From NCBI GenBank assembly GCA_964016885.1, contig OZ024741.1, positions 7,502,001-7,566,000 on the forward strand: 64,000 nucleotides of DNA. Direction: 5' to 3'. The translations under genes and the position numbers were made by a program. How positions within the stretch are numbered: position 1 is the stretch's first letter; every line of letters begins with the position of its first letter. Of this stretch, positions 1-64,000 are shown piece by piece. Under the pieces are notes generated by a model. It had not been told where the DNA came from. It was given only the letters and a program-made list of their open reading frames with translations, and searched no databases. This stretch comes from Eledone cirrhosa (taxonomy: Eukaryota).

Positions 1-3000
1 CGACTCCATTTAAGGATGGTCGGGGACATTGCTTCCCACCCGACTCCATTTAAGGATGGTCGGGGACACTGCTTCCCACCCGACTCCATTTAAGGATGGT
101 CGGGGACACTGCTTCCCACCCGACTCCATTTAAGGATGGTCGGGGACATTGCTTCCCACCGACTCCATTTAAGGATGGTCGGGGACACTGCTTCCCACCC
201 GACTCCATTTAAGGATGGTCGGGGACATTGCTTCCTGCCCGACTCCATTTAAGGATGGTCGGGGACATTGCTTCCCACCGACTCCATTTAAGGATGGTCG
301 GAGACATTGCTTTCCACCCGACTCCATTTAAGGATGGTCGGGGACATTGCTTCCCACCCGACTCCATTTAAGGATGGTCGGGGACATTGCTTCCTACCCG
401 ACTCCATTTAAGGATGGTCGGGGACATTGCTTCCCACCCGACTCCATTTAAGGATGGTCTGGGACATTGCTTCCCACCCGACTCCATTTAAGGATGGTCG
501 GGGACATTGCTTCCCACCCGACTCCATTTAAGGATGGTCGGGGACATTGCTTCCCACCCGACTCCATTTAAGGATGGTCGGGGACATTGCTTCCCACCCG
601 ACTCCATTTAAGGATGGTCGGGGACATTGCTTCCCACCCGACTACATTTAAGGATGGTCGGGGACTCTGCTTTCCTCCCGACTCCATTTAAGGATGGTCG
701 GGGACATTGCTTCCCACCCGACTCCATTTAAGGATGGTCGGGGACATTGCTTCCCACCCGACTACATTTAAGGATGGTCGAGGACTCTGCTTTCCTCCCG
801 ACTCCATTTAAGGATGGTCGGGGACATTGCTTCCCAACCGACTTCATTTAAGGATGGTCGGGGACATTGCTTCCCACCCGACTCCATTTAAGGATGGTCG
901 GGGACATTGCTTCCCACCCGACTGCATTTTAGTATGGTCGGGGACACTGCTTCCCACCCGACTCCATTTAAGGATGGTCGGGGACACTGCTTCCCACCCG
1001 ACTCCATTTAAGGATGGTCTGGGACACTGCTTCCCACCCGACTCCATTTAAGGATGGTCGGGGACACTGCTTTCCACCCGACTGCATTTTAGTATGGTCG
1101 GGGACACTGCTTCCCACCCGACTCCATTTAAGGATGGTCGGGGACACTGCTTCCCACCCGACTGCATTTAATATGGTCGGGGACACTGCTTCCCACCCGA
1201 CTCCATTTAAGGATGGTCGGGGACACTGCTTCCCACCCGACTCCATTTAAGGATGGTCTGGGACACTGCTTCCCACCCGACTCCATTTAAGGATGGTCGG
1301 GGTCACTGCTTTCCACCCGACTGCATTTTAGTATGGTCGGGGACACTGCTTCCCACCCGACTCCATTTAAGGATGGTCGGGGACACTGCTTCCCACCCGA
1401 CTGCATTTTAGTATGGTCGGGGACACTGCTTCCCACCCGACTCCATTTAAGGATGGTCGGGGACACTGCTTCTCACCCGACTCCTTTTAAGGATTGTCGG
1501 GGACACTGCTTCCCACCCGACTCCTTTTAAGGATGGTCTGGGACACTGCTTCCCACCCGACTCCATTTAAGGATGGTCGGGGACACTGCTTTCCACCCGA
1601 CTGCATTTTAGTATGGTCGGGGACACTGCTTCCCACCCGACTCCATTTAAGGATGGTCGGGGACACTGCTTCCCACCCGACTGCATTTTAGTATGGTCGG
1701 GGACACTGCTTCCCACCCGACTCCATTTAAGGATGGTCGGGGACACTGCTTCTCACCCGACTCCTTTTAAGGATTGTCGGGGACACTGCTTCCCACCCGA
1801 CACCATTTAAGTTTGGTTGGGGATATTGCTTCCCACCCGACTCCATTCAAGGATGGTCCGGGACATTGCTTCCCACCCGACTTCTTTTAAGGATTGTCGG
1901 GTACACTGCTTCCCACCCGACTCCATTTAAGGGTGTTCGGCGAGTCTGCATTCCACCAGACTCCATTTAAGGATGGTCGGGGACACTGCTTCCCACCCGA
2001 CTCCATTTAAGGATGGTCGGGGACATTGCTTCCCACCGACTCCATTTAAGGATGGTCGGGGACACTGCTTCCCACCCGACTCCATTTAAGAATGGTCGGG
2101 GACACTGCTTCCCACCCGACTCCATTTAAGGATGGTCGTGGACACTGCTTCCCACCCGACTCCATTTAAGTATGGTCGGGGACACTGCTTCCCACCCGAC
2201 TCCATTTAAGGATGGTCGGGGACACTGCTTCTCACCCGACTCCTTTTAAGGATTGTCGGGGACACTGCTTCCCACCCGACACCATTTAAGTTTGGTTGGG
2301 GATATTGCTTCCCACCCGACTCCATTCAAGGATGGTCCGGGACATTGCTTCCCACCCGACTTCTTTTAAGGATTGTCGGGTACACTGCTTCCCACCCGAC
2401 TCCATTTAAGGGTGTTCGGCGAGTCTGCATTCCACCCGACTCCATTTAAGGATGGTCGGGGACACTGCTTCCCACCCGACTCCATTTAAGGATGGTCGGG
2501 GACATTGCTTCCCACCCGACTCCATTTAAGGATGGTCGGGTACGTTGCTTCCCACCCGAATCCATTTATGGATGGTCGGGGACATTGCTTCTCACACGAC
2601 TCCATTTAAGGATGGTCGGGTACATTGATTCCCACCCGACTCCATTTAAGTATGGTCGGGGACACTGCTTCCCACCCGACTCCATTTAAGGATGGTCGGG
2701 GACACTGCTTCCCACCCGACCCCATTTAAGAATGGTCGTGGACACTGCTTACCAGCCGACTACATTTAAGAATGGTCGGGGACACTGCTTCCCACCCGAC
2801 TACATTTAAGAATGGTCGGGGACACTGCTTCCTACCCGACTCCATTTAAGGATGGTCGGGGACATTTCTCCCCACCCGACTCCATTTAAGGATGGTCGGG
2901 GCCACTGCTTCCCAACGATTCTATTTAAGGATGGTCGTGGACATTGCTTCCCACCCGACTCCATTTTAGAATGGTCGGGGACATTGCTTCCCACCCGACT

Positions 3001-6000
3001 CCATTTGAGGATGGTCAGGGACACTGCTTCCCACTTGACACCATTTAAGGATGGTTGGGGACACTGTTTCCCACCCGACTCTATTTAAGGATGGTCGAGG
3101 ACATCGCTTCCCTCCCGACTCCATTTAAGGATCGTCGGGGACACTGCTTCCCACCCGACTCCATTTAAGGGTGGTCGGGGACACTGGTTATCACCTGACT
3201 CCATTTAAGGATGGTCTGGGACACTGCTGCACACCCGACTCCATTTAAGTATGGTCGGGGACACTGCTTCCCACCCGACTCCATTTAAGGATGGTCGGGG
3301 ACACTGCTTCCCACCCGACTCCATTTAAGGATGGTCGGGGACACTGGTTATCACCCGACTCTATTTAAGGATCGTCGGGGACACTGCTTCCCACCCGACT
3401 CCATTTAAGGATGGTCGGGGACTCTGCTTCCCAGCCGACTCCATTTAAGGATGGTCGGGGACATTGCTTCCCTTCCGACTCCATTTAAGGATGGTCGAGG
3501 ACATCGCTTCCCTTCCGACTCCATTTAAGGATGGTCGAGGACATCGCTTCCCTTCCGACTCCATTTAAGGATGGTCGAGGACATTGCTTCCCACTCGACT
3601 CCATTTGACGATGGTCGGGGACATTGCTTCCCACCCGACTCCATTTAAGGATGGTCGGGGACACTGCTTCCCACCCGACTCCATTTAAGGATGGTCGTGG
3701 ACACTGCTTCCCACCCGACTCCATTTAAGTATGGTCGGGGACACTGCTTCCCAGCCGACTCCATTTAAGGATGGTCGAGGACATCGCTTCCCTTCCGACT
3801 CCATTTAAGGATGGTCGGGGACATTGCTTCCCACTCGACTCCATTTGACGATGGTTGGGGACATTGCTTCCCATCCGACTCCATTTAAGGATGGTCGGGG
3901 ACACTGCTTCCCACCCGACTCCATTTAAGGATGGTCGGGGCATTGCTTCCCTCCCGACTCCATTTAATGATGCTCAGGGACATTGCTTCCTACCCGACTC
4001 CATTTAAGGATGGTCGGGGACATTGCTTCCCACCGGACTCCATTTAAGGATGGTCGGGGACACTGCTTCCCACCCGACTCCATTTAAGGATGGTCGGGGA
4101 CACTGCTTCCCGCCCGACTCCATTTAAGGATGGTCGGGGACATTGCTTCCCACCCGACTCCATTTAAGGATGGTCGGGGACACTGCTTCCCACCCGACTC
4201 CATTTAAAGATGGTCAGGGACATTGCTTCCCACCCGACTCCATTTAAGGATGGTCGGGGACACTGCTTCCCACCCGACTCCATTTAAGGATGGTCGGGGA
4301 CACTGCTTCCCACCCGACTGCATTTTAGTATGGTCGGGGACACTGCTTCCCACCCGACTCCATTTAAGGATGGTCGGGGACACTGCTTCTCACGCGACTC
4401 CTTTTAAGGATTGTCGGGGACACTGCTTCCCACCCGACTCCTTTTAAGGATGGTCTGGGACACTGCTTCCCACCCGACTCCATTTAAGGATGGTCGGGGA
4501 CACTGCTTTCCACCCGACTGCATTTTAGTATGGTCGGGGACACTGCTTCCCACCCGACTCCATTTAAGGATGGTCGGGGACACTGCTTCCTATCCGACTG
4601 CATTTTAGTATGGTCGGGGACACTGCTTCCCACCCGACTCCATTTAAGGATGGTCGGGGACACTGCTTCTCACCCGACTCCTTTTAAGGATTGTCGGGGA
4701 CACTGCTTCCCACCCGACACCATTTAAGATTGGTTGGGGATATTGCTTCCCACCCGACTCCATTCAAGGATGGTCCGGGACATTGCTTCCCACCCGACTC
4801 CTTTTAAGGATTGTCGGGTACACTGCTTCCCACCCGACTCCATTTAAGGGTGTTCGGCGAGTCTGCATTCCACCCGACTCCATTTAAGGATGGTCGGGGA
4901 CACTGCTTCCCACCCGACTCCATTTAAGGATGGTCGGGGACATTGCTTCCCACCGACTCCATTTAAGGATGGTCGAGGACATCGCTTCCCTTCCGACTCC
5001 ATTTAAGGATGGTCGGGGACATTGCTTCCCACTCGACTCCATTTGACGATGGTTGGGGACATTGCTTCCCACCCGACTCCATTTAAGTATGGTCGGGGAC
5101 ACTGCTTCCCATCCGACTCCATTTAAGGATGGTCGGGGACACTGCTTCCCACCCGACTCCATTTAAGGATGGTCGGGTCATTGCTTCCCTCCCAACTCCA
5201 TTTAATGATGCTCAGGGACATTGCTTCCTACCCGACTCCATTTAAGGATGGTCGGGGACATTGCTTCCCACCCGACTCCATTTAAGGATGGTCGGGGACA
5301 CTGCTTCCCACCCGACTCCATTTAAGGATGGTCGGGGACACTGCTTCCCACCCGACTCCATTTAAGGATGGTCGGGGACATTGCTTCCCACCGACTCCAT
5401 TTAAGGATGGTCGGGGACACTGCTTCCCACCCGACTCCATTTAAGGATGGTCGGGGACATTGCTTCCTGCCCGACTCCATTTAAGGATGGTCGGGGACAT
5501 TGCTTCCCACCGACTCCATTTAAGGATGGTCGGAGACATTGCTTTCCACCCGACTCCATTTAAGGATGGTCGGGGACATTGCTTCCCACCCGACTCCATT
5601 TAAGGATGGTCGGGGACATTGCTTCCTACCCGACTCCATTTAAGGATGGTCGGGGACATTGCTTCCCACCCGACTCCATTTAAGGATGGTCTGGGACATT
5701 GCTTCCCACCCGACTCCATTTAAGGATGGTCGGGGACATTGCTTCCCACCCGACTCCATTTAAGGATGGTCGGGGACATTGCTTCCCACCCGACTCCATT
5801 TAAGGATGGTCGGGGACATTGCTTCCCACCCGACTCCATTTAAGGATGGTCGGGGACATTGCTTCCCACCCGACTACATTTAAGGATGGTCGGGGACTCT
5901 GCTTTCCTCCCGACTCCATTTAAGGATGGTCGGGGACATTGCTTCCCACCCGACTCCATTTAAGGATGGTCGGGGACATTGCTTCCCACCCGACTACATT

Positions 6001-9000
6001 TAAGGATGGTCGGGGACTCTGCTTTCCTCCCGACTCCATTTAAGGATGGTCGGGGACATTGCTTCCCAACCGACTTCATTTAAGGATGGTCGGGGACATT
6101 GCTTCCCACCCGACTCCATTTAAGGATGGTCGGGGACATTGCTTCCCACCCGACTGCATTTTAGTATGGTCGGGGACACTGCTTCCCACCCGACTCCATT
6201 TAAGGATGGTCGGGGACACTGCTTCCCACCCGACTCCATTTAAGGATGGTCTGGGACACTGCTTCCCACCCGACTCCATTTAAGGATGGTCGGGGACACT
6301 GCTTTCCACCCGACTGCATTTTAGTATGGTCGGGGACACTGCTTCCCACCCGACTCCATTTAAGGATGGTCGGGGACACTGCTTCCCACCCGACTGCATT
6401 TAATATGGTCGGGGACACTGCTTCCCACCCGACTCCATTTAAGGATGGTCGGGGACACTGCTTCCCACCCGACTCCATTTAAGGATGGTCTGGGACACTG
6501 CTTCCCACCCGACTCCATTTAAGGATGGTCGGGGTCACTGCTTTCCACCCGACTGCATTTTAGTATGGTCGGGGACACTGCTTCCCACCCGACTCCATTT
6601 AAGGATGGTCGGGGACACTGCTTCCCACCCGACTGCATTTTAGTATGGTCGGGGACACTGCTTCCCACCCGACTCCATTTAAGGATGGTCGGGGACACTG
6701 CTTCTCACCCGACTCCTTTTCAGGATTGTCGGGGACACTGCTTCCCACCCGACTCCTTTTAAGGATGGTCTGGGACACTGCTTCCCACCCGACTCCATTT
6801 AAGGATGGTCGGGGACACTGCTTTCCACCCGACTGCATTTTAGTATGGTCGGGGACACTGCTTCCCACCCGACTCCATTTAAGGATGGTCGGGGACACTG
6901 CTTCCCACCCGACTGCATTTTAGTATGGTCGGGGACACTGCTTCCCACCCGACTCCATTTAAGGATGGTCGGGGACACTGCTTCTCACCCGACTCCTTTT
7001 AAGGATTGTCGGGGACACTGCTTCCCACCCGACACCATTTAAGTTTGGTTGGGGATATTGCTTCCCACCCGACTCCATTCAAGGATGGTCCGGGACATTG
7101 CTTCCCACCCGACTTCTTTTAAGGATTGTCGGGTACACTGCTTCCCACCCGACTCCATTTAAGGGTGTTCGGCGAGTCTGCATTCCACCAGACTCCATTT
7201 AAGGATGGTCGGGGACACTGCTTCCCACCCGACTCCATTTAAGGATGGTCGGGGACATTGCTTCCCACCGACTCCATTTAAGGATGGTCGGGGACACTGC
7301 TTCCCACCCGACTCCATTTAAGAATGGTCGGGGACACTGCTTCCCACCCGACTCCATTTAAGGATGGTCGTGGACACTGCTTCCCACCCGACTCCATTTA
7401 AATATGGTCGGGGACACTGCTTCCCACCCGACTCCATTTAAGGATGGTCGGGGACACTGCTTCTCACCCGACTCCTTTTAAGGATTGTCGGGGACACTGC
7501 TTCCCACCCGACACCATTTAAGTTTGGTTGGGGATATTGCTTCCCACCCGACTCCATTCAAGGATGGTCCGGGACATTGCTTCCCACCCGACTTCTTTTA
7601 AGGATTGTCGGGTACACTGCTTCCCACCCGACTCCATTTAAGGGTGTTCGGCGAGTCTGCATTCCACCCGACTCCATTTAAGGATGGTCGGGGACACTGC
7701 TTCCCACCCGACTCCATTTAAGGATGGTCGGGGACATTGCTTCCCACCCGACTCCATTTAAGGATGGTCGGGTACGTTGCTTCCCACCCGAATCCATTTA
7801 TGGATGGTCGGGGACATTGCTTCTCACCCGACTCCATTTAAGGATGGTCGGGTACATTGATTCCCACCCGACTCCATTTAAGTATGGTCGGGGACACTGC
7901 TTCCCACCCGACTCCATTTAAGGATGGTCGGGGACACTGCTTCCCACCCGACCCCATTTAAGAATGGTCGTGGACACTGCTTACCAGCCGACTACATTTA
8001 AGAATGGTCGGGGACACTGCTTCCCACCCGACTACATTTAAGAATGGTCGGGGACACTGCTTCCTACCCGACTCCATTTAAGGATGGTCGGGGACATTTC
8101 TCCCCACCCGACTCCATTTAAGGATGGTCGGGGCCACTGCTTCCCAACGATTCTATTTAAGGATGGTCGTGGACATTGCTTCCCACCCGACTCCATTTTA
8201 GAATGGTCGGGGACATTGCTTCCTACCCGACTCCATTTGAGGATGGTCAGGGACACTGCTTCCCACTTGACACCATTTAAGGATGGTTGGGGACACTGTT
8301 TCCCACCCGACTCTATTTAAGGATGGTCGAGGACATCGCTTCCCTCCCGACTCCATTTAAGGATCGTCGGGGACACTGCTTCCCACCCGACTCCATTTAA
8401 GGGTGTTCGGGGACACTGCTTCCCACCCGACTACATTTAAGGATGGTCGGGGACACTGGTTATCACCCGACTCCATTTAAGGATGGTCTGGGACACTGCT
8501 GCACACCCGACTCCATTTAAGTATGGTCGGGGACACTGCTTCCCACCCGACTCCATTTAAGGATGGTCGGGGACACTGCTTCCCACCCGACTCCATTTAA
8601 GGATGGTCGGGGACACTGGTTATCACCCGACTCTATTTAAGGATCGTCGGGGACACTGCTTCCCACCCGACTCCATTTAAGGATGGTAGGGGACTCTGCT
8701 TCCCAGCCGACTCCATTTAAGGATGGTCGGGGACATTGCTTCCCTTCCGACTCCATTTAAGGATGGTCGAGGACATCGCTTCCCTTCCGACTCCATTTAA
8801 GGATGGTCGAGGACATCGCTTCCCTTCCGACTCCATTTAAGGATGGTCGAGGACATTGCTTCCCACTCGACTCCATTTGACGATGGTCGGGGACATTGCT
8901 TCCCACCCGACTCCATTTAAGGATGGTCGGGGACACTGCTTCCCACCCAACTCCATTTAAGGATGGTCGTGGACACTGCTTCCCACCCGACTCCATTTAA

Positions 9001-12000
9001 GTATGGTCGGGGACACTGCTTCCCAGCCGACTCCATTTAAGGATGGTCGAGGACATCGCTTCCCTTCCGACTCCATTTAAGGATGGTCGGGGACATTGCT
9101 TCCCACTCGACTCCATTTGACGATGGTTGGGGACATTGCTTCCCATCCGACTCCATTTAAGGATGGTCGGGGACACTGCTTCCCACCCGACTCCATTTAA
9201 GGATGGTCGGGGCATTGCTTCCCTCCCGACTCCATTTAATGATGCTCAGGGACATTGCTTCCTACCCGACTCCATTTAAGGATGGTCGGGGACATTGCTT
9301 CCCACCGGACTCCATTTAAGGATGGTCGGGGACACTGCTTCCCACCCGACTCCATTTAAGGATGGTCGGGGACACTGCTTCCCGCCCGACTCCATTTAAG
9401 GATGGTCGGGGACATTGCTTCCCACCCGACTCCATTTAAGGATGGTCGGGGACACTGCTTCCCACCCGACTCCATTTAAAGATGGTCAGGGACATTGCTT
9501 CCCACCCGACTCCATTTAAGGATGGTCGGGGACACTGCTTCCCACCCGACTCCATTTAAGGATGGTCGGGGACACTGCTTCCCACCCGACTGCATTTTAG
9601 TATGGTCGGGGACACTGCTTCCCACCCGACTCCATTTAAGGATGGTCGGGGACACTGCTTCTCACCCGACTCCTTTTAAGGATTGTCGGGGACACTGCTT
9701 CCCACCCGACTCCTTTTAAGGATGGTCTGGGACACTGCTTCCCACCCGACTCCATTTAAGGATGGTCGGGGACACTGCTTTCCACCCGACTGCATTTTAG
9801 TATGGTCGGGGACACTGCTTCCCACCCGACTCCATTTAAGGATGGTCGTGGACACTGCTTCCCACCCGACTCCATTTAAGTATGGTCGGGGACACTGCTT
9901 CCCACCCGACTCCATTTAAGGATGGTGGGGGACACTGCTTCTCACCCGACTCCTTTTAAGGATTGTCGGGGACACTGCTTCCCACCCGACACCATTTAAG
10001 TTTGGTTGGGGATATTGCTTCCCACCCGACTCCATTCAAGGATGGTCCGGGACATTGCTTCCCACCCGACTTCTTTTAAGGATTGTCGGGTACACTGCTT
10101 CCCACCCGACTCCATTTAAGGGTGTTCGGCGAGTCTGCATTCCACCCGACTCCATTTAAGGATGGTCGGGGACACTGCTTCCCACCCGACTCCATTTAAG
10201 GATGGTCGGGGACATTGCTTCCCACCCGACTCCATTTAAGGATGGTCGGGTACGTTGCTTCCCACCCGAATCCATTTATGGATGGTCGGGGACATTGCTT
10301 CTCACCCGACTCCATTTAAGGATGGTCGGGTACATTGATTCCCACCCGACTCCATTTAAGTATGGTCGGGGACACTGCTTCCCACCCGACTCCATTTAAG
10401 GATGGTCGGGGACACTGCTTCCCACCCGACCCCATTTAAGAATGGTCGTGGACACTGCTTACCAGCCGACTACATTTAAGAATGGTCGGGGACACTGCTT
10501 CCCACCCGACTACATTTAAGAATGGTCGGGGACACTGCTTCCTACCCGACTCCATTTAAGGATGGTCGGGGACATTTCTCCCCACCCGACTCCATTTAAG
10601 GATGGTCGGGGCCACTGCTTCCCAACGATTCTATTTAAGGATGGTCGTGGACATTGCTTCCCACCCGACTCCATTTTAGAATGGTCGGGGACATTGCTTC
10701 CCACCCGACTCCATTTGAGGATGGTCAGGGACACTGCTTCCCACTTGACACCATTTAAGGATGGTTGGGGACACTGTTTCCCACCCGACTCTATTTAAGG
10801 ATGGTCGAGGACATCGCTTCCCTCCCGACTCCATTTAAGGATCGTCGGGGACACTGCTTCCCACCCGACTCCATTTAAGGGTGGTCGGGGACACTGCTTC
10901 CCACCCGACTACATTTAAGGATGGTCGGGGACACTGGTTATCACCCGACTCCATTTAAGGATGGTCTGGGACACTGCTGCACACCCGACTCCATTTAAGT
11001 ATGGTCGGGGTCACTGCTTCCCACCCGACTCCATTTAAGGATGGTCGGGGACACTGCTTCCCACCCGACTCCATTTAAGGATGGTCGGGGACACTGGTTA
11101 TCACCCGACTCTATTTAAGGATCGTCGGGGACACTGCTTCCCACCCGACTCCATTTAAGGATGGTCGGGGACTCTGCTTCCCAGCCGACTCCATTTAAGG
11201 ATGGTCGGGGACATTGCTTCCCTTCCGACTCCATTTAAGGATGGTCGAGGACGTCGCTTCCCTTCCGACTCCATTTAAGGATGGTCGAGGACATCGCTTC
11301 CCTTCCGACTCCATTTAAGGATGGTCGAGGACATTGCTTCCCACTCGACTCCATTTGACGATGGTCGGGGACATTGCTTCCCACCCGACTCCATTTAAGG
11401 ATGGTCGGGGACACTGCTTCCCACCCGACTCCATTTAAGGATGGTCGTGGACACTGCTTCCCACCCGACTCCATTTAAGTATGGTCGGGGACACTGCTTC
11501 CCACCCGACTCCATTTAAGGATGGTCGAGGACATCGCTTCCCTTCCGACTCCATTTAAGGATGGTCGGGGACATTGCTTCCCACTCGACTCCATTTGACG
11601 ATGGTTGGGGACATTGCTTCCCATCCGACTCCATTTAAGGATGGTCGGGGACATTGCTTCCTACCCGACTCCATTTAAGGATGGTCGGGGACACTGCTTC
11701 CCACCCGACTCCATTTAAGGATGGTCGGGGCATTGCTTCCCACCCGACTCCATTTAAGGATGGTCGGGGACACTGCTTCCCACCCGACTCCATTTAAGGA
11801 TGGTCGGGGCATTGCTTCCCATCCGACTCCATTTAAGGATGGTCGGGGACACTGCTTCCCACCCGACTCCATTTAAGGATGGTCGGGGACACTGCTTCCC
11901 ACCCGACTCCATTTAAGGATGGTCGGGGCATTGCTTCCCATCCGACTCCATTTAAGGATGGTCGGGGACATTGCTTCCCACCCGACTCCATTTAAGGATG

Positions 12001-15000
12001 GTCGGGGACACTGCTTCCCACCCGACTCCATTTAAGGATGGTCGGGGCATTGCTTCCCTCCCGACTCCATTTAATGATGCTCAGGGACATTGCTTCCTAC
12101 CCGACTCCATTTAAGGATGGTCGGGGACATTGCTTCCCACCGGACTCCATTTAAGGATGGTCGGGGACACTGCTTCCCACCCGACTCCATTTAAGGATGG
12201 TCGGGGACACTGCTTCCCGCCCGACTCCATTTAAGGATGGTCGGGGACATTGCTTCCCACCCGACTCCATTTAAGGATGGTCGGGGACACTGCTTCCCAC
12301 CCGACTCCATTTAAAGATGGTCAGGGACATTGCTTCCCACCCGACTCCATTTAAGGATGGTCGGGGACACTGCTTCCCACCCGACTACATTTAAGGATGG
12401 TCGGGGACTCTGCTTTCCTCCCGACTCCATTTAAGGATGGTCGGGGACATTGCTTCCCACCCGACTACATTTAAGGATGGTCGGGGACTCTGCTTTCCTC
12501 CCGACTCCATTTAAGGATGGTCGGGGACACTGCTTCCCACCCGACTCCATTTAAGGATGGTCTGGGACACTGCTTCCCACCCGACTCCATTTAAGGATGG
12601 TCGGGGACACTGCTTCCCACCCGACTGCATTTTAGTATGGTCGGGGACACTGCTTCCCACCCGACTCCATTTAAGGATGGTCGGGGACACTGCTTCCCAC
12701 CCGACTGCATTTTAGTATGGTCGGGGACACTGCTTCCCACCCGACTCCATTTAAGGATGGTCGGGGACACTGCTTCTCACGCGACTCCTTTTAAGGATTG
12801 TCGGGGACACTGCTTCCCACCCGACTCCTTTTAAGGATGGTCTGGGACACTGCTTCCCACCCGACTCCATTTAAGGATGGTCGGGGACACTGCTTTCCAC
12901 CCGACTGCATTTTAGTATGGTCGGGGACACTGCTTCCCACCCGACTCCATTTAAGGATGGTCGGGGACACTGCTTCCCACCCGACTGCATTTTAGTATGG
13001 TCGGGGACTCTGCTTCCCACCCGACTCCATTTAAGGATGGTCGGGGACACTGCTTCTCACCCGACTCCTTTTAAGGATTGTCGGGGACACTGCTTCCCAC
13101 CCGACACCATTTAAGATTGGTTGGGGATATTGCTTCCCACCCGACTCCATTCAAGGATGGTCCGGGACATTGCTTCCCACCCGACTCCTTTTAAGGATTG
13201 TCGGGTAAACTGCTTCCCACCCGACTCCATTTAAGGGTGTTCGACGAGTCTGCATTCCACCCGACTCCATTTAAGGATGGTCGGGGACACTGCTTCCCAC
13301 CCGACTCCACTTAAGGATGGTCGGGGACATTGCTTCCCACCGACTCCATTTAAGGATGGTCGAGGACATCGCTTCCCACCGACTCCATTTAAGGATGGTC
13401 GGGGACACTGCTTCCCACCCGACTCCACTTAAGGATGGTCGGGGACACTGCTTCCCAGCCGACTCCATTTAAGGATGGTCGAGGACATCGCTTCCCTTCC
13501 GACTCCATTTAAGGATGGTCGGGGACATTGCTTCCCACTCGACTCCATTTGACGATGGTTGGGGAGATTGCTTCCCACCCGACTCCATTTAAGTATGGTC
13601 GGGGACACTGCTTCCCATCCGACTCCATTTAAGGATGGTCGGGGACACTGCTTCCCACCCGACTCCATTTAAGGATGGTCGGGGCATTGCTTCCCTCCCG
13701 ACTCCATTTAATGATGCTCAGGGACATTGCTTCCTACCCGACTCCATTTAAGGATGGTCGGGGACATTGCTTCCCACCCGACTCCATTTAAGGATGGTCG
13801 GGGACACTGCTTCCCACCCGACTCCATTTAAGGATGGTCGGGGACACTGCTTCCCACCCGACTCCATTTAAGGATGGTCTGGGACATTGCTTCCCACCGA
13901 CTCCATTTAAGGATGGTCGGGGACACTGCTTCCCACCCGACTCCATTTAAGGATGGTCGGGGACATTGCTTCCTACCCGACTCCATTTAAGGATGGTCGG
14001 GGACATTGCTTCCCACCGACTCCATTTAAGGATGGTCGGGGACATTGCTTTCCACCCGACTCCATTTATGGATGGTCGGGGACATTGCTTCCCACCCGAC
14101 TCCATTTAAGGATGGTCGGGGACATTGCTTCCTACCCGACTCCATTTAAGGATGGTCGGGGACATTGCTTCCCACCCGACTCCATTTAAGGATGGTCTGG
14201 GACATTGCTTCCCACCCGACTCCATTTAAGGATGGTCGGGGACATTGCTTCCCACCCGACTCCATTTAAGTATGGTCGGGGACATTGCTCCCCACCCGAC
14301 TCCATTTAAGGATGGTCGGGGACATTGCTTCCCACCCGACTCCATTTAAGGATGGTCGGGGACATTGCTTCCCACCCGACTACATTTAAGGATGGTCGGG
14401 GACTCTGCTTTCCTCCCGACTCCATTTAAGGATGGTCGGGGACATTGCTTCCCACCCGACTCCATTTAAGGATGGTCGGGGACATTGCTTCCCACCCGAC
14501 TACATTTAAGGATGGTCGGGGACTCTGCTTTCCTCCCGACTCCATTTAAGGATGGTCGGGGACATTGCTTCCCAACCGACTTCATTTAAGGATGGTCGGG
14601 GACATTGCTTCCCACCCGACTCCATTTAAGGATGGTCGGGGACATTGCTTCCCACCCGACTGCATTTTAGTATGGTCGGGGACACTGCTTCCCACCCGAC
14701 TCCATTTAAGGATGGTCGGGGACACTGCTTCCCACCCGACTCCATTTAAGGATGGTCTGGGACACTGCTTCCCACCCGACTCCATTTAAGGATGGTCGGG
14801 GACACTACTTTCCACCCGACTGCATTTTAGTATGGTCGGGGACACTGCTTCCCACCCCACTCCATTTAAGGATGGTCGGGGACACTGCTTCCCACCCGAC
14901 TGCATTTTAGTATGGTCGGGGACACTGCTTCCCACCGGACTCCATTTAAGGATGGTCGGGGACACTGCTTCCCACCCGACTGCATTTTAGTATGGTCGGG

Positions 15001-16120
15001 GACACTGCTTCCCACTCGACTCCATTTAAGGATGCTCGGGGACACTGCTTCCCACCCGACTCCATTTAAGGATGGTCTGGGACACTGCTTCCCACCCGAC
15101 TCCATTTAAGGATGGTCGGGGTCACTGCTTTCCACCCGACTGCATTTTAGTATGGTCGGGGACACTGCTTCCCACCCGACTCCATTTAAGGATGGTCGGG
15201 GACACTGCTTCCCACCCGACTGCATTTTAGTATGGTCGGGGACACTGCTTCCCACCCGACTCCATTTAAGGATGGTCGGGGACACTGCTTCTCACCCGAC
15301 TCCTTTTAAGGATTGTCGGGGACACTGCTTTCCACCCGACTCCTTTTAAGGATGGTCTGGGACACTGCTTCCCACCCGACTCCATTTAAGGATGGTCGGG
15401 GACACTGCTTTCCACCCGACTGCATTTTAGTATGGTCGGGGACACTGCTTCCCACCCGACTCCATTTAAGGATGGTCGGGGACACTGCTTCCCACCCGAC
15501 TGCATTTTAGTATGGTCGGGGACACTGCTTCCCACCCGACTCCATTTAAGGATGGTTGGGGATATTGCTTCCCACCCGACTCCATTCAAGGATGGTCCGG
15601 GACATTGCTTCCCACCCGACTTCTTTTAAGGATTGTCGGGTACACTGCTTCCCACCCGACTCCATTTAAGGGTGTTCGGCGAGTCTGCATTCCACCCGAC
15701 TCCATTTAAGGATGGTCGGGGACACTGCTTCCCACCCGACTCCATTTAAGGATGGTCGGGGACATTGCTTCCCACCGACTCCATTTAAGGATGGTCGGGG
15801 ACACTGCTTCCCACCCGACTCCATTTAAGAATGGTCGGGGACACTGCTTCCCACCCGACTCCATTTAAGGATGGTCGTGGACACTGCTTCCCACCCGACT
15901 CCATTTAAGGATGGTCGGGGACACTGTTTCCCACCCGACTCCATTTAAGAATGGTCGGGGACACTGCTTCCCACCCGACTCCATTTAAGGATGGTCGTGG
16001 ACACTGCTTCCCACCCGACTCCATTTAAGTATGGTCGGGGACACTGCTTCTCACCCGACTCCATTTAAGTATGGTCGAGGACATCGCTTCCCTTCCGACT
16101 CCATTTAAGGATGGTCGGGA
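1..16120. repeat. 40-bp satellite array (about 400 units, truncated by window start), consensus CGACTCCATTTAAGGATGGTCGGGGACACTGCTTCCCACC
   Basis: Continuous 40-bp periodicity with occasional 39-bp units; ends abruptly at ...GGATGGTCGGGA 16120. Confidence 0.98.
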
Positions 16121-16994
16121 ACTTGATTGAGTGAGTGAAGCCCTGAACATTTAGACCTAACATGAAATTTCAAGAGAATTCCAGTCACACATTAATCGCT
16201 CCTTCCTATACTTAGGGAATCGGCCGGTTTTGCATTATTCAAGGGGTTCTGTTGGGATATAATTTGAGTGAATTTAGTTGCTATCTCTAGTAGATATAGT
16301 AACCACGTAGAGGCTCTGTTTGTATTCGTCTGGTTCACTGGAACTGTTGACACCTCTCACTTGAAATATGGTCGGAGTGACATAAAAGAGGTCAAGGGAA
16401 ATGGAGGATTCCACCATCTTTACATAGAATCGTGTAAGAGAGGGATTATTGGATTAAATGTTATTTACTATAAACCCCGTCATTTTTGACGGACACTATG
16501 TCGGTATCCTAATCCAATTTAATCCAGGGCCTTCTCACTCCTGTAGAAGGAACCCCTCTCTGTTTGACCTCCACTCTGCTTCCTGTTTGGTTTTGGCCAT
16601 GTCAGGTGTGTAACCGTACTCATCATTCTTGGTCAAATGCGGATCGGTGAAGCTATTTAACCCATAGTTGGGGTCGATGGCTGTTGACTCTGAAGAGTTC
16701 AGCCACCCTTTATCAGCTCTTGTTTTTGTGCTGCTGGGGTTCCACTCTCCTTAGCTAACCAGGGGGAGCTGGTTTAGTCGCCGACCATTTGATCATGAAG
16801 CAGATTGTACTGGGTTACCTCGGCCATAGCAGAAACCTGACCATGTCAGTATGTCTAGTATAATGTTTAAAATATCGTAGTATTTAAAACATTAACTGAA
16901 TGACCAATGTTGGGTAGAATGAAAACATTTAAATTTTAAATAAAAAAGCGGTAGTGACTTCGAAGTTTCAGTATGATGGTGACGTCTGGTTGTC

Positions 16995-17120
16995 AGGTCA
17001 ACTTTCTTTTTTCACTGTTTCGAGGGTTGATAAAATAGAACAGTCAAGTACTGGTACAATCGACTTTCCCCACCCAACTCAAAATTGCTGACCTTGTGCC
17101 AAAATTAGAAACCATTATAT
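16995..17120 (+). mobile_element. Decayed 3' part of tRNA-derived SINE (family 2)
   Basis: GTCAACTTT...GGTTGATAAAATA...CCTTGTGCCAAAATTAGAAAC matches the 3' half of the copy at 34429-34622. Confidence 0.65.
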
Positions 17121-17139
17121 TTTATTCAAAAGAGAGTCG

Positions 17140-17625
17140 AACAAATGTTTAGCAGTGTTTCTTCTGGGTCTTTAGTTCTGGAGTTCGAATCCTGCTGAAG
17201 TCAACTTTGCCTTTCATATTTCCGAGGTCGATAAAATAAAGGAGCATTTAAATAATGTGGGTGGAGGCGCGTGGCCTAGTGGTAAGGGTGTTGGACTTAC
17301 GATCATAATGTCTAGGTTCGATTCCTGGACTGGGTTGCGTGTTGTATTCTGGAGCAAAACACTTCATTTCATGTTGCTCCAGTATACTCAGCTGAAAATG
17401 AATACCAGTATTAACTGGAGGATTAACCCTTTAATTGATTGCGTCCTGTCTAGGGGAGAAGTCTTGTACTCTCAGTCGCTTCAAGCTACGAAACTGGGAT
17501 AAGCTCCCGCCTGACGAGCTTTCTGGCCTGAAACAGACTTGAGATTTAGAGTAAGTACCGAGGGAGATTTAATGGAATTCCCGACCCTTTCCGCAAATTA
17601 CTGGCCTTGTGCTTAAAATAGAAAT
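17140..17625 (+). mobile_element. Family 2 SINE interrupted by the SINE at 17264-17540
   Basis: B-box GGAGTTCGAATCC then GTCAACTTTGCCTTTCAT..GGTCGATAAAATAAA up to about 17240; the tail AGTACC...CTGGCCTTGTGCTTAAAATAGAAA resumes at about 17554-17625. Confidence 0.6.
17264..17540 (+). mobile_element. tRNA-derived SINE with CORE-like central domain (family 1 head and core)
   Basis: A-box TGGCCTAGTGG, B-box GGTTCGATTCC, then GTGTTGTATTCTGGAGCAAAACACTTCATTTCATGTTGCTCCAGT, which resembles the MIR-type CORE and matches the 45-bp satellite unit. Confidence 0.8.
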
Positions 17626-17819
17626 CCTTCTGTGGCCATGGACAGAGAGAGCGACACTTAGCTAATGTGTAACGTGTTTATTACTTGTATGTTGAATGGC
17701 ACTTATATATACTGCGGGCCTCGGCTATTTCTTTGTACTTACACCCAGTAAAGTGGAAGATCAAATATTTATATCTACTTGTTGATAGAGGATTCTGCAC
17801 TTTCTAGTGGAAATTACCT

Positions 17820-19509
17820 CCTTACACACGTACAAACATGTGTGTAAACATACACACATGTATATAACACACGCAAACACACAACATATATATAACACAC
17901 GCACGCAAACACACAACATATATATAACACACACACGACATATATATAACACACGCACACACACACACACAACATATATATAACACATGCACGCAAACAC
18001 ACAACATATATATAATACACACACACACAATATATATATATAACACACGCACTCACACACACAACATATATATATATAATCATGAATGTTTGTGTGAATG
18101 GTGTGTGTATGTATGTGAGTATACGAGGTACGTACGTCTGTGTGTATGCATGTGTATATGTGTGTAAATGTGTATGTATATGTGTGTGTATGTGTGTGTG
18201 TATGTATATGTGTGTGGATATGTGTGTATGTGTGTGTATATGTGTGTGTATGTGTCTGTGTATGTGTGTGTATGCCTGTGTATATATGTGTATATGTGTG
18301 AGTATGTATATAACTAAGACTGATGGTTACATTAGGTAAGACACGTGTCTGTGAAATACTGAACAACATAATTTATTGAGTAGAGCGCACGCAATATTTA
18401 ATCGAATAACTAAATGGTCATCTTCGAAACTGACGGAGGTCCATCACATACCATAAATGTAAGTATATATATATATAGTTACACACACACACACACGTAC
18501 ATGTATACACACACACACACACATGCATACACACACAAATATATATATATATACACACACATACATACACACACACATATATATATACACACACATACAT
18601 ACACACACACAGATATATATATATACATAGTTACACGCGCACACACACATATATATACACACACATATATATATATATACACACATATATATATATACAC
18701 ACACATATATATATACACACTTATTTATATACACACATATATATATATATAGACAGAGAGCCAATTGAGAGTGACAAACATATATATATATATATATACA
18801 CACATATATATACACACACACATACATAGACAGAGAGGCAATTGAGAGGGAGAGAGAAGCATGTTTAAATGATAAACAAAACTGATAAACATATATATGT
18901 ATATACGCACACATATATATATACACACACACACATATATATACACACACATATATATATATACACACACACATATATATACACACACATATATACACAC
19001 ACACACACATATATATACACACACATATATATACACACACACACATATATATATACACATATATATATATATATACACACACACATATATATACACACAT
19101 ATATATACACACACACACACACACATATATATATACACACACATATATACACACGCACACACACATATATATACACACACACATATATATACACACACAT
19201 ATAGACAGAACCAATTGAGAGGGGGAGAGAAGCATGTTTAAATGATAAACAAAACTTTAAAGTTTTACTTTGATCTTTGGTTAAGTAGTTTGTTCCTACT
19301 TGACAGGTTTGGTGGTCTGTGGCGGTGGTACTGAGTTAATACTGGCAGATATATATGTGTATATGTACACATATATACACATATATATACATACATACAC
19401 ATATACACACATACATACACACATACATTCAAATACATACACATATACTCACACACATGCATATACACACATACATATATATATATAAACATATATAAAC
19501 ATACGTATA

Positions 19510-19549
<40 letters not shown>

Positions 19550-19720
19550 ATATATAAACATACGTATAAACATATTATATATATATATAAACATATATAA
19601 ACATACGTATATACATATAATATATATATATATATATATACATATATAATAAATGCATATAATAATATATATTAATATATATATATATATGTTTGTGTAT
19701 ATATACACACACACAGATAC

Positions 19721-19770
<50 letters not shown>

Positions 19771-19845
19771 AAAAATTGAACAGGGACAGAACAGAGAGGC
19801 AGTACGACAAATGCTTATTAGATTCACGTTCAGGAGAGTGGGGGG

Positions 19846-19885
<40 letters not shown>
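17820..19885. repeat. Compound (CA)n/(TA)n/(TG)n microsatellite field with a decayed SINE body at about 18335-18445
   Basis: Direct reading; GACACGTGTCTGTG...GAAACTGACGGAGGTCC matches other SINE bodies in the window. Confidence 0.9.
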
Positions 19886-19886
<1 letters not shown>

Positions 19887-20260
19887 TGGCTGCAACTCGA
19901 TTTGATTCTTAAGCATGCGCATCACTGACGTGGCTGTTTAGTCCTGCATAGGACTTGCCTATGGCCAGCAACAACATGCATTGCAAAAAATGTTACATAT
20001 CAAGTGATGCCTGTGCTTGAAGCTTTTTTAACTGAGAAAAGGCTTGTGTATATATAAATTTAGTCAATTTACCTGAGTTGGTTTTCTCGTTGGTTTGGTT
20101 CATGTGGCTGGGTCACCGGTCGCAGTCTCCAATTTGTCAAGCTCTCTAACGTATGTTATTACTCCAAGGTGACAACCTTATCGAGTGCTTTGCTGCACAT
20201 TCCTGATTGTATATCGTTATCTTGGCCACAGCCAAAACTTCGATTTTACTAAACTTCCAT

Positions 20261-20290
<30 letters not shown>

Positions 20291-20291
<1 letters not shown>

Positions 20292-20493
20292 TAAGGCGGG
20301 TAAAATTCCCGAGATCCATGGACGAGTTCTCTCCAGCGGTCTCTGTCCCTCATTATCGCTGCCATATCCTGCATCTCCAACAGACCAGTGTCTGTCCTTA
20401 GGGCATCAACATATGTTAACCTTGGTCTTCCTCTTCTAGTGTGTCCATGTAGGGGCTCCCAAAGGAGCACTGAGTGCAATGTCAACTCTGGAT
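20291..20493 (-). mobile_element. 5'-truncated RTE-clade LINE, 3' end
   Basis: Translation LLWEPLHGHTRRGRPRLTYVDALRTDTG...MRDRDRWRELV is typical of the RTE ORF C-terminus; the stop codon runs into (TA)n. Confidence 0.8.
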
Positions 20494-20586
20494 GAAGTAA
20501 TTCCGTCGGAAAAGTCCAGGAAAAAAGAGTGCTCTTTGTAGGTAACAGAGCTTAATAGTTATGTAATAAACAACATAAGGCAATTA

Positions 20587-20647
20587 TTTCATTTACCAGT
20601 GGTTTCTTAAAAGCAAAAAAAATTTGCTTTCAATCATCAGAATGAAA
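20587..20647 (-). ncRNA. Type I hammerhead ribozyme (inverted copy)
   Basis: Minus strand: TTTCATT-CTGATGA-TTGAAAGCAAA/TTTGCTTTTAA-GAAA-CCA-C-TGG-TA-AATGAAA. Confidence 0.8.
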
Positions 20648-20736
20648 AAATCCTGGTGTATTTATTGGCGTTGGATTTTAAAAACCTTTTAAAAAAACCT
20701 TTTAAAAATCCAACGCCAATAAATACACCAGGATTT

Positions 20737-20797
20737 TTTCATTCTGATGATTGAAAGCAAATTTTTTTTTGTTTTAAGAAACCACTGGTAAATGAAA
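20737..20797 (+). ncRNA. Type I hammerhead ribozyme
   Basis: Stem I TTTCATT/AATGAAA, core CTGATGA 20744-20750, stem II, GAAA 20778-20781, short stem III CCA/TGG, GUA cleavage triplet ending at 20790. Confidence 0.78.
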
Positions 20798-20909
20798 TAA
20801 TTGCCTTATGTTGTTTATTACATAACTATTAAGCTCTGTTACCTACATAGAGCACTCTTTTTCCTGGACTTTTCCGACGGAATTACTTCATTTATATATA
20901 TATATATAT

Positions 20910-21109
20910 NNNNNNNNNNNNNNNNNNNNNNNNNNNNNNNNNNNNNNNNNNNNNNNNNNNNNNNNNNNNNNNNNNNNNNNNNNNNNNNNNNNNNNNNNNN
21001 NNNNNNNNNNNNNNNNNNNNNNNNNNNNNNNNNNNNNNNNNNNNNNNNNNNNNNNNNNNNNNNNNNNNNNNNNNNNNNNNNNNNNNNNNNNNNNNNNNNN
21101 NNNNNNNNN
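20910..21109. other. Assembly gap (200 N)
   Basis: Run of N. Confidence 1.
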
Positions 21110-21475
21110 TTCTTGCCTTTACCAGACAATTGTTGCTATAAAAAATAATATCTTTTCCCCGACGTCACATAAAATTCTGTATACCTGTTATGGCTTAATT
21201 GCTTTAAGTTATTGTTTTGTCTTGTCTCTTACTCAACGGACAACGCTTTGGCCTATGTCAGACGCTGTGACCCCGGATGCACCAACAATACCGTTGGTAG
21301 GGGTCGAAACTGCCAGAAGTTCATTTCGAGGGTTGAAGACGTCGGAGTTGTATCTTTCGTTTGTTTGTTTTTTTATAAAAAAAAAAATTTAAGGTTTCAC
21401 CTTAAAAAAAAACGAAAACAAAAATGTTCGTTTTGCATTGTTTTCGTTCGTAGTCATCTCTTTGTTAATTTTCCT

Positions 21476-21553
<78 letters not shown>

Positions 21554-21560
<7 letters not shown>

Positions 21561-21753
21561 TGTAATAAACAACATAAGATAATTATTTCATTTACCAGTG
21601 GTTTCTTGAAATGAAAGCAATTTTGGTTGCTTTCAAGAAACTACTGGTAAATGAAATAATTATCTTATGTTGTTTATTACATAACTAATAAGCTCTGTAA
21701 CCTACATAGAGCACTCTTTTTTCCTGGACCTTTCCGACGGAATTACTTCATTT
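21554..21753. repeat. Second fold-back copy of the 20492-20891 element, lacking the CTGATGA core
   Basis: TAGTTATGTAATAAACAACATAAG...TTTACCAGTGGTTTC mirrors GAAACTACTGGTAAATG...CATAACTA, followed by the same tail CCGACGGAATTACTTCAT; flanked by (TA)n. Confidence 0.85.
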
Positions 21754-21771
21754 ATATATATATATATATAC

Positions 21772-21806
<35 letters not shown>

Positions 21807-21817
21807 GAACCAGTAAG

Positions 21818-21911
21818 ACCCCGACAGCTGAGCTCAAGCCGTTTCGACGGCTAATTCTGGACTAAATGAAAATTTATCCTGGTATTTAAATAGCCGATCT
21901 TCTCAAGGGGT
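21818..21911 (-). ncRNA. Degenerate hammerhead-like motif with long stem II loop
   Basis: Minus strand: ACCCC-TTGAGAA-GATCGGCTA...TAGCCGTC-GAAACGGC-TTGAGCTCA-GCTGTC-GGGGT. All three stems pair but the core deviates from CTGANGA. Confidence 0.5.
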
Positions 21912-22067
21912 AATTCCATATATGGTCAAAGTGATTGTCAAAAATCAGTAGTAATTCTGTGGTTGCAAATTAGTAAAACACTGGTTCCTATTACCCACTC
22001 TACTACCTCAAGTATTGAGTACTTTGGTGCGTTATGGTCCACCTGGTTCCTTACCACATTTCCTTCG

Positions 22068-22129
<62 letters not shown>

Positions 22130-22182
22130 GTATATATATTGGATATATAGATATTGGATTTTAGTCTTCAAATTTTTATTAT

Positions 22183-22247
<65 letters not shown>

Positions 22248-22284
22248 GATATATATACACACACATACACATATACATACAAAT

Positions 22285-22315
<31 letters not shown>

Positions 22316-23290
22316 CACATATATATAGTAAATATCCTCATAAATCACACCCACATCCTAAAAAGAAATAATTGCCTTCATTGCAAAATAAAATAAAAAA
22401 TGTCTCATTTAAAAAACAAAATAACATTATACAATTCTTGACGTAGTTTGATTACGTAGAGCACACACACATATATATATACACACACATATATAGACAT
22501 ATATATACACATATATATACACATACACACATATATATATACACATATATATACACATACATACACACATATATACACATACACACAGATACATATACAC
22601 ACATATACACACACACACATATATACACATACACACAGATACATATACACCCATATACACATACACACATATATACATATATAAATATACACACATATAC
22701 ACATACACATACACACACAGACACAGACACATATATACACATATACACATACATATACACACATATACACACATATATACACATATATACACATACAGAC
22801 ACACACATATATACATACACACATATATACACTTACACACATATACACACACACAGACACACAGGCACACACATACACATATACATATATACACGCATAT
22901 GCACACACACATACAGACACAGTCACACATATATACACATACACACATACATATACACACATATACACACATATATACACAAATATATATATATATATAC
23001 ACACATACATTCACATACACACACATATACACACACATATATACACATACAGACATATACACACATATACACACAAATATATATATATACACACATACAT
23101 TCACATACACACCCATATACACACACATATATACACATACACACATACACACACGCATATATATACACACATATACATACACACACACACACACATATAT
23201 ATATATACACATACATATACACACATATACACATACATACACACATACATACACACATACACACATACATACACACATGAACACAATAAA
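22068..23290. repeat. (TA)n/(CATA)n/(CA)n microsatellite field
   Basis: Direct reading. Confidence 0.95.
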
Positions 23291-23364
23291 ACTCTAGAAT
23301 GTGAAGAAAAAACATGAAATTTAGTGAGAATTAATCTTTCTTCAAATTATTTCTCTAAATTTCT

Positions 23365-23417
23365 TTTTCACTCCTTTCTTCTCTCTAATCCCCCCTCTCT
23401 CTTTTTCTCTCTCTCTT

Positions 23418-23459
<42 letters not shown>

Positions 23460-23647
23460 ACTCCTTTCTTCTCTCTATTCCCCCTCTCTCTCTTTCCATC
23501 TCTCTCTCTCACACTCCTTTCTTCTCTCTATTCCCCCGCCCTCTCTCCCTTTCTCTCTCTCTCTTTCTATCATTATCTCTATCTCTATATCTCACAACTC
23601 TCTCTATCACTCGTTTCCTTCCTTTAATTCCTTCTCTCTTTCTATCC

Positions 23648-23718
<71 letters not shown>

Positions 23719-23792
23719 CTCTCTCTCTCTCCTTCTCCCTCTCTATCTCCCCTCTCTCTATCCACCCTCTATCTATCCCCCCTCTCTCTCTC
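23365..23792. repeat. (CT)n polypyrimidine tract
   Basis: Direct reading. Confidence 0.95.
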
Positions 23793-24015
23793 AAATCTTA
23801 TCTCAGCTAGAGGTAGACAACAGTTACAAATTAGTTATAAATACAGACAGACAAACAATGTTATTTTCACAAGCTTTCTCAAATTCAGAATAAACATGCC
23901 ACAGGGCTAGCAATGTTTACTTGGGAAAGGAGGGTTGGCGTGGAGGGAGTGGAGTAGTGCATCCATGCAGTATTATGATATGTCATATGTGTGTGTGTGC
24001 ACCGATCTGTGTAGG

Positions 24016-24070
<55 letters not shown>

Positions 24071-24320
24071 CTAGGGCGGGTAAAATTCCCGAGACCCATG
24101 GACGAGTTCTCTCCAGCGGTCTCTGTCCCTCATTATCGCTGCCATGTTCTGCGTCTCCAACAGACCAGTGTCTGTCCTTGGGGCATCAACATACGTTAAC
24201 CTTGGTCTTCCTCTTCTAGTGTGTCCATGTAGGGACTCCCAAAGGAGCACTGAGTGCAATGTCAACTCTGGATGTCGGTGAGCATGTCCAGCTAACCTCA
24301 GTCTCCTCTGTGTCACTTTT
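24071..24320 (-). mobile_element. 5'-truncated RTE-clade LINE, 3' end (second copy)
   Basis: QRRLRLAGHAHRHPELTLHSVLLW...RRGRPRLTYVD...RDRWRELV; nearly identical to 20291-20493 and ends at (TA)n. Confidence 0.82.
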
Positions 24321-24499
24321 GTATGTAAAGGACCCGTAACTCATGCTGGAGTCGTAGGGGGCGCCTTAGTGATATACGGCTATTCTTGGGCATTTTAGAA
24401 CCTAGCGGAGACCATCCCGTGTGCAGATCTGAACAAAGCTGATTCCTTCAAGAGAAAGCAAGAGAATGACAGAGAGAAAGTGAGAAAGCGTTATTGGAG

Positions 24500-24662
24500 A
24501 CGAATCGACTCCAGTACTGAACTGGTACTTTATTTATCGACCTAGAAAGGATAAAAGGCAAAGTTGACCTCGGCGGGATTTGAACTCAGAGAGCAGAGAG
24601 CCGGAACAAATACCATAAAACATTTTATCCGACGCTCTATCGACTCTGACAATTCGCCGCCT
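24500..24662 (-). mobile_element. Family 2 tRNA-derived SINE
   Basis: CTGGTACTTTATTTATCGACC..AAGGCAAAGTTGACCTCGGCGGGATTTGAACTCAGA...AATTCGCCGCC is the reverse complement of head, B-box and body. Confidence 0.8.
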
Positions 24663-24911
24663 TCACTGTATGTCTACTTGTAATAAAATTACTGGGTTTC
24701 TGTAATGTACATATGTATTATATATATACACACACACACATGTGCACACACACACACACACATGTACACACGCACACATACACACATACACACATGTACA
24801 CACATACAGAAACGCACATAGACATATATTCCTAAATATGTAAACCAGTGCCATTAAAATGTCTTAATACCTTTACTTTAAAGTTGGAAAAATGTGTTAC
24901 ATCATACCCGT

Positions 24912-25232
24912 CGGCGCTGTAAGGCCGAAAGCTTAAGAAGTTCCCTTAGCTACCACCAGGACCCGAGTTAGATCCCACAGTGTGTTATATTGGATATCAT
25001 TAACCATAGTCCCGGATCGAACCAAGCTATGTGAAGGATATTTGGTAGACTGAAATTGTTTAGATGTCCAAAGAACTAACATTGTCATACACTGTATCAC
25101 ACTGAATCTCCCTGAGATTTACCTCAAATGTACACGTGTCTGTTGGATGGTCAGTCACGTTAATATTATGAACAGGCCCTTCCGTCGACCGAACAACTGG
25201 AATATTCATAGTCGAAACCGACGGAGGTCCGT
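24912..25232 (+). mobile_element. Decayed SINE head followed by a family 1 SINE body
   Basis: Degenerate tRNA-like head and ATTTGGTAGACTGAAA, then CTGAATCTCCCTGAG..GTACACGTGTCTGT..GAAACCGACGGAGGTCC, shared with 39745-39965 and 51900-52045. Confidence 0.6.
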
Positions 25233-25761
25233 ACCGAATTATTCTCACAATTTTATAGCCGTTATCTCCGTATAAACAAACTAGCCAGATAGACACAGCC
25301 ATTTACAAAATGGCTGCCATATTCTATCATCAGGCTATCAACACGTAGACGCCATTACAGGGCTTCAATAAAAACGTGTTAAACGTACACACACACAGAA
25401 ACTCACATATTTACTCTAGTCTATAGAATCATAAACAGATCTATATCATATATGACATATATATACACAATTACAGCCATGTAAAAGATCTAGACAAACA
25501 GATTTGAGAAAATAAAGACATGCAGAGCAAAGATCTAGATTTCAGGATTTCATTTTAAAACTGATTATTTTGGAATTTTATTGTTAACTATTTACCGGGC
25601 ATCGACGATACGTTTTGATCGCTACATTGAATGTACACACACACACACACACATACACACACATGCACACACACACGCACACACACACACACATACACAC
25701 ACACTCACACTCAGACACACACACACACACACACTCACACACACACACACATACACACACA

Positions 25762-25847
<86 letters not shown>

Positions 25848-25993
25848 AGTATATATATAGATACATACATATATACTTACATTCATAAATAAATACATAC
25901 ATAAATACTTACATAAACACACACACACACATATACATACATATATATATTAATTCAAAATATTAACAAAATAGATATTCTTGTGATCAAGTA

Positions 25994-26060
25994 TATTTTA
26001 TTATACATATTTCAGAGGTACTGAGTTAAGTTCAACAGTACGTCCTCATCAGATAAAATA
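25994..26060 (-). ncRNA. Type I hammerhead ribozyme, apparently intact
   Basis: Minus strand: TATTTTAT-CTGATGA-GGACGTACTG(loop)CAGTACCTCT-GAA-ATA-TG-TAT-A-ATAAAATA; 8-bp stem I, AUA triplet. Confidence 0.78.
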
Positions 26061-26248
26061 AGATGATGCATGACATACCCTGACATAGTAGATGGTTAAG
26101 ATTCAGTCCTGGTAGTGAGTAATATATGACAAAACTCAATATTTATATACCTTAATATTGAAAACATGAAAAAAACTACATATAATACATATAATAGAAA
26201 ATTGTAAAACTCATTCTTTGATTTATTCATTGAACCTTGTTTAACCTT

Positions 26249-26311
<63 letters not shown>

Positions 26312-26314
<3 letters not shown>

Positions 26315-26440
26315 GGAAAAATTTGAACAGGAACAAAACAGAGAGGCAGTACAACGAATGTTTATTAATTTCACGCTCTGGAGAGTGGGGTGGTGGTGGG
26401 GAACGACGTTTCGGGCATAAGCCCTTCCTCAGGTGAGAAG
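26312..26440 (-). mobile_element. Penelope pLTR-like terminus with hammerhead core
   Basis: Minus strand CTGAGGA-A-GGGC-TTAT-GCCC-GAAACGTC (about 26405-26432), abutting (TA)n; a truncated homolog of the terminus lies at about 19768-19846. Stem I not found. Confidence 0.6.
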
Positions 26441-27653
26441 TGTGTGGGAACAGAGTTCAAAGGGTGTGTAGGGGAGTGGTGGAGAGACATATAGCGAAAC
26501 GAAACGGTGCGAATGAAATTAAAAATAAAAATAAAAATAAAGCATGATCAAAATAAAAGGAATGAAATAAAAATAAATATAAAAGCATGATCAAAATAAA
26601 CTGAAATTAAAAAGGGGTAAAACAGGTGGTTGAAGGGTGTGGGGTGTGTAGGGGTGGTGGCGGGTGGAGTGAGGAGAGGGAGACGGGGTGTCCGAGCGGG
26701 GAGGGCTGAAGGTGGTGTGTGTGTGTAGGTGTACGTGTGTGTGTGTGTGTATGTGAAAATAAGGGTTGGGGGAAGAACGGGGTTGCATGTTCAGGAAGAG
26801 GTGTGTGTGTGTGTGGGGGGGTAGGTCGGAGTGTCTGTGCGTGTGTGGATAGAGGGGTGGGGGGAGGAATCAGGAGGCTGAGGGTGTAAATATGTGGTGG
26901 AAAGCACGTGTGTGTGGGGTTTAAGCGTGTTGTGGGTGTAGGTGGTGTGTGTGTGGGTGAGTTATATAGGTGATTCCGTATGAGGATGGTTGAAATGTTG
27001 GTAAATTCCTATGATGTTTAGTAGATTCCGTGGTGATCAAGTTCCACATACGAGTATTCCATGAAGAGATGGTCGGAAGAGGAGAGATGTGGGGGTGCGC
27101 GCGCAACAGGAAGTGGTCAAGCGGTGGGAGTACTGTGTGTCTGTTTGTGCTGGGAGGTGGTCAGAGGGCATAGCAGCAGTCGGGTGGAATGGTAAAGGGG
27201 CGAGGATGGATAGGTGTGAAAGTTGGAGTGAGCAGGGTGTGTGTGTGTATTAGTAGAGGTGTTAGTGGGATGAGTGAGTGTGGAGCGAGGGTGTGGGTGG
27301 AGCGGGGAGAGAAGGGTGTGTGTAGTTCTATGGAGGGAGTGTGGTGTACTGGTGTGTGTGTAGTTTGATGAAGGGGATGTTAGTGGTGTTAGTATACGGG
27401 AGGTGGGGAAAGGGTTGAATGCAGGTGTGAGTGGGGGTTAGTGGTGGTAGGGTGTGTAGAGTTGGTGGTGTACGAGGGTGTGTGGGTACGTGTGCGTGGG
27501 GTTGGGGGTGTTAGTGATGTTAGTTGCGTGTGGGATGGGTGGTGTAAGTGGGTGCGTGTGTTCGTGTGCTTCGGGTCAGGGGGTGTTAGTGAGGTTAGTT
27601 GCGGGGTGGTGGGATGGAGGTGTGGGGGTGAGGGTTAGTGGTGGTATATATAT

Positions 27654-27965
27654 ATATTGTTATACTTTGGGAGGGTCATGTTGCCAATAAGAAACACACG
27701 CACCAGTTGCTCTTCAATTTATTATAATAAATTTATAAATTTAGGAATTTATAAATTTCCGGTTGGTTGGTTGGTTTCGCTATATGTCTCTCCACCAGAT
27801 GATTGTTTATATATATATATATAAACAATCATCTGGTTGTGGAACCAACCAACCAACCGGAAATTTATAAATTCCTAAATTTATAAATTTATTATAATAA
27901 ATTGAAGAGCAACTGGTGCGTGTGTTTCTTATTGGCAACATGACCCTCCCAAAGTATAACAATAT
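27654..27965. repeat. Long inverted repeat (arms about 120 bp) with nested inner palindrome 27794-27837
   Basis: ATATTGTTATACTTTGGGAGGGTCATG... mirrors ...CATGACCCTCCCAAAGTATAACAATAT; the terminal motif recurs at 30441-30465. Confidence 0.92.
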
Positions 27966-28021
27966 CGGTTTCAACACACGTTTTCAAATAAATAATCTTG
28001 CTAAACAAATTCAGAAACGAA

Positions 28022-28052
<31 letters not shown>

Positions 28053-28247
28053 CTTTACCTGGGTCCTGTATTTTCGTTGCTCTGGTAATGCGGTCGGACT
28101 GCCGATTGCTATATCTAATTTGCTAAGCTGTCTGAACATAATCTTATACTCTGGGGTCTTACCTCATATGAGTGCTAAAGCTACAAACCGAATAAGCATA
28201 CACGCTAGCTTGGCCGTATACTAGAGCTTCGTCTATGCTGTACTAAA

Positions 28248-28306
<59 letters not shown>

Positions 28307-28336
28307 TTTTAATATATGGTATATTAGTTTTAATAT

Positions 28337-29959
28337 ATGGTGATCATTGAGAGTGAGGTGGAGTTCTGCGACGTCGACACAGACGAACTGGGCCTCCTAC
28401 TTAGACTTACCTACGACACTGACTACCTAGACAGCCATGACCTTAGATGTTTCTGCCCTAGTAGACCTATAAGAGGTAGACCCCCCACCATAACCTTAAT
28501 GGCAAAAAAGACTCCCATGGGAAGGTGGATTGAGTGGACCAAAGCTATACGGACCCCCCAAAAACAATGATCAGGTAAGAAAAATGGTCGCACATGCAAT
28601 AGGGGCTAGTATCAAAACTACCCTAAAGGGCCACATATTTAAGTTCAATGAGAAAATCTACACCCAAAATGAGGGAGCAGCCATCGGCGTCAGCATAGCT
28701 GGTGATGTTGCCAATCTTTTCATGGTATGGTGGGAAAGGAGACTTAAAGATCTCCTTAATGAAAGCTCCATAGACCTCATCATGTACTCTCGTTATGTAG
28801 ACGATATCAATATAGTTATAAGAACATCCCCACTAGAGAGAACTAACAAGTTTGATTTAGAACGTAGCACGATGGAAAGCATCCAGCAGATAGCTAATTC
28901 CATACACCAGAGTATAACTGTAACTATCGACTTCCCTTCCAAACACCCTAACAATAGACTACCTGTATTAGACACAGAACTCTGGATTAACACTATAGAC
29001 GAGAGAGCCCAAATTCTCCACTCACACTATGCTAAACCCATGGCCTCCAAATACCTGATACTCAAAAACTCAGCAATGTCCAGTAGTGCTAAGTTTAATA
29101 TTCTGATCGCAGACTTGGAGACTTGGTACGAGTGATGAAGAACGTATCCTGCATGTGCGACCCAACAGAAATGGAAAGACACCTCCAACACTTCATCAAC
29201 CGCATGCGGTTCTCTGGCTACAACCAAAGAGACAGAGTCAGAGTATACGAAGGAGCCATGGAAAAGTATAAGACCCTCATAGAACTGGACATGAAAGGAA
29301 TTTGCCCATTATACAGGAGCAAATCATGGAATAGCTTAGATAGGGCTGGACATAAGATAGGGAAAGCCACATCATGGTATGACAACCAGAGATACCAGAG
29401 TGTCATGTTTGTGGACGCCACCCCTGGAGGGAAATTAGCTAACCAGCGTAAAAAGGCCCTGAGAAAGACCCACTTAAAAATAAAGGTGGTAGAAAAGCCA
29501 GGAACCACCATAAAATCCCTGATCAGCAAAACCTACCCTTTTAAGAAAACCCACTGTACCAATAGGAAATGTATCATATGTAAGGTGAACCCCCGGATAA
29601 ACTGTAAAACTAGAAACGTAGTCTATAGCATAACATGTACAGAGGGTACTTGCTGAAACATGACAACAACATACATAGGTGAGACAGCTCGTAGCATAGG
29701 TGAAAGGATAGACCAACACCGGGGGGAACTAAAAGGACGAAAAAACGGGTCAGTACTATACGAACATGCTAGACAACAACATGACGGTAACATAGACAAC
29801 ATAGAAATTAGAATAATATCTAAACATAGAAATGACCCAGCAGATAGGCAAATCAGAGAGGCCAGTGAAATAGAAATTAGAAGACCAAAGCTAAACAGAA
29901 AGAATGAGTGGAATAACAACAACACCCAAACAAACAACACTGACCTAAGAGAAGTATAA
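28337..29959 (+). pseudogene. Penelope-like element ORF remnant: reverse transcriptase plus C-terminal GIY-YIG endonuclease, 5'-truncated and disrupted
   Basis: RT motifs YTQNEGAAIG..IAGDVANLFM, YSRYVDDI, LPVLD; Cys linker CTNRKCIIC; GIY-YIG NVVYSITC...YIGETARSIGERIDQH. Frameshifts near 28540 and 29120; in-frame TGA at 29654-29656. Confidence 0.92.
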
Positions 29960-30465
29960 ATAAGTAAATAAAATAAGATACATAAATACATACACAAGCA
30001 CAATAACAACAAGCACATAAACACACACTAGTCACCCAGCAAACATAACACTATACACACTAGTCACACAGCAAACATAACACTATACACACACGCAAAC
30101 GCATGCGCAAAGAAGACAAAATAAAATAAACAAACAAGCAAATAAATAAATAAATATATAGACAGACTGAATAAAAAATAGCGTAGACATACAACACAAC
30201 AGGAGGAAAATATAACACTACTGACGATGTTGCAGATGTGCAACGAAAGATTTATGTAAATTATGTAAACTATATATATGTGTTTGTGTCTATATTGTAT
30301 CTGTATTAATTTTGACCGTCGGTCAGTCAATGGCAACATTGAGGACCGAGTAAGCTAGATTACAGATATAAAAGACAGCGAGAAGCGAAAACCAACCAAA
30401 CAGTGTGTTCTGTTATTAATTCTGGCAATATTACACAACTATGACCCTCCCCAAGTATAACAATA
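28337..30465 (+). mobile_element. Penelope-like retroelement (Cys-rich linker suggests Neptune-type) with 3' pLTR
   Basis: ORF above plus a 3' region with hammerhead core CTGACGA-T-GTTGCA-GATG-TGCAAC-GAAA (30221-30248) and terminal ATGACCCTCCCCAAGTATAACAATA. Confidence 0.8.
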
Positions 30466-30466
30466 G

Positions 30467-30591
30467 TTTTAATATAGATGAGATTCTACAGGACTAGAAC
30501 TGTTTCATTCGTAAGAAATCATCAGAAGATTCCTGATGATTTCTAAAGAATGAAACAGTTCTAGTCCTGTAGAATCTCATCTATATTAAAA
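30467..30591. repeat. 125-bp palindrome (7-nt spacer) built from a hammerhead sequence
   Basis: TTTTAATATAGATGAGATTCTACAGG...AAATCATCAG-AAGATTC-CTGATGATTT...CCTGTAGAATCTCATCTATATTAAAA. Confidence 0.92.
30527..30577 (+). ncRNA. Type I hammerhead ribozyme
   Basis: AGATTC-CTGATGA-T-TTC-TAAA-GAA-T-GAAA-CAG-TTCTAGTC-CTG-TA-GAATCT; stem II is weak (U-U at its base). Confidence 0.7.
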
Positions 30592-30594
30592 TAT

Positions 30595-30697
<103 letters not shown>

Positions 30698-30770
30698 TAC
30701 TCTCTATATTATTACATTACGATTGACTATACGGAATAGACCAGCTCTATACAGTGGTAAACCTCAAACC

Positions 30771-30858
<88 letters not shown>

Positions 30859-30969
30859 TATGTATATATGTATATATGTATATATATATAGGAAAATAGT
30901 CAGGACGCCATATATATATATATATATATATATACAAGCGCGCACACATACATACACACTCATACATTT

Positions 30970-31067
<98 letters not shown>

Positions 31068-31078
31068 TATATATATAT

Positions 31079-31310
31079 ATATCACAGAAAAAAAGAAAAT
31101 CAGTGTTGCGACGAATGGAATTTATTGGATATATTACAATCGTTTCTCTGGCGAGCATCTCGAGGCACGATCGATGTGATGATCGAACCTGACTCTGAAA
31201 ATCGCAACGTCTTGATTCTACGAACCTAGAGCTGGTTGCCAGAGAAACGATTGTAATATGTCCAATAAATTCCATTTGTCGCAACACTGATTCTCTTTTT
31301 TTCTGTGATA
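31079..31310. repeat. Fold-back element with about 75-bp imperfect inverted arms, homologous to the 3' half of the 58923-59060 hammerhead island
   Basis: ATCACAGAAAAAAAGAAAATCAGTGTTGCGAC... mirrors ...GTCGCAACACTGATTCTCTTTTTTTCTGTGAT; shares CAGAGTC.GGTTCGATC and GAGAAAC...TGTAATAT with 58948-59016. Confidence 0.8.
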
Positions 31311-31338
31311 TCATACTCTGCTTTAAGCATCCAACAAC

Positions 31339-31393
<55 letters not shown>

Positions 31394-31899
31394 GCGTGTG
31401 TGTGTGTGTCTGTGTGTGTGTGTATGTGAGACTGCTTCATGGTGGCTATAATAGGTGTATGAGAGTAAATAACACATTTACGAGAGAGTATATTTGCTGC
31501 ACCAACAACGAAAGCAACAACAGCAGTAACAACAAACATAACACTACCACCAGCACCATCACCATAACCCCCTCATGAACCATTACCTGACCACCACCAC
31601 CTCCACCACCTCCACCACCACCACTGTCGTGACAGTGACTACCAATCAACCAGCAGGTATCAATTTTCAGAGTCACCGGTGCGTAGAACAATGAGAAAAA
31701 TTACGAGGCGTTAAGTAGATAAATTAACAACATTTCCGCCATATTGGCCCTCAATTAGGTGGAATCATTATTTGACATCTCACAGCTCGATCTCGCCATA
31801 TTGCCAAACAAAATGGCGACTGGTGAAATATTACAGTAATATATCTCATTGAACTTATTGATGTACTTCATGTTTGGGGTGGGGGTGGGGAGTAACATT

Positions 31900-31974
31900 C
31901 ATATACATATATACACATATACACACACATATATATATATATATATATACACTCATATACACATATACACATAT

Positions 31975-32022
<48 letters not shown>

Positions 32023-32140
32023 TCATATACACATATACACATATACACATATACACATATACACATACACACACACACATATATATATATACACTCATAT
32101 ACACATATACACATATACACATATACACATATACACATAT

Positions 32141-32171
<31 letters not shown>

Positions 32172-32882
32172 CATACACTCATATACACATATACACATAT
32201 ATACACATAAACATACATACACATATACACATATACGCATGTACACATGCATATACAAATACATATACATATATAAACATACATACACACTAACAAACAT
32301 ACATAACAGGCAGACATACACATATACAAACGCTCACACACATACACACGCACACATATATATGCGCACAAATACACACACAGATAGACAAACATACACA
32401 TACATACAGACGCACATATATACAAACGCACATAGACAGACAGACGACCATACATATACACACACACACACATACACACACATAGACACACACACACATA
32501 CATTCATTCATCCACTCATACTTATTTGTAATCAAATATATATGAGTGCATGCGCATGTGTGTGAACGCGCATGTATGTTTGTTTGTGCATGTATGTGTA
32601 CGAGCGCGTTCGTGTGTGTGTATGTTTGTGTGTGTGCATACTTGTGTGCAGGTGTGTGCATATGTGTGTGTTCCTGCGTGCTTGTGTGTATATGTGTGCG
32701 TGCTTGTGGGTATGTGTGTACGTGCTTGTGTGAGTGCGTGATTGTGTGTATGTGTGGGCGTCTGTATGTATGTATGCGCAAGCAGATGTATGTGTGTGTA
32801 TGCTTGCATTTGTGTACGTGCTTGTTTGTGTCCGCTTGGGTGTGTTTGTGTGTGTATGTGTGTATACACATATGTGTGTGTA
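31900..32882. repeat. (CATA)n/(CA)n and (TG)n microsatellite field
   Basis: Direct reading. Confidence 0.92.
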
Positions 32883-32979
32883 TAGAAAATGTTAATCTCC
32901 CTAAATTTCGGATGATAAATTCGATATTGATTTCTAATTGAAGGTCAAGGCCAGGAAATTGTGTGACAGGGAAAATGAA

Positions 32980-33100
32980 TCAATCAACGGAACGGTTCAC
33001 TCGTGGAATTTATCTTCAAGACGGTGAACAGTCCACAGACACGTGTACACTAACCTTAATCCACAGACAAACCCAGAAAGACACAGTGTGTGACATGGCT
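32980..33100 (-). mobile_element. Decayed family 1 SINE body
   Basis: ATCAACGGAAC..CTCGTGGAATT..TCCACAGACACGTGTAC is the reverse complement of the shared body. Confidence 0.6.
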
Positions 33101-33292
33101 GAAACTTCGCCCATCGGACGAGCTTATACACAGTTTTTGGCGACCCAATTCTACTGACGAGGCTTGGTCGACTTGAGTCTATGTTAAATGGTACTTGACC
33201 GACATGTCACGTGACGTGATAAAACTCTCAACCTTATGATTGCAAACTGAACCACTAAACTAGAGGTTCTCAAACCTTTTGGGTCACCTCCA

Positions 33293-33398
33293 AGCAAAGT
33301 TAACTTCGGCGGGATTTGAACTCAGAATGGCAAGGGCCGTAACTCTATGCGTCAAAGCATGGCGTCCGACCCTCTACGATACTGCCAATCCACCGACC
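33293..33398 (-). mobile_element. Family 2 SINE head, local variant; single-copy form of the 54738-57170 unit
   Basis: GGCGGGATTTGAACTCAGAATGG...AAAGCATGGCGTCCGACCCTCTACGATACTGCCAATCCACCG. Confidence 0.8.
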
Positions 33399-34049
33399 TA
33401 TGTTTATATATATGTATCATTTGATATTTAATATACTATTATATCATCTCTACTACTCCCTTAGGCCACAGATCCCCCCTGGACCTTCCCAACGACCCCC
33501 TCTCCACCACACTCCTCTCATCACCATACCACCACTACCACTACTACCACCCCTCTCCTCGCACGACGACGACAACCACCACCACGACCACCACGACCAC
33601 TACGACCACCACCGCACCACCACCACCACCACCACCACCACCACTACGACGACCACCACACCACCACCACCACCACGACCACCACCACCACCATCACCAC
33701 CACGACCACTACGATCACTACCACTCTCCTCAGGCCACAACTCTCCTCACACCACACCACCACTACACCACCACTCTCCTCACCCCACCATCCCACCCCA
33801 CCACACCACCACCACCACCACCACCACTACCTTCCTCAACTCTCTACCATACCTCCCCCTAGTAGATCTCCCAGTTGCCACGACTACCTGTAGTGTGTTG
33901 TCCTGGTTGCCTGAACATAGTCTTTCATTCCATCTGGTCATGCAGTGATCACCACAGGAATCTAACTGGTGCTGGTACATTCTTTGATTAGAGATCGATA
34001 GTGATTTGTTGATTTTTATTTTTATTTTTATTAATTCGTGAAATGCTTC

Positions 34050-34115
34050 CACGGGCCGCACGAAACTCTTTGGCGGGCCGCATTCGGCCCGGGGGTCGTA
34101 GTTTGCCTACCCCTG
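34050..34115 (+). mobile_element. Terminal fragment resembling a hAT (Charlie-like) DNA transposon end
   Basis: GGCGGGCCGCATTCGGCCCGGGGGTCGTAGTTTGCCTACCCCTG resembles hAT subterminal GGGCCG repeats and a CAGGGGT TIR; no partner end found. Confidence 0.6.
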
Positions 34116-34428
34116 CCTTAGGCAAGTATTTCATACCTCCTCACGTATTTCCTGTATTGAAGTATATTTTATAATAGTTGTTCAATACTTCACAATCATT
34201 AGGTTCAGGGTTCGATCACATTGTCTGGCATCTTGAACAAATGTTTTACTATAGCCTAGGATAAGATTTGGTAGACGGAAACTGTGTGGAAGTCTGTTCG
34301 ATCTGATGGACTGTGACATTAATTCAAAGAGCCATCCTTGTCACAAGAAACCAGCTCGATAAAATAAAGTACCAGTAATGCACTGGTTAATTGTTGGCCT
34401 TGTGCCAAAAGTAGAAACAATTATTAAA

Positions 34429-34622
34429 GGGCGGTGGATTGGCAGTATCGGTAGAGCATCAGACACCATGCTTGGAGGCATAGAGTTACGGTCCTTGCCA
34501 TTCTGAGTTCAAATCCCGCCGAGGTTTACTTTGCCATTCATCCTTACGGGGTCGATAAAATAAAGTACCAGTAATGCACTGAGGTAATTGCTGGCATTGT
34601 GCCAAAAGTAGAAACAATTATT
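34429..34622 (+). mobile_element. Full-length family 2 tRNA-derived SINE, preceded by a duplicate of its own tail (about 34357-34425)
   Basis: GGCGGTGGATTGGCAGTATCGGTAGAG (A-box region), GAGTTCAAATCCC (B-box), TTTGCCATTCATCCTTACGGGGTCGATAAAATAAAGTACCAG. Confidence 0.85.
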
Positions 34623-34671
34623 AAATAGTAAAGGAGGGAGGTGAATTGTAGCTTTGTCATACACTCTATCA

Positions 34672-37600
34672 GGTTGTGTATGTGGTCTAGTGGTTGTGTA
34701 GGTGGTCTAGTGGTTGTGTAGGTGGTCTAGTGGTTGTGTAGGTGGTCAAGTGGTTGTGTAGGTGGTCAAGTGGTTGCGTAGGTGGTCTAGTGCTTGTGTA
34801 GGTGGTCTAGTGGTTGTGTAGGTGGTCTAGTGGTTGTGTAGGTGGTCAAGTGGTTGTGTAGGTGGTCTAGTGTTTGTGTAGGTGGTCTAGTGGTTGTGTA
34901 GGTGGTCTAGTGGTTGTGTAGGTGGTCTAGTGGTTGTGTAGGTGGTCTAGTGCTTGTGTAGGTGGTCTAGTGGTTGTGTAGGTGGTCTAGTGGTTGTGTA
35001 GGTGGTCTAGTGCTTGTGTAGGTGGTCTAGTGGTTGTGTAGGTGGTCTAGTGGTTGTGTAGGTGGTCTAGTGGTTGTGTAGGTGGTCTAGTGGTTGTGTA
35101 GGTGGTCTAGTGGTTGTGTAGGTGGTCTAGTGGTTGTGTAGGTGGTCAAGTGGTTGTGTAGGTGGTCTAGTGGTTGTGTAGGTGGTCTAGTGGTTGTTTA
35201 GGTGGTCTAGTGGTTGTGTAGGTGGTCTAGTGGTTGTGTAGGTGGTCTAGTGGTTGTGTAGGTGGTCTAGTGGTTGTGTAGGTGGTCTTGTGGTTGTGTA
35301 GGTGGTCTAGTGCTTGTGTAGGTGGTCTAGTGGTTGTGTAGGTGGTCTAGTGGTTGTGTAGGTGGTCTAGTGGTTGTGTAGGTGGTCTAGTGGTTGTTTA
35401 GGTGGTCTAGTGGTTGTTTAGGTGGTCTAGTGGTTGTGTAGGTGGTTTAGTGCTTGTGTAGGTGGTCTAGTGCTTGTGTAGGTGGTCTAGTGGTTGTGTA
35501 GGTGGTCTAGTGGTTGTGTAGGTGGTCTAGTGGTTGTGTAGGTGGTCTAGTGGTTGTGTAGGTGGTCTAGTGGTTGTTTAGGTGGTCTAGTGGTTGTGTA
35601 GGTGGTCTAGTGGTTGTTTAGGTGGTCTAGTGCTTGTGTAGGTGGTCTAGTGGTTGTGTAGGTGGTCTAGTGGTTGTGTAGGTGGTCTAGTGCTTGTGTA
35701 GGTGGTCTAGTGGTTGTGTAGGTGGTCTAGTGGTTGTGTAGGTGGTCTAGTGGTTGTGTAGGTGGTCTAGTGGTTGTTTAGGTGGTCTAGTGGTTGTGTA
35801 GGTGGTCTAGTGGTTGTGTAGGTGGTCTAGTGGTTGTGTAGGCGGTCTAGTGCTTGTGTAGGTGGTCTAGTGGTTGTGTAGGCGGTCTAGTGGTTGTGTA
35901 GGTGGTCTAGTGCTTGTGTAGGTGGTCTAGTGGTTGTGTAGGTGGTCTAGTGGTTGTGTAGGTGGTCTAGTGGTGTGTAGGTGGTCTAGTGGTTGTGTAG
36001 GTGGTCTAGTGGTTGTTTAGGTGGTCTAGTGCTTGTGTAGGTGGTCTAGTGGTTGTGTAGGTGGTCTAGTGGTTGTGTAGGTGGTCTAGTGGTTGTGTAG
36101 GTGGTCTAGTGGTTGTGTAGGTGGTCTAGTGGTTGTGTAGGTGGTCTAGTGGTTGTGTAGGTGGTCTAGTGGTTGTGTAGGTGGTCTAGTGGTTGTGTAG
36201 GTGGTCTAGTGCTTGTGTAGGTGGTCTAGTGGTTGTGTAGGTGGTCTAGTGGTTGTGTAGGTGGTCTAGTGGTTGTGTAGGTGGTCTAGTGGTTGTGTAG
36301 GTGGTCTAGTGGTTGTTTAGGTGGTCTAGTGGTTGTGTAGGTGGTCTAGTGGTTGTTTAGGTGGTCTAGTGGTTGTGTAGGTGGTCTAGTGGTTGTGTAG
36401 GTGGTCTAGTGTTTGTGTAGGTGGTCTAGTGGTTGTGTAGGTGGTCTAGTGGTTGTGTAGGTGGTCTAGTGCTTGTGTAGGTGGTCTAGTGGTTGTGTAG
36501 GTGGTCTAGTGGTTGTGTAGGTGGTCTAGTGGTTGTGTAGGTGGTCTAGTGGTTGTGTAGGTGGACTAGTGGTTGTGTAGGTGGTCTAGTGGTTGTGTAG
36601 GTGGTCTAGTGGTTGTGTAGGTGGTCTAGTGGTTGTGTAGGTGGTCTAGTGGTTGTGTAGGTGGTCAAGTGGTTGTGTAGGTGGTCTAGTGGTTGTGTAG
36701 GTGGTCTAGTGGTTGTTTAGGTGGTCTAGTGGTTGTGTAGGTGGTCTAGTGGTTGTGTAGGTGGTCTAGTGGTTGTGTAGGTGGTCTAGTGGTTGTGTAG
36801 GTGGTCTTGTGGTTGTGTAGGTGGTCTAGTGCTTGTGTAGGTGGTCTAGTGGTTGTGTAGGTGGTCTAGTGGTTGTGTAGGTGGTCTAGTGGTTGTGTAG
36901 GTGGTCTAGTGGTTGTTTAGGTGGTCTAGTGGTTGTTTAGGTGGTCTAGTGGTTGTGTAGGTGGTTTAGTGCTTGTGTAGGTGGTCTAGTGCTTGTGTAG
37001 GTGGTCTAGTGGTTGTGTAGGTGGTCTAGTGGTTGTGTAGGTGGTCTAGTGGTTGTGTAGGTGGTCTAGTGGTTGTGTAGGTGGTCTAGTGGTTGTTTAG
37101 GTGGTCTAGTGGTTGTGTAGGTGGTCTAGTGGTTGTTTAGGTGGTCTAGTGCTTGTGTAGGTGGTCTAGTGGTTGTGTAGGTGGTCTAGTGGTTGTGTAG
37201 GTGGTCTAGTGCTTGTGTAGGTGGTCTAGTGGTTGTGTAGGTGGTCTAGTGGTTGTGTAGGTGGTCTAGTGGTTGTGTAGGTGGTCTAGTGGTTGTTTAG
37301 GTGGTCTAGTGGTTGTGTAGGTGGTCTAGTGGTTGTGTAGGTGGTCTAGTGGTTGTGTAGGCGGTCTAGTGCTTGTGTAGGTGGTCTAGTGGTTGTGTAG
37401 GCGGTCTAGTGGTTGTGTAGGTGGTCTAGTGCTTGTGTAGGTGGTCTAGTGGTTGTGTAGGTGGTCTAGTGGTTGTGTAGGTGGTCTAGTGGTGTGTAGG
37501 TGGTCTAGTGGTTGTGTAGGTGGTCTAGTGGTTGTTTAGGTGGTCTAGTGCTTGTGTAGGTGGTCTAGTGGTTGTGTAGGTGGTCTAGTGGTTGTGTAGG

Positions 37601-39553
37601 TGGTCTAGTGGTTGTGTAGGTGGTCTAGTGGTTGTGTAGGTGGTCTAGTGGTTGTGTAGGTGGTCTAGTGGTTGTGTAGGTGGTCTAGTGGTTGTGTAGG
37701 TGGTCTAGTGCTTGTGTAGGTGGTCTAGTGGTTGTGTAGGTGGTCTAGTGGTTGTGTAGGTGGTCTAGTGGTTGTGTAGGTGGTCTAGTGGTTGTGTAGG
37801 TGGTCTAGTGGTTGTTTAGGTGGTCTAGTGGTTGTGTAGGTGGTCTAGTGGTTGTTTAGGTGGTCTAGTGGTTGTGTAGGTGGTCTAGTGGTTGTGTAGG
37901 TGGTCTAGTGTTTGTGTAGGTGGTCTAGTGGTTGTGTAGGTGGTCTAGTGGTTGTGTAGGTGGTCTAGTGCTTGTGTAGGTGGTCTAGTGGTTGTGTAGG
38001 TGGTCTAGTGGTTGTGTAGGTGGTCTAGTGGTTGTGTAGGTGGTCTAGTGGTTGTGTAGGTGGTCTAGTGGTTGTGTAGGTGGTCTAGTGGTTGTGTAGG
38101 TGGTCTAGTGGTTGTGTAGGTGGTCTAGTGCTTGTGTATGTGGTCTAGTGGTTGTGTAGGTGGCCTAGTGGTTGTGTAGGTGGTCTAGTGGTTGTGTAGG
38201 TGGTCTAGTGGTTGTGTAGGTGGTCTAGTGGTTGTTTAGGTGGTCTAGTGGTTGTTTAGGTGGTCTAGTGGTTGTGTAGGTGGTTTAGTGCTTGTGTAGG
38301 TGGTCTAGTGCTTGTGTAGGTGGTCTAGTGGTTGTGTAGGTGGTCTAGTGGTTGTGTAGGTGGTCTAGTGGTTGTGTAGGTGGTCTAGTGGTTGTGTAGG
38401 TGGTCTAGTGGTTGTTTAGGTGGTCTAGTGGTTGTGTAGGTGGTCTAGTGGTTGTTTAGGTGGTCTAGTGGTTGTGTAGGTGGTCTAGTGGTTGTGTAGG
38501 TGGTCTAGTGCTTGTGTAGGTGGTCTAGGGGTTGTGTAGGTGGTCTAGTGGTTGTGTAGGTGGTCTAGTGCTTGTGTAGGTGGTCTAGTGGTTGTGTAGG
38601 TGGTCTAGTGGTTGTGTAGGTGGTCTAGTGGTTGTGTAGGTGGTCTAGTGGTTGTTTAGGTGGTCTAGTGGTTGTGTAGGTGGTCTAGTGGTTGTGTAGG
38701 TGGTCTAGTGGTTGTGTAGGCGGTCTAGTGCTTGTGTAGGTGGTCTAGTGGTTGTGTAGGCGGTCTAGTGGTTGTGTAGGTGGTCTAGTGCTTGTGTAGG
38801 TGGTCTAGTGGTTGTGTAGGTGGTCTAGTGGTTGTGTAGGTGGTCTAGTGGTGTGTAGGTGGTCTAGTGGTTGTGTAGGTGGTCTAGTGGTTGTTTAGGT
38901 GGTCTAGTGCTTGTGTAGGTGGTCTAGTGGTTGTGTAGGTGGTCTAGTGGTTGTGTAGGTGGTCTAGTGGTTGTGTAGGTGGTCTAGTGGTTGTGTAGGT
39001 GGTCTAGTGGTTGTGTAGGTGGTCTAGTGGTTGTGTAGGTGGTCTAGTGGTTGTGTAGGTGGTCTAGTGCTTGTGTAGGTGGTCTAGTGGTTGTGTAGGT
39101 GGTCTAGTGGTTGTGTAGGTGGTCTAGTGGTTGTGTAGGTGGTCTAGTGGTTGTGTAGGTGGTCTAGTGGTTGTTTAGGTGGTCTAGTGGTTGTGTAGGT
39201 GGTCTAGTGGTTGTTTAGGTGGTCTAGTGATTGTGTAGGTGGTCTAGTGGTTGTGTAGGTGGTCTAGTGTTTGTGTAGGTGGTCTAGTGGTTGTGTAGGT
39301 GGTCTAGTGGTTGTGTAGGTGGTCTAGTGCTTGTGTAGGTGGTCTAGTGGTTGTGTAGGTGGTCTAGTGGTTGTGTAGGTGGTCTAGTGCTTGTGTAGGT
39401 GGTCTAGTGGTTGTGTAGGTGGTCTAGTGGTTGTGTAGGTGGTCTAGTGGTTGTGTAGGTGGTCTAGTGGTTGTGTAGGTGGTCTAGTGCTTGTGTAGGT
39501 GGTCTAGTGGTTGTGTAGGTGGTCTAGTGGTTGTGTAGGTGGTCTAGTGGTTG
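34672..39553 (+). repeat. 20-bp satellite (about 244 units), GGTGGTCTAGTGGTTGTGTA
   Basis: Continuous 20-bp periodicity with three 19-bp units. Confidence 0.98.
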
Positions 39554-39965
39554 CGGTATTCGGCTCACCAATGAAAGGTCGTCAGATCGATATCCGGCAG
39601 TCGTCAGATCGTTTCAACAGTCGACTCTTCTAAACATGAATTGTACTAGTAATTCAAACGGGCGGCTTTGTATGCTGAATCTCCATGATAACTATGTTAA
39701 GGGTTCACGTGTCTGTGGAATGCTCGGTCATGTTCACGAGCAGGCTGTTTCACATTGCTCCAGTCCACACTGGAAAATGAGTTGTGTATGTAATTTAAAG
39801 GGACAGTCTTGTAACGGCCTTTGTCATGCTGAATCTCCTTGAGAACTATGTTAAGTGTACACATGTCTGTGGAATGCTCAACTGCTAACACGTTAATTTC
39901 ATGAATACGCTGTTCCGTTGTCTGAGCAACTGGAACATTCATCGTCGAACCTGACGGAGGTCCAA
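39538..39965 (+). mobile_element. Two tandem decayed family 1 SINE copies between the satellites
   Basis: Head GGTGGTCTAGTGGTTGCGGTATTCGGCTCAC..AGATCGATATCCGG, then two bodies each with GCTGAATCTCC.TGA.AACTATGTTAAG..GTCTGTGGAATGCTC. Confidence 0.75.
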
Positions 39966-39987
39966 CACACGTAACGTGTTGTAAAGT

Positions 39988-42900
39988 TACGTAGCTTAGT
40001 GGTTAGGGAGTTAGACCCACGATTGTAAGGTCGTGGCTCTGATTCATGTGACGTGTTGTATCCTTGAGCAAGACACTTTATTTCACGTTGGTCCAGTCCA
40101 CTGTGTCCTTGAGAAGGATACTTTATTTCACGTTGGTCCAGTCCACTGTGTCCTTAAGCAAGACACTATATTTCACGTTGCTCCAGTCCACTGTGTCCTT
40201 GAGAAGGATACTTTATTTCACGATGGTCCAGTCCACTGTGTCCTTAAGCAGGACACTATATTTCACGTTGGTCCAGTCCACTGTGTCCTTAAGCAAGACA
40301 CTATATTTCACGTTGGTCCAGTCCACTGTGTCCTTGAGCAAGACACTTTATTTCACGTTGGTCCAGTCCATTGTGTCCTTAATCAGGATACTTTATTTCA
40401 CGTTGCTCCAGTCCACTGTGTCCTTAAGCAAGACACTTTATTTCACGTTGGTCCAGTCCACTGTGTCCTTAAGCAGGATACTTTATTTCACGTTGCTCCA
40501 GTCCACTGTGTCCTTAAGCAAGACACTTTATTTCACGTTGGTCCAGTCCACTGTGTCCTTAAGCAAGACACTTTATTTCACGTTGGTCCAGTCCACTGTG
40601 TCCTTAAGCAAGACACTTTATTTCACGTTGGTCCAGTCCACTGTGTCCTTAAGCAAGATACTTTATTTCACGTTGGTCCAGTCCACTGTGTCCTTAAGCA
40701 AGACACTTTATTTCACGTTGGTCCAGTCCACTGTGTCCTTAAGCAAGACACTTTATTTCACGTTGGTCCAGTCCACTGTGTCCTTAAGCAAGATACTTTA
40801 TTTCACGTTGCTCCAGTCCACTGTGTCCTTAAGCAGGATACTTTATTTCACGTTGGTCCAGTCCACTGTGTCCTTAAGCAGGACTTTATTTCACGTTGGT
40901 CCAGTCCACTGTGTCCTTAAGCAGGATACTTTATTTCACGTTGCTCCAGTCCACCGTGTCCTTAAGCAAGACACTTTATTTCACGTTGGTCCAGTCCACT
41001 GTGTCCTTAAGCAAGACACTTTATTTCACGTTGGACCAGTCCACTGTGTCCTTAAGAAGGATACTTTATTTCACGTTGCTCCAGTCCACTGTGTCCTTAA
41101 GCAAGACACTTTATTTCACGTTGGACCAGTCCACTGTGTCCTTAAGCAGGATACTTTATTTCACGTTGGTCCAGTCCACTGTGTCCTTAAGCAGGATACT
41201 TTATTTCACGTTGGTCCAGTCCACTGTGTCCTTAAGCAGGATACTTTATTTCACGTTGCTCCAGTCCACTGTGTCCTTAAGCAAGACACTTTATTTCACG
41301 TTGGTCCAGTCCACTGTGTCCTTAAGCAAGACACTTCATTTCACGATGGTCCAATCCACTGTGTCCTTAAGCAAGACACTTTATTTCACGTTGGACCAGT
41401 CCACTGTGTCCTTAAGCAGGATACTTTACTTCACGTTGCTCCAGTCCACTGTGTCCTTAAGCAAGACACTTTATTTCACGTTGGTCCAGTCCACTGTGTC
41501 CTTAAGCAAGACTCTTTATTTCACGATGGTCCAGTCCACTGTGTCCTTAAGCAAGACACTTTATTTCACGTTGGACCAGTCCACTGTGTCCTTAAGCAGG
41601 ATACTTTACTTCACGTTGCTCCAGTCCACTGTGTCCTTAAGCAGGATATTTTATTTCACGTTGGACCAGTCCACTGTGTCCTTAAGCAGGATACTTTATT
41701 TCATGTTGGACCAGTCCACTGTGTCCTTAAGCAGCATACTTTACTTCACGTTGCTCCAGTCCACTGTGTCCTTAAGCAGGATACTTTATTTCACGTTGCT
41801 CTAGTCCACTGTGTACTTAAGCAGGACACTTTATTTCACGTTGGACCAGTCCACTGTGTCCTTAAGCAGGATACTTTACTTCACGTTGCTCCAGTCCACT
41901 GTGTACTTAAGCAAGACACTTTATTTCACGATGGTCCAGTCCACTGTGTCCTTAAGCAGGATACTTTATTTCACGTTGGTCCAGTCCACTGTGTCCTTAA
42001 GCAAGACACTTTATTTCACGATGGTACAGTCCACTGTGTCCTTAAGCAAGACACTTTATTTCACGTTGCTCCAGTCCACTGTGTCCTTAAGCAAGACACT
42101 TTATTTCACGTTGGTCCAGTCCACTGTGTCCTTAAGCAAGACTCTTTATTTCACGATGGTCCAGTCCACTGTGTCCTTAAGCAAGACACTTTATTTCACG
42201 TTGGACCAGTCCACTGTGTCCTTAAGCAGGATACTTTACTTCACGTTGCTCCAGTCCACTGTGTCCTTAAGCAGGATACTTTATTTCACGTTGGACCAGT
42301 CCACTGTGTCCTTAAGCAGGATACTTTATTTCACGTTGGACCAGTCCACTGTGTCCTTAAGCAGGATACTTTACTTCACGTTGCTCCAGTCCACTGTGTC
42401 CTTAAGCAGGATACTTTATTTCACGTTGGACCAGTCCACTGTGTCCTTAAGCAGGATACTTTATTTCACGATGGTCCAGTCCACTGTGTCCTTAAGCAAG
42501 ACAATTTATTTCACGTTGGACCAGTCCACTGTGTCCTTAAGCAGGATACTTTATTTCACGTTGCTCCAGTCCACTGTGTCCTTAAGCAAGACACTTTATT
42601 TCACGTTGGACCAGTCCACTGTGTCCTTAAGCAGGATACTTTACTTCACGTTGCTCCAGTCCACTGTGTCCTTAAGCAAACACTTTATTTCACGTTGGTC
42701 CAGTCCACTGTGTCCTTAAGCAGGATACTTTATTTCACGTTGCTCCAGTCCACTGTGTCCTTAAGCAAGACACTTTATTTCACGTTGGACCAGTCCACTG
42801 TGTCCTTAAGCAGGATACTTTATTTCACGTTGGTCCAGTCCACTGTGTCCTTAAGCAGGACTTTATTTCACGTTGGTCCAGTCCACTGTGTCCTTAAGCA

Positions 42901-45900
42901 AGACACTTTATTTCACGTTGGACCAGTCCACTGTGTCCTTAAGCAGGATACTTTATTTCACGTTGGTCCAGTCCACTGTGTCCTTAAGCAGGATACTTTA
43001 TTTCACGTTGGTCCAGTCCACTGTGTCCTTAAGCAGGACTTTATTTCACGTTGGTCCAGTCCACTGTGTCCTTAAGCAGGATACTTTATTTCACGTTGCT
43101 CCAGTCCACTGTGTCCTTAAGCAAGACACTTTATTTCACGTTGGTCCAGTCCACTGTGTCCTTAAGCAAGACACTTTATTTCACGTTGGACCAGTCCACT
43201 GTGTCCTTAAGAAGGATACTTTATTTCACGTTGCTCCAGTCCACTGTGTCCTTAAGCAAGACACTTTATTTCACGTTGGACCAGTCCACTGTGTCCTTAA
43301 GCAGGATACTTTATTTCACGTTGGTCCAGTCCACTGTGTCCTTAAGCAGGATACTTTATTTCACGTTGGTCCAGTCCACTGTGTCCTTAAGCAGGATACT
43401 TTATTTCACGTTGCTCCAGTCCACTGTGTCCTTAAGCAAGACACTTTATTTCACGTTGGTCCAGTCCACTGTGTCCTTAAGCAAGACACTTCATTTCACG
43501 AAGGTCCAATCCACTGTGTCCTTAAGCAAGACACTTTATTTCACGTTGCTCCAGTCCACTGTGTCCTTAAGCAAGACACTTTATTTCACGTTGGTCCAGT
43601 CCACTGTGTCCTTAAGCAAGACTCTATTTCACGATGGTCCAGTCCACTGTGTCCTTAAGCAAGACACTTTATTTCACGTTGGACCAGTCCACTGTGTCCT
43701 TAAGCAGGATACTTTACTTCACGTTGCTCCAGTCCACTGTGTCCTTAAGCAGGATACTTTATTTCACGTTGGTCCAGTCCACTGTGTCCTTAAGCAGGAT
43801 ACTTTATTTCACGTTGGTCCAGTCCACTGTGTCCTTAAGCAGGACTTTATTTCACGTTGGTCCAGTCCACTGTGTCCTTAAGCAGGATACTTTATTTCAC
43901 GTTGCTCCAGTCCACTGTGTCCTTAAGCAAGACACTTTATTTCATGTTGGTCCAGTCCACTGTGTCCTTAAGCAAGACACTTTATTTCACGTTGGACCAG
44001 TCCACTGTGTCCTTAAGAAGGATACTTTATTTCACGTTGCTCCAGTCCACTGTGTCCTTAAGCAAGACACTTTATTTCACGTTGGACCAGTCCACTGTGT
44101 CCTTAAGCAGGATACTTTATTTCACGTTGGTCCAGTCCACTGTGTCCTTAAGCAGGATACTTTATTTCACGTTGGTCCAGTCCACTGTGTCCTTAAGCAG
44201 GATACTTTATTTCACGTTGCTCCAGTCCACTGTGTCCTTAAGCAAGACACTTTATTTCACGTTGGTCCAGTCCACTGTGTCCTTAAGCAAGACACTTCAT
44301 TTCACGAAGGTCCAATCCACTGTGTCCTTAAGCAAGACACTTTATTTCACGTTGCTCCAGTCCACTGTGTCCTTAAGCAAGACACTTTATTTCACGTTGG
44401 TCCAGTCCACTGTGTCCTTAAGCAAGACTCTATTTCACGATGGTCCAGTCCACTGTGTCCTTAAGCAAGACACTTTATTTCACGTTGGACCAGTCCACTG
44501 TGTCCTTAAGCAGGATACTTTACTTCACGTTGCTCCAGTCCACTGTGTCCTTAAGCAGGATACTTTATTTCACGTTGGACCAGTCCACTGTGTCCTTAAG
44601 CAGGATACTTTATTTCATGTTGGACCAGTCCACTGTGTCCTTAAGCAGGATACTTTACTTCACGTTGCTCCAGTCCACTGTGTCCTTAAGCAGGATACTT
44701 TATTTCACGTTGCTCCAGTCCACTGTGTACTTAAGCAAGACACTTTATTTCACGTTCGACCAGTCCACTGTGTCCTTAAGCAGGATACTTAACTTCACGT
44801 TGCTCCAGTCCACTGTGTACTTAAACAAGACACTTTATTTCACGATGGTCCAGTCCACTGTGTCCTTAAGCAGGATACTTTATTTCACGTTGGTCCAGTC
44901 CACTGTGTCCTTAAGCAAGACACTTTATTTCACGATGGTCCAGTCCACTGTGTCCTTAAGCAAGACACTTTATTTCACGTTGCTCCAGTCCACTGTGTCC
45001 TTAAGCAAGACACTTTATTTCACGTTGGTCCAGTCCACTGTGTCCTTAAGCAAGACACTTTATTTCACGATGGTCCAGTCCACTGTGTCCTTAAGCAAGA
45101 CACTTTATTTCACGTTGGACCAGTCCACTGTGTCCTTAAGCAGGATACTTTACTTCACGTTGCTCCAGTCCACTGTGTCCTTAAGCAGGATACTTTATTT
45201 CACGTTGGACCAGTCCACTGTGTCCTTAAGCAGGATACTTTATTTCACGTTGGACCAGTCCACTGTGTCCTTAAGCAGGATACTTTACTTCACGTTGCTC
45301 CAGTCCACTGTGTCCTTAAGCAGGATACTTTATTTCACGTTGGACCAGTCCACTGTGTCCTTAAGCAGGATACTTTATTTCACGATGGTCCAGTCCACTC
45401 TGTCCTTAAGCAAGACACTTTATTTCACGTTGGACCAGTCCACTGTGTCCTTAAGCAGGATACTTTATTTCACGTTGCTCCAGTCCACTGTGTCCTTAAG
45501 CAAGACACTCTATTTCACGTTGGACCAGTCCACTGTGTCCTTAAGCAGGATACTTTACTTCACGTTGCTCCAGTCCACTGTGTCCTTAAGCAAACACTTT
45601 ATTTCACGTTGGTCCAGTCCACTGTGTCCTTAAGCAGGATACTTTATTTCACGTTGCTCCAGTCCACTGTGTCCTTAAGCAAGACACTTTATTTCACGTT
45701 GGACCAGTCCACTGTGTCCTTAAGCAGGATACTTTATTTCACGTTGCTCCAGTCCACTGTGTCCTTAAGCAAGACACTTTATTTCACGTTGCTCCAGTCC
45801 ACTGTGTCCTTAAGCAAGACACTTTATTTCACGTTGGACCAGTCCACTGTGTCCTTACGCGGGGTACTTTATTTCACGTTGGACCAGACCACTGTGTCCT

Positions 45901-48900
45901 TAAGCAAGACACTTTATTTCACGTTGGTCCAGTCCACTGTGTCCTTAAGCAAGACACTTTATTTCACGTTGCTCCAGTCCACTGTGTCCTTAAGCAAGAC
46001 ACTTTATTTCACGTTGGACCAGTCCACTGTGTCCTTAAGCAGGATACTTTATTTCACGTTGCTCCAGTCCACTGTGTCCTTAAGCAAGACACTTTATTTC
46101 ACGTTGGTCCAGTCCACTGTGTCCTTAAGCAAGACACTTTATTTCACGTTGGTCCAGTCCACTGTGTCCTTAAGCAAGATACTTTATTTCACGTTGCTCC
46201 ACTCCACTGTGTCCTTAAGCAAGATACTTTATTTCACGTTGGTCCAGTCCACTGTGTCCTTAAGCAAGACACTTTATTTCACGTTGCTCCAGTCGACTGT
46301 GTCCTTAAGCAAGACATTTTATTTCACGTTGGTCCAGTCCACTGTGTCCTTAAGCAAGATACTTTATTTCACGTTGCTCCAGTTCACTGTGTCCTTAAGC
46401 AAGACACTTTATTTCACGTTGCTCCAGTCCACTGTGTCCTTAAGCAAGACACTTTATTTCACGTTGGTCCAGTCCAATGTGCCCTTGAGCAAGACACGTT
46501 GGTCCAGTTGGTCCAGTTGGTCCACGTTGGACACGTTGGTCCAGTCCACTGTGTCCTTAAGCAAGACACTTTATTTCACGTTGGACCAGTCCACTGTGTC
46601 CTTACGCAGGATACTTTATTTCACGTTGGACCAGACCACTGTGTCCTTAAGCAAGACACTTTATTTCACGTTGGTCCAGTCCACTGTGTCCTTAAGCAAG
46701 ACACTTTATTTCACGTTGCTCCAGTCCACTGTGTCCCTAAGCAAGACACTTTATTTCACGTTGGACCAGTCCACTGTGTCCTTAAGCAGGATACTTTATT
46801 TCACGTTGCTCCAGTCCACTGTGTCCTTAAGCAAGACACTTTATTTCACGTTGGTCCAGTCCACTGTGTCCTTAAGCAAGATACTTTAATTCACGTTGCT
46901 CCACTCCACTGTGTCCTTAAGCAAGATACTTTATTTCACGTTGGTCCAGTCCACTGTGTCCTTAAGCAAGACACTTTATTTCACGTTGGTCCAGTCCACT
47001 GTGTCCTTGAGCAAGACACTTTATTTCACGTTGCTCCAGTCCACTGTGTCCTTAAGCAAGACACTTTATTTCACGTTGTTCCAGTCCACTGTGTCCTTAA
47101 GCAAGACACTTTATTTCACGTTGGTCCAGTCCAATGTGCCCTTGAGCAAGACACTTTATTTCACGTTGGTCCAGTCCACTGTGTCCTTGAGCAAGATACT
47201 TTATTTCACGTTGCTCCAGTCCACTGTGTCCTTAAGCAGATACTTTATTTCACGTTGCACCAGTTCACTGTGTCCTTAAGCAAGACACTTTATTTCACGT
47301 TGCTCCAGTCCACTGTGTCCTTAAGCAAGACACTTTATTTCACGTTGGTCCAGTCCACTGTGTCCTTGAGCAAGACACTTTATTTCACGTTGCTCCAGTC
47401 CACTGTGTCCTTAAGCAAGACACTTTATTTCACGTTGGACCAGTCCACTATGTCCTTAAGCAGGATACTTTATTTCACGTTGGTCCAGTCCACTGTGTCC
47501 TTAAGCAGGATACTTTATTTCACGTTGCTCCAGTCCACTGTGTCCTTAAGCAGGATACTTTATTTCACGTTGCTCCAGTCCACTGTGTCCTTAAGCTGGA
47601 CACTTTATTTCACGTTGGTCCAGTCCACTGTGTCCTTAAGCAAGACACTATATTTCATGTTGGTCCAGTCCACTGTGTCCTTGAGCAGGATACTTTATTT
47701 CACGTTGCTCCAGTCCACTGTGTCCTTAAGCAAGACACTTTATTTCACGTTGGACCAGTCCACTGTGTCCTTAAGCAGGATACTTTACTTCACGTTGCTC
47801 CAGTCCACTGTGTACTTAAGCAAGACACTTTATTTCACGATGGTCCAGTCCACTGTGTCCTTAAGCAGGATACTTTATTTCACGTTGGTCCAGTCCACTG
47901 TGTCCTTAAGCAAGACACTTTATTTCACGATGGTCCAGTCCACTGTGTCCTTAAGCAAGACACTTTATTTCACGTTGGTCCAGTCCACTGTGTCCTTAAG
48001 CAAGACACTTTATTTCACGTTGGACCAGTCCACTGTGTCCTTAAGCAGCATACTTTACTTCACGTTGCTCCAGTCCACTGTGTCCTTAAGCAGGATACTT
48101 TATTTCACGTTGGACCAGTCCACTGTGTCCTTAAGCAGGATACTTTATGTCACGTTGGACCAGTCCACTGTGTCCTTAAGCAGGATACTTTACTTCACGT
48201 TGCTCCAGTCCACTGTGTCCTTAAGCAGGATACTTTATTTCACGTTGGTCCAGTCCACTGTGTACTTAAGCAAGACTCTTTATTTCACGATGGTCCAGTC
48301 CACTGTGTTCTTAAGCAAGACACTTTATTTCACGTTGGACCAGTCCACTGTGTACTTAAGCAAGACACTTTATTTAACGATGGTCCAGTCCACTGTGTCC
48401 TTAAGCAGGATACTTTATTTCACGTTGGTCCAGTCCACTGTGTCCTTAAGCAAGACACTTTATTTCACGATGGTCCAGTCCACTGTGTCATTAAGCAAGA
48501 CACTTTATTTCACGTTGGTCCAGTCCACTGTGTCCTTAAGCAAGATACTTTATTTCACGTTGGACGAGTCCACTGTGTCCTTACGCAGGATACTTTATTT
48601 CACGTTGCTCCAGTCCACTGTGTCCTTAAGCAAGACACATTATTTCACGTTCGACCAGTCCACTGTGTCCTTCAGCAGGATACTTTATTTCACGTTGCTC
48701 CAGTCCACTGTGTCCTTAAGCAGGATACTTTATTTCACGTTGGTCCAGTCCACTGTGTCCTTAAGCAAGACACTTTATTTCACGTTGGTCCAGTCCAATG
48801 TGCCCTTGAGCAAGACACGTTGGTCCAGCTGGTCCAGTTGGTCCACGTTGGACACGTTGGTCCAGTCCACTGTGTCCTTAAGCAAGACACTTTATTTCAC

Positions 48901-51900
48901 GTTGGACCAGTCCACTGTGTCCTTACGCAGGATACTTTATTTCACGTTGGACCAGACCACTGTGTCCTTAAGCAAGACACTTTATTTCACGTTGGTCCAG
49001 TCCACTGTGTCCTTAAGCAAGACACTTTATTTCACGTTGCTCCAGTCCACTGTGTCCTTAAGCAAGACACTTTATTTCACGTTGGACCAGTCCACTGTGT
49101 CCTTAAGCAGGATACTTTATTTCACGTTGCTCCAGTCCACTGTGTCCTTAAGCAAGACACTTTATTTCACGTTGGTCCAGTCCACTGTGTCCTTAAGCAA
49201 GACACTTTATTTCACGTTGGTCCAGTCCACTGTGTCCTGAAGCAAGATACTTTATTTCACGTTGCTCCACTCCACTGTGTCCTTAAGCAAGATACTTTAT
49301 TTCACGTTGGTCCAGTCCACTGTGTCCTTAAGCAAGACACTTTATTTCACGTTGGTCCAGTCCACTGTGTCCTTAAGCAAGATACTTTATTTCACGTTGG
49401 TCCAGTCCACTGTGTCCTTGAGCAAGACACTTTATTTCACGTTGGTCCAGTCCACTGTGTCCTTAAGGAAGATACTTTATTTCACGTTGGTCCAGTCCAC
49501 TGTGTCCTTGAGCAAGATACTTTATTTCACGTTGGTCCAGTCCACTGTGTCCTTGAACAAGACACTTTATTTCACGTTGCTCCAGTCCACTGTGTCCTTA
49601 AGCAAGACACTTTATTTCACGTTGGTCCAGTCCACTGTGTCCTTGAGCAAGATAATTTATTTCACGTTGCTCCATTCCACTGTGTCCTTAAGCAAGACAC
49701 TTTATTTCACGTTGGTCCAGTCCACTGTGTCCTTAAGCAAGACACTTTATTTCACGTTGGTCCAGTCCACTGTGTCCTTAAGCAAGACACTTTATTTCAC
49801 GTTGGTCCAGTCCACTGTGTCCTTGAGCAAGACACTTTATTTCACGTTGCTCCAGTCCACTGTGTCCTTAATCAGGATACTTTATTTCACGTTGCTCCAG
49901 TCCACTGTGTCCTTAAGTAAGACACTTTATTACACGTTGCTCCAGTCCACTGTGTCCTTAATCAGGATACTTTATTACACGTTGCTCCAGTCCACTGTGT
50001 CCTTAAGTAAGACACTTTATTACACGTTGCTCCAGTCCACTGTGTCCTTAAGTAAGACACTTTATTACACGTTGCTCCAGTCCACTGTGTCCTTAAGCAA
50101 GACACTTTATTTCACGTTGGTCCAGTCCACTGTGTCCTTGAGCAAGAGACTTTATTTCATGTTGCTCCAGTCCACTGTGTCCTTAAGCAGGATGCTTTCT
50201 TTCACGTTGGTCCAGTCCACTGTGTCCTTGAGCAAGACACTTTATTTCACGTTGGTCCAGTCCACTGTGTCCTTGAGGAAGACACTTTATGTCACGTTGG
50301 ACCAGTCCACTGTGTCCTTAAGCAAGACACTTTATTTCACGTTGGTCCAGTCCATTGTGTCCTTAAGCAAGATACTTTTTTCACGTTGGTCCAGTCCACT
50401 GTGTCCTTGAGCAGGATACTTTATTTCACGTTGCTCCAGTCCACTGTGTCCTTAAGCAAGATACTTTATTTCACGTTGCTCCAGTCCACTGTGTCCTTAA
50501 GCAGGATACTTTATTTCACGTTGCTCCAGTCCACTGTGTCCTTAAGCAAGACACTTTATTTCACGTTGCTCCAGTCCACTGTGTGCTTGAGCAAGACACT
50601 TTATTTCACGTTGCTCCAGTCCACTGTGTCCTTAAGCAGGATACTTTATTTCACGTTGCTCCAGTCCACTGTGTCCTTAAGCAGGATACTTTATTTCACG
50701 TTGCTCCAGTCTACTGTGTCCTTAAGCAGGATACTTTATTTCACGTTGCTCCAGTCCACTGTGTCCTTAAGCAGGATACTTTATTTCACGTTGGTCCAGT
50801 CCACTGTGTCCTTAAGCAGGATACTTTATTTCACGTTGGTCCAGTTTACTGTGTCCTTAAGCAGGATACTTTATTTCACGTTGGTCCAGTCCACTGTGTC
50901 CTTAAGCAGGATACTTTATTTCACGTTGGTCCAGTCCACTGTGTCCTTAAGCAAGACACTTTATTTCACATTGCTCCAGTCCACTGTGTCCTTGAGCAAG
51001 ACACTTTATTTCACGTTGCTCCAGTCCACTGTGTCCTTAAGCAGGATACTTTATTTCACGTTGCTCCAGTCCACTGTGTCATTAAGCAGGATACTTTATT
51101 TCACGTTGCTCCAGTCTACTGTGTCCTTAAGCAGGATACTTTATTTCACGTTGCTCCAGTCCACTGTGTCCTTAAGCAGGATATTTTATTTCACGTTGGT
51201 CCAGTCCACTGTGTCCTTAAGCAGGATACTTTATTTCACGTTGGTCCAGTCCACTGTGTCCTTAAGCAAGATACTTTATTTCACGTTGGTCCAGTCCACT
51301 GTGTCCTTAAGCAGGATACTTTATTTCACGTTGGTCCAGTCCACTGTGTCCTTAAGCAGGATACTTTATTTCACGTTGCTCCAGTCCACTGTGTCCTTAA
51401 GCAAGACACTTTATTTCACATTGCTCCAGTCCACTGTGTCCTTGAGCAAGACACTTTATTTCACGTTGCTCCAGTCCACTGTGTCCTTAAGCAGGATACT
51501 TTATTTCACGTTGCTCCAGTCCACTGTGTCCTTAAGCAGGATACTTTATTTCACGTTGCTCCAGTCTACTGTGTCCTTAAGCAGGATACTTTATTTCACG
51601 TTGCTCCAGTCCACTGTGTCCTTAAGCAGGATATTTTATTTCACGTTGATCCAGTCCACTGTGTCCTTAAGCAAGATACTTTATTTCACGTTGGTCCAGT
51701 CCACTGTGTCCTTAAGCAGGATACTTTATTTCACGTTGGTCCAGTCCACTGTGTCCTTAAGCAAGATACTTTATTTCACGTTGGTCCAGTCCACTGTGTC
51801 CTTAAGCAGGATACTTTATTTCACGTTGGTCCAGTCCACTGTGTCCTTAAGCAAGACACTTTATTTCACGTTGGTCCAGTCTACTCACATGACAAAAATA

Positions 51901-52050
51901 AGTCCTACCTGTAATTCAAAGAGCCACAATCTGTTTTACGCTGAATCTCCCTGAGGACTACGGTAATGGTACATGTGTCTGTGGAATGGTCAGCCACTTT
52001 TAGGTTAATTTCCCAAGCAAGCTGTTCCATTGATCAAATCAACAGAAGTA
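39988..52050 (+). mobile_element. Family 1 SINE split by internal amplification: head 39988-40056, body 51886-52050
   Basis: GTAGCTTAGTGGTTAGGG...CACGATTGTAAGGTCGTG precedes the array; CTGTAATTCAAAG..GCTGAATCTCCCTGAG..GTGTCTGTGGAATG..GCTGTTCCATTGATC follows it. Confidence 0.8.
40057..51885 (+). repeat. 45-bp satellite (about 263 units), TGTGTCCTTAAGCAAGACACTTTATTTCACGTTGGTCCAGTCCAC
   Basis: Continuous 45-bp periodicity with rare 43/44-bp units. Confidence 0.98.
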
Positions 52051-52385
52051 CTCGTGTCTGTGGCTCCAATACTAACCACTAAAACCGACAGAAGTACACG
52101 TGTCTGTGGCTCCAATACTAACCCCTAGAACCGGCAGAAGTACACGTGTCTGTGGCTCCAATACTAACCCCTAGAACTGACAGAAGTACTCGTGTCTGTG
52201 TCTCCAATACTAACCCCTAGAACCGACAGAAGTACTCGTGTCTGTGGCTCCAATACTAACCCCTAGAACCGACAGAAGTACACGCGTCTGTGTCTCCAAT
52301 ACTAACCCCTAGAACCGACAGAAGTACTCGTGTCTGTGGCTCCAATACTACCCCCTAGAACCGACAGAAGTACACGTGTCTGTGG
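52043..52385 (+). repeat. 46-bp minisatellite (about 7.5 units), CAGAAGTACACGTGTCTGTGGCTCCAATACTAACCCCTAGAACCGA
   Basis: Units start at 52043, 52089 and onward. Confidence 0.93.
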
Positions 52386-52750
52386 CCCCTTTTTAACTTC
52401 TCCTTAACCACACTATGTACTATTATAAAACTGTATTAGTACCTCACCCTCTCCCCATCTCTCCCCCTCCCACTCTTTCTCTTCCTCTCACTGTCAATAT
52501 CACCCTCTCCTTAAAACAACACCCCCACCGTCTCTTATCCCACTCACTTTCTACCTCTTCCTCCTCCTCCTCCTCACCAAGTTTTGTCCTTCTATATCCA
52601 ACTTATATATATCCCCCTCTCTCATTCCCTCTTTCTCTCTCTCACACTCTCCCCCTTTCTGTCTTTCCACCTCCTCTCTCATTAAACTCTGTCTCCCCTT
52701 TTCTCTATAACTCTTAGTCTATGTTCTCCCTTACTTGCTTTTTAACCCGC

Positions 52751-52782
<32 letters not shown>

Positions 52783-53102
52783 ACTCTCCCTCTCTCTCTA
52801 ACCATACTCTCCCTCTCTCTCTCCTCCTCTCTCTCTAACCATACTCTCCCTCTCTCTCTCTCCTCCTCTCTCTCTAACCATACTCTTTCTCTCTCCTCTC
52901 CGATACCAGTCATATCTTTCTATGCTCTCTTCTCTCCCTCCTCTCACTCTCCCACTCTCGCTCTAATTTCTACTCTCGTCCCTGCAATATCCTTTTCTCT
53001 CTCTCTCTCTCACTCCTCCCGCTCTCTCTTCCCTTTCTCTCTCCCTCCTCCCTCTCTCTCTCCTCATCCTCTTACTCTTTCTGTTCCCCTTCTCCTATAT
53101 TT

Positions 53103-53828
53103 CCACTCCCTCCCACTACACCAATAGCCAGTATATAACTTCCTCTGCTATTCCCTCAACCCCACTCCCTCCCACTACACCAATAGCCAGTATATAACTT
53201 CCTCTGCTATTCCCTCAACCCCACTCCCTCCCACTACACCAATAGCCAGTATATATCTTCCTCTGCTGTTCCCTCAACCCCACTCCCTCCCACTACACCA
53301 ATAGCCAGTATATATCTTCCTCTGCTGTTCCCTCAACCCCACTCCCTCCCACTACACCAATAGCCAGTATATAACTTCCTCTGCTATTCCCTCAACCCCA
53401 CTCCCTCCCACTACACCAATAGCCAGTATATATCTTCCTCTGCTGTTCCCTCAACCCCACTCCCTCCCACTACACCAATAGCCAGTATATATCTTCCTCT
53501 CCTATTCCCTCAACCCCACTCCCTCCCACTACACCAATAGCCAGTATATATCTTCCTCTGCTGTTCCCTCAACCCCACTCCCTCCCACTACACCAATAGC
53601 CAGTATATAACTTCCTCTGCTATTCCCTCAACTCCACTCCCTCCCACTACACCAATAGCCAGTATATATCTTCCTCTGCTGTTCCCTCAACCCCACTCCC
53701 TCCCACTACACCAATAGCCAGTATATAACTTCCTCTGCAGTTCCCTCAACCCCACTCCCTCCCACTACACCAATAGCCAGTATATATCTTCCTCTGCTGT
53801 TCCCTCAACCCCACTCCCTCCCACTACA
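53103..53828. repeat. 59-bp minisatellite (about 12 units), CCACTCCCTCCCACTACACCAATAGCCAGTATATAACTTCCTCTGCTATTCCCTCAACC
   Basis: Units start at 53103, 53162 and onward. Confidence 0.95.
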
Positions 53829-53929
53829 TTATGTCACACAACTGCACTGACTCGCCTGTCCCTCACAATAGATTGATCACGTGTCCAAACTGTCTGGACA
53901 ACTGTTCCACTTGATTGATATTGAAAATA

Positions 53930-54271
53930 TGGTGGTGGTGGTGGTGATGGTGGTGGTGAGGGTAGGGGATGGGTGGTGGTGGTGGTGGTGATGGAAGAGT
54001 TGTTGTTGTTGTTTGTGGTGGTGGTGGTGGTGGTGGTGTGGGTTGTTGTTGTGGTGGTGGTAGTGTTGGTGGTGGTGGTGGTTGCAGTGCTGGTGGTGGT
54101 GGTGTGGTGGTGGTGGTGGTGGTGTGGGTTGTGCTGGTGGTGGTGTGGGTTGTTGTTGTGGTGGTGGTGGTGGTGGTGGAGGTAGTGTTGTTGTTGGTGG
54201 TGGTGGTTGCAGTAGTAGGGGTGGCGGTGTGGGTTGTTGTTGTGGTGGTGTTGTTGTTGTTGGTGTTGTTG

Positions 54272-54303
<32 letters not shown>

Positions 54304-54425
54304 GGTGGTGGTGGTGTGGATTGTTGTTGTTGTGGTGGTGGTGGTGGTGGTGGTAGTGTTGTTGTTGGTGGTGGTGGTGGTTGCAGTGATGGTGGTGGTG
54401 GTGTGGGTTGTTGTGGTAGAGTTGT
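53930..54425. repeat. (GGT)n/(GTT)n trinucleotide field
   Basis: Direct reading. Confidence 0.95.
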
Positions 54426-54589
54426 GATGACTCATTAACAAGGAATTGCACAAGGCCAGCAATTTGAAGCGAAGGGGAAAGCCGATTACATCGCCAGTGT
54501 ATTACTGGTACTTCATTCTATCGACCCTGTAACGACGAAATATAAAGTTGACCTCAGCGCCATTTCAAGTCATTTCGGTTAAATAATAA

Positions 54590-54737
54590 TAATTGTTTCT
54601 ACTTTAGGCACAAGACCAGCAAATTACCCAGTGCATTACTGGTACTTTATTTTATCGACCCCGTAAGGATGAAAGGCAAAGTCAACCTCGGCGGGATTTG
54701 AACTCAGATCGTAAAGGGACGTAACTACGCTGGAAAG
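54590..54737 (-). mobile_element. Family 2 SINE B-box and body, contiguous with the 45-bp minisatellite
   Basis: CTGGTACTTTATTTTATCGACCCCGTAAGGATGAAAGGCAAAGTCAACCTCGGCGGGATTTGAACTCAG; another decayed copy at about 54445-54570. Confidence 0.85.
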
Positions 54738-57170
54738 CATGGCGTCCGACCCTCTACCGATACTGCCAATCCACCACCCTAACATGGCGTCCGACCCTCT
54801 ACCGATACTGCCAATACACCACCCTAACATGGCGTCCGACCCTCTACCGATACTGCCAATCCACCGCCCTAACATGGCGTCCCACCCTCTACCGATACTG
54901 CCAATCCACCACCCTAACATGGCGTCCGACCCTCTACCTACACTGCCATTCCACCGTACTAACATGGCGTCCCACCCTCTACCGATACTGCCAATCCACC
55001 ACCCTAACATGGCGTCCCACCCTCTACCTACACTGCCATTCCACCGTACTAACATGGCGTCCGACCCCCTACCTACACTGCCATTCCACCGTACTAACAT
55101 GGCGTCCCACCCTCTACCAATACTGCCAATCCACCGCCCTAACATGGCGTCCCACCCTCTACCGATACTGCCAATCCACCACCCTAATATGGCGTCCCAC
55201 CCTCTACCGATACTGCCAATCCACCACCCTAACATGGCGTCCCACCCTCTACCGATACTGCCATTCCACCGTACTAACATGGCGTCCGACCCTCTACCGA
55301 TACTGCCAATCCACCACCCTAACATGGCGTCCCACCCTCTACCGATACTGCCAATCCACCACCCTAACATGGCGTCCCACCCTCTACCGATACTGCCAAT
55401 CCACCACCCTAACATGGCGTCCCACCCTCTACCGATACTGCCATTCCACCGTACTAACATGGCGTCCGACCCTCTACCGATACTGTCAATCCACCGCCCT
55501 AACATGGCGTCCGACCCTCTACCGATACTGCCAATCCACCGCCTTAACATGGTGTCCGACCCTCTACCCTACCGATACTGCCAATCCACCGCCCTAACAT
55601 GGCGTCCGACCCTCTACCGATACTGCCAATCCACCGCCTTAACATGGTGTCCGACCCTCTACCCTACCGATACTGCCAATCCACCGCCCTAACATGGCGT
55701 CCGACCCTCTACCTACACTGCCATTCCACCGTACTAACATGGCGTCCCACCCTCTACCGATACTGCCAATCCACCACCCTAACATGGCGTCCCACCCTCT
55801 ACCGATACTGCCAATCCACCGCCCTAACATGGCGTCCCACCCTCTACCGATACTGCCAATCCACCGCCCTAACATGGCGTCCTTCCCCCTACCTACACTG
55901 CCATTCCACCGTACTAACATGGCGTCCGACCCTCTACCGATACTGCCAATCCACCACCCTAGCTTGGCGTCCGACCGTCTACCGATACTGCCAATCCACC
56001 ACCCTAACATGGCGTCCGACCCTCTACCGATACTGCCAATCCACCGCCCTAACATGGCGTCCGACCGTCTACCGATACTGCCAATCCACCACCCTAACAT
56101 GGCGTCCAACCCTCTACCGATACTGCCAATCCACCACCCTAACATGGCATCCGACCCTCTACCGATATTGTCAATCCACCACCCTAACATGGCGTCCAAC
56201 CCTCTACCGATACTGTCAATCCACCACCCTAACATGGCGTCCAACCCTCTACCGATACTGCCAATCCACCGCCCTAACACGGTGTCCGACCCTCTACCGA
56301 TACTGCCAATCCACCACCCTAACATGACGTCCGACCCTCTACCGATACTGCCAATCCACCGCCCTAACACGGTGTCCGACCCTCTACCGATACTGCCAAT
56401 CCACCGCCCTAACATGGCGTCCGACCCTCTACCGATACTGCTAATCCACCACCCTAACATGGCGTCCGACCCTCTACCGATACTGCCAATCCACCACCCT
56501 AACATGGTGTCCCACCCTCTACCGATATTGTCAATCCACCGCCCTAGCATGGCGTCCGACCCTCTACCGATACTGCCAATCCACCGCCCTAACATGGCGT
56601 CCGACCCTCTACCGATACTGCCAATCCACCGCCCTAACACGGTGTCCGACCCTCTACCGATATTGTCAATCCACCACCTTAACATGGCGTTCCACCCTTT
56701 ACCGATACTGCCAATCCACCGCCCTAACACGGTGTCCGACCCTCTACCGATATTGTCAATCCACCACCTTAACATGGCGTTCCACCCTTTACCGATACTG
56801 CCAATCCACCGCCCTAACACGGTGTCCGACCCTCTACCGATACTGCCAATCCACCACCCTAACATGGCGTCCGACCCTCTACCGATACTGCCAATCCACC
56901 ACCCTAACATGGCGTCCGACCCTCTACCGATACTGCCAATCCACCACCCTAACATGGCGTCCGACCCTCTACCGATACTGCCAATCCACCGCCCTAACAT
57001 GGCGTCAGACCCTCTACCGATACTACCAATCCACCGCCCTAACACGGCGTCAGACCCTCTACCGATACTACCAATCCACCGCCCTAACACGGCGTCAGAC
57101 CCTCTACCGATACTGCCAATCCACCGCCCTAACACGGCGTCAGACCCTCTACCGATACTACCAATCCACC
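54738..57170 (-). repeat. 45-bp minisatellite (about 54 units), CATGGCGTCCGACCCTCTACCGATACTGCCAATCCACCACCCTAA
   Basis: 45-bp periodicity with two 50-bp units near 55560 and 55660. Confidence 0.97.
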
Positions 57171-57362
57171 AATAATAATATTTGTCAAAACTGTTTTAGA
57201 ACTGTGCGACTTGCTAAAATAATGTTATCTTAATTAAGACGCATGGTGACATATGCACACACATACACACACACACAGATACATGTATACATGCACACAC
57301 ACACATACATGTATACACACACACACATACACACATGTATACAGACACACACACACACACAC

Positions 57363-57409
<47 letters not shown>

Positions 57410-57481
57410 TGCACACACACACACGCGCGCGTTTGGATCTAGCTGTCGAAACGGCCGGAGCTCAGTCGTCGAGGTCCTGGC

Positions 57482-57569
<88 letters not shown>

Positions 57570-57660
57570 TGTGTATGTGTGTGTGTGTGTGTGTGTGTGT
57601 ACATGTGTGTGTGTGTGTGTGTGTATGTGTGTGTGTGTGTGTGTAGATGTGTGTGTGTGT

Positions 57661-57754
<94 letters not shown>

Positions 57755-57899
57755 ATATAAACAAGATCTTTATTGTCCCAGCCACTCTATTCACCATTGA
57801 TAACAACCCTAAATATACATACATTTACATTACATATATATACACCATAAAACGTACATATACAACAAATACATGCAACCATCGAGTGTCCTATAGGTA

Positions 57900-58084
57900 A
57901 ATAATTGTTTCTACTTTTGGCACAAGGCCACCAATTATCCAGTGTATTACTGGTACTTTATTTTATCAACCCTGTAAGGATGAAAGGCAAAGTTAACCTC
58001 AGAAAGCATGTCCGACCCTCTACCGATACTGCCAATTCACCGCCCTAACATGGCGTCTGACCCTCTACCGATACTGCCAATTCA
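57900..58084 (-). mobile_element. Family 2 SINE with deleted B-box region and a duplicated head unit
   Basis: Body as at 54590, then AAAGCATGTCCGACCCTCTACCGATACTGCCAATTCACCGCCCTAA-CATGGCGTCTGACCCTCTACCGATACTGCCAATTCA. Confidence 0.8.
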
Positions 58085-58384
58085 TGTAAATAATGTTCTC
58101 AGAAAACAAAATCAAGATATGTTTCCTTCGATCTTTCCCGATTGGTTTTCCCTGCCACTCCTAGCAGAACTGTCATCACATTTCTTGTGACAAAAGACAA
58201 AAATTGATCTCAGAATCAACAGATTTGGAAGAGACAACGTAAATATTGTCACCCAACAACTTACAACAATTAAGTAAAGTTGACAAAGACGACATTTGTA
58301 CTCAGAGACCGCAGAAAACCAGAATTGCAGTAAATTAATTTATCCGACCTTCTCACGATTCGGTTAATTCACCGACATCATCTA

Positions 58385-58582
58385 TATTTCACGTTGTTAC
58401 AGTAGATTGAACCTGTAATGTAAAGGGACAGCCTCGTCACACTGTGCTATGCTGAATCTCCCTGAGAAGTATGTTAAAGGTGCTCGTGTTTGGGGAAAGC
58501 TCGATCAGTTACACGTTATTTTTATGAACCGACAGTTCGATCAACTGAAGCGACTCATCGTCGTAACTGACGAATGTCCAAC
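58385..58582 (+). mobile_element. Decayed family 1 SINE body
   Basis: TTTCACGTTG..AAAGGGACAGCCTCGTCAC..GCTGAATCTCCCTGAGAA..CGTCGTAACTGACG. Confidence 0.7.
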
Positions 58583-58735
58583 ACATTGGTCGTGTAGAGG
58601 TAGAGGGCTTGGTACATGTCTAACTTCTGGTCTTCCATACATCCTTGAACAGCTTCAAGCCTGAACCCTCTAACATCGCTCACACTCATCTACATAGACT
58701 GAAGCAAGTTTTCTCAAGGGATAGGGAGCCCAAAG

Positions 58736-58806
<71 letters not shown>

Positions 58807-58922
58807 GACATTGGCCAATGGATGAACGAAAATAGACAGAAAGATGGTGATGATAGGATTATATAACCAATGAAAAGGCTGAAATAACAGGATGTTAATA
58901 AGTACTACAGATAAACACAGAA

Positions 58923-59016
58923 AACATATCTGGAGATCCTTCGAATGCAGAGTCGGGTTCGATCTGTAACAGACCTTGCCTCGAGCTGATCAACGGAGAA
59001 ACATATGTAATATGTT
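58923..59016 (+). ncRNA. Type I hammerhead motif with enlarged stem II and a one-base core variant
   Basis: AACATAT-CTGGAGA-TCC[about 55 nt]GGA-GAA-ACATATGT-A-ATATGTT; 7-bp stem I, palindromic stem III, GUA triplet; core A6 is G. Confidence 0.65.
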
Positions 59017-59061
59017 AATAAATGTGATATGATACGACACTGATTCCTCGTTTTTTGTATA

Positions 59062-59118
<57 letters not shown>

Positions 59119-59494
59119 GGCTGGGTGATGTAGACAGTATATATAGATGTGTGTGTGTGTACTGAGCCAGGTTGAGCCAACTTACACAGCTTCATATGCA
59201 AATGAGATTAATCAGCTCATTTACAGAGATGAGAAAGCCATATATTCTCGCTTGTTTTCAAGTCCAGCAGTCGCAACAGTGGGAGGGATCATCCTGATGA
59301 CAACCAGTTAAGTTCGAAATGCACATCCACGATTGTCCTCCTTGCTTCGGCTGGACACCACCAGAGGGCAGTAGTCGCTAGTGTTTTGGCATAGCTACGG
59401 CTTTCTAAATGTTTACTTTAAACATACCGTATTTCTTCTGAAATACGAAATTCCAATACATTTATGTATACAGCTAAGCCTGCAGCTAAACTGT

Positions 59495-59610
59495 AATATA
59501 GAGTAGAGAAATGGCAATGTCTGGCTGTCTGGCTGTCTGCCTGTGATCCTAAAACTCATAGACTACCAAACCAATCCTGATGAAACTTGACACGTGTGTG
59601 AGGCTCATTT
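59495..59610 (+). mobile_element. Possible 5' part of a non-autonomous Helitron-like element
   Basis: TGTCTG-type repeats followed by AACTCATAGACTACCAAACCAATCCTGATGAAACTTGACAC resemble invertebrate Helitron-derived repeats; termini not identified. Confidence 0.3.
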
Positions 59611-60900
59611 GGTGGTAGTGGTGGTAGTGGTGGTGGTGGTGGTGGTGGTAGTGGTGGTAGTGGTGGTGATGGTGGTGGTGGTGGTAGTGGTGGTGGTGGT
59701 GGTGGTGGTTGTGGTGGTGGTGGTGGTGGTGGTAGTGGTGGTGGTGGTGGTGGTGGTTGTGGTGGTGGTGGTGGTAGTGGTGGTGGTGGTGGTTGTGGTG
59801 GTGGTGGTGGTGGTGGTTGTGGTGGTGGTGGTGGTAGTGGTGGTGGTGGTGGTGGTGGTAGTGGTGGTAGTGGTGGTGGTGGTGGTTGTGGTAGTGGTGG
59901 TGGTAGTGGTGGTGCTGGTGGTTGTGGTAGTGGTGGTAGTGGTGGTGGTAGTGGTGGTGCTGGTGGTAGTGGTGGTGGTGGTGGTAGTGGTGGTGGTGGT
60001 GATGGTAGTGGTGTTGGTGATGGTAGTGGTGGTGGTGGTGATGGTGGTGGTAGTGGTGGTGGTGGTGGAGGTAGTGGTGGTGTTGGTGGTGTTGGTGGTG
60101 GTGGTGGTGATGGTGGTGGTGGAGGTGGTGGTGCTGGTGCTGGTGGATGTGATGATTGTGGTAGTGGTGGTGGTGGTGGTAGTGGTGGTGGTGGTGGTGG
60201 TGGTGGTGGTGGTGGAGGTGGAGGTGGTGGTGTTGGTGGTAGTGGTGGTGGTGGTGGTGGTGGTAGTGGTGGTGGTGGTGGAGGTAATGGTGGTGCTGGT
60301 GGTGTTGGTGGTGTTGGTGGTGGTGGTGGTGGTGGTGATCGTGGTGGTGGTGGTGGAGGTGGTGATTGTGGTAGTGGTGGTGGTGGTGGTGGTGGTGGTG
60401 GTGGAGGTGGTGATGGTAGTGGAGGTGGTGGAGGTGGTGGTAGTGGTTGTGGTATTGGTGTTGGTGGTGGTGGTAGTGGTGGTGTTGGTAGTGGTAGTGG
60501 TGGTGGTGGTGGTGGTGGTGGTGGTGGAGGTGGAGGTGGTGGTGTTGGTGGTAGTGGTGGTGGTGGTGGTGGTGGTAGTGGTGGTGGTGGTGGAGGTAAT
60601 GGTGGTGCTGGTGGTGTTGGTGGTGTTGGTGGTGGTGGTGGTGGTGGTGATGGTGGTGGTGGTGGTGGAGGTGATGATTGTGGTAGTGGTGGTGGTGGTG
60701 GTGGTGGTGGTGGTGGTGGTGGAGGTGGTGATGGTAGTGGAGGTGGTGGAGGTGGTGGTAGTGGTTGTGGTATTGGTGTTGGTGGTGGTGGTAGTGGTGG
60801 TGTTGGTAGTGGTAGTGGTGGTGGTGTTGGTGGTGGTAGAGTTGGTGGTGTTGGTGTTGGTGTTTGAGGTTGCGGAGGTAGTGGAGGTGGTGGCGGTGAG
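59610..60900. repeat. 1.3-kb imperfect (GGT)n trinucleotide array
   Basis: Direct reading. Confidence 0.97.
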
Positions 60901-61172
60901 GAATATATAAACTGTGGGGTCAGTTCGGGGGTTGGGGGTGGAGGGGTTTGTGATGAAGAGATAAAAAGTGAGAAAGAAAAAAACATGAGATTGGCTAGAG
61001 TGGGTGTGAGTAGGAGGAGAGTCGTAGAGGGGGTGGGGTGGAGAAAATGGACGATAACAAATGATGTCTGTAGATTAAAAGAGGGGCAGGGGATGAAGAG
61101 GGGGGCGGGAGAAATCTAAAGCTGTTACAGTAACGATGAAATAACAACTTGACAAAAAGAATACACACACAT

Positions 61173-61219
<47 letters not shown>

Positions 61220-61364
61220 TATATATATATATATATATACATACATGCATACACACACACACATATATATACACATGCACACATATATATACCCATACAT
61301 ATATATGTACACACATATATAGTCAAACATAAGTATCCGTAAGTACACTTACATATACACACAC

Positions 61365-61740
61365 ATACACCATACAACACACACATACACCACCATACAA
61401 CAACACATACACCACCATATAACAACACACACATACACCATACATCAACACACACATACACCATACAACACACACATACACCACCATACAACAACACATA
61501 CACCATACAACACACACATACAGCACCATACAACAGCACATACACCATACAACACACACCACACACATACACCACCATACAACACACACATACACCACCA
61601 TACAACAACACATACACCACCATACAACAACATCACTACCATACAACACACACATATACCACCATACAACAACACCACCACCATACAACAACACATACAC
61701 CATATAACAACACCACCACCATACAACAACACACCACCAT
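61365..61740. repeat. Degenerate CACCATACAACA-type short tandem repeat
   Basis: Repeated CACCATACAACA(CA)CATA units. Confidence 0.85.
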
Positions 61741-62063
61741 ATATATATATCAACGTTGCCCTTGGACTTGCGCACTCCTGACCCGGTGCATAAATTCGGT
61801 GCATGAAATCCCAATATGAAACTAGTCCATCACGCAGCACCTCGTCTTATTTCCGGCAGACGACATAGAGCAGACCAGTTCTCATTTTGGCGCGCAACCC
61901 GATGCCTCCTTTAATTAACAAATTATTTAGTTGATTTGCGTAAATAGAAGTTTTTTCTGTAAAGTAAGCTGTAAAATTAGTCGTTTGTCACGCAGAACAG
62001 ACTTCACTGACAACATCTTAGCCTCGTTCACATTAGCTCGCATACAAAGGCATTAAGAATGTA

Positions 62064-62095
<32 letters not shown>

Positions 62096-62103
62096 CACAT
62101 ACA

Positions 62104-62134
<31 letters not shown>

Positions 62135-62141
62135 GCATTAT

Positions 62142-62209
<68 letters not shown>

Positions 62210-63134
62210 CATACATAAATATACATATATATATGCATTATTATGTATATATATATATATATAATATATATATATACATATATACATAAATATATATATA
62301 TATATATATATATATCACATTATTATGTATATATATATACATACAATAATATATATATATATATATATATCTCACATTATTATGTATATGCATATATATA
62401 ATATGCATTATATATATATGTATGTCTGTATATGTGTGTGTGTGTGTGTATGTATGTTGTCTTTCTCACCTAACAACCACTCTTTCCCCCTCCCTCTCTC
62501 TCTCTCTACACACACACACATATATATATATATATACTTGTCTTAATCCTATTATCTCGCCTCTCTCTCTCTCCCCGCCACCCCCTCTCTCACTCTCTTC
62601 TTTTATATGTGTATATGTATGCATGAATGAATGCATTTATGTATACACACACGCACGCACACACACACACACGCACACGCACACACATATATATATATAA
62701 ATATATACATGGATATATATATATACATAGCCACACATACATACACACATATATGTATAGAAATACATACATGTATATATATATATGTATATATATATAT
62801 ACATATATATATGTGCATGTGTGCGCGCGCGTATGAGTGTATGTGCGAGTATGTGTATATGTATGCATGTGTGTCTGTGTATATGTGTCTGTGTATGTGT
62901 ATATATATGTGTGTGTGTGTGCCTCTGTGTGTATATGCGTGTATACATATTGGGAGTGGTAGTTTATAAGCGAGTTAATCTGAGACGGTGTTTAAATTGA
63001 AACAATTACACAGTAGAAGAGAAACTGTTATTTACATTTCATTTCTTCCACGAACGATCCAGCTTCTCGTCGCAGTAATGTCGTCATTGACATCATTTCA
63101 TTGACTCATTATATAGCTTTCAACATGTAATCAC

Positions 63135-63196
<62 letters not shown>

Positions 63197-63264
63197 ATCA
63201 AGGTTCAGCAAATAAGAAAAGTTTCAAAATAAATTTCAAAAAATTCACTGTACTTACTATGGTT

Positions 63265-63350
63265 ACCTTTACCGAATCGGTTTCGAGTCTCAAAAATAAA
63301 TGGACAGTCCTTGCGGCCTTCATTGAAAAGATAAACTCTCGTCAGATGGT
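63265..63350 (-). ncRNA. Type I hammerhead ribozyme with long stem II loop
   Basis: Minus strand: ACCAT-CTGACGA-GAGTTT[loop]AGACTC-GAA-ACCGA-T-TCGGT-A-AAGGT; stem I has one mismatch. Confidence 0.7.
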
Positions 63351-63429
63351 TCTTTTCACTCGGAGAATATAAAATTCCCGAGTTCAAATTACGAACTGGC
63401 GCTATTCAAAATTGTTCCCGAGATGAGAA

Positions 63430-63508
<79 letters not shown>

Positions 63509-63536
63509 TTCCTGTTCCGTATAACCATGACCAGTA

Positions 63537-63574
63537 CGAGCTGAGGATCCGCTAGGATGAAACAATTGTTCTCG
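63537..63574 (+). ncRNA. Minimal type I hammerhead ribozyme
   Basis: CGAG-CTGAGGA-TCC-GCTA-GGA-T-GAA-ACAATTGT-T-CTCG; palindromic stem III, GUU triplet; island flanked by (TA)n. Confidence 0.7.
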
Positions 63575-63619
63575 GTGAACTAACTGTTGTGTTTCTAATT
63601 CTCTCTATATATAATATAT

Positions 63620-63768
63620 AGCATTGGTGTTTGGAAGAGTATCTAGTAGTAGAAACCATGTCAAATATGAAACCCATGATCAAGTTGAGGTCACTCTGAC
63701 CCGCCTGGCTTCGGATCGTGATAACACATCCAGCCCATGCTAACATGGAAAGCGGACGTAAAACAATA

Positions 63769-63813
<45 letters not shown>
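63620..63813 (+). mobile_element. SINE/LINE 3' end with (GAT)n tail
   Basis: CCCATGCTAACATGGAAAGCGGACGTAAAAC followed by (ATG)n; resembles the recalled 3' end of octopus retroposons. Confidence 0.6.
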
Positions 63814-63814
<1 letters not shown>

Positions 63815-64000
63815 GCAGTAAGCGGCAACGCGCTGTGTCTCCCTTGGACTAAAACAACTTAGAATCTTAAAGATATTTTTGTTTATGTATATGAGCTGAT
63901 GACCCTGATTTGCATGTGGGGCAGTAACCAGCTCGACTTATATTAAAATATTAGTATAAGTGCTCTAACATAGCGTTATACACATGTTTCTACGTGTTGT

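What the first reader, a model, noticed from the sequence alone, without database searches (positions are those of the whole stretch)
34672..57170. Three large tandem arrays each amplified in place from a different SINE module
Seen: the 20-bp array runs into the rest of a SINE head; the 11.8-kb 45-bp array lies between the head and body of one SINE; the 2.4-kb 45-bp array replaces the head of a second SINE family; a 46-bp array starts where the split SINE body ends. Parent SINE parts remain colinear at the junctions. TE-derived satellites are known in general, but three or four independent births from defined SINE modules within about 23 kb is unusual. Inference: a local hotspot (for example subtelomeric) that converts 20-46-bp SINE segments into satellites.
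Basis: partly seen in the sequence, partly recalled or inferred. Interest (0 to 1): 0.72.

Follow-up and report, generated by a model that had tools for sequence, protein, structure and literature searches.

The report
Satellites spreading between SINE copies
Four tandem arrays here are built from pieces of short jumping elements (SINEs); the 20- and 46-base arrays occur only at this place, but the two 45-base arrays have the same unit and join inside many other SINE copies near chromosome ends, and were likely copied into resident SINEs from nearby arrays rather than born separately.

Summary
The arrays are real, and collapsing them rebuilds colinear SINEs. The reading 'independent births in a 23-kb hotspot' is half right. 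The 20-bp and 46-bp units occur only here (147 of 147 and 5 of 5 genome matches). The two 45-bp arrays belong to genome-wide families with a fixed join. For SINE-A, 33 of 36 matches share the register. For SINE-B, 426 of 71,115 heads are repeated, and 74 of 90 listed loci share one join. These loci cluster at chromosome ends (47 of 72 in the outer tenths), where random samples were 62% tandem array, nearly all unrelated to these SINEs. New here: neighbouring, separately inserted SINE-B copies share rare join variants (5 of 12 pairs, 0.14 expected). First units are often 5'-truncated while inner joins are complete, and SINE-A units look younger than their hosts (22 of 22). The likely mechanism is interlocus gene conversion that seeds arrays into resident SINEs, followed by growth in place. 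Closest known: reptile SINE-derived satellites (kind) and Drosophila Rsp-like spread (mechanism). The scan noted SINE-head satellites before on other DNA.

The parts
34672..39553 (+). 20-bp array (244 units) from the 5' end and A-box region of a SINE-A copy; unique in the genome
   Evidence: 147 of 147 exact matches lie in the window
39554..39752 (+). rest of the head and decayed body of that SINE-A copy, colinear with the last 20-bp unit
   Evidence: alignment
39748..39959 (+). second, 5'-truncated SINE-A copy (80% to consensus)
   Evidence: blastn
39979..40056 (+). head of the split SINE-A copy (49 of 66 aligned positions match consensus)
40057..51885 (+). 45-bp array (263 units) of the SINE-A central module (consensus positions 80-124); same join at many other loci; internal block duplications of 806-3068 bp
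51886..52055 (+). body of the split SINE-A copy (149 of 174 match consensus)
52042..52386 (+). 46-bp array (7.5 units), partly SINE-A body sequence; unique in the genome
   Evidence: 5 of 5 matches in the window
53103..53828 (+). 59-bp array (12 units) with no match to the three SINE references used; an in-window example of a non-SINE array
54588..54737 (-). body and tail of a very young SINE-B copy (146 of 147 to consensus)
54738..57170 (-). 45-bp array (54 units) = first 45 nt of SINE-B; the outermost unit lacks the first 5 nt that the inner joins carry; a 9-bp AT-rich direct repeat flanks the whole element (weak, low complexity)
57900..58085 (-). separate SINE-B copy with two heads and the same join, 9-bp flanking direct repeat, internal deletion
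   Evidence: flank 58065-58720 matched exactly by contigs of run X3

Best explanation
These are SINE-derived satellites in a chromosome-end zone where short tandem duplications grow into long arrays; the 20- and 46-bp arrays occur only here and likely began here, while the two 45-bp arrays likely received their join from an existing array elsewhere by homology-directed copying into a resident SINE. Shown: SINE origin and colinear flanks, uniqueness of the 20- and 46-bp units, fixed joins of the 45-bp units in many unrelated SINE copies, enrichment at chromosome ends, and sharing of rare join variants between neighbouring copies. Inferred: a break in the SINE module is repaired on a nearby cognate array (interlocus gene conversion, or reintegration of an excised circle), the strand re-anneals out of register and leaves two or more units between the host's own ends, and unequal exchange then expands and homogenises the array. 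No function is implied.
For: (1) Fixed register: 33 of 36 SINE-A matches in a search open to periods 30-60 (about 24 of 26-27 after removing copies with shared flanks); 74 of 90 loci among the first 100 of 426 SINE-B matches (counted by hand). (2) The join cannot be copied from the host's own 5' end in many loci: 39 of 63 fully seen SINE-B arrays, the window's included, start at unit position 1-10 while inner joins are complete; flanking direct repeats of 8 bp or more in 35 of 63. (3) Hosts are not one lineage: SINE-B bodies fall in three motif-defined groups (25, 19, 10; 12 unassigned); 23 SINE-A hosts need 15 changes on a tree with 29 ordinary copies against 17.2 shuffled, with no host-specific site (poorly resolved tree). 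(4) SINE-A units are closer to consensus than their host bodies in 22 of 22 loci (95.6% against 85.6%; ordinary copies 92% against 90%). (5) Neighbours within 1 Mb share rare join variants in 5 of 12 adjacent pairs, 0.14 expected, p 5e-5. In the three clusters whose flanks I printed, flanks and bodies differ; of 7 first units, 4 lack the shared variant, 1 carries one of two shared changes and 2 are too short to tell; one pair 2 Mb apart shares a non-standard join. (6) Fixed-join loci are distal (47 of 72 in the outer tenths, p 9e-17), 16 one-off joins are not (KS p 0.44), and single heads are scarce distally (6.5 per Mb in the first 15.5 Mb of C1 against 23.7 per Mb overall).
Against: Some two-unit loci share private changes in both units (L292 three changes, L128 one, L122 one, window 57900-58085 one). 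One conversion step does not give that; it needs later homogenisation and contraction, and it fits delivery of a ready-made RNA dimer better. No donor was found for a variant unit of the window's SINE-B array (7 of 7 matches are in the window). Sharing among neighbours could reflect exchange between arrays that already existed rather than seeding. The 5 pairs form only 4 clusters, and the flanks of one pair (L281/L282) were not printed. The common C/T join variant is not clustered (6 of 12, p 0.44). Searches were anchored on near-exact units and on the SINE body, which inflates unit identity and misses arrays without a SINE flank; 1,683 of 1,833 SINE-A join matches lie outside the window and most were not examined.
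Confidence: 0.55

Rival explanations
1. The seed arrives by retrotransposition: multi-head (or multi-module) source copies are transcribed and inserted as dimers, or the reverse transcriptase jumps template at the 5' end; distal copies then expand in place.
For: Flanking direct repeats enclose the whole multi-head element in 35 of 63 loci, and first units are truncated like ordinary insertions. Two-unit loci can share private changes in both units. The SINE-B unit begins exactly at the element's 5' end.
Against: Two-unit loci are only 13 of 66, and the 9 on the four large contigs all lie within 90 Mb of an end, whereas single heads are depleted distally. Neighbours with bodies of different groups share rare joins (L298/L299). 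The SINE-A unit is internal, its hosts form no clade and look older than their units.
Confidence: 0.22
2. Each array is an independent in-place duplication, and the fixed registers come from a sequence feature (hairpin, microhomology) plus a general bias to units of 40-50 bp.
For: True for the 20- and 46-bp arrays and for other SINE-A head arrays of 34, 35, 39 and 60 bp. Many distal arrays have units of 40-51 bp. Locus-specific changes run through all units of many arrays.
Against: Only 1 nt of microhomology at the SINE-A join (read from the consensus). Inner joins hold bases that the host's 5' end lacks. In 31 of 74 joins a T stands where the host's own last unit has C. Neighbour sharing of rare variants.
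Confidence: 0.13
3. One reading: a local 23-kb hotspot that specifically converts SINE segments into satellites.
For: Four SINE-derived arrays in 23 kb, against one more in the surrounding 400 kb and one borderline case among 130 arrays in 590 kb of samples elsewhere.
Against: Both 45-bp families are genome-wide. 53% of the 464-kb region and 62% of distal samples are arrays, mostly unrelated to these SINEs. The window was picked for this feature out of a 3-Gb genome.
Confidence: 0.1

Closest known systems
SINE-derived satellites (sSat1-3) of squamate reptiles, Vassetzky, Kosushkin and Ryskov 2023, PMC10702118 (read parts 1-4 of 5 of the text; supplements not seen)
   Same: Tandem units are part of a SINE; terminal units run on into the parent SINE; few to hundreds of units; one dominant unit at many loci; subtelomeric bias, stronger for long arrays (here rho -0.45 between distance from the end and unit number).
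   Different: Units here are 20-60 bp against about 70-290 nt. Both SINE ends are usually kept here, a minor form there. In the parts read, that paper invokes duplication by unequal recombination and concerted evolution and does not test how one join reaches many loci. The host here appears to be an octopus (recalled SINE likeness and earlier scan notes, not tested).
[quoted passage not shown] 2020, PMC7403614 (read 12 passages)
   Same: One rare join is shared by many loci and is proposed to seed new arrays at places that already hold homologous repeat, by interlocus gene conversion or circle reintegration.
   Different: There the landing sites are clusters of an unrelated satellite joined by microhomology. 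Here they are dispersed SINE copies and the array is made of the SINE's own module.
Minisatellites from Alu (Jurka and Gentles 2006) and from mouse B1 (Bois et al. 1998); seen only as entries and references in the review PMC9659126 (passages)
   Same: Short tandem units grown from SINE segments; the review counts 2,663 Alu-associated human minisatellites.
   Different: Originals not read. From memory, the Alu case concerns about the first 44 bases and is ascribed to short flanking repeats at each locus, not to transfer of a join between loci.

Membership tests
SINE-derived satellite (sSat) | tandem unit matches part of a SINE | tested here: met
   only partly for the 46-bp unit, and by colinear junction for the 20-bp unit
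SINE-derived satellite (sSat) | terminal unit extends into the parent SINE | tested here: met
   head found in 12 of 17 other SINE-A loci whose left end was seen, partial in 1
SINE-derived satellite (sSat) | at least four middle units, same unit at many loci | tested here: met
   45-bp arrays. The 20- and 46-bp units are single-locus
SINE-derived satellite (sSat) | subtelomeric bias | tested here: met
   47 of 72 SINE-B loci in the outer tenths of C1-C5; telomeres themselves not located
tRNA-derived SINE (parents A and B) | dispersed, high copy, 190-330 nt, simple tail, flanking direct repeats | tested here: met
   71,115 exact SINE-B head matches; 2,531 candidates for the SINE-A body; direct repeats (SINE-B only)
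tRNA-derived SINE (parents A and B) | tRNA-like head with A and B boxes | tested here: inconclusive
   box-like motifs read by eye against recalled consensus; ARAGORN and Rfam find no tRNA in the region
CORE-SINE, octopus OR1/OR2/OK families | sequence match to the published consensus | not testable with these tools
   likeness of the SINE-A module to CORE is recalled; PMC4758252 (passages) names OR2 as an octopus CORE SINE, but no sequence was readable
Rsp-like type spread by interlocus conversion | same join shared by many loci, nearby loci most alike | tested here: met
Rsp-like type spread by interlocus conversion | landing repeat present without the array at the orthologous site of relatives | tested here: inconclusive
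   laying contigs and reads was swamped by SINE copies and did not cover the array's flank
Rsp-like type spread by interlocus conversion | satellite present on extrachromosomal circles | not testable with these tools
   no suitable data

The most novel reading that the evidence does not exclude
Dispersed SINE copies act as landing pads for their own satellites: one rare tandem join, once formed, hops from array to nearby single SINE by homology-directed repair and so colonises hundreds of loci along chromosome ends, in two unrelated SINE families with the same 45-bp period. This would explain why SINE-derived satellites show one unit at many loci while keeping each host's own ends.
Probability: 0.45. 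Interest if true: 0.68.

Novelty: new variant of a known kind. Interest (0 to 1): 0.47.

Why it matters
SINE-derived satellites are known, and spread of a satellite by a shared join is known from Drosophila. What is open in the reptile work is how one unit comes to stand in many separate SINE copies. This genome offers hundreds of short arrays with flanking direct repeats, host-specific ends and rare join variants, so seeding, growth and homogenisation can be read locus by locus and tested with one related assembly. It also shows large chromosome-end domains made mostly of many different single-locus satellites. No effect on genes or phenotype is shown.

Tried and rejected
An inverted SINE-head piece inside the 46-bp unit: not significant (17% of 2,000 shuffles as good). 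SINE origin of the 40-bp and 59-bp arrays: no match above shuffles to the three references used; other repeat families were not tested. A donor for the window's variant SINE-B unit: none. tRNA or other structured RNA in the arrays: none; Rfam hits are microsatellite matches below the gathering score. Orthologous state in other runs: inconclusive; small-share runs X1 and X2 gave no usable evidence, and no run covered 57190-57255. Rolling-circle copying of a 45-nt RNA: rejected because first units start at positions 0-10, not at random. A role of the telomere-like hexamer formed by the T variant of the join (motif recalled): no test possible, 38 of 74 joins have C there. One search used a wrong gap length and gave 0; corrected. 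Unit against body divergence in SINE-B is confounded by subfamily differences and was not used as support. Literature searches listed no paper on octopus SINE satellites or on join transfer between SINE copies; the library lacks most subscription papers, and the SINEBase supplements could not be read.

Full report
Observation. TRF confirms all four arrays at the stated coordinates. The window is G000:C2:7,502,001-7,566,000, 7.5 Mb from the end of a 416.3-Mb contig in a 3.0-Gb assembly. I built consensus sequences in scripts from 29 dispersed copies of one SINE (A, about 328 nt) and 24 of another (B, 192 nt). With the 11.8-kb array collapsed, head, unit and body align to SINE-A in order. With the 2.4-kb array collapsed, a full SINE-B appears on the minus strand. 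The last 20-bp unit matches the first about 24 nt of SINE-A with a 4-nt gap and continues into head and body. The 46-bp unit holds a 16-nt exact piece of the SINE-A body. That the host is an octopus and that the SINE-A module is CORE-like are recalled likenesses, also stated in earlier scan notes, and were not tested.

Which arrays are private. The 20-bp pattern has 147 genome matches, all 147 in the window; the 46-bp pattern has 5, all in the window. Other SINE-A head arrays have other periods (34, 35, 39 bp; 60 bp). These look like separate births in place.

Which are not. The SINE-A 45-bp join occurs 1,833 times, 150 in the window. 28 other loci on 15 contigs run from such an array into a SINE-A body; 10 of them are copies sharing flanks. 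In a search open to periods 30-60, 33 of 36 matches have this register. For SINE-B, 426 of 71,115 exact heads are preceded by another head. The 100 listed matches are 90 loci, and 74 have the unit seen here, the first 45 nt of the element.

Where they lie. 47 of 72 fixed-join SINE-B loci on C1-C5 are in the outer tenth of either end (p 9e-17). 16 one-off joins do not differ from uniform. Single heads are scarcer distally. Twenty 10-kb samples within 20 Mb of the ends of C1 and C2 were 62% tandem array, against 16% in 20 interior samples and 13% in 19 samples at 5-7 Mb of other contigs. Only 1 of these 130 arrays passed my SINE test, and marginally; the test is weak for short units and used three references only. 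In 464 kb around and including the window, 25 arrays cover 53%; 4 pass the test, plus the 20-bp array by colinearity. The hotspot is therefore a chromosome-end domain that amplifies many sequences, with some unexplained local excess.

How the join spreads. In 66 SINE-B loci walked unit by unit, 63 were fully seen. 39 start at position 1-10 of the unit while inner joins are complete, 35 have a flanking direct repeat of 8 bp or more around the whole element, and bodies belong to three motif groups. The window's array is one of these: its outer unit lacks 5 nt that the inner joins have, so the join did not come from the host's own 5' end. For SINE-A, units average 95.6% identity to consensus and host bodies 85.6%, higher in 22 of 22 loci (38 loci examined, 10 paralogues and 6 without enough body dropped); ordinary copies give 92% and 90%. 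Hosts are not clustered on a weakly resolved tree. Among 74 fixed-join loci, 5 of 12 adjacent pairs within 1 Mb share a rare join variant, 0.14 expected in 20,000 permutations. In three clusters inspected, flanks and bodies differ and the first unit mostly keeps the host state, and a further pair 2 Mb apart shares a non-standard join. I infer copying from a nearby array into a resident SINE, then unequal exchange; block duplications of 0.8-3 kb inside the window's arrays fit the latter.

Against this. Some two-unit loci share private changes in both units, which suits RNA delivery of a dimer or needs later contraction. No donor exists for the window's variant unit. Neighbour sharing may partly be exchange between existing arrays. 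Searches favoured near-exact units with a SINE body. Reads did not settle the orthologous state or the array lengths.

Comparison. The arrays meet the tested features of SINE-derived satellites described in reptiles (PMC10702118, parts 1-4 of 5 read), with shorter units and both SINE ends kept. The inferred spread works like Rsp-like seeding into 1.688 clusters (PMC7403614, passages read), but the decisive ortholog test was inconclusive here. Alu and B1 minisatellites were seen only through a review (PMC9659126, passages). Nine literature searches listed nothing on join transfer between SINE copies; coverage is limited and supplements were not seen. Three earlier scan notes describe SINE-head satellites on other DNA and file them under the same kind.

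Verdict. A real feature and a new variant of a known kind. The cluster itself is modest. The evidence that satellites colonise SINE copies through a shared join is the part worth following. Interest 0.47.

Noticed in passing
window 1-16119 (G000:C2:7,433,481-7,518,119): End of an 84.6-kb array of a 40-bp unit with no match to the three SINE references.
   Followed up: partly
L341:1 to L329:5855 (G000:C2:7,302,001-7,387,855): Array of at least 85.8 kb of a 60-bp SINE-A head unit that ends in a decayed SINE-A body, 150 kb upstream of the 20-bp array.
   Followed up: partly
L337-L340 (G000:C2:7,729,630-7,764,834): 35-kb array of a 49-bp unit, no SINE match.
   Followed up: no
L233-L252 (distal C1 and C2): Most random distal 10-kb samples fall in long arrays, each with its own unit; many units are 40-51 bp.
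   Followed up: partly
window 20492-20891, 21555-21687, 27654-27965, 30467-30591, 30975-31428: Five fold-back palindromes, several centred on or bounded by (AT)n runs; real template switches or assembly artefacts.
   Followed up: no
window 20273-20494 and 24053-24274; N run at 20911-21110: A 222-bp stretch duplicated at 96% on both sides of an assembly gap.
   Followed up: no
window 28500-29959 (+): Broken retroelement-like remnant in three frames; weak reverse transcriptase hit in the first (RVT_1, E 0.001, below the curated cut-off); looks Penelope-like by recalled motifs.
   Followed up: partly
L093, L096-L102, L112 (C16, C19, C20, C27): Nine near-identical copies of one SINE-A array with the same body and 3' flank, so the array travels inside a larger duplicated or mobile unit.
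   Followed up: no
L003, L013, L038, L044, L048, L049: Full-length SINE-B copies in head-to-tail runs of 2-4, suggesting insertion into the tails of earlier copies.
   Followed up: no
window 46433-46549 and 48754-48870: Two 117-bp variant blocks in the 45-bp array contain a nested 9-bp repeat, a smaller repeat arising inside the array.
   Followed up: no
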